Below, in pieces: positions 1 to 64,000 of a stretch of DNA of 64,000 bases. Source of the DNA: Alphaproteobacteria bacterium (GTDB taxonomy: Bacteria; Pseudomonadota; Alphaproteobacteria; UBA9219). Location of the stretch: the NCBI GenBank assembly GCA_009779135.1, contig WREW01000001.1, positions 94,233 to 158,232 on the forward strand, read 5' to 3'. The stretch's first letter is position 1; each line of letters begins with the position of its first letter. Made by a program: the position numbers and the translations under genes. The notes beneath the pieces are model-generated. The model did no database searches. It worked only from the letters and a program-made list of their open reading frames with translations, and had not been told where the DNA came from.

Positions 1-1
1 T

Positions 2-511
2 GCAAGCTTCGCCGAAGATATTATAGCGCTTCATAAACAAAACCGCATCAAATGGAGCACGTTTTTTAAACAGGCCAAGCTGGGCCACGTCATCACGGCG
101 CCGGTGATTTACAGCATGATTGTGCCGCTTGTGTTTTTGGATTTTTTCGTGACGCTTTATCAACATATCTGTTTTCGTGTGTATAATATTCCGCTTGTCA
201 AGCGCACGACCTTTATGGATATCGACCGCCATCATCTGGCCTATCTCAATGCTGTTGAAAAGCTTAATTGCCTTTATTGCAGCTATGGCAACGGCGTGCT
301 GGCCTATGCGCGAGAGATTGCCGCGCGAACTGAGCAATTCTGGTGCCCCGTCAAACATGCCACACGGGTGCGTGATCCCCATCATTATTATATGAAGTTT
401 TTGTCCTATGGTGATGCGCAAGGCTATCAGCAGGGGCTTGAACAACTGCGCAAGGACGCGCAAAATCTGGAAGACCCCGCATTTGTGACCGAAGAAAGGA
501 ACGACCCATGA
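2..511 (+). CDS. hypothetical membrane protein (5' partial; frame open to window start)
   Basis: ORF 104..511 has no in-frame stop upstream back to the window edge; hydrophobic N-terminal segment; Cys-containing CLYCSYGNG stretch; no recognisable family. Confidence 0.35.
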   Translation, partial: ASFAEDIIALHKQNRIKWSTFFKQAKLGHVITAPVIYSMIVPLVFLDFFVTLYQHICFRVYNIPLVKRTTFMDIDRHHLAYLNAVEKLNCLYCSYGNGVLAYAREIAARTEQFWCPVKHATRVRDPHHYYMKFLSYGDAQGYQQGLEQLRKDAQNLEDPAFVTEERNDP

Positions 512-1110
512 GCTTTGAACTTCCCCCCCTGCCCTACGCGCAGGATGCTTTGGAGCCGCACATCTCCCGCCAAACGCTGGAATATCATCACGGCAAGCAT
601 CACAAGGCCTATGTTGATAATCTCAACAAGCTTGTAGTAGGCACGGCCTATGAACATGAAGAATCTCTTGAAACAATCATCCAAAAAACGGCGCAGAATG
701 AAAAAGAGGTCGGCATCTTCAACAACGCCGCACAAGTATGGAACCATAGTTTTTTCTGGCACAGCATGAAGCCGCGCGGCGGCGGCAGGCCTTCGGGCAC
801 GATGCTAAGGCGGCTTGAGCAGGATTTCGGCTCCTACGAGGCCTTTGCCGAGCTTTTCCAAAAAGAAGGCCTCGCGCAGTTCGGAAGCGGATGGGTCTGG
901 CTTGTGGAAAGCGCCGGCAAGCTGGCCGTTGTGCGGACGGCCAATGCGGCAAATCCCTCCATCAAGGGCCAAAAACCGCTTTTGACCTGCGATGTGTGGG
1001 AGCACGCCTATTATCTTGATTATCAAAACCGCCGGCCTGATTTTCTCAAGGTTTTCCTTGAAAATCTGGCTGATTGGGATTTTGCGGAAAAAAATCTGGC
1101 TGCCGCCTGA
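508..1110 (+). CDS. sodB: Fe/Mn superoxide dismutase (Fe-type)
   Basis: N-terminus [32 protein letters not shown] and internal [14 protein letters not shown] are classic Fe-SOD signatures; ~200 aa. Confidence 0.9.
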
Positions 1111-1189
1111 TAAAAAGAACCTTGACTTGTATGCAAAGACGTTTCATTTCCAAAGGGCGTTTTTGTCAAACAGGAAAGGGTTTTTTGCA

Positions 1190-1909
1190 ATGCGGCAAGC
1201 CAATCGCGCACCGGATGCGTTGCGCTTTATTGAAATCATACCTCATGCCGCCAAATATGCCGAAGGCTCATGCCTTATCAAGTTCGGCGACACGCATGTT
1301 TTATGCGCGGCCAGCGTGGCGGACAAAGTGCCCTTTTTCATGCGCGGGCAGGGCCAAGGTTGGGTGACGGCTGAATATGGCATGCTGCCGCGCGCCACCA
1401 ACCAGCGCACCGACCGCGAAGCCGTGCGCGGCGCGCAAACAGGCCGCACGCAGGAAATCCAGCGCCTGATCGGACGCGCCTTGCGCGCCTGCATCGACCA
1501 ACGCGCCATGGGAGAGATGCAAATTAAACTGGATTGTGATGTGTTGCAGGCCGATGGCGGCACGCGCACGGCGGCTATTACAGGCGGTTATGTCGCTTTA
1601 GCGCTGGCTTTTAAACATCTTGTGCGCACCCGTAGGCTTCATACGATCCCGCTTGTGGACAGCGTGGCCGCCGTGTCCTGCGGCCTTTACAAAGGCGCCT
1701 GTCTTTTGGATCTGGATTATAACGAGGATTCAAATGCGCAGGCGGATGCCAATTTTGTCCTTACAGGCGCAGGCGGCATTGTAGAAGTTCAGGCCACAGC
1801 CGAGCGCAGCGCCTTTGCGCAGGAGGAGTTTCTGGCCCTTTTGGATCTGGCGCGCAAAGGCATCGCGCAACTCAGCGCCCTGCAAAAAGATGTGATTGAG
1901 AAAGAGTAA
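1190..1909 (+). CDS. rph: ribonuclease PH
   Basis: Translation from ATG 1190 ([12 protein letters not shown]...) contains [16 protein letters not shown] and [18 protein letters not shown] motifs typical of RNase PH; the N-terminal extension from 992 in the ORF track is not conserved. Confidence 0.9.
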
Positions 1910-1915
1910 AAGCTC

Positions 1916-2518
1916 ATGAATCCCAAAACCCTGATTCTGGCCACCCATAACAAAGGAAAGCTTGCCGAGGTCAAAGCGATGCTCGAGCCTTTGGGCTTTG
2001 AGGTGGTAAGCGCCGAGGATCTTGATCTTGAGGATGTAGAAGAAACCGGCGCGGATTTTGCGCAAAACGCCGCCCTTAAAGCGCATCATGCCGCGCAAAA
2101 AACACAAAAACTGGCGCTTGCGGATGATTCGGGCCTTTGCGTTGAAGCGCTGGACGGCGCGCCCGGCCTTTATTCCGCCCGCTGGTGCGGCGCGCAGCGC
2201 TCGGCCCAAACAGGCATCGCGCGCGTTCAGGAGGAGCTTGAAAAAGTAAAAGACAAAAAAGACAACCGCGCCAAACTTGTCTGTACAATGGCTCTGGCAT
2301 GGCCGGACGGGCGCACAGAAGTTTTTGAAGGAAGCTGCGCCGGAACGCTTGTCTTTCCGCCACGGCAGGTTGAAGATTATGGCTATGGCTTTGATCCCAT
2401 CTTTCAGCCGGAGGGTCTTTCAAAAACTTTTGGCGAAATGCCGCGCGAAGATAAGGCCGCTTTCAGCCATCGCGCGATGGCGCTTAAAAAAGTCATCGCG
2501 TTTCTGGAGGGCGCATGA
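1916..2518 (+). CDS. rdgB: non-canonical purine NTP pyrophosphatase (RdgB/HAM1 family)
   Basis: MNPKTLILATHNKGKLAEVKAMLEPLGFEVVSA plus FGYGFDPIFQP and SHRAMAL motifs; conserved position next to rph and hemW. Confidence 0.85.
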   Translation: MNPKTLILATHNKGKLAEVKAMLEPLGFEVVSAEDLDLEDVEETGADFAQNAALKAHHAAQKTQKLALADDSGLCVEALDGAPGLYSARWCGAQRSAQTGIARVQEELEKVKDKKDNRAKLVCTMALAWPDGRTEVFEGSCAGTLVFPPRQVEDYGYGFDPIFQPEGLSKTFGEMPREDKAAFSHRAMALKKVIAFLEGA

Positions 2519-3672
2519 ACTCTTTATCCTTATATGTGCATTGGCCCTTTTGCCGCTCCAAATGCCCTTATTGTGATTTCGCTTCGCGCGTGATGCCCGG
2601 CTCTTTGGATGAAGAACTATGGGCGCAGGCCTATCTTCGCGCCCTTGAAGATCAGGCGGCCAAGTTCAAAGACCGCCCCCTGCGCAGCATTTATTTCGGC
2701 GGCGGGACGCCTTCTTTGATGGCGCCGTCTTTTCTTGCGCGGCTTCTTGATAAAATCACAGCCCTTTGGCCTTTGCGTGATAATTGCGAGATCACGCTTG
2801 AAGCCAATCCCGCTTCAAGCGCGCGGGATGTTTTTGAATCTTTTAAACTTGCCGGAATCAATCGCCTGTCTTTGGGCGTTCAATCGCTGGATGACAGGGT
2901 TTTATCTTTTCTGGGCCGCGCGCATGACGCAAAAACCGCGCTTGAGGCCCTTGATGCGGCGGCGCAGATATTTCCGCGCTATTCCTTTGATCTGATCTAT
3001 GGCTATGCCGGCCACAGCCTGCCGGATTGGCGCGCGCAGCTGCGGCAGGCCTTGGCTTTGAAGCCGCCGCATCTGTCGCTCTACCAGCTTACGGTTGAGC
3101 CGGACACGGTTTTTGGCAAGCGTCAGGCCAAAGGCGAAAAACTCACGGTGGATGACGAGCAGGCGGCCTACTTGTATGAAATCACGCAGGATCTTACCGA
3201 AGCCTTTGGTCTTCCTTCCTACGAAGTTTCCAACCACGCCAAACCTTGGCAGGAAAGCCGGCATAATCTGACCTATTGGCATTATGATGATTATCTGGGC
3301 ATCGGCCCGGGCGCGCATGGCCGTCTGAAACAAGATGACGACTGGCTTGCTTATGAAAATGAGAAAAAGCCAGAGCTTTGGCTTTCTCTTTTGGACGGGC
3401 CCAGCAAAGGCGTTTCCCACAGCGAGCTGTTGCCTGCCGTAACCGCGCAAAAGGAAGCCCTGATGATGGGCCTGCGCCTGCGCAGGGGAATCAACAAGGG
3501 CGCTTGGGAAAGAAAATTTGCCCATCCCGTCAAAGAAACGCTTGCGAAAGAGAAAATAGAATCACTGATCGCGCAGGGCCTTTGGGAAGAAAATACAACA
3601 CATATCCGCCTGAGCGCGGCGGGACGGCAAAGGCTTAACGCTGTTTTACACTACCTCCTTTTTGCGCCTTGA
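2515..3672 (+). CDS. hemW: radical SAM heme chaperone HemW (HemN-like oxygen-independent coproporphyrinogen oxidase family)
   Basis: LYVHWPFCRSKCPYCDF radical-SAM CxxxCxxC motif; 385 aa; rph-rdgB-hemW synteny. Confidence 0.85.
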   Translation: MNSLSLYVHWPFCRSKCPYCDFASRVMPGSLDEELWAQAYLRALEDQAAKFKDRPLRSIYFGGGTPSLMAPSFLARLLDKITALWPLRDNCEITLEANPASSARDVFESFKLAGINRLSLGVQSLDDRVLSFLGRAHDAKTALEALDAAAQIFPRYSFDLIYGYAGHSLPDWRAQLRQALALKPPHLSLYQLTVEPDTVFGKRQAKGEKLTVDDEQAAYLYEITQDLTEAFGLPSYEVSNHAKPWQESRHNLTYWHYDDYLGIGPGAHGRLKQDDDWLAYENEKKPELWLSLLDGPSKGVSHSELLPAVTAQKEALMMGLRLRRGINKGAWERKFAHPVKETLAKEKIESLIAQGLWEENTTHIRLSAAGRQRLNAVLHYLLFAP

Positions 3673-3737
3673 CCTTTGCGAAATGGCACCTTAATCATAA
3701 CGTACCGGCCTGATCCGAATTAACCTTAACGCAAAGG
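3673..3737. promoter_or_regulatory. 8-bp perfect inverted repeat (CCTTTGCG ... CGCAAAGG) flanking the promoter region of the Rrf2 regulator gene
   Basis: Seen directly in sequence between the hemW stop and the Rrf2 start; candidate operator or attenuator for the suf operon. Confidence 0.3.
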
Positions 3738-3743
3738 TCTCGC

Positions 3744-4166
3744 ATGCTGCGGATGAGCAAACTTGCTGATTATAGTTTTATTGTCATGGCCCAAATGGCG
3801 CGTCAGCCGCAAACGCTCTGGTCGGTGACAGCGCTGGCCGAAGCCACGACATTGCCGGTGCCGACAGTGGCCAAACTGATGAAGCGGCTGGCGCAAAATG
3901 CGCTGGTACGCGCGCAGCGCGGCGCGATGGGCGGCTATGTTTTGGCCTATGCCCCGCATGCCGTGTCGCTGGCCGTGATTTTGGAAGCCATAGATGGCCC
4001 CATCAGCCTGACAGCCTGCGCCAACAGCAATGAGCGCTGTCATTGCGCCGCCAGCTGGTGCGCCGTTCGTCAAAACTGGGGGCCGATCAACCAGACGATT
4101 CGGCAATATTTGAACGAGCTTTATCTTGCCGACCTCGCCTTTGAGAGGCGCATGGGTGAGGCATGA
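3744..4166 (+). CDS. Rrf2 family transcriptional regulator (IscR/SufR-like, Fe-S cluster binding)
   Basis: N-terminus [20 protein letters not shown] is typical of Rrf2 HTH proteins; three clustered Cys ([15 protein letters not shown]); located immediately upstream of sufBCDS. Confidence 0.75.
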
Positions 4167-5605
4167 ACGTGGATCTCCCCCTTCCCGAGCCGTATAAATA
4201 CGGCTTCACCACCTCTATTGAAACGCTCCGTGCCGAAAAAGGGCTTGGCGAGGGTACGGTGCGTTTTATTGCAAGCCAGCGCAAGGAACCGGACTGGATT
4301 TTGGACATGCGGCTGAAAGCTTTTGAGCTGTGGCAAAGCATGACACCCCCGCAATGGAGCAAACTCGATTTTGCGCCGATTGATTTTCAGGCCTCCTCTT
4401 ACTACGCCGCGCCCAAAACCCAAAAGACGCCGCAGTCTTTGGATGAGGTAGATCCCGAGCTTTTGCGCACCTATGAAAAACTTGGCATTCCCTTGCGTGA
4501 GCAGGAAAGGCTTTCCGGCATCACATCCGAGATTGCCGTGGATGCCGTCTTTGACAGTGTTTCCGTGGCCACCACCTACAAAAAAGCGCTTGCGGAAAAA
4601 GGAATCCTGTTTTGCCCGCTTAGCGAAGCGATCGAAAAATATCCGGATCTCGTACGGCGCTATATGGGGAGCGTTGTACCGGCTGAGGATAATTTCTATG
4701 CGGCGCTTAATATGGCGGTTTTTACGGACGGTTCTTTTGTTTATATTCCCAAAGGCGTGCGCTGCCCCATGGAGCTTTCAACCTATTTCCGCATCAACGC
4801 CGAAAGCACAGGCCAGTTTGAGCGAACTTTGATTGTCGCGGATGATGACAGCTCCGTCAGTTATCTTGAAGGCTGCACGGCGCCAAAGCGGGACGAACAT
4901 CAACTTCATGCTGCGGTGGTCGAGCTGGTTGCAATGGATCGCGCCCATATCAAATACGCAACCGTGCAGAATTGGTATCCTGGCGATAAGGAAGGGCGCG
5001 GCGGCATTTACAATTTTGTCACCAAACGCGGCCTTTGCGCAGGGCAAGGCGCGCATATTTCTTGGACGCAGGTGGAGACAGGCTCGGCCATCACATGGAA
5101 ATATCCGAGCTGCGTTTTAAAAGGCGATGACAGCCAAGGCGATTTTTATTCCGTGGCCATTGTGGGCAATCATCAGCAGGCGGACACGGGCACCAAGATG
5201 ATTCATCTTGGCAAAAACACGCGCTCCACCATTATGGCCAAATCCGTCAGCGCAGGGCGCGCGCAAGCCACCTATCGCGGCCTTGTGAAAATGACGAAAA
5301 CGGCCAAAGGCGCGCGCAACAAAACGCAATGCGACAGTCTTTTAATAGGTGACCAATGCGGGGCCCATACGGTGCCGTACATTGAACAGCAGCAGCAAAA
5401 TGGCCATATTGAACACGAAGCCACCACATCCAAAGTCAGCGAAGAGCAGCTTTTTTACTGCCGCCAGCGCGGCCTTAGCGAAGAAGAGGCCATGACGCTG
5501 ATTGTGGGCGGCTTTTGCCGCGATGTCATGCGCAAGCTCCCCTTGGAGTTTGCGGTTGAAGCGCAAAAGCTGATCGGCATCAGTTTGGAAGGCTCTGTAG
5601 GATAA
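4163..5605 (+). CDS. sufB: Fe-S cluster assembly scaffold SufB
   Basis: 480 aa; sufB-sufC-sufD-sufS order; conserved SufB/SufD C-terminal block ([26 protein letters not shown]). Confidence 0.95.
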
Positions 5606-5617
5606 GGACAAGGAACC

Positions 5618-6361
5618 ATGCTCAAGATAGAAAATCTCCACGCCGGTAGTGAAGGACATGAGATTTTAAAGGGACTCTCTCTCACCGTGCCTTTAGGGCA
5701 GGTGCATGCCTTGATGGGCCCTAACGGGGCGGGCAAAAGCACACTGTCTTATGTTTTGGCGGGCCATCCTTCCTATCAGGTGACGCAGGGGAAGATAGAG
5801 TGGCAGGGAAAGGATCTTCTGGCTCTTGCGCCCGAAGCGCGCGCCGCCGCCGGCGTTTTTCTGGCCTTTCAATATCCCGTGGAGATCGCGGGGGTTACGG
5901 TGATGAACTTTCTCAACACGGCGCTGAACGCCCAGCGCCGCGCGCGCGGCGAAAAACCGCTGGATGTTATTTCCATGGCAAAGTTTTTGAGGCAAAGAGC
6001 GCAAAGCATGCAGCTTGATGAGGCCATACTCAAACGCCCCCTTAATGTCGGCTTTTCGGGCGGCGAGAAAAAGCGCAACGAAGTTTTACAAATGGCCGTG
6101 CTGGAGCCGTCCTTATGCGTTCTGGACGAAACCGACAGCGGCCTTGATATTGACGCTTTGCGCATTGTCGCAGATGGCGTTAATGCAATGCGAAGCAAAG
6201 ATCGCGCCATGCTCATCATCACGCATTACCAAAGATTGCTGGATTATATCCGGCCCGACCATGTCCATGTTTTGCAAAAAGGGCGCATCATACGCACTGG
6301 CGATGCCTCCTTAGTGGCCGAGCTTGAAGAAAAAGGTTACGGAGACATGCATGCGCCCTGA
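5618..6361 (+). CDS. sufC: Fe-S cluster assembly ATPase SufC
   Basis: Walker A GPNGAGKST; ABC signature LNVGFSGGEKKR; 247 aa. Confidence 0.95.
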   Translation: MLKIENLHAGSEGHEILKGLSLTVPLGQVHALMGPNGAGKSTLSYVLAGHPSYQVTQGKIEWQGKDLLALAPEARAAAGVFLAFQYPVEIAGVTVMNFLNTALNAQRRARGEKPLDVISMAKFLRQRAQSMQLDEAILKRPLNVGFSGGEKKRNEVLQMAVLEPSLCVLDETDSGLDIDALRIVADGVNAMRSKDRAMLIITHYQRLLDYIRPDHVHVLQKGRIIRTGDASLVAELEEKGYGDMHAP

Positions 6362-7043
6362 CCAGCTGGTGGTTGTCTTTGACTGGAACGGCACGCTGAT
6401 CAATGATACATGGCTTACATGGCGGGCGGTTAATGAAATCCTTGTCACGCTCGGGGGGCGGGCCATAAGCGAGGAGCAATACAAGGCCGCCTACCGCATG
6501 CCGCTGAAGGCCATGTATCAGGAACTGGGCCTGAGCCGGCGAATCATTGAAGAGCAGGAAGAAATAGTTTTTAAGATTTTCGGGGATGTTTACCAAAGCC
6601 TTGTGCATAAAACCACCCTGCATGAAGGCACGCGGGAGACCCTGCATTATCTGAAAAAACAAGAACATAAATCGTTAATTTTAAGCAATCATAATCGGCC
6701 CTGTATCGAGAGACAATTAAAGCGTTTTGGCCTTGAAACTTATTTTGATGAAGTCTTGGCCAATGCGCCGGATGAGTATAAGAACATCATGCATAAAGCG
6801 GGTAAAAAAGACCGCCTTGACGACTGGCTTAAACGCCATAAATGTTACGGTGGTATTGTGGTTGGCGATTCGCCGGAGGAAATGGATATTGCGTTGCAGC
6901 ATGGGTTTACCAGCGTAGCCGTAGAAAGTGGGTGCTGCTTGCGCGAAACACTTGAAAGAGCAAAGCCGGACTGGCTGGTGAAAGACTTAAAGCCGCTGCC
7001 GTCCATTATTCAACATGTTTACGGAGAAAGACATGCGCCCTGA
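6351..7043 (+). CDS. HAD-superfamily hydrolase-like protein (variant motif I: FDWNGT instead of DxDGT)
   Basis: Start chosen at ATG 6351 (MRPDQLVVVFDWNGTL), overlapping the sufC stop; HAD-like fold with a C-terminal GDSPEE block; paralogous to the next gene. Confidence 0.55.
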   Translation: MRPDQLVVVFDWNGTLINDTWLTWRAVNEILVTLGGRAISEEQYKAAYRMPLKAMYQELGLSRRIIEEQEEIVFKIFGDVYQSLVHKTTLHEGTRETLHYLKKQEHKSLILSNHNRPCIERQLKRFGLETYFDEVLANAPDEYKNIMHKAGKKDRLDDWLKRHKCYGGIVVGDSPEEMDIALQHGFTSVAVESGCCLRETLERAKPDWLVKDLKPLPSIIQHVYGERHAP

Positions 7044-7725
7044 TAAGTTTGTAATTGTTTTTGATTATAACGGTGTGATCCTTGAAGATGCGAAGCATCA
7101 CTGGAGGGCCTTTAACGGCATGGCTGAAAAAGTCGGTGCCAAGCCCGTAAGCTATGCGGAATACAGGTTGGCCTTCCGTATTCCGCTCAAAGAAATGTAC
7201 GCGGATCTTGGCATATGCAAGAAAGTGATCGCGGAAAGAACCGATGATCTTCATCGGTTTTTCGGCGAGGCGTACAACGGCTCCAACCAAGGAGTCTGCC
7301 CTCGCCGAGGTGTCATCCAAGCATTAAGTTATATAAAAGGACAAGGGCATAAGGCGATCATTTTAAGCAATCACACAAAGGAAGACATTCGTAAGCAGTT
7401 AAAGCGTTTTGATCTTGATAATTGCTTTAGCGCTGTGCTGGCCAACGGGCATGATGAGCATCAGGACATTATGTACAAAGCCGGTAAAGGCAAGCGGCTT
7501 GAAAACTGGCTTAAAAACCACCATGTGAGGGGCGGCATTGTGGTTGGTGATACACCTGAAGAAGTACATATTGCGCGTGGATGCGGCTTTTTCAGCATGG
7601 GCCTTACAGGCGGATTCTGTTTGCCCGCCGCCTTTAAAGGCGAAAACGAGCCCGATTTTCTTAGAAAAGATTTAAGGCCCATGCCTGCCATTATCGCGGA
7701 ATGTTATAAGAGGCTTCAATTATGA
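7033..7725 (+). CDS. HAD-superfamily hydrolase-like protein, tandem paralog
   Basis: MRPDKFVIVFDYNGVIL ... GDTPEE; similar along its full length to the preceding gene; inserted between sufC and sufD. Confidence 0.55.
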   Translation: MRPDKFVIVFDYNGVILEDAKHHWRAFNGMAEKVGAKPVSYAEYRLAFRIPLKEMYADLGICKKVIAERTDDLHRFFGEAYNGSNQGVCPRRGVIQALSYIKGQGHKAIILSNHTKEDIRKQLKRFDLDNCFSAVLANGHDEHQDIMYKAGKGKRLENWLKNHHVRGGIVVGDTPEEVHIARGCGFFSMGLTGGFCLPAAFKGENEPDFLRKDLRPMPAIIAECYKRLQL

Positions 7726-8804
7726 GTCTTGAAAGCCTGATCCGCCAAAGCCGGACGCAAAAGGAATTGTGGCGCTATACGCCGCTGAACGCCTTTGAAA
7801 TCTGGAAGCTGGATCAGGCAAAACCGGCGAATATCGCCGGTCTGCCGCAGGCGCGCACCGCGCACCGCATTGTTTTTGTCAATGGCTTTCTTGATGAGTC
7901 GGCGACAACGCTCCATAAACTTCCTGATGCGCTTTTATCCTTTTCGCAAAAAGATAATATTTATACGCTTGCTTTGGGCGGACAGGCCTGCCTTGTCATG
8001 GACCCCGTGGAATTGCTGTTTTTATATGATGAAACGAAAGATGCTCAAACGCGCACACAACTGGCCGTCAATCTTGGCGCAAACAGCCGCTTGACGTTGC
8101 TTGAGCGGCATAAGAGCCAAAGCGCGCATAAAGCGCTGCATGAAAGGGATCTTGCCATCACCCTTGAAGCAGGCGCCAAACTGACGCATGCCCATGTGAT
8201 TGACGAAGGGCAAAAAACATTTCATAACGCGCAGACACAAATCACACTGGCGCAAGGCGCTTTTTATCATGGCCATGCGCTGATGCGCGGCGGGCTTTTG
8301 AACCGCCAGATGGTGACGGCTGATCTTTGCGAGCCGTCAGCCCGCGCGTCCTTTTCAAGCCTGATTTTGGGCCGCGCCGAAGAACATCACGACATCACAA
8401 CTTTTGTCCGCCATAAAGCCGCGCACACCACAAGCATGCAAAAATGCCGCGCCGTTTTATCTGACAATTCCTGCGGCGTTTTTAAAGGCACAACCCATCT
8501 GGCCCCTGCGGCGCAAAAAACAAGCGGCCATCAGATGGCGCGCGCGCTTTTGCTTTCAGAAAACGCCTCATTTGATGCGCGGCCGGAGCTTGAGATTTAT
8601 GCGGATGATGTCAAATGTTCGCACGGCGCCAGTACAGGCGCTTTGGATGAGGCCGCCTTGTTTTATCTACGCAGCCGAGGCATACCGGAAGATGAAGCAC
8701 GCGCGATGCTCACGCGCGCTTTCATCCAAAGTTTTCTTGAAGATGGCGCCGAACCTGCCATCATGCAGCTTATGCAGGAGGAAATCGCCTCATGGACGTG
8801 TTAA
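7722..8804 (+). CDS. sufD: Fe-S cluster assembly protein SufD
   Basis: 360 aa; conserved position; C-terminal SufB/SufD-family block (DDVKCSHGASTGALDEAALFYLRSRGI). Confidence 0.85.
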   Translation: MSLESLIRQSRTQKELWRYTPLNAFEIWKLDQAKPANIAGLPQARTAHRIVFVNGFLDESATTLHKLPDALLSFSQKDNIYTLALGGQACLVMDPVELLFLYDETKDAQTRTQLAVNLGANSRLTLLERHKSQSAHKALHERDLAITLEAGAKLTHAHVIDEGQKTFHNAQTQITLAQGAFYHGHALMRGGLLNRQMVTADLCEPSARASFSSLILGRAEEHHDITTFVRHKAAHTTSMQKCRAVLSDNSCGVFKGTTHLAPAAQKTSGHQMARALLLSENASFDARPELEIYADDVKCSHGASTGALDEAALFYLRSRGIPEDEARAMLTRAFIQSFLEDGAEPAIMQLMQEEIASWTC

Positions 8805-10006
8805 AAATCAGAAAAGACTTTCCGATCCTTGAGCGTAAAATGCGGGGACAGCCCCTTGTTTATCTGGACAGCGCCGCCAGCGCGCAAAAACCGCGCCCTG
8901 TGATCGAGGCTATGTCGCGTTTTTACGAACAAGGCTATGCCAACATCCATCGCGGCGTTTACGAGCTTTCCATGAGCGCAACGGATCTTTACGATCAGGG
9001 CCGCGTCTGCGTTCAGCGCTTTATCAACGCCGCGCATGAGGATGAGATCATCTTCACGCATGGCGCCACCGAAAGCCTTAATCTGGTGGCCTCAAGCTGG
9101 GGCGCTGCCAATCTGAAAGAAGGGGATGAGGTTGTCCTGACGCAGCTTGAGCATCACGCCAACATTGTGCCTTGGCAGCTTTTGCAAAAGAAAATCCCCT
9201 TTAAGCTGCGCGTGGTTCCTATCAAGAAAGACGGCGATATTCTTCTGCAGGACGTGCTTGAGGCGCTCTCGGAAAAAACAAAGCTGGTTTCCGTGGCGCA
9301 TGTCTCCAACGCCTTCGGCACTATTTTGCCTGTGAAAGACATTATCAAGGCCGCGCATGATCGTGGCATTCCGGTCATGCTGGACGGCGCCCAAGCCATT
9401 GCGCATGAAACGGTGGATGTTCAGGCGCTGGATGCCGATTTTTATGTTTTCTCAGGCCACAAGATTTACGGCCCCACCGGCATCGGCGTTCTTTACGGCA
9501 AGCGCGCATGGCTGCAATCCATGCCCCCTTATCAGGGCGGGGGCGATATGATCGAAAATGTCACGTTTGAAGAAACAAGCTTTCTTCCCCCGCCCGCGCG
9601 GTTTGAAGCGGGAACGCCCCATATTGCCGGCGTTGTCGGCCTTACGGCAGGCCTGAACTATGTGACATCCATCGGTATGCAAAATATTGCCGTGCATGAA
9701 GACAAGCTCCTTGCTTACGCGCATGAAAAGATAGGCACGATCCAAGGCGTGCGCCTGATCGGCACGGCCCCGCGCAAGGCCGCCATTTTGTCTTTTGTGA
9801 TGGAACATGCCCACCCCCACGATATCGGCACAGTTCTGGAAAGCCGAGGCATTGCGATCCGCGCAGGCCATCATTGTGCGCAGCCCGCCATGGAAAGCAT
9901 GGGACTTATGGGTACGGCGCGCGCCTCTTTCGGCCTTTACAATACGTTCGAAGATGTGGATTCTCTGGCTGAAGGTTTGCGCGCGGTAAGGGAGATTTTC
10001 GCATGA
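8792..10006 (+). CDS. sufS: cysteine desulfurase SufS (class V aminotransferase)
   Basis: PLP-Lys motif VFSGHKIYGPTGIGVLYG; catalytic-Cys region RAGHHCAQP; 404 aa. Confidence 0.95.
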   Translation: MDVLKIRKDFPILERKMRGQPLVYLDSAASAQKPRPVIEAMSRFYEQGYANIHRGVYELSMSATDLYDQGRVCVQRFINAAHEDEIIFTHGATESLNLVASSWGAANLKEGDEVVLTQLEHHANIVPWQLLQKKIPFKLRVVPIKKDGDILLQDVLEALSEKTKLVSVAHVSNAFGTILPVKDIIKAAHDRGIPVMLDGAQAIAHETVDVQALDADFYVFSGHKIYGPTGIGVLYGKRAWLQSMPPYQGGGDMIENVTFEETSFLPPPARFEAGTPHIAGVVGLTAGLNYVTSIGMQNIAVHEDKLLAYAHEKIGTIQGVRLIGTAPRKAAILSFVMEHAHPHDIGTVLESRGIAIRAGHHCAQPAMESMGLMGTARASFGLYNTFEDVDSLAEGLRAVREIFA

Positions 10007-10494
10007 GTCTGAACGAGCAGGATTTGCTTGATCTTTATCAGGATTTGATACTCGATCACAGCAGATATCCGCATAATTTTTACGAGATGGAAAAAGCCCA
10101 ATGCCAAGCCGTCGGCCACAACCCGCTTTGCGGCGACCGCCTGGTGCTTTACGTCACCGCTGATGAACAGGGCCGCATCAAGGAAGCCTCTTTTCAAGGG
10201 CAGGGCTGCGCTATTTCCATGGCCTCGGCCTCGATGATGACGGATCTTTTAAAGGGCAAAACCGCGCAGGAAGCGGAAAAACTGGCGGCGCATTTTGAAC
10301 AGCTCTGCAAAAACTTTAAGCCTGACCCGCAATTTGAAGCCATGATGAATCCCGAAGACAACGCACGGCTTGATGCGCTGGCGGGCGTTAAAAACTATCC
10401 GGCGCGCGTGAAATGCGCGATGCTTTCATGGCGCACGCTGCAAGCGGCCCTTAACCCTGCGCAAAACCAGACAGTGCAGACTGAAAACACATGA
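10003..10494 (+). CDS. sufU: SUF-system NifU/IscU-family sulfur-transfer/scaffold protein (SufU-like)
   Basis: NPLCGDRLVLYV ... FQGQGCAISMASASMMT pattern of the NifU N-terminal domain. Confidence 0.7.
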   Translation: MSLNEQDLLDLYQDLILDHSRYPHNFYEMEKAQCQAVGHNPLCGDRLVLYVTADEQGRIKEASFQGQGCAISMASASMMTDLLKGKTAQEAEKLAAHFEQLCKNFKPDPQFEAMMNPEDNARLDALAGVKNYPARVKCAMLSWRTLQAALNPAQNQTVQTENT

Positions 10495-10838
10495 GCCTGC
10501 CTTTAGAAGAAAAACGCGCCGATTTGACAGAGCGCATTATCGATGCGCTCCGCACCGTTTATGACCCTGAAATACCGGTTAACATCTATGATCTGGGCCT
10601 GATTTACAGCATAGACTTGCGCGATCTTGATACAGATAAGCCCTCTTTGCATGTGGCTATGACCTTGACGACCGCGCATTGCCCTTTGGCGGGTATGATC
10701 CTGAACATGGTGCATAAAGCCTTAACGGATCATATAGCAGATATTAACGAAATAGATGTAAAGCTTGTCTGGGATCCACCATGGGACTCTTCGCGCATGA
10801 GCGATGAAGCCCGCGACAGTTTAGAGTTTATGTTTTAA
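10491..10838 (+). CDS. sufT: Fe-S assembly protein SufT (DUF59/MIP18 family)
   Basis: 115 aa; LRTVYDPEIPVNIYDLGLIY and TLTTAHCPLAGMI motifs typical of DUF59; terminal gene of the suf operon. Confidence 0.7.
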   Translation: MSLPLEEKRADLTERIIDALRTVYDPEIPVNIYDLGLIYSIDLRDLDTDKPSLHVAMTLTTAHCPLAGMILNMVHKALTDHIADINEIDVKLVWDPPWDSSRMSDEARDSLEFMF

Positions 10839-10849
10839 GGAGCAAAAAC

Positions 10850-13480
10850 ATGGCCAGCACAAAGAAAAAGCCGCAAACCACGGAAGTCCGCCTTGCGGAT
10901 TACAGACCGCCCGTTTTCCTTGTCAAAACGGTTGAGCTTGATTTTGACATCGGCGAAAAAGCGACCAAAGTGTCTTCACGCCTTTTTGTGCAGCGCAATC
11001 CGGCAAGCAAAGAGAAAAAAGCGCCGCTTGTGCTCAATGGCGAAGAGCAGAAGCTTTTAAGCGTGCGCGTCAACGGCATTGCGCTGACGGCGCAGAGCTA
11101 CAAACTTACGGATAAAACCCTCACGCTCGAAGCCGTGCCGGATGAAGCACTGATTGAAATTGAAAGCACGAACAATCCCGATAAAAATACCGCGCTTTCC
11201 GGCCTTTACCGCGCCGGCAAACTTCTTTCAACGCAGTGCGAGTCTCAAGGTTTCCGCCGCATCACCTATTATCCGGATCGCCCCGATGTGCTGGCCAAGT
11301 TTATCGTCACGATTCATGCGGACAAAAAGCAATATCCCGTTCTTCTTGCAAACGGCAATCTTATCAAAAAAGGCACAGAAAAAAATGGCCGCCATTTTGC
11401 GGTGTGGGAAGATCCTTTTGCCAAGCCATGCTATCTTTTTGCGCTTGTGGCCGGCGCGCTTGATAAAGTCAGCGACCATTTCACCACCAAATCAGGGCGC
11501 AAAGTCCTGCTTGAGATTTATGTCGATCCGGGCCGCAAAAGCGAAACAGGCTTTGCCATGAAGGCCATCAAGGACGCCATGGCATGGGATGAAAAAACCT
11601 ACGGCCTTGAATATGATCTGGATCGCTTCATGATTGTGGCCGTCAGCGCGTTTAACTACGGCGCCATGGAAAACAAGGGCCTCAATATTTTTAACGATTC
11701 TTGTGTATTGGGCCGCGCGGACACGGCCACGGACGCCGACATCGCCTTTTTCGAGCGCGTTGTGGGACATGAATATTTCCACAATTACACAGGCGATCGC
11801 GTCACCTGCCGCGATTGGTTTCAGCTGAGTTTGAAAGAAGGCCTCACCGTTTTTCGGGAGCAGGAGTTTTGCGGTGATATGAACGGCCGTGCGCTCGAGC
11901 GGCTTCATGCCGTCTGGGACATACGCACAAGGCAGTTCCCCGAAGATGCGGGCGCGATGGCGCACCCCATCCGTCCGCCGAGCTACCAGCAGATTGATAA
12001 TTTCTACACCTCCACCGTCTATCAAAAAGGCGCGGAAGTGGTGCGCATGATTCAAACCATGATAGGCCGCAAAGCCTTCCGCAAAGGCCTTAGGCTTTAT
12101 TTAAAACGCCATGACGGTCAGGCCGCCACATGTGAAGATTTTGTCGCCGCGATGGCTGAGGCGGGCGGCATCGATCTCGATCAATTTATGCTTTGGTACG
12201 AGCAGGCGGGAACGCCCGTTTTGGATGTAACCTCGCATTACGATGCAAAGAAAAAGGAATATACTTTGCGCGTGAAGCAAAGCTGTCCGCCCACACCCGG
12301 GCAAAAGAAGAAAAAGCCGTTCCACATGCCTTTTTCCGTAGGGCTGTTGGATGAGCGGGGGCGGGACATGAAAGGAACTTTTGTTCTGGATCTGGCCGCG
12401 CAAGAAGATGTATTTGTGTTCATGAATGTAGAAAGCCAGCCTGTCCCGTCACTTTTGCGAGGCTTTTCGGCGCCGGTGCGCTTGAACTATGCTTATACGG
12501 ATGAGCAGCTGCGCCTGATTATGGCCCGCGATACGGACGGGTTTAACCGCTGGGATGCCGCGCAGACCCTGTTCACAAAATATGTGCTGGATCAAATCAC
12601 GCCGCCTGCGGCTTTTATGGAAAGCCTGCGCCATATGCTGCGGGATAAAAACCTTGATGCGGCCACCAAAGCCATGACCTTGACGATTCCGTCCGTGTCT
12701 GAGCTTGGTTTAAGCCAGCTTGCGCGCGGCAAAAAAATCGACCCCATTGCGATTTATAAGCAAAGACGCGCGCTTGCGGAAAATATCGCAACCGCGCTTG
12801 CGGATGATCTATGGGCCATTTATGAGAATATCGAGCGTACGCTTGACGAAAAAGCCAGTGATGGCATTGCGCGCGGCAAACGCAGCTTGAAAAACCTCTG
12901 CCTTGCCTATCTCAATAGAATCGAGCCTGAAACCGTCGCGCCTTTGGCTGTGGCCGCCGTGGCGCGTTCGCGCAATATGACGGACAAAACAGTCGGCCTT
13001 GATCTTCTGGTGGATGCGCATGAAAAACTGGGCAAGTTTTCGCCAAAAGATAAGATGCTTGCGCTGTTTGCCAAAACCTATGAAGGCCAGCCCGCCATTA
13101 TGGATGACTGGCTGCGCGCGCAGGCCGGCGCGCTTAAAGACGATGTTTTGCAGGATGTGCAGAAATTGTTAAAGCATAAAGCCTTCACCTTTAAAAATCC
13201 CAACCGCGTGATGGCTCTAATCGGCGCCTTTATCGGCAACCCTCTGGGTTTTCATGCTACGGATGGGAGCGGCTATATGTTTGCGGCCTCAATGGTCGAA
13301 GTGGTTGATAAAATCAACCCGAACGCCGCCGCGCGTCTGGCCAAGCCCTTTTTGCGCTGGAAAGATTTTGATCCCAAGCGCCAGAAGCTGATGAAGGCTG
13401 CCCTGAAAAAAATCGCCGCTTTGCCCAAGCTTTCAAACAATGTCAAAGAGATTGTAACAAAGGCGCTGGCAAGCAAATAA
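10850..13480 (+). CDS. pepN: aminopeptidase N (M1 family)
   Basis: 876 aa; GAMEN motif and HEYFHNYTGDRVTCRDWFQLSLKEG zinc-binding HExxH...E region. Confidence 0.9.
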   Translation: MASTKKKPQTTEVRLADYRPPVFLVKTVELDFDIGEKATKVSSRLFVQRNPASKEKKAPLVLNGEEQKLLSVRVNGIALTAQSYKLTDKTLTLEAVPDEALIEIESTNNPDKNTALSGLYRAGKLLSTQCESQGFRRITYYPDRPDVLAKFIVTIHADKKQYPVLLANGNLIKKGTEKNGRHFAVWEDPFAKPCYLFALVAGALDKVSDHFTTKSGRKVLLEIYVDPGRKSETGFAMKAIKDAMAWDEKTYGLEYDLDRFMIVAVSAFNYGAMENKGLNIFNDSCVLGRADTATDADIAFFERVVGHEYFHNYTGDRVTCRDWFQLSLKEGLTVFREQEFCGDMNGRALERLHAVWDIRTRQFPEDAGAMAHPIRPPSYQQIDNFYTSTVYQKGAEVVRMIQTMIGRKAFRKGLRLYLKRHDGQAATCEDFVAAMAEAGGIDLDQFMLWYEQAGTPVLDVTSHYDAKKKEYTLRVKQSCPPTPGQKKKKPFHMPFSVGLLDERGRDMKGTFVLDLAAQEDVFVFMNVESQPVPSLLRGFSAPVRLNYAYTDEQLRLIMARDTDGFNRWDAAQTLFTKYVLDQITPPAAFMESLRHMLRDKNLDAATKAMTLTIPSVSELGLSQLARGKKIDPIAIYKQRRALAENIATALADDLWAIYENIERTLDEKASDGIARGKRSLKNLCLAYLNRIEPETVAPLAVAAVARSRNMTDKTVGLDLLVDAHEKLGKFSPKDKMLALFAKTYEGQPAIMDDWLRAQAGALKDDVLQDVQKLLKHKAFTFKNPNRVMALIGAFIGNPLGFHATDGSGYMFAASMVEVVDKINPNAAARLAKPFLRWKDFDPKRQKLMKAALKKIAALPKLSNNVKEIVTKALASK

Positions 13481-13484
13481 AGCC

Positions 13485-14129
13485 CTATCCTTCGTTATAA
13501 AAAACGGACGCTGTGCTTTGCGTTGGCGCCGCCGCATGATCCCATACAAAATCGAACATGTTTTTTTGTGCTTGGGCAATAGGCGCGTTGCGCACAATAA
13601 TGGCCGTGTCCGAAAGAAGCGTAGCGATTTTATCGCCATAGATCAGAATGCTGTTATGATGCCAATAAGGCGCAGGCAAAAAGCGATAGTCTTTAAGATC
13701 GCCCCTCAGATAAAAATCACCTTCTTTGATTAAGGAGCGCATGGCAATACCCGCACCACGCAACCGCCTGATATTTTCGATCACGACAGAAGACATGACC
13801 GATTCATCAACGCAGGAAAAAAGAACCTCGGGATGGGGCTGATCTTTAAGCTCGGCAATCACATCATCCAAAAGGCGGAAAAAGATATGATCGCCATGCA
13901 GCGTCACAATTTGATCGTCACGAAAGGCCACGCCGCGCTGGCCGATAAACTCAATACCGGCGCGGGCAAAAACGCGGGTGATTTTTTCAAGCGTTTCGGT
14001 CTTGGGGATTGATTCGCCGCGCTCGATATTCTGGATGGAAACGCGGCTAAGGCCCACGCGCTGGGCCAGCTCCTGAGCATCCCAGCGGGCAAGGATACGG
14101 GCGGCGCGGATTTGTTGACCTGATGGCAT
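13485..14129 (-). CDS. XRE-family HTH transcriptional regulator with an uncharacterised C-terminal domain
   Basis: Start taken at MPSGQQIRAARILARWDAQELAQRVGLSRVSIQNIERGES (Cro/C1-type HTH); ~215 aa. Confidence 0.6.
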   Translation of the reverse strand: MPSGQQIRAARILARWDAQELAQRVGLSRVSIQNIERGESIPKTETLEKITRVFARAGIEFIGQRGVAFRDDQIVTLHGDHIFFRLLDDVIAELKDQPHPEVLFSCVDESVMSSVVIENIRRLRGAGIAMRSLIKEGDFYLRGDLKDYRFLPAPYWHHNSILIYGDKIATLLSDTAIIVRNAPIAQAQKNMFDFVWDHAAAPTQSTASVFYNEG

Positions 14130-14376
14130 AGGCCTGTCTCCATGATAAGCGTCACTTATCATAATGTCAGACAAATATGCCTGTCAAACAAAGTTACACT
14201 ACCAAAAATAGGTAAGAATAGACCAAAAAAAGGTAGGGATTGCGGCAATTTCAAGGATTTCGAGGGATTCTTCTTAAAAACCGCGTTTTTGAACCTATCA
14301 AAATGAAAAAGAAAAATTGCTTTCATCCCATAAATTTGTTACGATATAAAAATAACGACTTAGGGAAAAACAAGCC

Positions 14377-14727
14377 ATGGACGACACAAAGCACCCCTTT
14401 AAAGAGCCCGCCTTCAATGATCTTTTGGAGGAGACTTTAACGCAAGCCAGCACCGGCCTTACAGCCGGCGAGATGCGGCTTTTAGTCTCGGGCGTTTCGG
14501 CCCTGCGCGGCGCGCCGACGCAAAAAACTCTCGGCACCATTGAATCCAATGCCTTACGCGCTCTGATGGATTATGTGGCCTACACGCAAAAGGCGGACAA
14601 AGAAGTCGTCCGCGCCCTTTTCCTGACCAAGTTTAACATCCAAACCCCCGAGCATCTCCCCACCGACCGCTACGACACAGCCGTAAACTTCCTGGTGGAT
14701 TTGCAGGTTTACAAGCATTTGAATTAA
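14377..14727 (+). CDS. hypothetical protein
   Basis: 116 aa ORF in a lower-GC segment; no recognisable motif. Confidence 0.3.
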   Translation: MDDTKHPFKEPAFNDLLEETLTQASTGLTAGEMRLLVSGVSALRGAPTQKTLGTIESNALRALMDYVAYTQKADKEVVRALFLTKFNIQTPEHLPTDRYDTAVNFLVDLQVYKHLN

Positions 14728-15045
14728 ACAATTCCGTTGAAAACATTAGGTTTAGTTAGCATTCCTTGACTTTCTGGGGGCGGGCTGGCAAGGTTAAGGA
14801 AAGGAGGGCGAGGCTATGGGTATTACGGAAGCATTTGTGTTTAGCGCAGCAATCCTAGGTGTTGGAAAGGTGTTGAAAGATGCCTACACCGAGTTTGTTG
14901 ATGGAAAAGAAGAAGTAGAGCGTCGCCGGGAAGCTGAAAAAAGGCATCAAGCCCGCTTACAAAGATGGGGCCGCTCACGCTCAGCGATGACTCAAAGCCA
15001 AAAACCCCCTTCGCCAGTTTAACATATAGGCTTATTTCTTACCAC

Positions 15046-15732
15046 TTAAAGACCAAGGCCATTGTCCTGTTTATTTCTTTTAGAAAAAATCCTTTCTATT
15101 TTCTTTTTCGTGTACTCTTTTATTTTAGCATAGTGAGATGAAAAGAAAGCGTGAGTGTTTTTAATCTTCAATTTTTCTAATGCCCTATCACGAAGTGCTT
15201 TCCTACTGTCTTTTGTCGTATAAAATGCTGCTGATGTCGCTATGGCAACTTGGAGTGTTTTTATTACAATATTATCCGCTCCAGCATTACCCCCTACAGT
15301 CTCAGGGAACCAATATTTTAAAGCCTCACCCGCAGCAGCTGGCAGGACAAAAATCCCACCGAGAAGTTCCAAGTACTTGAAACGCCCCTTATTCTCCAGA
15401 TATTCTCGCCGTTTCGTTACCTCTTCTTTGGCTTTCAAAAAAGCATCTTCTATGGATGTTATTTCTTGCTTGTATAAAACATATTGCGGACTTCCTTTTG
15501 GAAGTTGCTCATGAATAGCTCTTTGTATAGAAGGCGCGGGCTTTAATTCTTCAATGATCCTTTGTTCAAAATCAACGGGTTTCTTAAAAGAATACTTGCC
15601 TTCACGAAAGGGCAACATTTCTTCTTTTATCTTCAAAAGACTTTCTTGTGACTCTTCCATCGCCAAATCTATATCGAGCGATTTCGGATCAATTCCGTTT
15701 GTTTCGATTCCCTGTTGCATTTTGTACCCCAT
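15046..15732 (-). CDS. hypothetical protein (low-GC, likely horizontally acquired)
   Basis: 228 aa Lys/Glu-rich ORF in a conspicuously AT-rich stretch (14.2-15.9 kb); no known family recognised. Confidence 0.4.
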   Translation of the reverse strand: MGYKMQQGIETNGIDPKSLDIDLAMEESQESLLKIKEEMLPFREGKYSFKKPVDFEQRIIEELKPAPSIQRAIHEQLPKGSPQYVLYKQEITSIEDAFLKAKEEVTKRREYLENKGRFKYLELLGGIFVLPAAAGEALKYWFPETVGGNAGADNIVIKTLQVAIATSAAFYTTKDSRKALRDRALEKLKIKNTHAFFSSHYAKIKEYTKKKIERIFSKRNKQDNGLGL

Positions 15733-15933
15733 AAAATATTGAAACTATTTGTCTCAAGAGGCTTATTATGTCACAAAATTGGGGGTCATTTCAATTTTTC
15801 TATTACTTTCAATAGGTTAACAGAAGATTAACGCGATAAACAGCGGTTAACCTAGGGTCGTTTCGTTTCTGTTCAGAAACAATCGCTTGCCGTTCTTTTA
15901 TTCAACAGCCTTTAACTTATGACAGTTTTTTTG

Positions 15934-16671
15934 TTAAGGCATCTGCGGCAGCCGATCCTGCCGCGTCAGGGCCGTTGTGACTTCCATCGCTTTTTCCGGC
16001 GACATTTCGGCTAAAATAGGGGCGCTGCGGGCGGGTTTCATGCGTTTGACGACGCCGAGCAGGACATGCATATCCAAAGCTTCAAAAATGCGCGCCGCTT
16101 CTTTGGGTTTCATAATCTCGTAAATCTTCACAAGTGAATCGATTTGTGCCGCCTGCGCCGCGTCCGCCTGATTCAAAAGTGTTTGAAGCTGCGCGCGCAG
16201 CGTTTCCATTTCCTTGAGCTTTTGATCGACACGTTTTTCAGCCACTTCAAGCAAAGCCAGACGTTTGGCAAGCTCGCCTTCACGCTTGTCAAGTTCCTCG
16301 CGCCGCCCGCTAAGCTGTTTATAAAGATCGCTGTCCGGTGAAAGGGTCACCGGCGCGCTATAGCGCGGCTGGGGCGCAGGGGCAGGAGCGGCTTGAGGCG
16401 GCGCAGCTTCGGGCGTTGGCTGCGGTTGGGGCGCGGGTTCCGCCGTTGCCGCCTCTGGCTGAGGCTGCGTTTGCGGCGTTTCATCCGCCGCCTGTGAGAT
16501 TTTGACCGCGTGAAAAGGCTTGCCCGTTGTCATACTGTACCAGACATCGCCCAGACGCACACCCACCATCAAAACAGCCGTAAAAATCATGGCGGAGAGA
16601 AAGAACTTGGGCCGGTGCAGCAAAGTCAACATAGGCAAAGCATTTCCTTTATCCCTGCTTGGCCAGCGCAA
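15934..16671 (-). CDS. MotE-like flagellar protein (N-terminal TM, Pro-rich linker, coiled coil, MgtE-N-like C-terminus)
   Basis: Architecture and C-terminal IYEIMKPKEAARIFEALDMHVLLGVVKRMKPARSAPILAEM resemble alphaproteobacterial MotE; lies in the flagellar block. Confidence 0.45.
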   Translation of the reverse strand: MRWPSRDKGNALPMLTLLHRPKFFLSAMIFTAVLMVGVRLGDVWYSMTTGKPFHAVKISQAADETPQTQPQPEAATAEPAPQPQPTPEAAPPQAAPAPAPQPRYSAPVTLSPDSDLYKQLSGRREELDKREGELAKRLALLEVAEKRVDQKLKEMETLRAQLQTLLNQADAAQAAQIDSLVKIYEIMKPKEAARIFEALDMHVLLGVVKRMKPARSAPILAEMSPEKAMEVTTALTRQDRLPQMP

Positions 16672-17134
16672 CCATCAAATCACGCTCGGCTGTTGAAGCA
16701 AAATGGCGGTCTTCGGATAAGGGCGGCGCGCCCGCCATCGCGCGGATTTCTTCAAGCACGGCTTGGGCTTTGCGCATATGCTCCTGCTCCGCCGACAAAG
16801 GCGCTTCGGCCTCAACCACAGAAGGCCTTGAGGCCAGACGGTTGGCGATTTGATCCGCGCTCTGCGACAAAAGTTGAAGCTCATCTTTCAGCGCATGCCC
16901 GCGATCAATCAGCTCTTCAAGATCATCACCGCATGCGCGGGCCGTGCTTTTCATGGTCTGAATGCCTTTTTCGATGCGCGCAATGGTCACGTTAAAGTCA
17001 AGGACAAAACGCTCCATATCCGCGCGCGACTCCCGCATAAGCGCAAGCTGCCGACTAAGCCGCATGGCATAACGCACACCCGCAATCAGAAAGCCGATCA
17101 AAACAACATCAAGCAAAATCGTGATAATGGACAT
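16649..17134 (-). CDS. flagellar-cluster membrane protein of unknown function
   Basis: 161 aa; single N-terminal TM then coiled coil; directly upstream of fliM/fliL on the same strand with a 4-bp overlap. Confidence 0.4.
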   Translation of the reverse strand: MSIITILLDVVLIGFLIAGVRYAMRLSRQLALMRESRADMERFVLDFNVTIARIEKGIQTMKSTARACGDDLEELIDRGHALKDELQLLSQSADQIANRLASRPSVVEAEAPLSAEQEHMRKAQAVLEEIRAMAGAPPLSEDRHFASTAERDLMVALAKQG

Positions 17135-17182
17135 GATTTTATACTCCTTTGAAAGACAGTGTGACGTTCAGGCGCCTCAGCG

Positions 17183-18247
17183 TCAAGCTTTTGACGGATC
17201 GTGAATATCAACCTCATCCACCCGCACGGCGATCTTGTTGTTCAAAGACCCCATACTGCCCTTAAAAAGGGAAACATCCCCCGCGCGCAGCGTGACAAGA
17301 TCCTGAGGCTTGACATTAAGCATCAGGCGCGAGCCGACCTTCCAGCTCATCACATCCCCCAAAGGAAGCCGCACCTCGTCCAAAACGGCTTCCATATGCA
17401 TGCTGGTCATCAAAAGCTCGTTACCCAGATGCGTCTCCCAGATACTGTCGCGGCCAAACTTTTCGCCCATAAACATTTGAAGAAGAATCTCGCGCACAGG
17501 CTCTAATGTGGCATAAGGGATTAAAATCTCAATCCGCCCGCCGCGATCTTCCATATCAATGCGCAGCTTGGCCAAAACGGCGGCGTTGGCGGGCCTTGCA
17601 ATAGTGGCAAAGCGCGGGTTGGTTTCAAGCCGATCAAAGCGGAACGTCACCGGCGAAAGCGGATCAAAAGCGCCCGAAACATCGGCCAGAATGACGCGCA
17701 CCAGACGCTCGACCAGATTGCGCTCGATCGTGGTATAAGGCCGTCCTTCAATACGCATCGCGGCCGTGCCGCGCCGGCCACCCAAAAGCACATCGACAAT
17801 GGAATAAATCATGGCGCTGTCGATGGTCATCAGGGCAGAATTATCCCACTCCTCCGCCTTGAACACCGCAAGCATGGCAGGAAGAGGAATCGAGTTCAAA
17901 TAATCCCCAAACCGCACCGATGTAATTTGATCCAGACTCACCTCGACATTGTCCGAGGTGAAATTGCGCAGGCTTGTGGACATCATCCGCACCAGCCGGT
18001 CGAACACGACCTCCAGCATAGGCAGACGTTCATAATTGACCAGAGCGCTGTTAATCAGCGCCATAATGCCCGACGTTTCCTGCGATGGCCCACTGCCGCC
18101 GAAACCTAAAAGCGAGTCGATTTCATTCTGACTTAGAACGCGGGCAACGCCGCCTTCCATATCATCGCCGCCTTCGGCCATAGCAGCCCATTCGGCGGCT
18201 TGGCGCTCCTCTTCGGACATTTCATCGGTCTTGGTCTCGTCAGTCAT
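17183..18247 (-). CDS. fliM: flagellar motor switch protein FliM
   Basis: 354 aa; acidic N-terminus with LSQNEIDSLLGF (CheY-P binding motif); FliM middle domain; abuts fliL. Confidence 0.9.
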   Translation of the reverse strand: MTDETKTDEMSEEERQAAEWAAMAEGGDDMEGGVARVLSQNEIDSLLGFGGSGPSQETSGIMALINSALVNYERLPMLEVVFDRLVRMMSTSLRNFTSDNVEVSLDQITSVRFGDYLNSIPLPAMLAVFKAEEWDNSALMTIDSAMIYSIVDVLLGGRRGTAAMRIEGRPYTTIERNLVERLVRVILADVSGAFDPLSPVTFRFDRLETNPRFATIARPANAAVLAKLRIDMEDRGGRIEILIPYATLEPVREILLQMFMGEKFGRDSIWETHLGNELLMTSMHMEAVLDEVRLPLGDVMSWKVGSRLMLNVKPQDLVTLRAGDVSLFKGSMGSLNNKIAVRVDEVDIHDPSKA

Positions 18248-18807
18248 TATTGAACAAGAATCTCCTGAAAGAGAACATCACGCACGGAAAGCGGCGCGAC
18301 AGCTTCATTGACGCGCGCAAGAAGCTCCTCACGCAAACGGTAAAGTCCGGCAGAGCCGCGAAGATCCTCAACGCGAAGCTCCCGCAGATAGCCTTGGAAA
18401 TAATCTATAATTCTCGGCTTGAGCGTATCAAGCGTGGCCGTGTCTTTGGCATCGTTAAGTTCAAGCGCAATGCGCACTTTAAGAAAGCTTGGCCGCTTGC
18501 CGTCGCCGCTCAGATTAACAAGAATATCGCCAAGCGCATAAAAAACCGGCGCGCCGCTCTTGATCGGGACAGCGGGTGCCGCAAGACTTCTTTCATCTTC
18601 CGATTCAACCCCTTCCGCTTGGGGCTGCGGCGTACCGTGCAAGGCAAAAAAAGTACCCGCGCCGCCGATCAGCAAAAGAGCAATAAGCCCGCCGACAGCC
18701 ATCAGCAGCTTGGTCTTTTTTTTCTTCTTTTGAGCAGCCTGAGCGGCCAAAGCGGCTTCGGCGGTTTCGTCCGTTTCCTTTTCTTCGTCAAGATCGTCCT
18801 GAGCCAC
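18247..18807 (-). CDS. fliL: flagellar basal body-associated protein FliL
   Basis: GTG start preceded by AAGGAG; single TM LLMAVGGLIALLLIGGAG; C-terminal YLRELRVEDLRGSAGLYRLREELLARVN FliL signature. The ORF-track N-terminal extension to 19017 is not supported. Confidence 0.8.
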   Translation of the reverse strand: MAQDDLDEEKETDETAEAALAAQAAQKKKKKTKLLMAVGGLIALLLIGGAGTFFALHGTPQPQAEGVESEDERSLAAPAVPIKSGAPVFYALGDILVNLSGDGKRPSFLKVRIALELNDAKDTATLDTLKPRIIDYFQGYLRELRVEDLRGSAGLYRLREELLARVNEAVAPLSVRDVLFQEILVQ

Positions 18808-19040
18808 TGGGTTGCTCCTTGTCAAAAGCGCAAAAACCGTCCGCATTATTATACAGATGCCTTTATGGTTAACAAGCCTTTCCTCGTAGCCCGAAAAAAG
18901 ACTTTGCGGCATTTTCTTCCGCGCAGCTCCGGCCCCACCGGAGTCAAAAAAGAAGTAATACATTGAAATAAAAAGAAAACAATTTTGGCACGCCTTATGC
19001 ATGGAAGGAGGTGACAACCACCAACGTCAAAGGGACGCGC

Positions 19041-19781
19041 ATGCAAGGGGCAGGACTTATTCTCACATCCTACGTTCAGTCTTTGGAACGTGTGATGGAT
19101 ATCACAGCCAACAACGTGGCCAATATGACGACCACGGGGTTCAAGCGGCACGGCATTGCGTTTGACACCTACATCATCCAGCCGGCGCGGCAAAGCGAGT
19201 TTCAGTTTGCGGTGGAAAACGGAACCTACCGCGACATCCAGCAAGGTCCCACCGTGATGACGGGCAATCCTTTGGACGTATCGATTCAGGGCGAAGGCTA
19301 TTTCCCCGTTCAAACATCGCAAGGCATTCGTTATACGCGGGCGGGCAGTTTTATGCTCAATGGCGAAGGCGAGCTTGTCACCCCTCAGGGCTATCAGGTT
19401 CTTGGCGATGGCGGCGCGGCGATTGCGGTGCCCGAAGATGCGCGGGACATCACCATTGCCTCGGATGGAACAGTGTCCGCCGCGATCGGCCCTGAAGCCA
19501 ATATGCAGGAGCTTGGCCGCCTGCGCGTGATGGGCTTTGTGGCGGATCAGGCCTTGATGCATGTCGGCGACAATCTCTACATGGCCAATGAAGAGCCGGA
19601 AGCCGTGGAAGGCAGCCGCATGGTGCAAGGCGGGATTGAGCAGTCCAATGTTCAGGGCGTCGTGGAAATGTCGCGCATGATGGAAGTGACGCGCACCTAT
19701 CAAACCATCGTGCATCTTTTGGAACTTGAAAACGAACGTCAACGCACGGCCATCAGCCGTCTTGGCAGCACAACAGCGTAA
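19041..19781 (+). CDS. flgF: flagellar basal-body rod protein FlgF
   Basis: ITANNVANMTTTGFKRH rod-protein N-terminal motif and C-terminal MMEVTRTYQ; start position uncertain (ATG 19041 versus upstream GTG 19011). Confidence 0.85.
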   Translation: MQGAGLILTSYVQSLERVMDITANNVANMTTTGFKRHGIAFDTYIIQPARQSEFQFAVENGTYRDIQQGPTVMTGNPLDVSIQGEGYFPVQTSQGIRYTRAGSFMLNGEGELVTPQGYQVLGDGGAAIAVPEDARDITIASDGTVSAAIGPEANMQELGRLRVMGFVADQALMHVGDNLYMANEEPEAVEGSRMVQGGIEQSNVQGVVEMSRMMEVTRTYQTIVHLLELENERQRTAISRLGSTTA

Positions 19782-19796
19782 AAGGAGTAAAAACCC

Positions 19797-20582
19797 ATGA
19801 GAACAATGTATATCGGCACCACAGGCATGCAGGCGCAGCAGCTTAATGTTGAGGTCATCGCCAACAATATCGCCAACATCTCGACAACGGGCTTTAAGCG
19901 CTCGCGGGCGGAGTTTCAGGATCTGCTCTATGACAATATCCGCCGCGTCGGCTCGCCCACATCGGATACGGGAACGCTTTTGCCCTCAGGCCTTCAGGTG
20001 GGCATGGGCGTCAAACCTGTTGCGACCTATCGCATTCACGAAAACGGCGTCATCAATATCACCGAAGGCACTTATGACGTGGCCATCAACGGGCGCGGCT
20101 TTCTCCAGATTCAAATGCCGGACGGCACCATAAACTATACACGCGACGGCTCGCTGCAGACCAATGAAAACGGTGAAATTGTCACGCAGGACGGATTTTT
20201 GCTCTCCCCGAACATCTCTGTGCCTGAAGATGCGATGGAAGTCATCATCAGCCGCTCGGGCGAGGTTTTGGCGCGCATTGACGGGCAAACCGCGCTTCAA
20301 TCTCTGGGGCAGATACAGCTTGCGGCTTTTATCAATCCTTCGGGGCTTGAAGCCATCGGCGACAATCTGTTCCGCGAAACCGAAGCCTCCGGCACGCCCA
20401 TCACGGGCGATCCGCAGTCGGACGGCTTTGGCTATTTGATGCAGGGCGCGCTGGAATCATCCAACGTGAATGTGGTTGCGGAAATCACGACATTGATAAC
20501 GGCGCAGCGCGCTTATGAAATGAATGCGCGCGTGATTACAGCCGGCGATGAAATGATGACCACAATCAGCCAGATGCGTTAA
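19797..20582 (+). CDS. flgG: flagellar basal-body rod protein FlgG
   Basis: MRTMYIGTTGMQAQQLNVEVIANNIANISTTGFKRS ... ITAQRAYEMNARVI; 261 aa. Confidence 0.9.
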   Translation: MRTMYIGTTGMQAQQLNVEVIANNIANISTTGFKRSRAEFQDLLYDNIRRVGSPTSDTGTLLPSGLQVGMGVKPVATYRIHENGVINITEGTYDVAINGRGFLQIQMPDGTINYTRDGSLQTNENGEIVTQDGFLLSPNISVPEDAMEVIISRSGEVLARIDGQTALQSLGQIQLAAFINPSGLEAIGDNLFRETEASGTPITGDPQSDGFGYLMQGALESSNVNVVAEITTLITAQRAYEMNARVITAGDEMMTTISQMR

Positions 20583-20606
20583 GCCGGTGAAAAGGAGTAA
20601 AAACGC

Positions 20607-21608
20607 ATGAAAAAAACAAAAAACATCGGATTTCTTCTGGCTGTGGGTTTTTTCTTCCTTCAGGCCTCACCGGTTTTTGCGGACATGTTTGTGCCTCTTG
20701 AAGTTACCGCGCGGACGCAAGCTGACGTGCAAGGCGGCGTTATTCGTCTGAGCGATATTTTTGAAGGCATTGAGGAATCGCGCGATCGTGATGTGGCCCT
20801 TGCGCCAGCGCCCGGAAAAACGGTGACCTATGATGTGCGGACTCTGGTGGCGCTTTCAAACAAATACAGGCTTGGTTTTAAGCCGCAAAGTCTTTTGGAT
20901 CGCTCTACGATCACGCGCGCGGCCACGCGCATCACGCCGGACATGGTTTTTGAAGCGGTAAAAGAAAGGCTCGGCGCGCTTGTGGCGCTTGAAGGCAAAA
21001 CCATCGATGTGGCTTTTGACAACAGAAACCCGGGTTTTCTGCTTCCGGCGGAGCAGGGCGCGGCCTTTGATGTGACCGGCATCACTTACGATGAAAAATC
21101 AAGACGCTTTCGGGGCGAAATCATCGCGCAAGGCGACAAGCGCCCCATCATGCAGCCGGTTTCAGGCCGTGTCTCTATCAAAAAAACTATCCCCGTCCTT
21201 GCGCGCCGTCTTGAAGGCGGGCAAGTTCTAGGCGCTGCGGATCTGGGCTGGATCACGGTGAATGAAGATCAGCTGGGCAATGATATTCTTGCGGATATAG
21301 ATCAGGTGCTCGGCTTTGAGCTGCGCCGCACGGGCTCCGAGGGCGATCTTCTGCGCGCGCGCGATCTTATCGCGCCGCGTCTTGTCACACGCGGCTCTTT
21401 GGTGACGCTGCGCATTGCAACGCCGATGATGCAGATCACAGCGCAAGGGCGCGCGCTGCAAGATGGCGCGCGCGGCGATATTGTCCGTATCACAAACACA
21501 CAAACCAACCGCATGGTTGAGGGCGTGGTTGAAAGCGCAGGCCTTGTGCGCGTCAGCACGGGCCATCAAAAACTGGCCGCCGCGCCGTGGCCGCAAGAGG
21601 TAAGGTAG
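20607..21608 (+). CDS. flgA: flagellar basal body P-ring formation chaperone FlgA
   Basis: Signal peptide; C-terminal SAF-domain pattern (GDIVRITNTQTNRMVEGVV); flgG-flgA-flgH order. Confidence 0.75.
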   Translation: MKKTKNIGFLLAVGFFFLQASPVFADMFVPLEVTARTQADVQGGVIRLSDIFEGIEESRDRDVALAPAPGKTVTYDVRTLVALSNKYRLGFKPQSLLDRSTITRAATRITPDMVFEAVKERLGALVALEGKTIDVAFDNRNPGFLLPAEQGAAFDVTGITYDEKSRRFRGEIIAQGDKRPIMQPVSGRVSIKKTIPVLARRLEGGQVLGAADLGWITVNEDQLGNDILADIDQVLGFELRRTGSEGDLLRARDLIAPRLVTRGSLVTLRIATPMMQITAQGRALQDGARGDIVRITNTQTNRMVEGVVESAGLVRVSTGHQKLAAAPWPQEVR

Positions 21609-21611
21609 CCC

Positions 21612-22367
21612 ATGAAAAACCGTCATAGAGCCCCCCATTTTGCGTTTCTTATGATGTCATTATGCATGCTTGCGGCGTGCAATGCCTCGACACGCCTGCG
21701 TGAAGCCGGCTCACCGCCGGTTTTTGCGGCAGTGCAAGATCCTACGCCGCTTCAGGGCGTCACGCCCGTGAAAATGCCCATGCCCGCGCCGGATATCGGC
21801 GAGCAGCAGCCCAATTCCCTTTGGCGCACGGGCTCGCGCACCTTTTTCCGCGATCAGCGCGCCTCGCGCGTGGGCGATATTTTGACCGTGACCATCAGCA
21901 TTGACGAAAAAGCCCAGATTTCTAATGAAACCAAGCGCCAAAGAGATAACACGGAAAATGCGGGCATTGGTAATCTTCTTGGTTTTGAATCCACATTGTC
22001 CAGCCTTCTTCCTTCTGATTTCAGGCCAGAGCTTATGGCCTCAGCCGCCAGCGCGATGCACAACAACGGTAAAGGCACGGTAGATCGATCCGAAAAAATC
22101 AATCTGCGCGTGGCGGCGACCGTGACGCAGGTTCTGCCCAACGGCAATCTTGTGATTGCCGGCCGCCAGCAGATCACCGTAAACTTTGACATGCGCGAGC
22201 TTCAAGTCGCCGGCGTGATTCGTCCCCAGGATGTCAGCGCCCAGAACACGGTCAAATATGACCAGATCGCCGAAGCGCGCGTAGCCTATGGCGGGCGCGG
22301 CCAGCTTGTGGATGTCCAGCAGCCGCGTTACGGTGCGCAACTGCTTGATATTTTCCTGCCCTTCTAG
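21612..22367 (+). CDS. flgH: flagellar L-ring lipoprotein FlgH
   Basis: Lipobox LAACNAS; GDILTVTISIDEKAQISNETKRQRDN and GNLVIAGRQQITVNFDMRELQVAGVIRPQD FlgH motifs. Confidence 0.85.
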   Translation: MKNRHRAPHFAFLMMSLCMLAACNASTRLREAGSPPVFAAVQDPTPLQGVTPVKMPMPAPDIGEQQPNSLWRTGSRTFFRDQRASRVGDILTVTISIDEKAQISNETKRQRDNTENAGIGNLLGFESTLSSLLPSDFRPELMASAASAMHNNGKGTVDRSEKINLRVAATVTQVLPNGNLVIAGRQQITVNFDMRELQVAGVIRPQDVSAQNTVKYDQIAEARVAYGGRGQLVDVQQPRYGAQLLDIFLPF

Positions 22368-22418
22368 GCGGGAAGGCCTCTTTTTCCGCTCTTGCGCTTT
22401 TTTTGGAAAAGAACCATC

Positions 22419-22946
22419 ATGCTTGGCATGAAAAACGAGGACCTGACGCAGCATGAAGTGATTTTGGCGCTTGGCTCCAATCTCGGCGATCGGCTTGCCG
22501 TGCTGCAAGCGGCTGTGCGCGCGTTAAAACCTTATGTGAGCGTTGAAGCCTGCTCGCCTGTTTATGAAACAACGCCGGCTTATGTTACGGATCAGCCCCT
22601 TTTTTTAAACGCCGTGATTAAAGGCACCACAGCGCTTGATCCGCGCGGCCTGCTCTTTACCGTAAAAAATATTGAACGCGAACTCGGACGCCGTCCGACT
22701 TTCCGTTATGGCCCGCGCGTGATTGACATCGACATTATCTTTTATGACCAGCTTGTGATGCACACGCCCGAGCTGAGCATCCCGCATCCCTTGATGACGG
22801 AACGCGCCTTTGTGCTTAAACCCCTTGCCGACATTGACCCGCAGAAGATTCATCCGATCCTCAACAAATCCGCAGCATCGCTTTTGCAGATGCTTGCCGC
22901 ATCAGATCCTATGCAGGCGATAAAAGGGACATTGCCATGTTCCTAA
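22419..22946 (+). CDS. folK: 2-amino-4-hydroxy-6-hydroxymethyldihydropteridine pyrophosphokinase (HPPK)
   Basis: VILALGSNLGDR ... YETTPAYVTDQPLFLNAVI ... GPRVIDIDIIFYD; start approximate. Confidence 0.85.
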   Translation: MLGMKNEDLTQHEVILALGSNLGDRLAVLQAAVRALKPYVSVEACSPVYETTPAYVTDQPLFLNAVIKGTTALDPRGLLFTVKNIERELGRRPTFRYGPRVIDIDIIFYDQLVMHTPELSIPHPLMTERAFVLKPLADIDPQKIHPILNKSAASLLQMLAASDPMQAIKGTLPCS

Positions 22947-23737
22947 GCAACCTCTCCATCATGGGCATCATCAATATAACGCCGGATTCTTTTTCGGGCG
23001 AGGGGCTGCTCAAGAATGGCAAGGTAGATATGCCGCTGGTTCTTGAGCGCGCTTCGCAAATGGTCAAAGACGGCGCGACTATTTTGGACATAGGCGGCGA
23101 AAGCACCCGCCCGGGCGCAAAGAACGTGCCGCAAGATGAAGAAATCGCGCGCACGATTCCCGCGATTGAAGCCATCCGCAACGCCTTGCCGGACATCCCT
23201 TTAAGCATTGACACAAGGAAACCGGCTGTGGCGGCGCTGGCGCTGCAGGCCGGCGTGCGCATCGTCAATAATGTGGCCGGCGCGGAAACAGAAAAAGCCA
23301 TGTATGATCTGCTCAAGGCGCATCCCAAAGCCTACCTTGTTTTGATGCATAATGGCGTGGCAAAAGATAAGGATGATGGCGTTGAAGATATTTTTGATGC
23401 GCTGGATGAACTTGCAAGGGCCGCGCTTGAAGCAGGGCTTGAGCGCAGCCAGATGATTTTAGACCCGGGTCTGGGCTTTGGCAAAACGGGGAGTCAGGAT
23501 CTTGCGCTCCTGCATCATCTTGACCGCGTGGTCGGGATGGGACTTCCCGTGCTGGTCGGTCCTTCGCGTAAAAGTTTTATCGGAACGGTTCTTGAAGGCG
23601 ATGCGCAAAACCGTCTGGAAGGCACGGCAGCCTGTGTGGCGCTGGCCGCTTTCAAAGGCGCGCATATTCTTCGCGTTCATGACGTCGCCTTTATGGCCAA
23701 AGTCGCCCGCATGGCCGCAGCCATCGCCGACAGTTAA
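22937..23737 (+). CDS. folP: dihydropteroate synthase
   Basis: GIINITPDSFSGEG and ILDIGGESTRPGA pterin-binding motifs; folK-folP pair. Confidence 0.9.
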   Translation: MFLSNLSIMGIINITPDSFSGEGLLKNGKVDMPLVLERASQMVKDGATILDIGGESTRPGAKNVPQDEEIARTIPAIEAIRNALPDIPLSIDTRKPAVAALALQAGVRIVNNVAGAETEKAMYDLLKAHPKAYLVLMHNGVAKDKDDGVEDIFDALDELARAALEAGLERSQMILDPGLGFGKTGSQDLALLHHLDRVVGMGLPVLVGPSRKSFIGTVLEGDAQNRLEGTAACVALAAFKGAHILRVHDVAFMAKVARMAAAIADS

Positions 23738-23769
23738 AGATCGTTTTTCACATAAAGCCACACCCCTCA

Positions 23770-23869
23770 TGTCATCCTCGGGGCTTGCGAAGCAAGAGCC
23801 CGGGGATCTGACGTTAGGGCCTGCGTCAGATCTCCGGTTCAACCGCTTTGCGGTTGCCCGAAGATGACA
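23770..23869. repeat. ~100 bp palindromic MITE/REP-like element, copy 1 (TGTCATCCTCGGGG ... CCCGAAGATGACA with nested hairpin modules)
   Basis: Terminal inverted repeats plus internal CCGGGGATCTGACG/CGTCAGATCTCCGG and small stem-loops; the same modules recur at 43146..43251. Lies between the convergent folP and NUDIX genes and overlaps the NUDIX 3' end. Confidence 0.6.
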
Positions 23870-24293
23870 GGAGGGAATGACTATAACGCGCAAGAAACTG
23901 CGCTAAAAAAAGATCCGCCGCAGGCATGGGATAAGAGGCAAGCTGATCGGGAAAAACCCAAGCCAAAGCCGCATGCTCAAGATTTTCAACGGTGACGGTC
24001 TTGGTACAAAGAAAAAGCGTCATAAAAAGGCGGAAATTGCGCGGCTCTTTGTAGTGATGCGACACAAAAGTCAAGGGCTGAAGATCGCTTTCTTCGATGG
24101 AGACAGAAAGCTCTTCGCGCAATTCGCGCCTTGCGGCTTCTTCGGGCGTTTCGCCGGACTCAAGCTTGCCGCCGGGGAACTCCCAAAGCTCAGACATGTC
24201 TTTATGAGCCGGACGCTGCGCTAAAAGAACGCGCCCCTGTGCATCCATCAGCGCCACAGCCGCCACAAAAAGAAAAGGAAAAGATTGAGGCAT
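23826..24293 (-). CDS. NUDIX hydrolase (MutT-like)
   Basis: Nudix box GKLESGETPEEAARRELREELSV; the last ~14 codons are supplied by the palindromic element. Confidence 0.8.
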   Translation of the reverse strand: MPQSFPFLFVAAVALMDAQGRVLLAQRPAHKDMSELWEFPGGKLESGETPEEAARRELREELSVSIEESDLQPLTFVSHHYKEPRNFRLFMTLFLCTKTVTVENLEHAALAWVFPDQLASYPMPAADLFLAQFLARYSHSLLSSSGNRKAVEPEI

Positions 24294-24298
24294 GTTTT

Positions 24299-25228
24299 TC
24301 AGGCGCGTTTGGTCAGTTGGAAAAATACATCCTCAAGATCGGGCTCTTTCGTCACAATATCAAGAATATTAAGCCCGTTGACCTGCACGGCCAAAAGCAT
24401 CTGCCCGATGCTTAAAGTTTTGGCAGCGCGCGTCAGTTTGAGCTGCCTTTTATTTTCCAAAACCCATCCATGCGGGCGCAAATTGGGCGGCACATCGTGA
24501 AGATCACGGTCAACAGTCACAGTAAGGCTTTTATTGTCAAGCTGCTGCAAAAGATGTTCCGTGCTGTCATTGGCCACAAACCGCCCCTGATGGAGAATGG
24601 CGATATGATCGCAAAGCGATTGCGCCTCTTCAAGATAATGGGTGGTTAGAACAATGGTGGTTCCAGCCTCATTAAGTTTGCGTAGCTGCGTCCATAGAGC
24701 ATGCCTGAAATCAACATCAACGCCGGCTGTAGGTTCATCCAAAATCAAAACAGGCGGCCTGTGCGCCATGGCTTTGGCCATCATCAAACGGCGTTTCATG
24801 CCGCCGGAAAGCGCATGGGTAGAGGTATGGGCTTTGCTGCTCAGCTCCAGCAGCGTCAAAAGATCATCCGTGATGCGTTCATGTTTGGGCACGCCGTAAA
24901 GCCCTGCCTGAAACTCCAAAAGCTCGCGCACGGTGAAGAAGGAGTCGACATTCAGCTCCTGCGGCACAATGCCAAGAGCGCTGCGCACGCCGCGCGGGTC
25001 TTCATCCAGATCACGATCCCATATCCGCACCTGACCTTCTGTTTTAAGGACAAGATTGCCAAGGACATTAATCAAAGTCGATTTCCCCGCCCCGTTAGGC
25101 CCCAAAAGCCCGAAAAGACTCCCCTGCGGCACAACAAGATCAATATGATCCAGCGCCGGCACACCACTGCGCGCGTAGAACTTTGTAAGCCCTTCAATTT
25201 CTATGGCATTTTTAGGAAACTGAGTCAT
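24299..25228 (-). CDS. ABC transporter ATP-binding protein
   Basis: Start at MTQFPKNAIEIEGLTKFY; Walker A GPNGAGKSTL; signature LSGGMKRR; Walker B ILILDEPT; the ORF-track N-terminal extension to 25336 is unlikely. Confidence 0.8.
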   Translation of the reverse strand: MTQFPKNAIEIEGLTKFYARSGVPALDHIDLVVPQGSLFGLLGPNGAGKSTLINVLGNLVLKTEGQVRIWDRDLDEDPRGVRSALGIVPQELNVDSFFTVRELLEFQAGLYGVPKHERITDDLLTLLELSSKAHTSTHALSGGMKRRLMMAKAMAHRPPVLILDEPTAGVDVDFRHALWTQLRKLNEAGTTIVLTTHYLEEAQSLCDHIAILHQGRFVANDSTEHLLQQLDNKSLTVTVDRDLHDVPPNLRPHGWVLENKRQLKLTRAAKTLSIGQMLLAVQVNGLNILDIVTKEPDLEDVFFQLTKRA

Positions 25229-25329
25229 AAAGAGAACCTCTCGGCGCTCCTTATACACCAAAAACAAGGCCGGTTCAAAAAAATCTTGGGGGCTGTCCGG
25301 CGAGGTTTTTTTATGATTGAATAAAGCGC

Positions 25330-28125
25330 ATGACAAAAGACGAAAAAGAACCGCTTTATCTTGTGGACGGCTCGGGATTTATTTTTCGGGCCTATCATGC
25401 GCTGCCTTTTATGTCGCGCCCTGACGGCACGCCGGTTCACGCGGTTTACGGCTATTGCGCGATGCTGCAGAAATTGCTTTTAGATCTGGGCGCGCAGCAT
25501 ATTGCCGTGATTTTTGACGCCGCGCGCAAGACCTTTCGGCAGGATATTTATCCGGCCTACAAAGCCAACCGCCCGCCCCCGCCCGAGGATCTTGTGCCGC
25601 AGTTTGCTCTGATACGGCAGGCCACGGAAGCTTTCGGCCTTCCGGCGCTTGAAGCGGCCAATTACGAGGCGGACGATCTGATCGCCGCCTATGCGCGCGC
25701 GGCGCGTGAAAAGAAAATCCCTGTACGCATTGTTTCGGCGGACAAGGATCTGATGCAGCTTGTCGGCGCAGGCGTGACGCTTTACGACCCGATGAAAAGC
25801 ATCGATATTGACGAAAAAGCGGTTGAGGAAAAGTTCGGCGTCCCACCGGCGCAGGTGGTGGATGTTCAGGCTTTGGCCGGCGACAGCTCGGACAATGTCC
25901 CGGGCGTGCCCGGCATAGGGATCAAAACGGCGGCTGAGCTTATCGCAAGCTTCGGCAATCTGGAAACGCTGCTGAAAAAAGCCGACACCATCAAACAGCC
26001 CAAAAGAAGACAGGCCTTGCTGGATCATGCGGATCTGGCGCTTATTTCCCAAAAGCTTGTCACGCTTGATGCCCATGCGCCCATGCCCATGCCGCTTGAA
26101 GAGATTTTAAAAATACCCGCGCAAGGGCAGGATAAAACGCCATTGATGGCGTTTCTTCAGGCGCAGGCCTTTAAATCCCTTCTGGCCCGCCTTGAAAAAC
26201 AAACAGGCCAAAAAGCGCCGCCGCTTGAGGAAGAGTCAAAAGAGGCCGAAGATCTTGCCGCCATCAAAACGCAGTACAGTTTGATTCAGGACATCAAAGC
26301 GCTCAAGCCTTGGCTTGAAAAAGCGAAAGACCAAGGCTTTGTCGCGCTGGATACTGAAACGAACGGGCTTGTGCCAAGTACGGCCAAGTTGGTGGGCGTT
26401 TCTTTGGCCACAGCGCCAGGGCAAGCCTGCTATATTCCGCTCGGCCATGTGGCTCCGGGCAGTGCCGCGCAGGAAGGCGCCTTTGATTTTGACGCAACGC
26501 GCGCGCCTAAACAGATAGATCTTGCAGCCTTCACAGCCGCCATCAAGCCGCTTTTGGAAGATGAATCCGTTTTAAAAATCGCGCATAATTTAAAGTTCGA
26601 CAGTCAGGTTTTAGGCCAGCACGGCATCAAGGTGAACACTTATGACGATACGATGCTGATGTCTTATGTGCTTGATGCCGGTCTGCACGGCCATGGGCTT
26701 GATGATCTGGTCAAACGCAATTTTGACCATGAGATGATTGCCTTTGATGCCGTCACCGGCACCGGACGCGCGCGCATCACCTTTGATCGCGTGCCGCTTG
26801 AGCAGGCAAGCGATTATGCGGCTGAAGATGCCGATTTCACGCTCCGTCTTTGGCAGGAATTCAAACAAAGACTCGTGCAGGAAAAGCTTGTGCATGTGTA
26901 TGAGCGGCTCGAGCGGCCCTTGATTCCCGTTGTGGCCGCGATGGAAACCATCGGCGTAAAAATTGATCCTGTGATTTTACGCGCGCAAAGCTCAAAGCTC
27001 GCCCAGCATATTGCCGTGCTTGAAAAAGAGATCTACAAACTGGCCGGACATCCCTTTAATGTAGGCTCGCCCAAACAGCTGGCGGAAGTTTTGTTCGAAG
27101 AAATGGGCCTGCCCGCCGCGCGCAAAAGCAGCAAAACAGGCGCCCATTCCACGGGCGCTGATGTGCTCGAGCCTTTGGCCGACCAGTATGATATTGTGGC
27201 AAAGATTTTGGAGTGGCGCGCATGGTCGAAACTTAAAAGCACCTATACCGATGCTTTGCCCGCGCAGATCAATCCGAAAACCGGCCGCGTGCATACATCC
27301 TTTTCGCTTGTCGGCGCAGCCACGGGAAGGCTGTCTTCCACAGATCCGAACCTGCAAAACATCCCCATCCGCACCGAGGAAGGCCGCGCAATTCGCAAAG
27401 CCTTTATCGCGCCCGAGGGATATAAGCTTATGTCTGTCGATTATTCGCAGATCGAGCTGCGGCTGGCGGCTGAGGCGTCCCAAAGCCCGTCCATGATGAA
27501 AGCTTTTGAAAAAGGGATCGATATTCACGCCATGACGGCCTCGGAAGTGTTTGATATTCCGCTTGCAAAACTCACCTCCGAAGAAAGACGCCGCGCCAAA
27601 GCCATCAATTTCGGCATTATTTACGGCATCAGCGGCTTTGGTCTGGCCAAACAGATCGGCAGCACGCCAAGTCAGGCCCATGCGTTTATAGAGGCCTATT
27701 TTAAACGCTTTCCCGAGCTGCGCGATTGGATGGAGCAGACCAAGGCCTTTGCGCACCAGCATGGCTATGTCCAAACATTTTTCAGGCGGCGCGTTCATAT
27801 TCCCTTTATCAACGACAAAAACGCCGCGCGCCGCGCAGGCGCTGAGCGTCAGGCGATCAACGCGCCTTTGCAGGGCACGGCGGCGGACATCATCAAGCGC
27901 GCCATGATCGCGCTGCCTCCGGCGTTGCAAAAAGCGCAAAGCAAAGCGCGACTTTTGTTACAGGTTCATGACGAACTTTTGCTTGAGGTGCCGGTCAAGG
28001 AGGTTGAGGAAACAGCCGCGCTTGTGAAAGAAATCATGCAAAAAGCGCCGCAACCTGTTATTTCTCTGGCCGTGCCGCTTGTGGCCGAGGTCAAGACCGG
28101 CGACAACTGGGCGCAGGCCCATTAA
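25330..28125 (+). CDS. polA: DNA polymerase I
   Basis: 931 aa; 5'-3' exonuclease N-terminus (LYLVDGSGFIFRAYHA); 3'-5' exonuclease block; polymerase motifs DYSQIELR and QVHDELL. Confidence 0.95.
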   Translation: MTKDEKEPLYLVDGSGFIFRAYHALPFMSRPDGTPVHAVYGYCAMLQKLLLDLGAQHIAVIFDAARKTFRQDIYPAYKANRPPPPEDLVPQFALIRQATEAFGLPALEAANYEADDLIAAYARAAREKKIPVRIVSADKDLMQLVGAGVTLYDPMKSIDIDEKAVEEKFGVPPAQVVDVQALAGDSSDNVPGVPGIGIKTAAELIASFGNLETLLKKADTIKQPKRRQALLDHADLALISQKLVTLDAHAPMPMPLEEILKIPAQGQDKTPLMAFLQAQAFKSLLARLEKQTGQKAPPLEEESKEAEDLAAIKTQYSLIQDIKALKPWLEKAKDQGFVALDTETNGLVPSTAKLVGVSLATAPGQACYIPLGHVAPGSAAQEGAFDFDATRAPKQIDLAAFTAAIKPLLEDESVLKIAHNLKFDSQVLGQHGIKVNTYDDTMLMSYVLDAGLHGHGLDDLVKRNFDHEMIAFDAVTGTGRARITFDRVPLEQASDYAAEDADFTLRLWQEFKQRLVQEKLVHVYERLERPLIPVVAAMETIGVKIDPVILRAQSSKLAQHIAVLEKEIYKLAGHPFNVGSPKQLAEVLFEEMGLPAARKSSKTGAHSTGADVLEPLADQYDIVAKILEWRAWSKLKSTYTDALPAQINPKTGRVHTSFSLVGAATGRLSSTDPNLQNIPIRTEEGRAIRKAFIAPEGYKLMSVDYSQIELRLAAEASQSPSMMKAFEKGIDIHAMTASEVFDIPLAKLTSEERRRAKAINFGIIYGISGFGLAKQIGSTPSQAHAFIEAYFKRFPELRDWMEQTKAFAHQHGYVQTFFRRRVHIPFINDKNAARRAGAERQAINAPLQGTAADIIKRAMIALPPALQKAQSKARLLLQVHDELLLEVPVKEVEETAALVKEIMQKAPQPVISLAVPLVAEVKTGDNWAQAH

Positions 28126-28258
28126 GGGCGAAGGCGACCTTTGCCAAAAAAAACACTTTATGCTAAGATAGGTGCCTGCAAGGCCGTAGGAGCCAAAAGG
28201 GCAGGAGGCTTTTCCCTTTGAAAAAGCCATGTAAGGTCAATCGACAGGTGCAAATCCC

Positions 28259-28549
28259 GTGAATATTGGTTTAGTCGTTAACGCGCGCGGAAAATTATGC
28301 CTCGTCCATGATGAGCTTTTTGCGGCCACGCCTCTGTGGGTCGGCTATCATATTGACCGCCGCCAGCTGGAGATCATCTTTGACACCGGCGGCACCTACC
28401 CGATTAACTGGGAGGCCACGGATGAGATGGATGTTTACCTCAATCGCGTGAAAAAGATCCTGATTATCCGCATGGAAGACAAAAAACCGGTCGAAGGTTT
28501 TGATACGAGTTTTGTAAGACTCCAAAATGGCCGAACCATTGAGGATTGA
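28259..28549 (+). CDS. hypothetical protein
   Basis: 96 aa ORF downstream of polA; no motif recognised. Confidence 0.3.
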   Translation: MNIGLVVNARGKLCLVHDELFAATPLWVGYHIDRRQLEIIFDTGGTYPINWEATDEMDVYLNRVKKILIIRMEDKKPVEGFDTSFVRLQNGRTIED

Positions 28550-28570
28550 ACAAAGAAAGGGTTTTAGGGC

Positions 28571-28963
28571 ATGGATCCGTTAGATGATGACGCTCTGGAC
28601 ACCGCTGAAGAAGACAAGAAAAAGAAGAAAAAAGGTGAAAGCGATTCCGTAGACCGCGAAAATGTTGAGGTCACGGCAGAGTTTTATGCGCATATGGCCA
28701 GCATCGGGGCTTCAAAAAATCTGGTGGCCGAGATTCTGCGCAGCTGGCGGCATTTGCGCGGCGATGCGCTTGTGCGGGCGCTGCAGAACTTTGCCGGCAA
28801 GCTCGGCTTTACCCGCGCCACGGCGCATGCGCAGGTGGATATAGGCAAGGAAAAGAACTTCGGCCTTTTGCACAATCTGGTTCAGTTTTTCCGCCGCGAG
28901 CCGCAGCAAAAACCAACCGTGCAGCAAAAGTTTTCCTCGCAAAACAAACCAGAACCGAAATAA
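28571..28963 (+). CDS. hypothetical protein with acidic/Lys-rich N-terminus
   Basis: 130 aa; sensible codon usage; no family recognised. Confidence 0.4.
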   Translation: MDPLDDDALDTAEEDKKKKKKGESDSVDRENVEVTAEFYAHMASIGASKNLVAEILRSWRHLRGDALVRALQNFAGKLGFTRATAHAQVDIGKEKNFGLLHNLVQFFRREPQQKPTVQQKFSSQNKPEPK

Positions 28964-28974
28964 CCCCCCAACCC

Positions 28975-29071
28975 TGTCATTGCGAGGAAGGCCTTTAGGC
29001 CTGACGCGGCAATCTCTGCAACATCGCCGAGATGGCGCCCGTTGGGCCTTAAGGCTCGCCTGCCAATGACA
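28975..29071. repeat. diverged palindromic element related to the TGTCAT...ATGACA family
   Basis: TGTCATTGCGAGGAAGGCC ... GGCCTTAAGGCTCGCCTGCCAATGACA forms an imperfect long inverted repeat with internal GGCC hairpins, immediately after the stop of the preceding gene. Confidence 0.4.
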
Positions 29072-29351
29072 ATAATATTAAATAACCAGCTGTGACCTTG
29101 CCGACTGCTCCCGCCACTTCCTCATTTTTTCAATAAAAACTGCCGTTCTTACAGGCTTTCTCCGACCATTGGGAATCTTATCAAGATCAACAATTTTAAC
29201 CTCGGTTTTTTTCATCTTTCCTCCCGCCATTAAAAATATTTGATGGTTGATTATAGAGCGCTTTTTGGCTTGCGGTGCAATAAGAATATTCAAGGCGCCA
29301 AACGGTTTCCCCTTGACTTATCGGCAAAAAACGCCATCTTGAAGCGCGTCT

Positions 29352-29425
29352 TGCGGGTGTAGCTCAATGGTAGAGCAGAAGCTTCCCAAGCTTACGACGA
29401 GGGTTCGATTCCCTTCACCCGCTCC
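29352..29425 (+). tRNA. tRNA-Gly (anticodon CCC)
   Basis: GCGGGTG acceptor stem pairing with CACCCGC; TAGCTCAATGGTAGAGC D-arm; anticodon loop CTTCCCAAG; GGTTCGATTCC T-arm; CCA encoded. Confidence 0.9.
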
Positions 29426-29452
29426 ATGCCCCGCACTTGAAAGGTTGGCGTC

Positions 29453-30256
29453 ATGTTACAAGGTTGGATAGATGCCGCGATCATGGGCGTTGTGGAAGGG
29501 CTGACCGAGTTTCTTCCCGTCTCATCCACAGGCCATCTTTTATTGATGAATGAGATCCTGCATTTTGAAGGGCCTCAAGGCAATGTCTTTGAAATTGTTA
29601 TCCAATTCGGCGCGATTTTGGCCGTGGTTGCCGTTTATTTCCAGCGCTTGTGGCGCGTTGCGATCAAGGCCCCGCGCGATCCGCAGGCCAGACGATTCCT
29701 TTATGCCGTGTTGCTGGCTTTTCTGCCGGCCATGGTGATCGGTTTTTTTGCGCATGGTTTTATCAAGGCGGTTTTGTTCAATCCGATAGTGGTGGCTGTT
29801 TCTCTGGTGCTGGGGGGAATCGTCATTCTCGTGATCGAGAAAAAAGCACCCGTCCCGACCGTCCATGAAATTGAAGATATGCCTATGAAAACAGCTCTTT
29901 ACATCGGGCTTGCCCAATGCATTGCCATGATCCCGGGCGTTTCGCGTTCAGGCGCAACAATTATGGGATCGCTTTTGCTCAAAGTGGATCGCAAAACGGC
30001 GGCCGAGTTTTCCTTTTTTCTGGCCATCCCCACCATGGCGGCGGCCACAGCCTATGATTTGTATAAAAACTTCGGACACTTAACTGCAGATGACGGCATC
30101 GTAATCGCCATAGGCTTTGTGGTATCTTTTTTGGTGGCCTATGGCGTGGTCAAAACCTTTGTAGGCTTTATCAGCCGACATGGCTTTGCGCCCTTTGCGT
30201 GGTACCGTATTGTTATAGGCCTTGCAGCGATTATGGCCTTATTGGTTTTGAAATAG
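29453..30256 (+). CDS. uppP: undecaprenyl-diphosphate phosphatase
   Basis: VEGLTEFLPVSSTGHLLL and IPGVSRSGATI motifs of BacA/UppP; 267 aa polytopic membrane protein. Confidence 0.9.
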   Translation: MLQGWIDAAIMGVVEGLTEFLPVSSTGHLLLMNEILHFEGPQGNVFEIVIQFGAILAVVAVYFQRLWRVAIKAPRDPQARRFLYAVLLAFLPAMVIGFFAHGFIKAVLFNPIVVAVSLVLGGIVILVIEKKAPVPTVHEIEDMPMKTALYIGLAQCIAMIPGVSRSGATIMGSLLLKVDRKTAAEFSFFLAIPTMAAATAYDLYKNFGHLTADDGIVIAIGFVVSFLVAYGVVKTFVGFISRHGFAPFAWYRIVIGLAAIMALLVLK

Positions 30257-30416
30257 GCACAAAAAAAGTGAAAAAATTAAGTAACTGTTAAGCCAAAACG
30301 AACAATAAAAGAGGATGAAAGAATTGCCAGTCAAAAAAGTGGCATAAGGCGCAGCTTGCGCATAAAATAGGAAAGAAACCTGTAGGATGAGATTTGCTCA
30401 AGAGGAACGCCTTTTC

Positions 30417-30929
30417 ATGTGCCTGTCTCGAAAATTGATTCGCTTGCTTGTTGTTATGGCTGTTTTGCTGGCAAATCCGCTATCCTTTGCGCATGCGGCA
30501 GAAAATGACGATACGCTTGCGCCGCTTCTGGCGTGGCAGAACAAATATCCTTTTGATAAAATCGACGGGCAGGAGTTTTGGGACACCCCGGCCCTAGCCA
30601 CGCGCCTGCGCGCGATGATGGATTCCAAGGCCCATCAGTTTTTTAAAGATGAGCTGGCGCACGGCGTCGTCACGCCGCTTAATGCAAAAGACGGCATTCT
30701 TTATACCGAAATGTGCAAAGCGCATGATTGCGCTGCGGTTCATGTCTATCTTTTTGTGGATACGGAAGCGGACAAAGTTTATATATGCTGGCATGACGAA
30801 GCCGCCAGCCATGATTTGTGGCTGGAGAACGGCAAAACTGCGCAGCTGGAGAAAGGGAGTTGTGTTTTAAAAGAAGGCGAAAAAGACAATATGGATCTTT
30901 TAAGCCGTCTTCGTGGAGCAGGGGCGTGA
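30417..30929 (+). CDS. Ivy-like periplasmic inhibitor of lysozyme/lytic transglycosylase (putative)
   Basis: Signal peptide (LLVVMAVLLANPLSFAHA) and a CKAHDC loop matching the CKPHDC signature of Ivy-family inhibitors; ~170 aa; its stop overlaps the GTG start of the downstream SLT-domain gene (GTGA). Confidence 0.5.
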   Translation: MCLSRKLIRLLVVMAVLLANPLSFAHAAENDDTLAPLLAWQNKYPFDKIDGQEFWDTPALATRLRAMMDSKAHQFFKDELAHGVVTPLNAKDGILYTEMCKAHDCAAVHVYLFVDTEADKVYICWHDEAASHDLWLENGKTAQLEKGSCVLKEGEKDNMDLLSRLRGAGA

Positions 30930-32284
30930 AACAAAACGGGGTGTTTTTTCTTTCAGGCATAACGCGCAGGCTAGGCCTTCTAGCGCTGCTTGGCGGCGTT
31001 ATGTGTCTGGCTGCCCCCGCGCAGGCTTTGGCGCAGACGGCAAAGTTTTTCCCGAGCGGCGAAAGGGTTAAATCAGACGATTCACTGGAAATAATCCGCA
31101 AACGCTGTCAGGAAAACACTTATTACGATCAGATTTTTAATAGCGGGCGACCCAATGATCCCAACATGATGCTTGGCATCGCCACGCGCGAATCCGCCTG
31201 CAATCCCATGGCGAAGAACCCGTTATCTTCAGCTGCGGGCATCTGGCAGGTTCTGGCGAAAACCCACTGGCAATATTGGCAGTCCGTCATCAATGACCAG
31301 GCCAGAATTGAGGCGGCTAACAGCAGATTCTCGGGACTTGGCGGGTTTCTTTATTCAAGCAATCCGGCAGATCGCATGCGTGGCCTTTTGCATGGTGACC
31401 CCAAGCTTTCCACGGATGCGGGTTATAAAGTTTTTAATGAGCAGATGGGCTGGTGGGGCGGCACGCCGGAGGCTGGCATTTGCGGCTTTGCGGGCAGAGG
31501 CAAGATTTTCAAGGCGACGGGCGATTGCGATGCCCTGATGCCGGTGAAATATTACACTGCCTATTACAGCGGAAACCCTTGGACGATCGCGCCGGTCGTC
31601 AAGATTGAAGATCAGAATATCGGCAAAGCCCACCTGATTGATGACAGCGGCAAAGTCGTGGGCATGATTTTGGAATGTGAAGATCGCACCGGAAAGATCG
31701 CGGCCAGTTTGGCGAAGGCAGCCAAGCAATATGGCGTAAGCCGCTCTGATGTAGCGCAGCAGACTTTTGCAAACACCGTCGGTGAAATACATAAGGCCGG
31801 CGGCATTATGCCTACGGGGGATATAAGGGAAAAGTTTTGTCTTGATGATATGAGTCTTTCTTTTGACGCCTCGCGCGCTTTGCTCAGCGGCGCAAGATTA
31901 TTCAGCAGCATGATAAGCAATATTCTGAATAATATTCTGAATCAGGCTTGCGAGTTTGTGCGTTCAACGATTATGACGGCGATTGACAACATGCTCAACG
32001 TCATTTGCATTCCGGTGCCGGATTTTCACATGAGTCTTGATTTGCCGACCCTCCAGCGCAAGGGTTGTACCGGCGGGATGTCCATCGGCAACACGCTGGT
32101 CTCGCTGCAGACGATGCAGAGTCCGGCCATGGCTTCATACCATTTGCAGCGCGTGATGGCGGCCGGCCTTGACAAGATTGCTTCGCCGCGCATTAACGCC
32201 ATTGCCATTCGTAGCCCGCGTATGGGCGTTGGCCTTATGGGCCCCGCTTTTGACGTTTTAGCAATACCCACCAATAAACCATGA
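30926..32284 (+). CDS. secreted protein with N-terminal family-1 lytic transglycosylase (SLT) domain and a novel C-terminal domain
   Basis: GTG start with GGAG 7 nt upstream; signal peptide RRLGLLALLGGVMCLAAPAQALA; catalytic-region motif GIATRESACNP...AAGIWQV (ES ... G-L/I-x-Q); C-terminal ~120 aa paralogous to the product of 32281..33063. Confidence 0.6.
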   Translation: MKQNGVFFLSGITRRLGLLALLGGVMCLAAPAQALAQTAKFFPSGERVKSDDSLEIIRKRCQENTYYDQIFNSGRPNDPNMMLGIATRESACNPMAKNPLSSAAGIWQVLAKTHWQYWQSVINDQARIEAANSRFSGLGGFLYSSNPADRMRGLLHGDPKLSTDAGYKVFNEQMGWWGGTPEAGICGFAGRGKIFKATGDCDALMPVKYYTAYYSGNPWTIAPVVKIEDQNIGKAHLIDDSGKVVGMILECEDRTGKIAASLAKAAKQYGVSRSDVAQQTFANTVGEIHKAGGIMPTGDIREKFCLDDMSLSFDASRALLSGARLFSSMISNILNNILNQACEFVRSTIMTAIDNMLNVICIPVPDFHMSLDLPTLQRKGCTGGMSIGNTLVSLQTMQSPAMASYHLQRVMAAGLDKIASPRINAIAIRSPRMGVGLMGPAFDVLAIPTNKP

Positions 32285-33063
32285 CGACACGCAAGGAAAA
32301 AAGAGGTTCCGCCATGAAAAATGACACACAATCCCAAGCAAAATTACCCGCCCTTATCGCGCGTGCCTTATGTCTTGGCTTTATGATGTTTCTTTTCACC
32401 CCTGCCATCGGCGGCTTTTTGCTGTCAAACCCGGCCTTTGCGCAAAGTGACGCCTATCAGCAAGCCGGCGATCAGATGATGGCCGACGCGCTTGGTCTGG
32501 CAACTGATGAAGAATGCAAGCAGCTGATGGAGCAGATCAATCGCGGGCGCGCCGCTTACAATATAGCCTCAATCGAAGCGCAGAACACGGCTATGGAACA
32601 GGTTTTGATTGCAAACGCAGAAAATCCGATCAAGCTTCACCCACCTGTCCGCGAACGTTTTTGTCTGGATAATATTTTTGCCTCTTTCGATGCGGCGCGG
32701 GCGCTTCTGTCGGGAAAGAATCTGCTCGGCACGATTTTGGCGCAGTTTGACGGCTTGCTCAATCAAGCCTGCAACTGGATCGCAAGCAACATTAAAACGG
32801 CGGTTCAAAACGGGCTGGATGCCATCTGTATCCCGATTTCGCTGCCTTCGTTCAATCTTAGCCTGCCGACATCTTCGCTTTCGCGCAAAGGCTGTAACGG
32901 CGTTTCGCTCAGCAGCGTTCTAAGCATAGACGTCCGCGCAGGCCGTCCCAACTATTTCCGCTGGCCAAGACAATATATGGACGGTGCGGTGGCGCGTTGG
33001 GTTGATGATAATAGGGATACGCTTGGGCCTTATGGCCGGGGCATCTCAGGCCCGCGTTTCTAA
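32281..33063 (+). CDS. secreted protein carrying the same novel Cys-containing C-terminal domain
   Basis: RERFCLDNIFASFDAARALLSGKNLL...LNQACNW...ICIPISLPSFNLSLPTSSLSRKGCNG aligns residue-by-residue with the C-terminus of the preceding protein; N-terminal hydrophobic segment. Confidence 0.5.
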   Translation: MTTRKEKRGSAMKNDTQSQAKLPALIARALCLGFMMFLFTPAIGGFLLSNPAFAQSDAYQQAGDQMMADALGLATDEECKQLMEQINRGRAAYNIASIEAQNTAMEQVLIANAENPIKLHPPVRERFCLDNIFASFDAARALLSGKNLLGTILAQFDGLLNQACNWIASNIKTAVQNGLDAICIPISLPSFNLSLPTSSLSRKGCNGVSLSSVLSIDVRAGRPNYFRWPRQYMDGAVARWVDDNRDTLGPYGRGISGPRF

Positions 33064-33087
33064 ACGATGAAGAAGGAGAGCAGGTTC

Positions 33088-34617
33088 ATGCAACATCAAA
33101 CTTCGTTTTGGTCGCGGTGCCGCGCAAAGGCTATCCTTGTGGGGATCGTCTTTGCCCTGCTTCTTGCGCCACCGCAGCCTGCAAAAGCGGTGGTGGTGTT
33201 CGATCCGACGCAAACCGTCGCCACGATAGCGCAGTGGGTAGCAAAAGCCGCAGAGTACGCAACCAACTTAGCCGAGCTCGAAGCAATCTGGAGCGCCATC
33301 GAAACAGTCAGCGATACATTTGGCGGGTGGATGGATACGTTGACCGATCTGGTAAACGATCTGGCGGACATCAAGATTGCTAACATCAAAGCGGAAACGG
33401 AACTGGATACACGTCTGGCGGAAGCCGAGATTGAGGATTATACGGCAAACAAGATCGCCGAAGCCACCGCCAAAATTGCGCAAAGAGCCATGCCGTCAGC
33501 GCATCACGGCCTGTGCCGGCAGATCCGCGTTGAAAGCATGGGTGATGCCAGCATATCTTTTACGCAAAGCGTTGAAACGAAGATGATCGAAGCCCTCAGC
33601 GCGCGGGATCGTTGCCCGACATGCGATGGCGCGGGGCCTGCTTATTCGTGGACGCAGGCGGCCACGCGCGAAAAAGGCTCCTATCTCCACCCGCTTGAAG
33701 GTGGCGCGGACAGCCCGATGGCGGATGCGGATATCACCATGCCCAGAAATGAAAAACTATGCATACCGCTTATGCAGCGCGGCACTTGGGTTAATGAGGT
33801 TTCCGGCGTCAGCCTTGAAGTGATCGGCCCCAAAACGCCTGCCCCTTCAAATCTTTGTGAAAGGAGGTATCTGGCTGCGTGGGATTGGCTTACCAATCTG
33901 GCCGGATCGCGCCCGACGCCTCTGTCGGGCCAGCTTCTTCAGACGGATGAAGGCAACCGCCAGCGCGGCATGTATGTGCATTGTCTGGCCATGGAAAACA
34001 CCTTGCTGCAGCAATGCTCGCGCGTCATCGCCTTTCAAACGCGCCCCAACAAGGCAGATCCTTCCACAGAAGGCTTGATTAAACTACAGCAAAACTTTTG
34101 CAAGCTGATGGATGGAACACTCTCGCTTGAACCTTACGATAATTGCGAAAACGGCCTTAGTTTGCACGAGATCAACAGGATTGCGGGCGAGTCATGCAAA
34201 TCCATGGCTTATGCCGTAGGTCAAAAACATGACGGGGCCAGAAATCACGATGTGATGGAAAGCAGCGATATGTGTTCCTTAGCCTGGCGCGTGGCGCAGA
34301 TGTATGAAGATGATATTTATGCAACCTGCATGACGGCCATGGACGCGCTGGACGGCATTAAGAGCTGCTGGGCCGCTGTTGAAGGCGGGCAAAGAGGCTT
34401 TCGGGCCGAAGGTCAGCAGGATGAAAAATGGACACTTGTTTCCATGCGGGATGAATATGCCATGCATTCATCCAAGTTTTATAAGCCGCCCGTGGCCAAG
34501 TTGCAGCCTGTGGCCGGTTATCGCATGCAGCCTGTGCCGTCTGGTTTAGGTGCCATGCCGGTGGGCGTGCCTGCCAATGCGGATGATTTTGCCTGGCCCC
34601 AGACCAGCACGCCTTAA
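33088..34617 (+). CDS. cysteine-rich secreted protein, paralog family member 1 (novel family)
   Basis: AAGGAG RBS; signal peptide; N-terminal VFDPT motif then a long helical region; conserved core YLAAWDWLTNLAGSRPTPLSGQLLQTDEG shared with the next two genes; more than 20 Cys. Confidence 0.6.
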   Translation: MQHQTSFWSRCRAKAILVGIVFALLLAPPQPAKAVVVFDPTQTVATIAQWVAKAAEYATNLAELEAIWSAIETVSDTFGGWMDTLTDLVNDLADIKIANIKAETELDTRLAEAEIEDYTANKIAEATAKIAQRAMPSAHHGLCRQIRVESMGDASISFTQSVETKMIEALSARDRCPTCDGAGPAYSWTQAATREKGSYLHPLEGGADSPMADADITMPRNEKLCIPLMQRGTWVNEVSGVSLEVIGPKTPAPSNLCERRYLAAWDWLTNLAGSRPTPLSGQLLQTDEGNRQRGMYVHCLAMENTLLQQCSRVIAFQTRPNKADPSTEGLIKLQQNFCKLMDGTLSLEPYDNCENGLSLHEINRIAGESCKSMAYAVGQKHDGARNHDVMESSDMCSLAWRVAQMYEDDIYATCMTAMDALDGIKSCWAAVEGGQRGFRAEGQQDEKWTLVSMRDEYAMHSSKFYKPPVAKLQPVAGYRMQPVPSGLGAMPVGVPANADDFAWPQTSTP

Positions 34618-34630
34618 AGGAGAAGAGGGT

Positions 34631-36181
34631 ATGAAAAAACAATCTTCAAAAGGAATAAGAAAAACATGCGCCTTGTGCCTTTTGGCCGGTGCGCTCTTTT
34701 TCGCGCCGCCCATGCGGCCAGCTCATGCTCAACAGACAGTGTTTGATCCGGGAAACTTTGCCGCGCAGGCCGCAGCGTTCTTGGCAGAAACAGCTGCGAT
34801 GGTCGCGGAACATGCGCAGCAAGTGGTCATAAACGGAGCCATCGAAGCGTATAACCTTCTTGTTAAGCTAAAATTTGAATTTCTCAGTTCAGAAAAAGAA
34901 AAAGCGGCTTTTGCGGAGGAAACGGCCAGAAAAGCGAAAATGGAAAACAAAGTCCGCCTTCATGAAGCCAAGCAGGAAGCCAAAACCGCGACAGACACAG
35001 CCGTACGCATAGGCCAGATGGCAGCGGAAACAGTTGAAACCGGCGCGGAAAGCTATCTGGCCAGACAGTTTCTTTTGGCCAATACGACCCCGACATTGGA
35101 TGAGTTTCAAAAGGAAGTTGAAAACTTTATAGCCCTTATGATTAAAAGCCGCACGCGCGGCGTCAACTGGATGGGGATTTCGCCCAAAGCAGCTTGGCTT
35201 AATCATCTCGTGCGCTGCAAATATGGCTATGGCAGCGCCATTGACGGCTATCCGACAAACTGCATCAGCGATAATGAAAAACTGAGGGATGCGGATGTGT
35301 TGCCGATCAGGGAAGACATGGACCTTGAATTTCCGGCTTTGAAAATTGAGGAAAGGGATGAAAACGGCGAAAAAGTAAAATATGTTGTTTTCGAACCCGC
35401 AAATGACGAACAGGCGCTCTGGTACGCCAAAATGCACTATATCATCAACATTGCCGGCCCGCGCCCGGGCCCGCCTTCAGGCGCGAATCTGCTTAAAACC
35501 GATTCAGGCATGCGGGATATGGGCATCTTCGGCACGGCGCAAAGCCGCGACAGCGCTTTTATCCATGCCTTTGCCAAAAAGCTTGCCTATTACACGCGCC
35601 CCAATGACAGCACCGAAGATATGAAAACGCTGCGGGAGCATTTGAACAAAAGATGCGCCCTGACCCGTGGGGCTGACGGCGGCGACGGTATTTTCAGCGC
35701 AGAGCAGATCACAAACTTTTTCCATGACTGCACGAAGGGTCTAAGCGCCTATCAGCTGGATTACATCAACAACGCCATGTGCAAAAACCCGACCCACTAT
35801 CTTGCGCAGGCCATTGACGGTGCCAAGCCGTTTAAAATGTCGGACTCGACCATTCAATGTTCCAAAAACTACAATCTCTGGCGCCAAAGTCTGCTGGTGC
35901 GGGAAAGGGCCTTGATTGACGGCATCAATATTATACACAACAACAAAGGGCTGTGGTCGCAAATGGGTTCGGCAAGAATGGCCGGATGGGATTGGAAGAA
36001 TGATCCTGCCGGCACAGGCTATGCGCTGGTTCACGGTAAACAGGCGCTGCCTTTGCCGGCCGTGATTAAAGAAGCCAAAGCGCCCCTTTTCGAAGGGGAA
36101 AAGCAGCAGGTGCGCAAAGTACCTGTCGGCGTTCCTTTTGTGCTTGATTCCGATGGTCTTCCTTCAACCCTTGCGCCATAG
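34631..36181 (+). CDS. cysteine-rich secreted protein, paralog family member 2
   Basis: GGAG RBS; signal peptide CALCLLAGALFFAPPMRPAHA; QTVFDPGN motif; core LWYAKMHYIINIAGPRPGPPSGANLLKTDSG. Confidence 0.6.
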   Translation: MKKQSSKGIRKTCALCLLAGALFFAPPMRPAHAQQTVFDPGNFAAQAAAFLAETAAMVAEHAQQVVINGAIEAYNLLVKLKFEFLSSEKEKAAFAEETARKAKMENKVRLHEAKQEAKTATDTAVRIGQMAAETVETGAESYLARQFLLANTTPTLDEFQKEVENFIALMIKSRTRGVNWMGISPKAAWLNHLVRCKYGYGSAIDGYPTNCISDNEKLRDADVLPIREDMDLEFPALKIEERDENGEKVKYVVFEPANDEQALWYAKMHYIINIAGPRPGPPSGANLLKTDSGMRDMGIFGTAQSRDSAFIHAFAKKLAYYTRPNDSTEDMKTLREHLNKRCALTRGADGGDGIFSAEQITNFFHDCTKGLSAYQLDYINNAMCKNPTHYLAQAIDGAKPFKMSDSTIQCSKNYNLWRQSLLVRERALIDGINIIHNNKGLWSQMGSARMAGWDWKNDPAGTGYALVHGKQALPLPAVIKEAKAPLFEGEKQQVRKVPVGVPFVLDSDGLPSTLAP

Positions 36182-36189
36182 AGCAAAAA

Positions 36190-37545
36190 ATGCGCCCTGA
36201 AAAACGCACAGCCTTCCGGACATGGCCGCTTTTGATAGGCATCTTTTGCCTTGTGCTTTTGGCCTTTCCAGGACAGGCGAACGCGAGGCCGCTTCGCAAC
36301 GGTGACATTATTTTCGATCCCACCAAATTTGCGCAGTACATGATGGAAACGGGGCAGCAGATCGTCAAGATGGTCGAAAAAGGCGTGGAATATGCGCAAT
36401 CAACGGCGCTTTGGAAGATGACAAAAATGGCGCTGGATAAAGGCTTTGATCTTTTCGATGACGCCAACGACCTCGCCGCCAATGTTGATAGTTTTAACAC
36501 GAAAGTAAACGCAAACCTTGAAATGACATTGGCGGAGGATAAGAGTCAAACCGATACACTGGACACAATGACTCAAATTGAGGCCGACAAAGTAAAAGAA
36601 ACCGCTGAACCGCCGGCTACGGATCAATATCTGTGCAACATGCTGACAGCACGCTCGGTTGAACCTCATATGCGCGACTTTGCGAATATGGTTGCCGCGA
36701 TCGTCAAAAACGGCCATCGGGTTATTTACCGTGGGCCGGGCGATGACGGCACGGGCCCGCAATTCACATGGGATGCGATGAATCTGCGCGCGGGCAGGGG
36801 GGAGCTTACAAAGGTTCCGACCTTCAACCCGCTTGACGACCCGCCGCTGGAATGGCTGGCCCCCAGCAGTGACGATGTGGATATCGATATCGATTTCGGA
36901 ACGCTGAGCCGCTATATATTCAAACTTCCCAAAGGGGAGGCCACGACCAAAATAATAAATGGCGCGCCGGTGAATATTTTGGAAATGAAGCCCGAAGGTG
37001 AAGCCGAAATACGCTGGATCAAGGCCTATCAATATTGCCTCAATTTAGGCGGCCCGCGCCCCTCCATACCGGTTTCCACCCGCCGCACGGATTCCTATAT
37101 GCAAAAGGACGCAAAGTTCAAAAGCTGTCTGTCCCGTCAGGAAGTTTTTATCGATCAATGCGCCCAGCGTCTTGGCATGCTCACCAGACCTAATTGCGAC
37201 ACGGAAGATGAAGGCATGACGGCGCTATGCCAGATCGCCAAGGATGGCTGCGCCGCCGCAACCGATGCCGGCCTTGACCTCCCCCCCAATTTTGGGGATT
37301 GCGGTGACGGGCTCAGCCTTTTTGAGATCGTTTACCTTGATGACAAACTATGCGGCGCCCCCCGCCGTGGGCAGTCTCATACCCTGAGCGGCGCAAATTC
37401 AAGCAGCATCTCCGATACCCTTTATTTTTGTGAGGAATTGGGAGGCTTTTTAAAGAACTTGGTCAACCAGATAGATCAGGATTTTCTAAGGGCGCTGCGG
37501 GGTCTAAGCACGGTGGATGAATGTTATGCGGCCATAGGCCCCTAA
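36190..37545 (+). CDS. cysteine-rich secreted protein, paralog family member 3
   Basis: Signal peptide; DIIFDPTKF motif; core IRWIKAYQYCLNLGGPRPSIPVSTRRTDS; Cys-rich C-terminal region. Confidence 0.6.
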   Translation: MRPEKRTAFRTWPLLIGIFCLVLLAFPGQANARPLRNGDIIFDPTKFAQYMMETGQQIVKMVEKGVEYAQSTALWKMTKMALDKGFDLFDDANDLAANVDSFNTKVNANLEMTLAEDKSQTDTLDTMTQIEADKVKETAEPPATDQYLCNMLTARSVEPHMRDFANMVAAIVKNGHRVIYRGPGDDGTGPQFTWDAMNLRAGRGELTKVPTFNPLDDPPLEWLAPSSDDVDIDIDFGTLSRYIFKLPKGEATTKIINGAPVNILEMKPEGEAEIRWIKAYQYCLNLGGPRPSIPVSTRRTDSYMQKDAKFKSCLSRQEVFIDQCAQRLGMLTRPNCDTEDEGMTALCQIAKDGCAAATDAGLDLPPNFGDCGDGLSLFEIVYLDDKLCGAPRRGQSHTLSGANSSSISDTLYFCEELGGFLKNLVNQIDQDFLRALRGLSTVDECYAAIGP

Positions 37546-37655
37546 ATCCTGCAATTCTTTAACCAAACATTACCTAATAATATGCTTGCATGGCTTGGCC
37601 GGCCTGTAAGAGCAGCCTATACTTGCCAAGTCGTAAAACATAAACGGTTTTTCCT

Positions 37656-38504
37656 ATGGATGAAATGCAACAAGATCTTCAAAACGATTCTCAAGCGCGC
37701 TTGCGCGCCACACTGGTGTCTTTCCGCGACATCGGCCAACCTCTGCTTCAAGGCCTGATGGAAGTCGAAGGCTTTGGCGAGGACAAAAAACAATTCACCC
37801 CGCAAGAGCGCGCGGCGATGTTTGAGGAGCTGGTTGAAAGCACAGTCATGCTCAGCCAAAAACTCGCGGAAGAAATAACGCAGCAGCAGCAGGATCTGGA
37901 TAATGCCGCGCGTTGGGGCCTTGCCTCTGCGGCGGCGCAGGTTGTGGCGGCCGCCTTTAAAACATCCGGCGAAGCGATGACAGCGGAAGACGCAGACGTC
38001 CTTGTGTCCTTGGTCACGCAGTTGCAGGACAGATTCAAAGGCCAGATACCGGCAAACAGCAGCGGTGCGCTCAGCAGCGTGGCCATGTTCCGCGCCAAGA
38101 TGATGGAGGCCTTTGTGCCGGTCATCGGCGCTGTGGCACAATATGCTTTTGGCCGTGGCGAGCATGAGCTTTTGGCGGAAGTGAGTGAGCGCCTTGTGAA
38201 AATGGCCGATCAGGTCACCCGCACACTGGCCGCCCCCGGCAGCACGCCTGAGCAATGGCGCCTTTTATGCTGGAATGTTTTGCGCGCGGCCGGACAGATT
38301 TATACGGAAAGCCACTATGCCGAGGCCGACCGGATTCTTTACATGAACCCGCAGGAACGCTCCATCTATCTTGCGCAGCATGGCCAGATGGTTCCCATGA
38401 CGCAGGTGTGGCAGGCTTTTAACCAGCGCATGGCCATGCTGGCCACACTGGCCGCCTATCTTAAAGTCCCCGAAACGGCAGGTTTTGAGAAAGAAATCTG
38501 GTGA
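37656..38504 (+). CDS. hypothetical cytoplasmic protein
   Basis: 282 aa; acidic; no signal peptide or TM; sits between secreted-protein genes and the transglycosylase. Confidence 0.4.
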   Translation: MDEMQQDLQNDSQARLRATLVSFRDIGQPLLQGLMEVEGFGEDKKQFTPQERAAMFEELVESTVMLSQKLAEEITQQQQDLDNAARWGLASAAAQVVAAAFKTSGEAMTAEDADVLVSLVTQLQDRFKGQIPANSSGALSSVAMFRAKMMEAFVPVIGAVAQYAFGRGEHELLAEVSERLVKMADQVTRTLAAPGSTPEQWRLLCWNVLRAAGQIYTESHYAEADRILYMNPQERSIYLAQHGQMVPMTQVWQAFNQRMAMLATLAAYLKVPETAGFEKEIW

Positions 38505-39012
38505 TGTGATGGTCGCTGAAAAAGCCATACTCGCATGTCTTCTTCTCGCCGCACACACCTACGAGGTTCCGCCGGCCGTTATGGTCGGCATCAGGCATGT
38601 GGAAGGCGGCTATGTCGGCGCGCAGATCGGCCCCAACCGCAACGGCACCTATGATCTTGGCATCATGCAGGTCAACACGCTGTGGATTCCCGCTTTGGCG
38701 CGCGCTTGGCAGGTGGATCATAAAACAGCGCATCAGCTTGTGCGGGATGACGCCTGCGTCAACATGCGCGTATCAGCATGGATTTTAAAGCAAAAGATCA
38801 GGGAAGCGCGCGGTTCGCTCTATGGCGGAATCGCTTATTATCATTCCTCGACCCCGGGAATCGGCGCGCGCTATGCGTCCAAAGTGCTTACGGTGCTCGC
38901 AAACAAAGGTCTTTTGAAACGGGACTATGCAAAGCCCGATCAAAGAGCTTATTATGCCAGTGCTGATTCTCTTCCGCAGCCCCAGCAGGGCAGGGAAGAC
39001 GTAAGACAATAA
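38485..39012 (+). CDS. lytic transglycosylase (VirB1 / R64 PilT-like, SLT domain)
   Basis: Signal peptide; IRHVEGGY ... YDLGIMQVNTLW ... AYYHS catalytic-Glu and GLMQ-type motifs of transfer-associated lytic transglycosylases. Confidence 0.7.
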   Translation: MRKKSGDVMVAEKAILACLLLAAHTYEVPPAVMVGIRHVEGGYVGAQIGPNRNGTYDLGIMQVNTLWIPALARAWQVDHKTAHQLVRDDACVNMRVSAWILKQKIREARGSLYGGIAYYHSSTPGIGARYASKVLTVLANKGLLKRDYAKPDQRAYYASADSLPQPQQGREDVRQ

Positions 39013-39027
39013 CAGGAAAAAGGGGAG

Positions 39028-39990
39028 ATGGTTCGCATGAAGGCCTTAAAGTTTGGACGTGCCAAAGGGTATTTTTTAGCGCTTTTCCTGGCCTTTGGTC
39101 TTTTTGCAAGTTCGGCGGCCCAAGCGCAGATTATTCCGCCGCCGCCTTCTATGGCCGCCGCGCTGCAGACGCTTTTTTCTATTAAGGAGCCGGCGCCGGA
39201 TGTGATGAGCGTTCCCGCCCTTTCCAATCTGATTAAAGGCGGCGCGTCACTTTACCATCTGGGCCAGCGCTCGGACATGCATGGCTGGCTGATTGTGCAA
39301 GATGGCCGTATCCAGATGATTTATCTTTCGCCTGATAAACAAACGGTTTTGATCGGCGGCATGTTTTCCTCTCAGGGCGACAATGTAACCTCGCCGCAGG
39401 TTGAATCCCTGCTTGACCGGAATGGCGAAGTCCGCGCGATTTTTGAAGGCCCTTCAAACCAAGCACAGGCGCAGCAGCCCTTGCCATCCAGCCAGCCATC
39501 CGCGCAACCCCCGCAGGAAAATCTTTCACCCGGGGAGCGTTTGATGCGCGATATTCAGGCCGCCTCTTCCGTAACATTGGGCGGTTCGACGAAAGCGACG
39601 CTTTACATGGTGGTGGCACCAAGCTGCCCCAACTGCAAAAGCACTTGGAAGGAGCTGAAAGACGCCGTTACGCAAGGCCGCCTGCAGGTTCACTTGATTC
39701 CGGCCTACAATTCTGAAGGCCCGAATGAGCGCGCCATGGCCGCGCGCCTTCTTCGCGTTGACAACCCGCTTGAGGCATGGAACCGTTTTGTTGACGGCGA
39801 CAATCAGGCCCTTGTCGGGCAAGCGCAGCCACAGGATCTGGAGGCTGTCGATAGCAACATGAATCTGATTAGCAAGTGGAACATTCAAGGCTTTCCCTAT
39901 CTGGTTTATCGTGGCCGCGATGGTCAGGTGAAAATCGTTCAGGGCCGCCCGCAGCGTATCGGCGCTGTGCTTGATGACCTCCCGCAATAA
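39028..39990 (+). CDS. thioredoxin-fold disulfide isomerase (TrbB/DsbC-like)
   Basis: Signal peptide; CPNC active-site motif in VVAPSCPNCKSTWKEL; R64 TrbB and F TrbB are thioredoxin-like proteins of conjugation systems. Confidence 0.55.
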   Translation: MVRMKALKFGRAKGYFLALFLAFGLFASSAAQAQIIPPPPSMAAALQTLFSIKEPAPDVMSVPALSNLIKGGASLYHLGQRSDMHGWLIVQDGRIQMIYLSPDKQTVLIGGMFSSQGDNVTSPQVESLLDRNGEVRAIFEGPSNQAQAQQPLPSSQPSAQPPQENLSPGERLMRDIQAASSVTLGGSTKATLYMVVAPSCPNCKSTWKELKDAVTQGRLQVHLIPAYNSEGPNERAMAARLLRVDNPLEAWNRFVDGDNQALVGQAQPQDLEAVDSNMNLISKWNIQGFPYLVYRGRDGQVKIVQGRPQRIGAVLDDLPQ

Positions 39991-40002
39991 CAGGACATAA
40001 GG

Positions 40003-40323
40003 ATGACTCAAGACCCTCCCCAAAATCAGCCGCCATCTCAAGACAAGTCCTTGATAAAAAAGGACAAAAGCGCCCCACAAGCGGTCGCCGGAAAGGCCTT
40101 GAGCGTCGTGCGGAATATACAAGCGACCATAACGGCTTACGAACAAAAGGCAGGGAAAGAGAAAATCCCGAACGCCTCGTTAATCTATGGCGTTGGCGCG
40201 GCGATACTTTTTGCCTTGAGCCTTTACCATTTCCTGATGGGCGGCTGGGCGGTCGGGCTGCTGGTCTTTTTGATTGCGAGCGCGCTGCTTGGCTTTTCGT
40301 TTTACTATATGCGGCTGATCTAG
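40003..40323 (+). CDS. small membrane protein
   Basis: 106 aa; two C-terminal TM segments; charged N-terminus. Confidence 0.35.
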   Translation: MTQDPPQNQPPSQDKSLIKKDKSAPQAVAGKALSVVRNIQATITAYEQKAGKEKIPNASLIYGVGAAILFALSLYHFLMGGWAVGLLVFLIASALLGFSFYYMRLI

Positions 40324-40434
40324 GAAAAAGGGCTGTTTTTTGTGAAAGCGTTAGCGCATGTAAACTGTTGTAACGAATCTTTGGGTGCTTTATAAGTTAT
40401 GGGGCTTCATGAAGGACAAGTAAGGAAGGACCTT

Positions 40435-40944
40435 ATGATAACGTCAAAACTCTCTTATGGCTTGGCTTTAGGCGTGCTTGGCTTAGGTTTGAGCGGCTGC
40501 GGCTCGTCGGACTATTTTACATCATCATCGCGCTCTGTTGCGGTGCAGCCTGATCTTGTCAGTTTAAGATTGGCGCAGTCGGCTGAGAAAGCGTCCAAAG
40601 CGCTTGATGTCATAGCGGGCATTGAACAGGTGCGCGCCCCGCAGCTTCCTGCGGTGGAAGATTACAGCATGGCGCCGCCGGCCCTGCAGCAATTTATCAC
40701 GGTGCGCTGGAACGGCCCGATTGAACAGATCGTTGAAGTTCTGGCAGGCCGCGCCGGTATGAGCTTTGCGACAAGCGGCCAGCCTGCGCCCGTTCCCATT
40801 CTTGTGACGGTGGATGTTTATCAAAAGCCTTTGATTGAGGTTCTCCAAGGCATAGGTCTGCAGGCCGGACGCCGTGCGGATCTTGCCGTGAATGCTCCCA
40901 ACAATGTGATCGAGATCCGTTATGCGCCGGTTGATAGAATCTAA
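40435..40944 (+). CDS. DotD/TraH-like outer-membrane lipoprotein (T4BSS core)
   Basis: GGAAGGA RBS; lipobox LGLSGCGSS; C-terminal N0-like block RWNGPIEQIVEVLAGRAGMSFATSGQ...PILVTVDV...LIEVLQGIGLQAG...IEIRYAP resembles DotD; followed by DotC- and DotB-like genes as in dotDCB. Confidence 0.65.
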   Translation: MITSKLSYGLALGVLGLGLSGCGSSDYFTSSSRSVAVQPDLVSLRLAQSAEKASKALDVIAGIEQVRAPQLPAVEDYSMAPPALQQFITVRWNGPIEQIVEVLAGRAGMSFATSGQPAPVPILVTVDVYQKPLIEVLQGIGLQAGRRADLAVNAPNNVIEIRYAPVDRI

Positions 40945-41785
40945 GAAACAAACCACGATGCTGCTTGCTTTCGGCGTGATGCTTTTGGCGCTGAACACAG
41001 GGATGGCCTACGCGCAGCAAACTGTCGCTTTGGAAGCCTCCCCGCCGCCTCCGGCCCTGCAGGAGCTGCAGGAACAATCCGTGGGCGACAAGCCGGACAA
41101 AAGCTCGACCGTGGGCCTGCAGATTCGCGGCGATGCCTTGCGCGAAGCTGCTTTGTCTTATGGCGCGCGCGGCGGCCTTGCCTCCAGAACGTTTGAGATC
41201 CAGCGCCGCCTTGTTGAGCATCAAACAAGTCTTGGCAAAACATTTGATTTCAACAAACTCCTGATCTCTGCCCCCTCGGGGCTTTTGATTGAGCCGCCTA
41301 TTGTCTCCGAAGCGCAGCGCGCTGTTTTGGTCGGCTCAAGCGGTCAGGAAGCGGCTGTTGCGGATCGCATTTTCCGCATCAATCAGGCGGCGCGCATTGT
41401 GACCGCGCCGAGGGATTGGCGTCTTTATCTTGAACGCGACTGGGGCCGTGTGGATCCTCCCCCCTCTCTGCTTCTTCCCAAAGACAAGGATGAGCGGGAG
41501 CTGTGGCGTCAACTGGTGCAAGAAGGATGGGATGCCGGCATTGAGCAGGCACAGGAAATCTTTGAAGCCGATCTTGATCGTTTAACAAATGACTTTGTAG
41601 GGATGGTGCGTTATCGCGAGCTGCTTGCGCAAGGCATGATATCACCGCCTTATGCGATGCACGAGGACCGCGGCGTTACGGGCGGCGGGAAAGAGATGCG
41701 TGTAGGTGATCGCGGTGTTGCGATTACCGGACCTTCCGTTCTTATTCCTCGGAGCCAGATGTGGACGACGACGCCCCAACAGTAA
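40922..41785 (+). CDS. DotC/TraI-like T4BSS core protein
   Basis: Signal peptide; ALREAALSYGARGGLASR matches the conserved DotC/TraI block; 287 aa; position between the DotD- and DotB-like genes. Confidence 0.7.
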   Translation: MRRLIESKKQTTMLLAFGVMLLALNTGMAYAQQTVALEASPPPPALQELQEQSVGDKPDKSSTVGLQIRGDALREAALSYGARGGLASRTFEIQRRLVEHQTSLGKTFDFNKLLISAPSGLLIEPPIVSEAQRAVLVGSSGQEAAVADRIFRINQAARIVTAPRDWRLYLERDWGRVDPPPSLLLPKDKDERELWRQLVQEGWDAGIEQAQEIFEADLDRLTNDFVGMVRYRELLAQGMISPPYAMHEDRGVTGGGKEMRVGDRGVAITGPSVLIPRSQMWTTTPQQ

Positions 41786-43134
41786 AGCCACCGAAAGATT
41801 CATCCAAAGACAAGGTTTCGGTGGATAAGGAACATGCGTTCCTCGCCGGTTGGGAGGATGAGCCCCTACGCATCCAACCCGAACATGTGGATGATCTTCT
41901 TTTGTGGTGCATCAAAGCGCGCTCCACGGACATCAGCTTTCAAACAGACAGGCCTGTGACGATCGAGGTGGACGGCGTCCTCTATCCCGTCACGCGGCGC
42001 TCTTTGGATTCGGCGGATCTGACGAATATTTTGATGAAAATCTACGGCCCCGATGCGCTGGCCAAACTGGCCTCGGGAACGGATCTTGATTTATCCTACG
42101 AAGTCAGGCCGGAGCGGCTGACGCGCTTTCGTTTCCGCACGAACATCACGGCGATTTTAAGTCGCGGGCGTGATTCGGTGCAGATCACCATGCGTGTTTT
42201 ACCTTCTTTGCCGCCCACCATGCTGGAGCTGGGCATTGAAGATGAAATTATCCGCAACTGGTCGCCGCGTCAGGGATTGGTTTTGGTGACAGGCCCAACA
42301 GGAAGCGGCAAAACAACGCTTTTGGCCTCGGGCTGCCGCATGTTGATCGAACGCAAGCAAGGCTGCGGCAAGCTTTTGACCTATGAAGCGCCGATTGAAT
42401 ATGTCTATGACACGATCACGGGCGAACATTCGCTTGTCGCGCAGTCGGAGATTCCGCGTCACATAGGATCCTTTGCCGCCGGTGTGCGCAACGCGCTGCG
42501 GCGCAAGCCCAACATTATTCTGGTGGGTGAAGCGCGCGACCGTCTTACGATGTCGGCCGCGATCGAAGCAGGACAAACAGGCCATCTTGTTTATTCAACC
42601 GTTCATACGGTCGGCGTGGCGGCCACGGTACGGCGTATTGTCAGCGTTTTTGAACCATCAGAGCGCACGGAGCGCGCCTATGCCCTGATGGAAACGCTGC
42701 ACATGATTGTAACGCAAGCCTTGGTGCCGCGCAAAGGCGGCGGACGCATAGGCTTGCGTGAATATCTGGTGATTGACGACAACATCCGCGAGCAGCTTTT
42801 AGACATGCCCGTTGACCGCTGGACAGCGGAAGTCCAGCGTTTTCTTGTACGCTATGGGCGCACCATGGAGCAAACGGCCAACAAGGCTTTTGAAGACGGA
42901 AAGATTGACCGCCAGACCTATCTTTTCCTGACCAAGGGCCTTTCGGGCGAAGAAAGCCTGCTTGAGGAAGAAGCAGAGGAAAAAAGCCCGAAAAAAGGCA
43001 AAAGCGCTGCCAAAACCAAAGAACCACCCCCCAGCGAACCCTTGACCTACAAGGACGTCCTGCGCGCTGTCGATGAACTTGATCTTCAGGAAACCCCAGA
43101 TCATCCCGACGACGACGACACCACAATGATCTAA
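41761..43134 (+). CDS. DotB/TraJ-like secretion ATPase (PilT/VirB11 family) with extended acidic/Lys-rich C-terminal tail
   Basis: Walker A GPTGSGKTT; Asp box; ILVGEARD; His box YSTVHT; 457 aa, ~80 aa longer than Legionella DotB; tail EEEAEEKSPKKGKSAAKTKEPP...DDDDTTMI. Confidence 0.85.
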   Translation: MDDDAPTVKPPKDSSKDKVSVDKEHAFLAGWEDEPLRIQPEHVDDLLLWCIKARSTDISFQTDRPVTIEVDGVLYPVTRRSLDSADLTNILMKIYGPDALAKLASGTDLDLSYEVRPERLTRFRFRTNITAILSRGRDSVQITMRVLPSLPPTMLELGIEDEIIRNWSPRQGLVLVTGPTGSGKTTLLASGCRMLIERKQGCGKLLTYEAPIEYVYDTITGEHSLVAQSEIPRHIGSFAAGVRNALRRKPNIILVGEARDRLTMSAAIEAGQTGHLVYSTVHTVGVAATVRRIVSVFEPSERTERAYALMETLHMIVTQALVPRKGGGRIGLREYLVIDDNIREQLLDMPVDRWTAEVQRFLVRYGRTMEQTANKAFEDGKIDRQTYLFLTKGLSGEESLLEEEAEEKSPKKGKSAAKTKEPPPSEPLTYKDVLRAVDELDLQETPDHPDDDDTTMI

Positions 43135-43145
43135 TCCCCCCTTTT

Positions 43146-43251
43146 TGTCATCCTCGGGCAACCGCGAAGCGGTTGAGCCGGGGATCTGACGCCAGAGCAG
43201 CCTTCACCGTCAGATCCCCGTGCTCTTGCTACGCAAGCCACGAGGATGACA
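43146..43251. repeat. ~100 bp palindromic MITE/REP-like element, copy 2 (TGTCATCCTCGGG ... CGAGGATGACA)
   Basis: Same termini and internal CCGGGGATCTGACG/CGTCAGATCCCCG and CAACCGC-GAA-GCGGTTG / CTTGC-TAC-GCAAG hairpin modules as the copy at 23770, in a different order; flanked by CCCTTTTT/AAAAAGGG; lies just downstream of the dotB-like stop. Confidence 0.6.
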
Positions 43252-43341
43252 AAAAAGGGCCAGATCCTTTTTTATTGATGAAAAAAAAAGATTTGAGGTG
43301 TAAAAAGAGTCAAGAGCCTCAAAAGAGAGAAAGACAAAACC

Positions 43342-43614
43342 ATGGATGCACATTGGCGCAACACGCAGCGGGTGGTTCGCTTCACCTTTTTGGATGCGCG
43401 TTCCTTTATAGGCATTGTGTTTTTCCTTGTGCATTTGCGTCTTTGGGTTCTGGGGATGGCGGTCGTCATCCTTATTATTTTCTGGATTTTTGAGCGTTTT
43501 GGCCTTTCTTTTCAGTCCGCCCTGCGCGCGATGCGCTGCTGGTTCTGGGGCCGCAATCGTCCGGCCAACAGCCTAAGGGCGCGGCGCCGCACCATTGACA
43601 CGGGCTCCATATAA
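43342..43614 (+). CDS. IcmT/TraK-like small inner-membrane protein
   Basis: 90 aa; HWRNTQRVVRFTFLDARSF then one hydrophobic helix, matching my recollection of the IcmT/TraK N-terminal HWRD...FFLDAR pattern; position after the dotB-like gene, as in R64 traJ-traK. Confidence 0.5.
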   Translation: MDAHWRNTQRVVRFTFLDARSFIGIVFFLVHLRLWVLGMAVVILIIFWIFERFGLSFQSALRAMRCWFWGRNRPANSLRARRRTIDTGSI

Positions 43615-43937
43615 AAACGGCATCATTTTATATGCCGCTTGGTAAGGGAAAATTAAGCTTTACCAAAAACAAAAGCCCGTAAAGCCGTGTTTAAACGGGC
43701 ATCAATTTTGATTCATGTTCGAAACGAGCCTTTGTCTTTGAAGCGCAAAAAGCGTCCGCCGGTTTTCGCGCGCAAAGGAAAAAAAGAAAGCGCAGAATCA
43801 TCATTCCCCAAGATCTGTTGTGGAAACGCCACAGTCATAAGGCTATTCCAAAGGGCGATTCCGACGCGGTTGCTCCTCTGTTATTTATCGCCTACCATTC
43901 TCGAGTGATTCGCCTTAGCTCGACGAAGGGCCTAAAT

Positions 43938-45026
43938 ATGCACAGAAAAAACAAAACTCACGTTATCTTGTCCGTTCGCTGCCTTGTGCTGACGATAGGT
44001 TTTTTGACCGCAGCAGCTCCGGCCTATGCGGGCTTTCAGTGGATTGCGCCCACGCCGCCTGCTGCGCCAGCGCCGCCGGTCTGGACGCCGCCGCAGGATC
44101 AGAATCCCTACGCCCAGACGCCGATCCAGCCTTATCCTGATGTTGTGACCTATGACCCGTATGACGGTTATCCGCAGGCTCTGCCGCCGGTGACTCAGCC
44201 TGAAACGGTCATGCCTTCCGGCGCTGCAACGGACATCGTGCAGGGTTTTGGGGATAATGTGCCGCTTTCGATCGCGCTGCGTCAGGTTTTGCCGCAGGAT
44301 GTCGGTTTTTCGGTGGCGCAGGATGTCAGTTTGGGAACACCGGTTTCTTGGCGCGGCGGCGCGCCTTGGCGTCAGATTATGGGCGACATGCTCACCCCTG
44401 CGGGTCTGAGCTTCCGCGAACAAGGCCCGATTGTTCAAGTGATAAGGGCAGGGGAGCTTCCTGCGGTAACGCAGCCTTTGTTGCCGCCCCCACTGCCCGC
44501 CCCCATGGCGCGGACGCCGGAAATGGCGCCTAGCTTTGCACCGCCTGCAAACGCGCCCATGGCGATTGTTCCCTCTGCGGAAAATTACGCGCGGCCACTT
44601 CCGCCGCCGCCTGCCGCCGCGCCATCTATGGCAACAGGCTATTTTCCTGCCGCGCCGGCGGGGATGAAGCCCGCGCCCATGGCTGCGCCGATGCCGATGC
44701 CCGCTATAGGCGGCCCTGCGGTGCCTACCAATTTTGTCCAGACAGGAACCATTGACAGCTGGAGCGCCAAAAGGGGCGATACGCTGCAAAATGTTCTTAA
44801 AAACTGGGCCAAACGCGCGGGGGTAGAAATGAACTGGAAGGCGGAATATGATTTTCCGCTTGAAGTCGGCGTATCTTTCACCGCGTCTTTCGAGGAAGCT
44901 GTGCGCAATCTTCTGATAGGCTTTCAGGATGCGAAACCCCAGCCTGTAGCGCATATGTATAACAATCCGGTTGTCGGCCAAACCGTGCTCGTTGTTGAAG
45001 TGCGCGGCAACGATTATAACAAGTAA
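43938..45026 (+). CDS. PilL-like thin-pilus protein (Pro/Ala-rich, C-terminal TcpQ-like domain)
   Basis: ATG 43938 with GAAGGG RBS; signal peptide; long proline-rich middle; C-terminal TGTIDSWSAKRGDTLQNVLKNWAKRAG...VEVRG resembles the TcpQ/PilL C-terminal domain. Confidence 0.5.
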   Translation: MHRKNKTHVILSVRCLVLTIGFLTAAAPAYAGFQWIAPTPPAAPAPPVWTPPQDQNPYAQTPIQPYPDVVTYDPYDGYPQALPPVTQPETVMPSGAATDIVQGFGDNVPLSIALRQVLPQDVGFSVAQDVSLGTPVSWRGGAPWRQIMGDMLTPAGLSFREQGPIVQVIRAGELPAVTQPLLPPPLPAPMARTPEMAPSFAPPANAPMAIVPSAENYARPLPPPPAAAPSMATGYFPAAPAGMKPAPMAAPMPMPAIGGPAVPTNFVQTGTIDSWSAKRGDTLQNVLKNWAKRAGVEMNWKAEYDFPLEVGVSFTASFEEAVRNLLIGFQDAKPQPVAHMYNNPVVGQTVLVVEVRGNDYNK

Positions 45027-45037
45027 CGAGGAACCAC

Positions 45038-46591
45038 ATGATCGCTCGCCGCCTTGCCATTCTTTTATGTGTTGTGGCCCTTGTGGCCTGTGAAAATAAC
45101 GAAAAGAATCGCACCCTCTTGGATCGTTATGCCGACCAAGCAACACGTCTGGGGCAAGAGGCTTTGGCGCCGGCCCCCAAGAAAAGCTATGATCCGCTGA
45201 CAGTTTCGGACAAGCTCTGGTCGGGAAGCAAGGCGGTGCGCCTGAATCGCGGCATTCCTCTGCCCGGAAAGTTTGAACATCCGCGCGGCGTCACGCTGAT
45301 CTCGAGTGAGCCGATTTCCCTGCGTGAAATTGCCTCATCACTTGGCGGACAGACGGGTATTCCCGTCCGTCTTTTGGACGGCGCGAATGAAGATATTGTC
45401 GCCGCCTCGCGTATGCCGATTGCCTATGAAGGCCCCTTATCCGGCCTTTTGGATCTTGTCGCGGGCAATTATGGCGTAAACTGGCGCAATGACGGCCACT
45501 CCATCAAGATTTCACGGTATGAAACGCGCATTTTTGTGATTGAATCCCTGCCCGGCAAGCAAACCATTAGGGACGGTATTGCGGGAACGGCAACAGACCT
45601 GAATGCCACTTCCGGCAGCGGTGGTGGTGGCGGCACCGGCGATTTAACGCTGCAACAATCTGCGGAAATGAGCAGTGAGTACAAGATCTGGGATGAGGTT
45701 CAGCAGGCCTTGACCGCCATTTTGGGCGGGGTCGGCACTTTGGTGGTTTCGCCTTCTTCAGGCACGGCCACCGTGACCACAACACCTGAAATCATGGCCG
45801 CAGTTTCGCGGTTTATTGAAGAAGAAAATCGCCGCCTTACACGCCAGATTGCCATTAATATTGAATCTTTCTCGGTGGATCTGGCTGAAAATTCGGATTT
45901 CTCCTTGTCCTTTGAAGCGGTGCTTAAAAAGCTTACGAATTTAGGCGTCAGCGTCAGTGGCGTCACAGGCGCCACCGCCACAACGGGCATGGGCAATATC
46001 TCGATCGCCGTTCTGAATCCCGAAACGGTGGGGCAAGTCACAAGCATATTTTCGGCCCTTTCATCCGTGGGGGATGCGGCGCGTGTGGCCCAGTTTCCCT
46101 TAACAACGCTGAACAGCCGCACGGTTTCAAGGCGCGTGGGGCGTGAACTCAGATATGTGGCAGAGATTAACTCAACGCTGGATGGTCAGGGTTTTTCATC
46201 AAATGGGGTAAAAGTGGACACCGTTCGTGAAGGTTTTTCGATTCAATTAACGCCGCGCCTTTTAGAAGATGGGCGGATTATGATGCAATATTCGCTCCAA
46301 TTTACGGAACTTCTCAACATGGAAGTCTTTGATACTGGTGGTGGCGGACGTGTCCAGCTTCCTGAAACAGCAAACCGCATTTTTGTGCAGCAAGCCATGT
46401 TGCAGAGCGGATCAACCCTGATTATCGGCGGCTATGATGATGAGAAGGTTTCGCAAAAATCGCAGGGCATGTTCGGCGCTTATAACTATATATTCGGCGG
46501 CGGTGCGATCAACGCGAAAGTGCGAACCATGATGTTTATTGCAATCACGCCACAAGTTCTTGAGGTTCTACCCAGACCGGAGCATGGATAA
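45038..46591 (+). CDS. PilN-like secretin lipoprotein
   Basis: Lipobox LVACENN; N-terminal secretin-N-like region; C-terminal secretin block LIIGGYDDEKVSQKSQGMFGAYNYIFGG...MMFIAITPQVLE. Confidence 0.7.
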   Translation: MIARRLAILLCVVALVACENNEKNRTLLDRYADQATRLGQEALAPAPKKSYDPLTVSDKLWSGSKAVRLNRGIPLPGKFEHPRGVTLISSEPISLREIASSLGGQTGIPVRLLDGANEDIVAASRMPIAYEGPLSGLLDLVAGNYGVNWRNDGHSIKISRYETRIFVIESLPGKQTIRDGIAGTATDLNATSGSGGGGGTGDLTLQQSAEMSSEYKIWDEVQQALTAILGGVGTLVVSPSSGTATVTTTPEIMAAVSRFIEEENRRLTRQIAINIESFSVDLAENSDFSLSFEAVLKKLTNLGVSVSGVTGATATTGMGNISIAVLNPETVGQVTSIFSALSSVGDAARVAQFPLTTLNSRTVSRRVGRELRYVAEINSTLDGQGFSSNGVKVDTVREGFSIQLTPRLLEDGRIMMQYSLQFTELLNMEVFDTGGGGRVQLPETANRIFVQQAMLQSGSTLIIGGYDDEKVSQKSQGMFGAYNYIFGGGAINAKVRTMMFIAITPQVLEVLPRPEHG

Positions 46592-47871
46592 TGGCAACGG
46601 GTGTTGTTACCGTTGGCCGGCGTCAGTACGCAAGCGGCCTTTATTGGGAAAACAGCCCGAGCGGACGCATTTCCCAAGCGGCCAAAGAAGCCGCCCGCCA
46701 ACCTTCGGTAAGGGCCGCCTATTACGCCGCCCGCGCGGGCAACAAGCAAGGGCGCGTTCCCCAGTTCGGTCTGGCGCCGGAAACCCCGGGCTTGAAATCG
46801 GATATGCCCTCTTTGGCGGGATGTCTTGCCAACCAGCAGCCCGGCTCATGGATCGGCGCTTTCCGTCTAAGGGAAGGCGTTTCGCTTGTCATCGTCCGCG
46901 ATGACCTGATTGTCCCTGACGGCGATTTATTCTTCAATGACGAGACAGAAGCCCGCGACCATCTTTATCAGGAAATGGGTGTCGGCGGCTTCCAGCGCAC
47001 TTATGCGCCGGACTCTTGGGGGGTACCCGGGGCCGACACCATGCCGCTGGCGCTCCTTCTCAACGATAAAACAGACATCCGCCTGCGCTCGGTGGAGCTT
47101 TCCAAAGCCGCCAAAATAGGGTTTTTAATCGGGACGGTCGTGGTTTTGCTGATCGTTGCAGGCAGCTGGTGGTATCAGGCCGACAAAGCCAAGCAAGCAG
47201 AGCTGCGCCGCCAGCAAATGGAAGCGCTTGAGCGCATGCGGCGCGCCAAAAGCCCGCTGGATCCCTTTGGCGGCGGCCCGCCCGAATATCCCAAACCCGT
47301 CCGCAAATGGGAAAATGAGCCTCGGCCACTGGAAATAATCGAAGCCTGCCGCAAAGCGCTTGAAAAAGTCTCAACCAGAATCGCAGGATGGCGCACGGAC
47401 AGCCATAAATGCACCCCGGGCACCTTGACCGTCCGCTGGGCGCGCAGCACAGGCAATGCCGCCCCGCCGCCGGACTCTTTGGTCAATGACTCGGCCAATT
47501 CGGCCACCCGCAGCGTCTCTTTAGGCCTGTCCAAGCGGGGGCCAGAGGATCTTGTGGACCCAGATGTCATCACGCAGCGCTATCTTAACCAGAATTGGGG
47601 GGCAAACCACTCAAAGGGCCGGCTTAAACGCCTGCCGGACGACCCCCTGCCCAAGCCGCCGCCGAACTATAAAGGGGAATGGAATCCACCCCCCCCGCCC
47701 TGGGTTAAGCGTTCTTTTACGATTGAGGTGCAAACATTACCCGGGCAGTCAACATATTATCTTGAAGGCATACCGGGTTTAACCATCAGTTCAATATCCT
47801 ATCGTGGAGCGGGGCTGGCTGTAAATGGAACCTGGGCTATTGAAGGAGTGATTTATGAAAATCGCCGCTAA
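46591..47871 (+). CDS. PilO-like thin-pilus assembly protein
   Basis: 426 aa (R64 PilO ~430 aa); single TM at ~190; immediately follows the secretin gene with a start/stop overlap; assignment by position and size. Confidence 0.45.
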   Translation: MATGVVTVGRRQYASGLYWENSPSGRISQAAKEAARQPSVRAAYYAARAGNKQGRVPQFGLAPETPGLKSDMPSLAGCLANQQPGSWIGAFRLREGVSLVIVRDDLIVPDGDLFFNDETEARDHLYQEMGVGGFQRTYAPDSWGVPGADTMPLALLLNDKTDIRLRSVELSKAAKIGFLIGTVVVLLIVAGSWWYQADKAKQAELRRQQMEALERMRRAKSPLDPFGGGPPEYPKPVRKWENEPRPLEIIEACRKALEKVSTRIAGWRTDSHKCTPGTLTVRWARSTGNAAPPPDSLVNDSANSATRSVSLGLSKRGPEDLVDPDVITQRYLNQNWGANHSKGRLKRLPDDPLPKPPPNYKGEWNPPPPPWVKRSFTIEVQTLPGQSTYYLEGIPGLTISSISYRGAGLAVNGTWAIEGVIYENRR

Positions 47872-48652
47872 ACTTTCGCTAACGGTTCTGGCTGTTTGTG
47901 TGGGCTTTGGGCTTGTTCAGCTTGCTCAGGCACAAAACACAGCCGCGCCTGAAGCTGCACCTGTCGCCGCAAGCACGGCCAATGAAGATTCCGCAGCTGT
48001 GCGGGATGCGCTAAACGCCATTGATATGCCGTCAGCGCCAGCGCCGCTGCCGCCACCGCCGCCCAAGGTTGAAAAACCCGTAAGCCCCGCGCCGTCAAGC
48101 AAAGGAATTGACCTTAGCGATGCAACGGAAGAGTCAAGCGTTGTTCCGGCCTCTGTCAAAAAAATCGTTGATCGCCTTGATAACACGACCAAGGAAATCA
48201 TGCTGGAAGATTTGAACGCCGCGCGTGAAGCCATCGTAAAACTGGACGTCTTGATCGACATTGAAAAAAGACTGACCAACCTTATGGACATCCGGCGTGA
48301 TCGGGACGAAGCGGCGGCCGCAGCGGCGCCCCCGCCCGGACGCGGCATGCCCCCACCCCCGCCGCCGATTTTTGATATGCCGATGCCCGTCATGCCCATG
48401 CCGCCCATACCGCAGGATATGAGTTTCGGCCGCGATCCTGAAATCGTCCGCATCGTTGGTGCCGGTGGAAACTACATGGCGCAGATGAGGGATGAGGGCG
48501 GTGCCGTCAAACAACTCCGTGTCGGCGACAAGCTGCCCAATGGTTCCACGGTTTCTTCCATATCGCGCAATGGTGTGACATTGACGATGAGCGACAAAAA
48601 GACCAAGACCGTTCAAGTGCAGGATGTTGGAACTATTTTCAGCAACCGCTAA
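47855..48652 (+). CDS. PilP-like thin-pilus assembly protein (Pro-rich)
   Basis: Signal peptide; Pro-rich linkers; C-terminal beta-rich region typical of pilotin/PilP-like proteins; positional. Confidence 0.4.
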   Translation: MKIAAKLSLTVLAVCVGFGLVQLAQAQNTAAPEAAPVAASTANEDSAAVRDALNAIDMPSAPAPLPPPPPKVEKPVSPAPSSKGIDLSDATEESSVVPASVKKIVDRLDNTTKEIMLEDLNAAREAIVKLDVLIDIEKRLTNLMDIRRDRDEAAAAAAPPPGRGMPPPPPPIFDMPMPVMPMPPIPQDMSFGRDPEIVRIVGAGGNYMAQMRDEGGAVKQLRVGDKLPNGSTVSSISRNGVTLTMSDKKTKTVQVQDVGTIFSNR

Positions 48653-48703
48653 GGAAGAACATGGCCAGGGGAAGCTGAAGTCGGTTTGCAATGTTAAGAA
48701 TGG

Positions 48704-50647
48704 TTGAAAATTGTGCGCGATCTGATTGGGGAAATAAAAGATAAATTATCCTCGGCTTTGACGGGGCCGACTTCGGCTGCGCCTGAAACGCCTTCGCCCG
48801 CAGCTCCCAAAGCACCACCAGCCGCAAAACCGGCATCAAGCGCTTCCGCGCGCCCGACGGCCTCGGCAACGCCGCCCAAGGAAACCCCGCCCGCCGGCAA
48901 TAAATCATCTTCATCCCAAAAACAGCTTCATGATGATACGTCTGACTCCTCCAAGGTAAAGGTTGAAGATGAACGCAGTCTGGCCGTTGAAGGCGGGCTT
49001 GAGTTTACGGGCACGGTTCTGACGTCCGAAGACGGCGCGCTTAAAATACCTACCGAATCGCGCAATCTGTGCGTTTTGTTCGACAACGGCATGTGGCTTG
49101 TAAGCGCCTCGCACAGGCTTTCGCCGCTTGTGACATCTGTGGCGCAAATGGCAAGGCGTCACGGCTACAAGATCAATCCGCCGCGCTATGTTACGCCTAA
49201 TATTGTCCGCGCGGCCTATCTTTATGCCGACCGCCAGAACGCGGTTATGCGCCTTGATGACAACACGGTGCGCCGCCGCATTGTGGAAACGCTGCAAAAA
49301 GCCGCCAATGCCGGCGCCAACGATATTCATATCGAAGCCAGCGAAGGCCGCACGCGCATCGAGTTCCGCATTGATGGCGCTTTGCGCCTATGGGAAACAT
49401 GGACGCAAAAGGAAGGGGAGCTGATGCTCGCCTCCGTCTATTCGCACTCGGTGGGCCAATCCGGCGCAACCGCCAACTGGCAGGAGCCGCAAGCGGCCAT
49501 GCTCACCTCCACGGCCACGGGACCGGACACGCTGGCGCTGCCCAAAGGCGTGATCTCGGTGCGCTGCCAGTGGGTGCCTTTGTCGGATGGCGGGCGCTAT
49601 CTTAATATGCGCCTTCAATATGACTCGGCGCATTTGTTTGGCGAAAACTTTATTATGGCGGACGTGGACTCGCTTGGTTTTTCGCAAGAGCAGCTCAAGG
49701 TCGTCAAAAGCCTGCGACAGGCCCCGGGCGGCATGCGCATTTTTGCGGGGCCGGTGAATCAGGGTAAAACGACAACCCTGCGCGTGACGCTCAATCGCCG
49801 CATGGCTGAAACCAATATGCAGCTTAACTGTCTTTTGGTGGAAGATCCACCCGAAGGCGGCATTGTCGGCGCAAGACAGGTGGGTGTGTCATCCTCGGTC
49901 AAAGATGAACAGCGCGAAAAATCCTTTGTCGAGATCATGCGCTGCATGCTTCGTCTTGATCCTGACATCGTGATGCTTGGTGAGGTGCGCGATATTCAAA
50001 CGGCCCAGTTTGCCTTTCGTCTGGCTCTGACGGGACGTCAGGTCTATACGACAACGCACGTTTATTCGGCTCTGGCGGTTCCGCAGCGTCTGCGCGACAT
50101 CGGGATGGAGCCTTATCTTGTTTATGACTACCACCTTGTGCGCGGCATGTTCTGTCAGCGGCTTTTGCGCGGCATGTGCTCTTATTGCCGGATTCCTCTG
50201 GCGCAGGTGGCGGATGAATATGGGCCTCTCTACAGCGATCTTATGAGCCGCATAAGATGCGGTCTTGCGCTGATGGATGCTTCGCGCTCTGTCGGCACAG
50301 GCTCGCCCCTTGATCGTTTGTCCGAGCCGGATCTGAGCAATATTTATTTCGCCAACCCCGAAGGATGCAAACACTGCTTTAAAGGGCGGGTAGGCCGTAC
50401 CATCTGCGCCGAAGTGATCGAAACCGACCAGAGAATCATGGAGCTTTTACAGGACAACCGCATGGAGGATGCGCGTGAATACTGGCTTTCACCGACAGGC
50501 ATGAACGGCGTGACCATGCTATGGCATGCGCTTGAAAAAATCCGCCGTGGTGAAGTTTCTCCGGATGACGCCGAGTTTGAAGTGGGCTACCTTGCAAGTG
50601 AAAAAGACATCGTAGAAATCGAAAAAAGGCTGGGAGAAACCGCATGA
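48704..50647 (+). CDS. PilQ-like pilus assembly ATPase (GspE/PilB family)
   Basis: Walker A GPVNQGKTTTL; VMLGEVRD; tetra-Cys CSYC...CKHC zinc motif; N-terminal Ala/Pro-rich low-complexity extension. Confidence 0.85.
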   Translation: MKIVRDLIGEIKDKLSSALTGPTSAAPETPSPAAPKAPPAAKPASSASARPTASATPPKETPPAGNKSSSSQKQLHDDTSDSSKVKVEDERSLAVEGGLEFTGTVLTSEDGALKIPTESRNLCVLFDNGMWLVSASHRLSPLVTSVAQMARRHGYKINPPRYVTPNIVRAAYLYADRQNAVMRLDDNTVRRRIVETLQKAANAGANDIHIEASEGRTRIEFRIDGALRLWETWTQKEGELMLASVYSHSVGQSGATANWQEPQAAMLTSTATGPDTLALPKGVISVRCQWVPLSDGGRYLNMRLQYDSAHLFGENFIMADVDSLGFSQEQLKVVKSLRQAPGGMRIFAGPVNQGKTTTLRVTLNRRMAETNMQLNCLLVEDPPEGGIVGARQVGVSSSVKDEQREKSFVEIMRCMLRLDPDIVMLGEVRDIQTAQFAFRLALTGRQVYTTTHVYSALAVPQRLRDIGMEPYLVYDYHLVRGMFCQRLLRGMCSYCRIPLAQVADEYGPLYSDLMSRIRCGLALMDASRSVGTGSPLDRLSEPDLSNIYFANPEGCKHCFKGRVGRTICAEVIETDQRIMELLQDNRMEDAREYWLSPTGMNGVTMLWHALEKIRRGEVSPDDAEFEVGYLASEKDIVEIEKRLGETA

Positions 50648-51741
50648 ACATCGACATGGAAGATTTCGGCCGCCGGATCGCGCAGCTTCAATTCAAAAAC
50701 AGCCGCAAGCAGAGAATGCGCGTTTATCGCAAGCTTGAAGGCATGCTGCGCATGAACGAAGCTCTTTCGCGTGCGCTGGATCGCCTTTTTCAAAATGCTT
50801 CCGAGATGGGCAAATACCCAAACCGCCCCGCCGCGCGCGCGCTAAGGGAATGGTTTTTGAAAGACCGCGCCGGACAAGGCCTTTCCGAAGCCATGGACGG
50901 CTGGGTGCCTGATGCGGATATTTACATGATTCGCGCAGGGGAAGAGTCAGGCGCGATGGCCAAATCCCTCAAATCCATCCAGACCATGGGAGAGCGGGCC
51001 AAGCAAATGCGCGCCGCCGTGACGTACGCCATCGCCTACCCGGGTTTTATGCTTTTGCTTGTGGCGGGCGTGCTTTGGATGTTCGGCGTGCAGCTTATTC
51101 AAAACATGCGCAAGACCGCCCCGCCAAGCGTTATGGCCGCCATGGGCGGCGTGGGTGCCGTTTCGGATTTTATTGCGAATTGGGGCATATGGATTTTAGT
51201 CGGGATTTTCGTGGCGGTCATCATCATTGCCGTCACCATGCCTGTCTGGACGGGAAAAATCAGGATCAAGCTCGACAAATATCCGCCATGGGCGTGGTAT
51301 CGCGTGGTGCAAGGCAGTGGTTTTCTTTTGGGCCTGTCCTCGCTTTTAGGCTCGCAGGTTCCCCTCAAGCGCGCGCTTGAGATTTTGGAAGAACAAGCCC
51401 GCCCGTGGCTGCGGGAGCGCGTGCATGCCGCCCGTCAGGAAGTTTTGCGCGGTCGTAATCTTGGCGAGGCGTTGCGCACAGGCGGGTATAATTTCCCCGA
51501 CCCTTCCGTTGCGATTGACCTTGAGATTTTATCAGAGCGCGCGGATGTCGGCACGGTGATTGAAGAAGTGACCGATGAATGGATTGAAGACCAGATTGAA
51601 ATGCTTCAAGCCCAAGCGGTGGTGGCGCGCAATGTCGGCCTTGTGGTTGTGGCCGGAACGATTGTCTGGGCCTTCCGCTCCGTCTTTGCGGTTGTTGAGG
51701 CGGTGTCCAAAACCGGAAGCGGCGGCGGCGGCATGATGTAG
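50644..51741 (+). CDS. PilR-like inner-membrane platform protein (GspF/PilC family)
   Basis: 365 aa (the same length class as R64 PilR); three TM clusters with cytoplasmic domains in a GspF-like arrangement; overlaps the pilQ stop. Confidence 0.75.
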   Translation: MNIDMEDFGRRIAQLQFKNSRKQRMRVYRKLEGMLRMNEALSRALDRLFQNASEMGKYPNRPAARALREWFLKDRAGQGLSEAMDGWVPDADIYMIRAGEESGAMAKSLKSIQTMGERAKQMRAAVTYAIAYPGFMLLLVAGVLWMFGVQLIQNMRKTAPPSVMAAMGGVGAVSDFIANWGIWILVGIFVAVIIIAVTMPVWTGKIRIKLDKYPPWAWYRVVQGSGFLLGLSSLLGSQVPLKRALEILEEQARPWLRERVHAARQEVLRGRNLGEALRTGGYNFPDPSVAIDLEILSERADVGTVIEEVTDEWIEDQIEMLQAQAVVARNVGLVVVAGTIVWAFRSVFAVVEAVSKTGSGGGGMM

Positions 51742-51755
51742 AAAGAGAGATTGCC

Positions 51756-52424
51756 TTGAAAAAGAGAATCCATCTTTTAAGCGCCCTGAAACACTCGCGC
51801 AAAGGGTTCAGCCTTATGGAGATCGCCATTGTTCTTGGCGGCGTGGGGCTTGTTTTGGCGGCGGTGTGGGCGGTGGCGGATGTTGTCTGGCATGGCTATC
51901 ACTTCAGGAAAATGTCGCAGCAGATCACGACAACGACCCAGAATATCCGCACCCATTTCAGCCCGCGCGGCGGCATTTATATGCCCGGAACAGACCAACC
52001 CTATAATGTAGGCGAGGATCTTGAAGCCATGGTGAAGTTTTTACGGCTTATTCCCATAGAAATGCGCGAAGATCCCACGCGGGGCGATGACCCCGTTCAT
52101 CATGCTCTAGGCTCGGGCGACACAAGCAGCTTTCTTGTCAGGGCCGCCCAAAATAACGTAGGCGAAGCAACGTCGAAACGTTTTGAAATCATGGTGCGCC
52201 ACCTGCAGCGAAGTGATTGCATGCGGCTTTTAATGGAGTTTCCTGCTTTAATCCCCGAAATAGGCGTCCGCAGGGTATGTACAACAGCGGTCTGCTACAA
52301 CATTAATCCTGATGTCCCCGACACGGCGGACAATCAGGTCTTTCCCCTGACGCTGACAACGGCGGAAAGAATGTGCTCCAATCCGGATGGTGAGAACGAT
52401 GTCTCTTTCACTTTTATCCTTTAA
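51756..52424 (+). CDS. PilS-like type IVb prepilin (major pilin)
   Basis: Long basic leader ending ...RKG then FSLMEIAIVLGGVGLVLAAVWA; Gly(-1) and Glu(+5) prepilin signature with a hydrophobic helix. Confidence 0.75.
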   Translation: MKKRIHLLSALKHSRKGFSLMEIAIVLGGVGLVLAAVWAVADVVWHGYHFRKMSQQITTTTQNIRTHFSPRGGIYMPGTDQPYNVGEDLEAMVKFLRLIPIEMREDPTRGDDPVHHALGSGDTSSFLVRAAQNNVGEATSKRFEIMVRHLQRSDCMRLLMEFPALIPEIGVRRVCTTAVCYNINPDVPDTADNQVFPLTLTTAERMCSNPDGENDVSFTFIL

Positions 52425-53052
52425 ACGACCTCAAGTCGGCAAAAACAGCCGCGCCGGCTACACGCTTCTTGAAATGGGCCTCGTCATGATTGTGATGGTG
52501 ACGCTTTTTGCATCGCTTTGGGTGGTTGTGGCGCTGGTGACCCAGTCGATTTACCGCAAGCAGACCGTCAATCAAATCCTGCTTACGATCAACAATGTGC
52601 GCGATTTTTACACATCAAGCCTGCGCGTGCAGACGCCTGCGGGAAGCTCGGCAGCGGCGGATTTGACCAACTATCTTTTACGCCGTGGCGTTTTGCTGCC
52701 CGACCAGATCCGTGACCGCACGGCGGCCGTCTGGGTGGCGGATCTCCCTTGGGGGCCTGTGGCGGCGTCAGGCACCGTGATGAATGAAGGCGGCTTTGCC
52801 ATTGACGCGGCAGGGATTGATTCCTCGCGTTTCTTCAGATTGACGCTACGCGGCCTCAGCCGTTCAAATTGCATCACATTGTCGCCGGCCTTGACAGGGG
52901 TTGGCATGCCTGAAGGGCTGACAAGCGTGACCATCAATGACAATGCCCCTTCGCAACCCCCCGTGTCGCCGGATCAGGCAACCATTGAATGTGTGGAGCC
53001 TGAGGGTTTGGCGAACACGATTGAGCTCGTTTACAACCTAAGACGGGCGTAA
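52387..53052 (+). CDS. PilV-like minor pilin/adhesin (no shufflon)
   Basis: Leader ...NSRAG then YTLLEMGLVMIVMVTLFASLW prepilin signature; overlaps the pilS 3' end; no repeated 19-bp shufflon sites or rci recombinase nearby. Confidence 0.6.
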   Translation: MVRTMSLSLLSFKRPQVGKNSRAGYTLLEMGLVMIVMVTLFASLWVVVALVTQSIYRKQTVNQILLTINNVRDFYTSSLRVQTPAGSSAAADLTNYLLRRGVLLPDQIRDRTAAVWVADLPWGPVAASGTVMNEGGFAIDAAGIDSSRFFRLTLRGLSRSNCITLSPALTGVGMPEGLTSVTINDNAPSQPPVSPDQATIECVEPEGLANTIELVYNLRRA

Positions 53053-53186
53053 CGGAAACAAAATATCCGTTGTTTTTCAATGCCATGCAAAAAAATCCCA
53101 AAAAAGGCAAAATTGTGCATTATTTTCGTGATTTACTTTCACAACATGTGCTATAAGAGCGTCAGTTTTTTCAAAGGTCATAAGGG

Positions 53187-53693
53187 ATGGCAGTAGCTAT
53201 GGACATGAAAAACGAAGATGACCCCGCACAGAAAAACCAGAAATCCGTTTCGGCATCCATAAGCGGAATAGGACTTTCTTGGGCAGATCAAGATGATCTG
53301 TTGCGGCAGATGTGGCTGGATGGAAAACCGCAGGATGACATTGCGGCGGCGCTTGGACGCTCGGCAGCCGCGATTATGACGCGCGCGGCGCGTTTAGGCC
53401 TGCCGCGCCGCATGGCGCCGGGACGCAAGCGCGGCTATAAGCGCACCAACAGCAATGAGCGGCGCAAACTGGCCGCCGCCGGATCGCGCCGGATTCGCCT
53501 TGCTTTGCCGGAAGCGCCGGAGGAAGAAGACGTTTACGTGCCGCCTGAAGTCAAAACGCGCGTTTGCCTGATGTGCCTGAACAAGTTTCAATCGCAAGGA
53601 CGGCATAACCGCTTATGTTCTTCCTGCAAGGGCTCGGCGGATTATGCGACAGGCAACAGCACGCCGGACTTTACCTTTTCGGTTTCGAATTAA
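53187..53693 (+). CDS. GcrA-family cell-cycle-regulator-like protein
   Basis: N-terminal LSWADQDDLLRQMWLDGKPQDDIAAALGRSAAAIMTRAARLGLPRR matches the GcrA HTH pattern (W..E....L..LW..G.S...IA..LG...R.A...K..RLGL); basic linker; C-terminal CLMCLN...CSSCK Cys cluster. Confidence 0.6.
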   Translation: MAVAMDMKNEDDPAQKNQKSVSASISGIGLSWADQDDLLRQMWLDGKPQDDIAAALGRSAAAIMTRAARLGLPRRMAPGRKRGYKRTNSNERRKLAAAGSRRIRLALPEAPEEEDVYVPPEVKTRVCLMCLNKFQSQGRHNRLCSSCKGSADYATGNSTPDFTFSVSN

Positions 53694-53766
53694 CACAGCA
53701 TGCGGACAAATTGAGCTGGCGTCAGCCGTAGTTTTGCGTTTATACTAAAAACGCAAAAACGCCCTT

Positions 53767-54423
53767 TTGAAAGAGGTCATGATGTCGCTGAACGATGCTG
53801 TCTCCACAGTTTTATCGCGCAATACATTTTACCGCGATGGCTACAGGCTCCTGCTGCGTATCAGCCTGATTCAGGGCCTTGTAATTATTCTTTTGATCGC
53901 CTCGATTGTCACGATCGTTCTTTCGCTGGAAACGCGGTATATTTATTTCGCCACCACGGCGGATGGCCGCATCATCAATATTGTGCCTTTGAACGAACCC
54001 TACCGCACGCGCGGGGACGTGATTGCTTGGGCTGCGGGACGGGCGCAGGATGTGATGCGCTTTGGCTATAATGATTTCCGCCAGCGTTTGCAGGAATCAT
54101 CACAGCATTTCTCGGAAACAGGATGGGCCAGCTTTACAAAAGCCATGAAAGACGCCCGCATTCTGGAGGCTGTTGAAGGCCGCAAGCTGACGGTGGCTTT
54201 GGATGTTAACTCCGCCCCAGAGGTGCGCCGCGCCTTTGTGAATGAAGGCGTTTACACCTGGATTTTACAGTTTCCGGCCACCATTCGCTTTGACGGGCCG
54301 CAGGCGCCGCAGCCGATGCAGATTATCTTGACGCTTCAAATCGTGCGCGTCTCAACCCTGCAAAATCCGGCGGGAATCAGTATTGAGCAATGGATTGCCT
54401 CGCCTCGGGCAGGAGGAGGTTAA
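53767..54423 (+). CDS. DotI/IcmL/TraM-like T4BSS inner-membrane protein
   Basis: 218 aa; single N-terminal TM (LIQGLVIILLIASIVTIVLSL) then periplasmic domain; size and topology of IcmL; followed by a paralog, as with icmL/icmM in Legionella. Confidence 0.6.
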   Translation: MKEVMMSLNDAVSTVLSRNTFYRDGYRLLLRISLIQGLVIILLIASIVTIVLSLETRYIYFATTADGRIINIVPLNEPYRTRGDVIAWAAGRAQDVMRFGYNDFRQRLQESSQHFSETGWASFTKAMKDARILEAVEGRKLTVALDVNSAPEVRRAFVNEGVYTWILQFPATIRFDGPQAPQPMQIILTLQIVRVSTLQNPAGISIEQWIASPRAGGG

Positions 54424-54428
54424 GCGCC

Positions 54429-55163
54429 ATGCCGCAGAAGCCTCCGGAAACAGCCGCGAAGGCACCTTCTGGGCCTGAAAAAAAGAAAGCGCCCCCCAAG
54501 GTCAAAAAGGGGTGGAGTTTTTTCGATGATTCGCCCCCGCCTCAGGCGCTGAAAGGCGATCAGCTTTTCATTTATAAAAAACATAAAAATCTTTTAAGGC
54601 ACATCAGAAGGCAGACCTATATCATCATCATCCTGACCTCGGCCCTTTTTTTGACGCGGCCCTTTTTTCAGCCCATCATGGTCTATGTCGGCCTTGCGCC
54701 CCAGCTTCATGAAAGGCGCGAACTGCCGCTTGTCGCGTTGACCGAGCCGAATCTGACCGACCGGGCCGTCTTATCTTGGGCCACGGCAAGCATTACGGAG
54801 ATCCTGACCTTTGGTTTTGGTGATCTTGACGCGCGGCTTATCGGCCAATCCAGCCGGTTTACGGAAGATGGCTGGATCAGCTTCGTGAAAAGCTTTTTTG
54901 AGCGCGATTTGCAGGCAAGCTTCAAGGGCCGCCAGCTTGTTTTGACCACGGTGCCTGCCGATTCGCCGGTGATTACAGGGCGCGGCGCGGATCCGGACGG
55001 CGATTACGTCTGGAATGTTCAGATGCCCGTGGTGATGACCTATGCAACAAATAACAATGTTCAAAGCCGTGTGCGTAAAGTGGTTCAGCTTACGATTGCC
55101 CGGGTTCCCGCCAAGAAAAATATAGGGGGATTAGGCATAAAAGCTTGGAAAATGCTAGGCTAA
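54429..55163 (+). CDS. DotI-paralog (DotJ/IcmM-like) T4BSS protein
   Basis: GGAGGAGG RBS; Pro/Lys-rich N-terminus, one TM, periplasmic domain alignable to the preceding protein (LNEPYRTRGDVIAWAAGRAQDVMRFGYNDF versus LTEPNLTDRAVLSWATASITEILTFGFGDL). Confidence 0.55.
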   Translation: MPQKPPETAAKAPSGPEKKKAPPKVKKGWSFFDDSPPPQALKGDQLFIYKKHKNLLRHIRRQTYIIIILTSALFLTRPFFQPIMVYVGLAPQLHERRELPLVALTEPNLTDRAVLSWATASITEILTFGFGDLDARLIGQSSRFTEDGWISFVKSFFERDLQASFKGRQLVLTTVPADSPVITGRGADPDGDYVWNVQMPVVMTYATNNNVQSRVRKVVQLTIARVPAKKNIGGLGIKAWKMLG

Positions 55164-55359
55164 GCCGGATAAAAGGTGAAAGGCACCAAAAGCCTTGGGA
55201 AAAGCCTGAAAAGAATGCTTTCAACTTCTTGACCTAGGCCATAGGGTATGAAATAGGATGGCCATGGGAAAGTAAAAGAGATAAACGATATCTTAACACT
55301 CTTAGAGTGAAACAAGATATAAGTATATCCGGACGTTCAACCTGATTCGGGGATGGCAA

Positions 55360-56496
55360 TTGTTGTATAAACAGGGACGAAAAATAGCCGCATCCGTTGT
55401 CCTTGGCGCGGCTTTGACAGGTCTAATGACATGCGCGGCTGTGACAGCTTGGGCGCAGACAGGGCCAACGGCGCAGGCTATACCGCAGGATCTTTTGGAA
55501 GCGTTGCGTGAAGGCGCGCCAGTTCCGCCCCCCCCCAGTCCGCCCGCCGAGCAAGCGCAGAACAAAGAAAATGAAAGAGGGATTGAGCTCGACAGCCTCC
55601 CCCCCCTGCCGGAAATAACGGCCGAGCAGATGCTTTTGGAAAGACAGGCCTTTGAAGCCGCAGAAGCCGCCCGCGAGGAGGAAGAACGGATCCGCAAGGA
55701 AGAAGAGCATAACCGCAGATCCTACAAGCGCGCCACAGAAGGCCTTTTCCCGCTGACGCCGGAGCAGATTCGCCATTTCATGGAAAGGCTTGAAGCAACG
55801 CAGGCCGTCTCTGAGATGCCCTCTGGCGGCCAGCCGCAGGGCGAAGTCAAAATTGTCCATCTTTCTTTGGACCCCGGCGGGCAGCCGCCCACCATCAATC
55901 TTGCCGCAGGCTATGTCACCACCATTGACCTTATCGATCAGACGGGGGAGCCTTGGCCGATCGCGGACGTTGGTGTAGGCGGAAACTTTGAAGTCACGCC
56001 GACCGAGGCCGGCTCGCATGTTGTAAGGGTGATTCCTTTAACGCGGGTGGGCACGGGCAATCTGTCGATTTTGCTGAAAGGCCTTTCAACGCCGATCATC
56101 TTCAGACTATCTGCGGGCGGGCCGACTTTTCACATGCGCTTTGACGCCAGCGTGCCGCAGCTCGGCCCCAACGCAAAAACGCCTTTGATTAAGCAGCGGC
56201 GCGGCGTTGTGGCAGGGGATGTGGCCATGACGATGATTTTGGAGAATGCACCGCCTGACGGGGCGCAGCGTTTGAGGGTGGGCGGCCTTGATGCCCGCAC
56301 CATGGCTTGGCAGCTTGGGGGTCGGGTTTATGTGCGCACGCCGCTGACTTTGCTGTCACCGGCTTGGAATGCCAGCGCATCTTCGGCGGATGGAATGACC
56401 GTTTATGAAATCGGCGATGCGCCGGTGCTTTTGGTATCTGATAACGGCGCCATGATAAGGGCGCGCCTTATGCGGGATGAAAATGATGTCAAATAA
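55360..56496 (+). CDS. DotH/IcmK/TraN-like T4BSS outer-membrane-associated core protein
   Basis: Signal peptide; Pro-rich and acidic linker; C-terminal beta-rich domain (KIVHLSLDPGGQPPTINLAAGYVTTIDLID...); 378 aa versus IcmK 360 aa; position after the DotI-like pair. Confidence 0.55.
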   Translation: MLYKQGRKIAASVVLGAALTGLMTCAAVTAWAQTGPTAQAIPQDLLEALREGAPVPPPPSPPAEQAQNKENERGIELDSLPPLPEITAEQMLLERQAFEAAEAAREEEERIRKEEEHNRRSYKRATEGLFPLTPEQIRHFMERLEATQAVSEMPSGGQPQGEVKIVHLSLDPGGQPPTINLAAGYVTTIDLIDQTGEPWPIADVGVGGNFEVTPTEAGSHVVRVIPLTRVGTGNLSILLKGLSTPIIFRLSAGGPTFHMRFDASVPQLGPNAKTPLIKQRRGVVAGDVAMTMILENAPPDGAQRLRVGGLDARTMAWQLGGRVYVRTPLTLLSPAWNASASSADGMTVYEIGDAPVLLVSDNGAMIRARLMRDENDVK

Positions 56497-57982
56497 CATG
56501 GACGACGAATTCACCGAGTCTTTCGAGCCGTTTGAGGACCCCTCGGAAGCGCCTCAAAAGCCAAGCGTCAAGCAAGGGCTAAAGGAAGCTTGGCGCACCA
56601 AGCCGATCCTGAAGCTTCTGGTCATCATGGCCGTTGTGATTATATCGCTGACCGTTGTTTTGGCCGCAACATCAGGCAAGCGTGAAGCGCCTGTTACACA
56701 GCTTGCGCGCGCGCCCGAACTCCGCGAAGTCCCCGGCGGCACAGCCACGCCCTTTTTCATTGAGCAAAATGACGCCGCCAACGAAGCACGCGCGCGTCAA
56801 GCCTTAACGCAAGGCGGCAGCGCCATGCCGACCCCTGTGGGCCGTCAGGTGGAAAACCCGAAAGACATCAAAGCCGATCCGTTAAGGGAGTTCCGTGAGG
56901 AAACAGAACGTCTGCGTACCCAAAGGACGGAGCAAGATCAGAAGATCCGCGAACTTGAACGTCAGCTGGCTACCCCACGCCCTGCAACGCAGGCGCAGGT
57001 ACAGCCGCAGCAGCGACAGCAGCAGCAACAACAGCCGCCGGATAACACCCTTGCGCAGGCCATGCAAAAGCAGATGCAGGCATTGCTGAAAGGGTGGGAG
57101 CCGACACATGCGCGGTTTGTCAAAGGCGCCAAAAGCGGTCTTGAAGATACGGCAACCGGCAAAACGCAGCAAATCTCAGGCACGCCGCCGCCCGGATGGT
57201 CTTCTCTGAAATATGGCGGGGCCAAGATTATAGTGGCAGCTGGCACCGTGAACTATATTCAGCTTTTGAATGAGGCCAATTCAGATGTGCCCGGGCCGAT
57301 TTTGGCGCAGATTCTTTCCGGGCCTTTTTCGGGCGGACGGGCGATCGGCACCTTTCAGGTGATGGAAAACCATCTGGTCATGACCTTTAGAAGCGTCGCT
57401 TGGAACGGAAGTGAATATTCCATCAATGCGCTTGCTTTGGATCCCGACACGACACTTGGCGGCATGGCCACGGAAGTTGACAATCGTTATTTTATGCGCG
57501 TCGTGCTTCCGGCAGCAGCGGCTTTTGTGTCGGAGTTCGGCACGATTCTTGGCGAAACAAGAACAACCACCACGGCCCAAGATGGCGTCATATTCTCAGA
57601 ACAGACCAAAAGAGGCTATAAGGAAGCTCTCTATTCAGGTCTGGGCTCGGTGGGCCAATCCGTGGCAGGATTCCTGCGCAGTGAGGCGAGCCGGACGAGA
57701 AAAATGGTGCGTGTCGCTGTGGGAACGCCAATGGGTCTGTTTTTCCTTCAATCCGTCATGGACCCGAGGGATCCGGATACATTACAGCAGCCCCCTCCGC
57801 CGAATGACCTGACCATCCCCACGCCACAGACCAGCAGTTCTTACCAGACGCAACCTTATCAGGACAATATGGCAACGCAGGACGGTCAGCTTTCACGCGA
57901 ACAGCTCAATCAAATAATGGCCAACATGCCCAGCTCGCGTCCTGTCAATGCAATGCCGATGAACGCGCCTTATCAGCAATAG
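56477..57982 (+). CDS. DotG/IcmE/TraO-like T4BSS core protein (VirB10-like C-terminus)
   Basis: N-terminal cytoplasmic stretch, single TM (ILKLLVIMAVVIISLTVVLAA), Gln/Pro-rich coiled-coil linker and C-terminal TrbI/VirB10-like beta domain; overlaps the dotH-like stop. Confidence 0.5.
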   Translation: MKMMSNNMDDEFTESFEPFEDPSEAPQKPSVKQGLKEAWRTKPILKLLVIMAVVIISLTVVLAATSGKREAPVTQLARAPELREVPGGTATPFFIEQNDAANEARARQALTQGGSAMPTPVGRQVENPKDIKADPLREFREETERLRTQRTEQDQKIRELERQLATPRPATQAQVQPQQRQQQQQQPPDNTLAQAMQKQMQALLKGWEPTHARFVKGAKSGLEDTATGKTQQISGTPPPGWSSLKYGGAKIIVAAGTVNYIQLLNEANSDVPGPILAQILSGPFSGGRAIGTFQVMENHLVMTFRSVAWNGSEYSINALALDPDTTLGGMATEVDNRYFMRVVLPAAAAFVSEFGTILGETRTTTTAQDGVIFSEQTKRGYKEALYSGLGSVGQSVAGFLRSEASRTRKMVRVAVGTPMGLFFLQSVMDPRDPDTLQQPPPPNDLTIPTPQTSSSYQTQPYQDNMATQDGQLSREQLNQIMANMPSSRPVNAMPMNAPYQQ

Positions 57983-58043
57983 GAAGACGTTTTTGAGTTT
58001 CATGCTTTGGTGCGCCTCGTGTTCTCATTAGGGAGAGTTTGTT

Positions 58044-59369
58044 ATGGCAAATAAAGACGATACGGATCTGGATCTTGAAAATCTGGAAACAGAAAGCGCC
58101 GAAACGCTTTCGCCGGATTCCGATGGCGCGGCCGAGGAATGGAAGGATGAACTTCCGCCCGAAGATGATTTTCACGATATGGAAGAACAGATCGAAGATG
58201 TTCTTGAAGAAATGCCGTCCGAAGAAGACCAACAATCGCATGAAAATCAAAACAAAGGCAAAAGCGGAAAGAAAACGCTTTTCCTGCTTCTGCTTGTGGG
58301 CGTGGTTGTCTTGGGCGGTCTTGCTTATTTCCAATTTTCATATCTGGATGGTGAGGAGGCAACCGGCCCTATACCGCTTGCAGGCATTGTAAATGCGCCG
58401 CCAAAACAGCAGGCCGCCAGCAATGAAAAAGGCATGTCCTCTTCAGAGATGCGGAACGCCTATCAACCGCCTGCTGGGCCTCAGAACGGCTATGTGGCTG
58501 TGCCTGCGTCATCTGCGGCGTCAGAACAAAACGGGCTGCAGGAACAGGAAAAGCCTATCATCAGCGGAATCCTTTCCAGTGACGCCGTACCCGTCAGGGA
58601 ACCTGCGGCTGTGCCTGCGCCGCTATGGCATGATCCTTTGCCGCTGCCGGCACCCGGGAAAGCCGTAGCGGAACCGCCACCGCCTATAAAAGAAGTACAG
58701 GAAATAGCCACCATTGCGCCGCTTCCTGTGGCGCCGCCTGTGAAAGAAGTGCAGGAAATAATCGCCATCGCGCCGCTTCCTGCGGCGCAACCTGCGCTGC
58801 CGCGCGCGTTGGATGAAAGGGAACAGGCGCGTTTTGATGCCTTGACCGATCAAGTTCAGGCGCTTCAAAAAACAGTGGATCAGGTTGTCAGCAAAAATGA
58901 AGCTTTGATGGCGCAGATCGACAACCTGCAAAGCCAGCTTTCAGACAGCGCGGCGAAACCCGATCAAGCTTTGCAAGACAAGGTGACGCAACTTGAAGCG
59001 CAACTTGCTGCGCTCAAGAATGATAATATGCGCGGCATCAATCTTGCGCCCGCATCTGAAGTCACAACTTTAGCCGCCGTGAAAAAACCGGTAGCAACAC
59101 CCAAAGCCGCCGCCAAACCGGCCCCGGCCAAAAAAGCCACCGCGCCGGCCAAGGCCGCCAAGCCAGCCCCCCTCCCAGCCGTTAAAAATGAGGGCTGGGT
59201 CTTGAGGGCGGCCACGCCGGAGGCCGCCTGGGTCTCGGCGGGCATGGCCTCGCAGGATTTCCGCCGCATCCGTGTGGGGGAGGAGCTCCCGGGCCTAGGA
59301 AAAGTTAACCAAATCCGCCAGATAGATGGTCGTTGGGAGGTTGTAACGGAGAAGGCTATATTGCAGTAG
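58044..59369 (+). CDS. DotF/IcmG/TraP-like T4BSS protein (acidic N-terminus, TM, Pro-rich repeats, coiled coil)
   Basis: TM KTLFLLLLVGVVVLGGLAYF; internal tandem repeat PPPIKEVQEIATIAPLPVAPPVKEVQEIIAIAPLPAA; coiled coil; assignment mainly positional (icmE-icmG order). Confidence 0.4.
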   Translation: MANKDDTDLDLENLETESAETLSPDSDGAAEEWKDELPPEDDFHDMEEQIEDVLEEMPSEEDQQSHENQNKGKSGKKTLFLLLLVGVVVLGGLAYFQFSYLDGEEATGPIPLAGIVNAPPKQQAASNEKGMSSSEMRNAYQPPAGPQNGYVAVPASSAASEQNGLQEQEKPIISGILSSDAVPVREPAAVPAPLWHDPLPLPAPGKAVAEPPPPIKEVQEIATIAPLPVAPPVKEVQEIIAIAPLPAAQPALPRALDEREQARFDALTDQVQALQKTVDQVVSKNEALMAQIDNLQSQLSDSAAKPDQALQDKVTQLEAQLAALKNDNMRGINLAPASEVTTLAAVKKPVATPKAAAKPAPAKKATAPAKAAKPAPLPAVKNEGWVLRAATPEAAWVSAGMASQDFRRIRVGEELPGLGKVNQIRQIDGRWEVVTEKAILQ

Positions 59370-59543
59370 CGAAGGAAAAAAAGAGCGAAAAGAATAAATT
59401 AGGCCCAAAAAAAGAGAGAAAATTTCTCTCTTTTTTTATAAAAATTAACGAGGTCTTTAATAGTTTCATGCACAATAGTGGGTAGGAATGTGTCATAATA
59501 AAGGCATAAGGTTTAACAAAGCCTTTTTTTGGGAGTTGGTACG

Positions 59544-60563
59544 ATGCTCTATAAGGGGCCAGATAACCAAGTCAAACATAAGACCAGCGCTTTGCTGATG
59601 CTGGTCTGGGGTGTTCTTTTTAGCTTTCTTCTTACCGGCATACCCATCGAGCTTTGGGCGCAGGTGCCCACACCGCCCGACCCCACACCGATACTCGGCG
59701 GAGGGGATACGGGTGACGATACGCTGGGCCAGCTGGTTTGCAATATTAATAACAATGCCGACGGCTATACTTTTATCCTAAGCGTCATTGCCTGGATCGT
59801 CGGTGGGTTTCTTATTGTCCGTGGCGTCTTGCTGCTCAGAAAGAGCGCGGATGATCCCAATAATTCACAAGTCACCAAAGCGGTCGCGCACTTTATCGCC
59901 GGCGCCGCGCTGATCGGCCTGCCGACTTTTGTCGGTGTTGTACGAAGAACCTTGTTCGGCGTTTTTGCCGGCGGAGGTCTGAACGCCTGTGTACCCGGGG
60001 CCACCGTCTCCGTATCTGGCGGGCAGGGCCTTGACATTATGATGCAGAGCTTTGTCCGCAATATGTATGGACCGATGTTCACCCTTGTTTCCGTTTTAGG
60101 TATTCTGATCGGCTTGACCTTTATTGTAAAAGCTTTGCTGGCCGGCGCGGCCACGGGCACGGACCCGCGCACATCCAACCCTAAAACCATTATCACCAAT
60201 CTGGTCATAGGCGCGGTGCTGGTTTCGCTTTCTACGGTTTTGCCGGATGTCTTGGGCTCTATCTTTGCCAGCGGCGAGGTCAGCAATGTCAGCCAATACA
60301 GCGCCATCGCATGGTCTAAGGTGGTGGGCGATGCCGACACAACAGCCATCAACAATACGGTTCGCGCGGTTCTGGCCTTTATTCAGATTATTGGCGTTAT
60401 TGCCTTTTTGCGGGGCTGGCTGCTTATAAAAACCGCCATGGATGGCGGACAGGCTACGGTTCCGCAAGGCGTTGTCCATGTGGTGGCTGGTGCTATGGCC
60501 TTGAATATCGACAAGATGATCGAAGTTTTCAACAACACCTTCGGGCTGGATTTGTTGACATAA
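59544..60563 (+). CDS. DotE/IcmC-like polytopic inner-membrane protein
   Basis: ATG 59544 with GGGAG RBS; at least 6 TM helices; contains a KSADDPNNSQVTKAVAHFIAGAALIGLPTFVGVVRRT block paralogous to the following small protein, as for the IcmC/IcmD pair. Confidence 0.45.
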   Translation: MLYKGPDNQVKHKTSALLMLVWGVLFSFLLTGIPIELWAQVPTPPDPTPILGGGDTGDDTLGQLVCNINNNADGYTFILSVIAWIVGGFLIVRGVLLLRKSADDPNNSQVTKAVAHFIAGAALIGLPTFVGVVRRTLFGVFAGGGLNACVPGATVSVSGGQGLDIMMQSFVRNMYGPMFTLVSVLGILIGLTFIVKALLAGAATGTDPRTSNPKTIITNLVIGAVLVSLSTVLPDVLGSIFASGEVSNVSQYSAIAWSKVVGDADTTAINNTVRAVLAFIQIIGVIAFLRGWLLIKTAMDGGQATVPQGVVHVVAGAMALNIDKMIEVFNNTFGLDLLT

Positions 60564-60701
60564 AAAACGTTGTTAAAGGGTAAACCCTGAAAAAAGAAAG
60601 GAGGTACAAGGACAAGTGAAAGGAAAAAAACATCGGTAAGGTCTTTTTAGACCGCAAAAAATAAGCTAAACTGAAAAAACTAAACAAAAGAGGAGAGAAC
60701 C

Positions 60702-61085
60702 ATGAAGAAAGAAACAATGAACAAAAGCATGCAATTCGCACTGATTGCAGCGGTCTTCACAATGGCAATGCCTGGGCTTGCCATCGGTCAGGACATGAGC
60801 AGTGTTATCACAGACGTTGGTACAACCCAGTTGTCTGTTATTCCGTGGATTTTGACAATCGTGTGTTACATCATGGGCGCGTTTTTCATGGTGAAGGGCG
60901 CACTGAAGCTGAAAAAGCACGCGGAAAATCCTTCAGGTCAGGACACAGTCGGTCAGGGCGTTGCCAACTTAGCTGCTGGTGCTGCTCTTGCCGCTATCCC
61001 GATGTTCCAGGGTATCATCTTCAGAACATCGAAAATGAGTGGTGATGAACAAGGTTGGCAGGCTTTCCAAACCACGTTCAACTAA
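60702..61085 (+). CDS. DotP/IcmD-like small inner-membrane protein
   Basis: 127 aa; two TM helices; KKHAENPSGQDTVGQGVANLAAGAALAAIPMFQGIIFRTS motif shared with the preceding gene; strong RBS AGGAGAG. Confidence 0.5.
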   Translation: MKKETMNKSMQFALIAAVFTMAMPGLAIGQDMSSVITDVGTTQLSVIPWILTIVCYIMGAFFMVKGALKLKKHAENPSGQDTVGQGVANLAAGAALAAIPMFQGIIFRTSKMSGDEQGWQAFQTTFN

Positions 61086-61783
61086 TGAACCAACTACCGC
61101 TTTCCCTTGGCGTTCGGCACAACACCGACGCCAAGGGGGCGGTTTTAAAAAACCGCCCGCTTACAGCCGAACAAATCCAAAAGACTTTGAGCCGCGACAA
61201 GTTCACTTGTCGCTGTTGTGGTTTTATATCACGCAAGTTTCACCGCGTTGTCTTTCAGCGCGATCTTGATCCCAAGGCATCGGAAAGAAATCTTGTCACC
61301 TTATGCACTTTTTGCGAGATGACGACCGCTTTAGACCGCGCAGGCCTTACAGGCGCCGGTTATATTATATGGCTTCCCGAACTTAGCCAGATAGAGCTCA
61401 GCAGCCTTGTGCGCGCTCTTTTTGTCGCGCGCGCCGGTGAGGATACAGCTCTGGCGGAAACTGCGCGACGCATGCTTGATGTGCTGACCGCGCGCCGTGC
61501 CGAGGCTAAAAAGCGTCTGGGGACAGATGACCCGCTGCTTTTGGCCACGGCCCTGCATGAAATGGTGAATGAAAAACCCGCCGCCCGCGCCCCCAAGCTT
61601 GAAGGCTTGCGCTTTCTTCCTTTAGATCGCTATTTTGTGGCCAATCAGGGCAAAGATGTGAATATGTTTCCAAGTATCCTTGATTATTGGGTGTCGCCCG
61701 AAGGCCCCTTTGGCCAAACCCCTGTCTCAACATGGCCGGCCTTGTTTGAAAAACGCATCAAGGCCGCGCAAGATCAGACCTGA
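61085..61783 (+). CDS. DotN/IcmJ-like cytoplasmic Cys-rich (putative Zn-binding) T4BSS protein
   Basis: Start overlaps the previous stop (TAATG); CRCCGF...CTFC CxxC-type motifs; ~230 aa; position after the icmC/icmD-like genes, as icmJ in Legionella. Confidence 0.45.
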   Translation: MNQLPLSLGVRHNTDAKGAVLKNRPLTAEQIQKTLSRDKFTCRCCGFISRKFHRVVFQRDLDPKASERNLVTLCTFCEMTTALDRAGLTGAGYIIWLPELSQIELSSLVRALFVARAGEDTALAETARRMLDVLTARRAEAKKRLGTDDPLLLATALHEMVNEKPAARAPKLEGLRFLPLDRYFVANQGKDVNMFPSILDYWVSPEGPFGQTPVSTWPALFEKRIKAAQDQT

Positions 61784-61914
61784 AAATCTGCCTGCCGCAT
61801 CTATCGTCCCTGCCCCCTTAAAGGCGCATGGTTTTTGCTTTTCTTCTTGTCAACGCGCCCCTTTCATGATGAGATAGCCGCCTTGTAAAACAAAATGTTA
61901 CGAGGATAAATCCG

Positions 61915-63144
61915 ATGAACGCATCTCTTCTTGATGACCTTTTGCGCGGCGTTGCCATTGAAACACCGCCCCGTGGCCTTGCGGGCAAGCTGAAAGAGAG
62001 CGAGAAAGAAAAACGCTCTCTTATCGTAAAGCTCGGCTTTGACCCGACCGCGCCGGATCTTCATCTCGGCCATGCGGTGGTTCTGCGCAAAATGCGCCAG
62101 TTTCAGGATGCGGGGCACAAGCTGGTGATTATCATCGGCGACTTTACCGCGCGCATCGGCGATCCCACAGGGCGCAACAAAACACGCCCCCCCCTTTCGC
62201 CGGAAACCATCAAGCAAAACGCGCTGACCTATCTTGACCAGCTCTCCAAAGTTTTGGATATGAGCCGCGAGAAATTGAAAGTCTGTTTTAACGATGACTG
62301 GCTCGGCGCCATGACATTCCGCGATGTGATCGGCCTTCTTGCCAAAGCCACCGTAGCGCAGCTCTTGCAGCGCGAGGATTTCAGCAAGCGTTACAACGAA
62401 GGCACCGCAATCGGCATGCATGAAATGCTTTATCCCTTGATGCAGGGCTATGATTCGATTGAGATCAACGCGGACATCGAAATGGGCGGCACAGACCAGC
62501 TTTTTAATTGCCTTGTCGGTCGTGCGCTGCAGGAGGCTGAGGGCAAAAGCGGACAGATCGTTCTTTCCATGCCGCTCCTCGTCGGCCTTGACGGCAAGGA
62601 GAAGATGAGCAAATCCTACAATAACTATATCGGCCTGACCGAGCCGCCGCATGACATGTACGGCAAAGCCATGTCCATTCCCGATACGCTTTTGCCGATG
62701 TATCTGGAGCTGGCCACGACCTTGACCGCGCAGGAAATTGCGCGATTGAAAGAAGATCTGGCCGCAGACAAAGTCAACCCCATGGATGTAAAAAAACTTG
62801 TCGCCGCCAATATCGTGACCCAGTATCACGATGAAAAAAGCGCAGAAGAAGCGGCGCAGTATTTTTATAACCAGTTTCAGAACAAGGCAGATGAAGAAAA
62901 AAGCTATGAGCCGTTTGCCGCCGCGCAGATTTACGAAGGCGCGCAGGAACTGGCGCTTCTTGATCTCTGCGCCAGACTTTGCCCGCAGGAGTCGAAAAGC
63001 CAGTTGCGCCGCCTCATCGCCGCTTCAGCCGTCAGCGTGGATGGAGAAAAACTCACAGACCCTGCCGCGTTGATAAAGCCGCCGGTTGATAAAGAAATCC
63101 ACTTCCGCATCGGCAAACGCGGCTTTTACGCCATTATATCCTGA
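61915..63144 (+). CDS. tyrS: tyrosine--tRNA ligase
   Basis: HLGH motif ([10 protein letters not shown]) and KMSKS motif ([10 protein letters not shown]); C-terminal S4 domain; 409 aa. Confidence 0.95.
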
Positions 63145-63145
63145 T

Positions 63146-63222
<77 letters not shown>

Positions 63223-63429
63223 ATAGCCTTGCTTTACTTATGGCTATAGGTGCTTTAATAATTCCTCGATTAATTGCTGCAAAAGTCCATTTTTTGCCTT
63301 AACACCTATTTTAATACACTTTAATGGCAATTTTTAACAGGAATTTGTTATTTTTTCAGTTTAATGTTGACTTTTATAGCAGAAACGGTTATATTTAAAA
63401 ATAAGAAACGGCTTATCTGGAGAAGCAAG

Positions 63430-64000
63430 ATGATAAAAGAACTGAAAATTTCTAATTTTTATAGCATAAATAAAACTCAAGCCATATCCTTTGAAATCTC
63501 AAAAAAGGATATGCTGGATAATTCTTCTTTTATGTCTCCTTGCGGCAATATGTTAAACAGCATTGCTGTAATTATTGGTAATAATGCCTCTGGAAAGACA
63601 AATATTTTAAAGGGCTTGTCGTTTTTAGGATGGTTTGTTGAAGCTTCTTATCAAGATCTGAAAATTGATCAAAAAATACCTGTTACAACGCACAAATTGT
63701 CAGAAGATAAAAACTCTTCATTTGAATTGATATTTGAAGAAGGCGGCAAGGAATATCAATATAAAATTACATTAAATCCCGATGAAGTTGTCCATGAATT
63801 TCTTGGTGTCAAGAAAGAGCGGGGATATTCTTATCTCTATGAAATCAATAGAAGCAATGGAAAAGTATCTTATGATAAGTGGAATTTATCCAAGCTAAAT
63901 GACGACGATAAAGCCAGATTTGAGCAGCGTCTTAATGCTTCACTATTTTCATTTTTGTTAAGCACGGGACACCTGCCTGCCACTGGAATTAAAAGATTTA
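63430..64000 (+). CDS. AAA/OLD-like ATPase (3' truncated at window end) in an AT-rich segment
   Basis: GGAG RBS; MIKELKISNFYSINKTQAISFE ... VIIGNNASGKTNILKGLSFL: N-terminal pattern and Walker A typical of AAA_15/AAA_21-type ATPases found in defence/abortive-infection loci; GC content drops sharply after the tRNA. Confidence 0.6.
   Translation, partial: MIKELKISNFYSINKTQAISFEISKKDMLDNSSFMSPCGNMLNSIAVIIGNNASGKTNILKGLSFLGWFVEASYQDLKIDQKIPVTTHKLSEDKNSSFELIFEEGGKEYQYKITLNPDEVVHEFLGVKKERGYSYLYEINRSNGKVSYDKWNLSKLNDDDKARFEQRLNASLFSFLLSTGHLPATGIKRF

Follow-up and report, generated by a model that had tools for sequence, protein, structure and literature searches.

The 64,000-nt stretch of DNA that was analysed (the window) ends shortly after a tRNA gene, in AT-rich sequence that holds the beginning of an ATPase gene. 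This arrangement raises the question of whether the window breaks off within a genomic island or a defence locus, both of which a preliminary description of the sequence had proposed, and to which family the ATPase belongs. Sequence comparison and structure prediction point to a horizontally acquired, AbiL-type two-gene defence cassette located 3' of tRNA-Arg(CCT) in a Micavibrio-related alphaproteobacterial metagenome-assembled genome (MAG), and we regard this reading as likely.

Layout and integrity of the locus

ARAGORN identified tRNA-Arg(CCT) on the plus strand at 63146-63222, where the preliminary description had placed it. GC content in 300-nt windows fell from 0.52-0.57 at 62750-63199 (tyrS and the tRNA) to 0.30-0.33 at 63200-63949, and the abrupt decrease claimed after the tRNA was borne out by both the composition windows and a change-point fit (approximately 0.53 to 0.33). 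The gene described as well formed was also present, with GGAG at 63419-63422 and ATG at 63430. Its translation from this ATG begins with MIKELKISNFYSI..., and the segment cited as Walker A, IIGNNASGKTNILKG, occupies residues 48-62 of the translated ORF and contains the motif GNNASGKT. Consistent with the AAA_15/AAA_21 type assigned earlier, the 190-aa fragment encoded in the window matched Pfam AAA_21 (9.7e-15) and, more weakly, AAA_15; the matches to AAA_15 and SMC_N were below threshold. The gene does run past the end of the window, and the complete protein is 407 aa in length.

The sequence was extended with L001, a 301,934-bp ENA metagenome contig that came up in a search for exact matches to the TyrS protein (61915-63144) and is carried by NCBI as a MAG labelled "Alphaproteobacteria bacterium". 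Window coordinates equal L001 coordinates plus 51,914, and the two sequences showed 0 mismatches across all 12,086 nt that they have in common. The features of the locus are listed below, with L083 and L002 denoting homologous cassettes from other hosts.

63146..63222, plus strand: tRNA-Arg(CCT), intact, CCA encoded, left border of the foreign block (ARAGORN)
63233..64000 in the window, in full 63233 to approximately 65340 (L001 11319-13426), no strand: low-GC insert (composition profile, change-point fit)
63335..63350, plus strand: palindrome TAACA-N6-TGTTA, a candidate operator just upstream of the -35 element (upstream alignment of L001, L083 and L002)
63367..63395, plus strand: sigma-70-like promoter, TTGACT-17 nt-TATATT, 35 nt upstream of the ATG (promoter scan, 10/12)
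63419..63422, plus strand: GGAG ribosome-binding site, 7 nt ahead of the ATG at 63430 (sequence)
63430..64000 in the window, in full 63430-64653 (L001 11516-12739), plus strand: ATPase gene, 407 aa, with its first 190 codons in the window (ORF)
64656-65240 in window-equivalent coordinates (L001 12742-13326), starting 2 nt past the ATPase stop: gene for the predicted AbiLii/RloB-type Toprim partner, 194 aa

The approximately 130 nt upstream of the ATG were compared among the three closest cassettes (L001, L083 and L002), with an overall column identity of 69%. Conservation was found chiefly in a block of approximately 45 nt reaching from the palindrome to the -35 element and in the -10 hexamer. 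Both arms of the palindrome were intact in L001 and L002, and the left arm in L083 was degenerate (TGACA). The -35 and -10 blocks were largely kept, with 1-2 substitutions, in homologous cassettes of other hosts. This upstream conservation across hosts indicates that the cassette moves together with a promoter of its own and a possible operator. The spacing of 2 nt between the ATPase stop and the partner start suggests translational coupling of the two genes. Downstream of the partner gene, there was no conserved 3' end common to the compared cassettes and no RNA structure (fold z-score of 0.03).

The source of the sequence is a MAG contig, and the low-GC block might be an assembly chimera. 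In a second assembly (Logan, run SRR10512950) the contig ends exactly at the right border of the block, L001 13439, which speaks for a chimera. However, that assembly preserves the order tyrS-tRNA-ATPase-partner and agrees at every position of the 4,698 nt compared, and as it was produced by a different assembler, the left junction is not an assembler artefact; the junction and the cassette are identical from both. In addition, host-GC sequence on both flanks in the 302-kb contig continues one Dot/Icm gene set, and a 2.1-kb chimeric insert carrying an intact promoter and a two-gene operon would be unlikely. We consider a chimera extremely improbable. The Logan assembly break at the right border could reflect a population that is polymorphic for the insert.

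Extent and borders of the low-GC block

A maximum-likelihood fit with two change points delimited a block of 2,108 nt with a GC content of 0.333, compared to 0.527 outside (log-likelihood ratio of 113). Within the 73 kb examined, no other 2.1-kb stretch is as rich in AT as this block, which has a GC content 5.3 SD under the mean. GC3 was 0.30 in the ATPase gene and 0.37 in the partner gene, compared to 0.64 in tyrS, 0.59 in dotA and 0.56 in recQ. Only two genes are held in the block, that for the 407-aa ATPase and then that for the 194-aa partner. Downstream, at host GC, come a minus-strand gene for DotA/TraY (910 aa; TIGR04346, 9.7e-85) and then those for RecQ, DUF3141 and a sugar transferase.

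The preliminary description had expected more of the element to lie beyond 64000, and had named an integrase and an attR repeat of the tRNA 3' end as the things to look for. On a reading of this kind the window would cut the start of a large, integrase-borne island in tRNA-Arg, with attR and further defence genes downstream. tRNA 3' ends are classic integration sites, GC content falls right after this tRNA, and a 9/10 repeat of its last 10 nt is present at the right border, all of which agree with such an island. The extended sequence does not. The foreign block comprises 2.1 kb with two genes and stops approximately 1.34 kb beyond the end of the window, where it gives way to the host-GC genes for DotA/TraY, RecQ, DUF3141 and the sugar transferase. 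An integrase was found neither in the 2.1-kb block nor in the 8 kb that follow it. A search for the terminal 25 nt of the tRNA, with ≤3 mismatches allowed, recovered the tRNA alone within the 21-kb locus and no second copy in the following 10 kb. When the 3' half of the tRNA was aligned by Smith-Waterman to the 9.9 kb downstream, it did not outperform shuffled sequences, of which 15.5% did equally well; for the 300-nt right border, this fraction was 32%. A generic repeat finder applied to the locus returned only short AT-rich chance matches.

The far-border repeat of tRNA-integrated islands is typically 15 nt or more. Neither an integrase nor a tRNA 3' repeat of this kind at the far border was found at the locus, and the GC drop after the tRNA here marks a two-gene mini-island, not a full integrative element. 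A large island beyond the window is very unlikely: it is refuted for the present-day structure and survives only as history, as a decayed island of which the cassette would be the remnant. The earlier suggestion of an island or defence locus beside the tRNA was therefore supported as to a foreign defence locus, but not as to a large integrase-borne island.

The one possible trace of insertion is a short repeat at the borders. The last 10 nt of the tRNA, GGGGACGCCA (63213-63222), come back on the same strand as GGGGTCGCCA, with 9 of the 10 positions identical, at L001 13437-13446 (window-equivalent 65351-65360), 11 nt past the fitted right change point. By chance, a 10-mer at ≤1 mismatch is expected approximately 1.3 times per 21 kb when both strands are counted. 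For a same-strand 9/10 match roughly 10 nt from an independently fitted GC change point, the chance was approximately 0.3%, a post hoc estimate. The position of the repeat is thus suggestive, and GGGGACGCCA and GGGGTCGCCA, which bracket the insert, are possibly a 10-bp target duplication or a micro-att site. The predicted empty site may read tRNA...GGGGACGCCA and then TCTTTCTTGTCATCC.

The ATPase, its partner and their family

The full-length ATPase matched the PADLOC model AbiLi (PDLC02335) over residues 1-403 (9.5e-67, 223 bits) and Pfam AAA_21 (1.8e-32). AbiLi was also the best PADLOC match of the 190-aa fragment in the window (3.8e-22), for which PtuA, GajA and Old scored at approximately 1e-5 to 1e-6. 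The full-length query was needed for the homologue search, as the fragment returned a single match, a truncated homologue of 219 aa. The motifs of ABC/Rad50-SMC-like ATPases were all present and conserved: Walker A (G50-T57), the signature ESNGTQ (286-291), Walker B (D313-E314) and the H-loop (H348), the latter three encoded beyond the window. Residues G50, N52, G55, K56, E286, S287, G289, T290, D313-E314 and H348 were invariant in 44 homologues. The AlphaFold2 (AF2) model of the ATPase had a pLDDT of 92 and a fold resembling those of PtuA and AriA. No solved structure of a close relative was found by sequence, the best match being PtuA at 6.5e-5. By its sequence, the protein is an ABC (Rad50/SMC-head-like) ATPase of the AAA_21/AbiLi family with its motifs intact.

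NCBI labels the ATPase "AAA family ATPase" and the partner "hypothetical protein". Direct matches of the partner were weak, with 2.6e-4 for PADLOC AbiLii (PDLC02337) and 5.7e-4 for Pfam RloB. The RloB score was 20.6 bits, compared to a gathering threshold of 31.5, and no Pfam match was above threshold. When PADLOC was searched at E values up to 1, only AbiLii was matched, and the PADLOC and Pfam searches gave no match to AriB/DUF4435, HNH (PtuB) or helicase (GajB) models. As the direct AbiLii and RloB matches are weak, automated callers that depend on a single HMM threshold may miss the system.

The relatives of the partner were more informative. When 1.84 billion representatives were searched exhaustively with a profile, 581 relatives (cluster representatives) were found at E ≤ 1e-3, and among those sampled, 32 of 52 matched PADLOC AbiLii and 30 of 52 matched Pfam RloB. 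HHalign comparison of the local subfamily with a shorter, AbiLii-positive subfamily (41/43 members) gave a probability of 100% and an E value of 2e-38 over 168 columns; in this alignment, the local subfamily carries an insertion of approximately 25 aa after the DxD strand relative to the short AbiLii proteins. Invariant positions in the family alignment were E16-G17, R19, E20, G47-G48, W70, D72, D74, N109 and a PxLIVSxP strand. In the AF2 model of the partner (pLDDT of 93.4), E16 lies just past strand 1 and D72-E73-D74 ends strand 3. As this placement is the canonical Toprim arrangement, the protein is considered to be of Toprim type, and its strands 1 and 3 are followed by the catalytic Glu and the DxD, respectively, that are features of OLD-type Toprim domains. 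These metal-binding acidic residues are thus intact. From the HHalign result and the AbiLii and RloB matches of its relatives, the partner is a divergent AbiLii/RloB-type Toprim protein, which corresponds to AbiLii at the superfamily level.

The prototype of AbiL (AbiLi + AbiLii) is found on the Lactococcus lactis plasmid pND861, and such systems are also annotated as RloA/RloB-like pairs. PADLOC and DefenseFinder define AbiL by adjacent AbiLi and AbiLii; at our locus the AbiLi match, the co-oriented adjacency and the co-conservation of the two genes were all observed. As in AbiL, the cassette is a two-gene operon in which an ABC (AAA_21/AAA_15, Rad50-like) ATPase of approximately 400 aa is directly followed by a small Toprim-fold protein. 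The partner is approximately 170 aa in AbiL, whereas here it is 194 aa, with the insertion of approximately 25 aa after the DxD strand. The setting also differs, a lactococcal plasmid in the one case and a chromosomal site beside a tRNA in a Micavibrio-like alphaproteobacterium in the other. The locus is best classed as a divergent member of the known AbiL class, with a partner whose subfamily is hardly picked up by the present Pfam and PADLOC models.

AbiL, PARIS and OLD have been classed together as systems that pair an ABC ATPase with a Toprim protein (PMC11464382, PMC13064643), and RloB/AbiLii is related to OLD_TOPRIM (PMC10440598). The pair might accordingly belong to another ABC-ATPase family, namely PARIS, Gabija, Septu or the class 1 OLD nucleases. 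The full-length ATPase also matched PADLOC models for AriA (1e-34), PtuA (approximately 1e-13) and GajA/Old (approximately 1e-5), and the resemblance of its fold to PtuA and AriA would agree with such an assignment. However, the match to AbiLi is better by approximately 30 orders of magnitude, and the AriA match looks generic, since all 304 positions of that model (PDLC02980, 1-304) align to residues 45-354, the same residues covered by Pfam AAA_21.

In PARIS the partner is AriB (DUF4435/Toprim, approximately 300 aa), and the 194-aa partner here is not of this kind. In the OLD family (P2 Old, class 2 OLD/GajA of Gabija, and the effectors of retrons Eco8 and Ec67) a single fused protein carries both the ATPase and the Toprim domain, whereas here they are encoded by two genes, and the cassette has neither a GajB-like helicase nor a reverse transcriptase. 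In Septu the effector PtuB is an HNH nuclease, whereas our partner has a predicted Toprim fold and no HNH match. The preliminary description had grouped the ATPase with OLD, GajA, PtuA or abortive-infection ATPases. The last of these held, in the form of an AbiLi-type protein; OLD and GajA do not apply, as no Toprim domain is fused within the 407 aa, nor does PtuA, as there is no HNH partner. The partner, without an AriB/DUF4435, HNH or helicase match, matched only AbiLii in PADLOC. Partner identity and domain architecture led us to reject membership in PARIS, Gabija, OLD or Septu, and we regard an assignment to any of these families as highly improbable.

Distribution, origin and predicted function

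In the full-length homologue loci examined, with ATPases of 43-68% identity, a partner of 188-208 aa was always next to the ATPase, 0-12 nt away (L083, L084-86, L087-88 and L089), although the surroundings of these loci have nothing in common. The L083 cassette lies between PHP/racemase genes and DUF1653, and that of L089, from another alphaproteobacterial MAG, lies between ccmC and an AsnC regulator. The L084 cassette adjoins two resolvases. The L087 cassette adjoins an integrase, HipA/HTH and a methyltransferase/ResIII system, a defence-island-like setting. In L002, where the ATPase copy is truncated (219 aa), an integrase gene overlaps it from the opposite strand. Cassette GC content was 0.23-0.34 in all hosts and below that of at least one flank in most. 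Adjacency to a tRNA was not general, as only L083 has one, a tRNA-Val approximately 400 nt downstream on the other strand. Phage and plasmid collections held no close relative, with a best identity of 31% or less. One plasmid pair was annotated as "ATP-binding protein | RloB family protein", and a Lactococcus prophage gene annotated as "abortive phage resistance protein" had 22% identity.

The preliminary description had set against its own proposal an ordinary core-genome RecF-like ATPase conserved in synteny, and the locus did not fit that description either. A core-genome RecF/ABC ATPase was ruled out by composition and patchy distribution. Genomes with an empty site were sought by several routes. 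TyrS relatives, one genome per species, were found at 65-69% identity in a Micavibrio sp. MAG and in alphaproteobacterial MAGs, and none had a tRNA-Arg after tyrS. An exact TyrS look-up returned only the source organism's own contigs, and JGI metagenome contigs gave no hit when scanned with DotA or for exact matches to the right flank. As no empty-site genome was found, we infer acquisition from composition and patchy distribution only. The cassette, which has no recombinase, probably came via recombination in trans or is what remains of a larger element integrated at the tRNA. The narrower proposal, that the cassette is a minimal defence module devoid of a recombinase which enters the extreme 3' end of tRNA genes through mobilisation in trans, seems quite unlikely.

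Homology and predicted structure suggest that the cassette probably acts in abortive-infection phage resistance. Lactococcal AbiL causes abortive infection and acts after phage transcription (PMC13064643); phage resistance has been assayed only for this lactococcal prototype (Deng et al. 1999, cited in PMC13064643). In PARIS, triggers such as Ocr release AriB, which then cuts tRNA (PMC11464382, PMC13064643). A preprint reports P2 Old as an abortive tRNase that follows the same logic of an ATPase sensor and a Toprim effector (bioRxiv 10.64898/2026.07.10.737580), and AAA + Toprim_OLD pairs behaved as toxin-antitoxin pairs in neutralisation assays (PMC10440598).

We infer a sensor/effector scheme by comparison with PARIS (AriA/AriB), with P2 Old and with AAA + Toprim_OLD pairs, for which toxin-antitoxin behaviour is reported. 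An oligomer of the ATPase would keep the Toprim nuclease inactive and sense infection, and a phage-derived trigger would shift the state of the ATPase, so that the nuclease is released or activated. The freed nuclease would then cut nucleic acid, with tRNA as the most likely substrate (as for AriB and Old) and DNA as the alternative (as for GajA), and cleavage would halt translation or replication and thereby abort the infection. tRNA as the specific target is a tentative assignment, to which we give somewhat less than an even chance.

A different view of the pair is that it serves no real anti-phage role here and is either a selfish module of the toxin-antitoxin or addiction kind or, in the manner of RloA/RloB, an accessory to restriction-modification (R-M) loci. 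The toxin-antitoxin behaviour of AAA + Toprim_OLD pairs (PMC10440598) and the scattering of the cassette among housekeeping genes would fit a selfish module, and RloB was first seen within type I R-M operons (PMC10440598). However, no hsd or other R-M genes were found within 10 kb on either side of the cassette. Toxin-antitoxin and abortive-infection functions are also compatible, as PARIS is both a toxin-antitoxin system and an abortive-infection defence (PMC13064643), and the L087 homologue, with its HipA and methyltransferase/ResIII system, is in a defence-island-like setting. We consider a role as a selfish module or R-M accessory unlikely.

The analysis places a previously unannotated pair among the ABC-ATPase + Toprim defence systems, in the AbiL class, an outcome of modest practical value. 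The subfamily is compact and confidently modelled, with clear catalytic residues, and might serve as a test case for whether AbiL acts as PARIS and Old do, with the effector cutting tRNA once it is freed from the ATPase. With its insertion of 25 aa, and in part of the subfamily a candidate palindromic operator, this AbiLii subfamily could, with low probability, form a distinct branch of AbiL that has its own trigger and a tRNA target. Otherwise the locus has only mildly unusual points: the 10-nt border repeat, the Logan contig end at L001 13439 and the poor detection of the partner by current models.

Borders of the low-GC insert

The 2.1-kb low-GC insert carrying the AbiL-type ATPase and Toprim partner genes is flanked on both sides by an imperfect 10-nt direct repeat. 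The two copies are placed as follows, with L001 denoting the metagenome contig that is identical to the window and extends past its end.

Window 63213-63222: left copy, GGGGACGCCA
L001 13437-13446 (window-equivalent 65351-65360): right copy, GGGGTCGCCA

The right copy was found 11 nt beyond the GC change point, which had been fitted independently. The probability of such a border repeat arising by chance was estimated post hoc at approximately 0.3%, and the repeat could be an insertion scar.

A 22-kb contig from an independent assembly (L097; Logan SRR10512950_23670) ends at L001 13439, its terminus coinciding exactly with the cassette's right border, 2-3 nt inside the right-hand repeat. The terminus could reflect an assembly-graph branch, arising where some strains have the insert and others lack it; coincidence is the alternative.

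Milder low-GC patches, compared with a window mean GC of 0.53, were observed elsewhere in the window. The second and third are intergenic or small-ORF regions amid genes associated with the type IVB secretion system (T4BSS).

Window 14001-16000: GC 0.44
Window 59300-59600: GC 0.37
Window 60500-60800: GC 0.40

Upstream palindrome and related cassettes

A palindrome, TAACA-GGAATT-TGTTA (window 63335-63350), lies immediately 5' of the -35 hexamer and is a candidate autoregulatory operator. Between the closest homologous cassettes from other hosts, its arms are kept in that of locus L002 and degenerate in that of L083 (TGACA/TGTTA).

In the region L002 1494-2945, the ATPase copy is truncated to 219 aa, with 68% identity, and was the best match to the in-window fragment. 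Overlapping the 3' end of this copy, on the other strand, is a gene for a phage integrase, and a PIN_10/HTH_66 pair is located upstream. The L002 cassette looks to have been disrupted by another mobile element.

Neighboring Dot/Icm and pilus genes

A type IVB secretion system (Dot/Icm-type) and a type IVB pilus cluster occupy window 41761-57982 and L001 13575-16307 (window-equivalent 65489-68221), interspersed with the chromosomal housekeeping genes pepN, polA, and tyrS.

DotB (TIGR02524, 6e-113)
PilN-type secretin (1e-73)
GspE/PilQ-like protein
GspF/PilR-like protein
GcrA-like protein
DotI/IcmL, two copies
DotH/IcmK
DotG/TrbI
DotA/TraY, past the window end, on the opposite strand

Between dotA and the remaining Dot/Icm genes lie tyrS, tRNA-Arg, and the AbiL cassette. 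The host of this system is a Micavibrio-related (predatory) alphaproteobacterial MAG, and the system may merit separate study.

Past the window end, the 3' portion of dotA (L001 13580-13966) contains a 156-nt direct repeat (79% identity, spacing 231 nt) and an adjoining 32-nt repeat. Both fall within the C-terminal coding region, which indicates an internal protein repeat in DotA/TraY.
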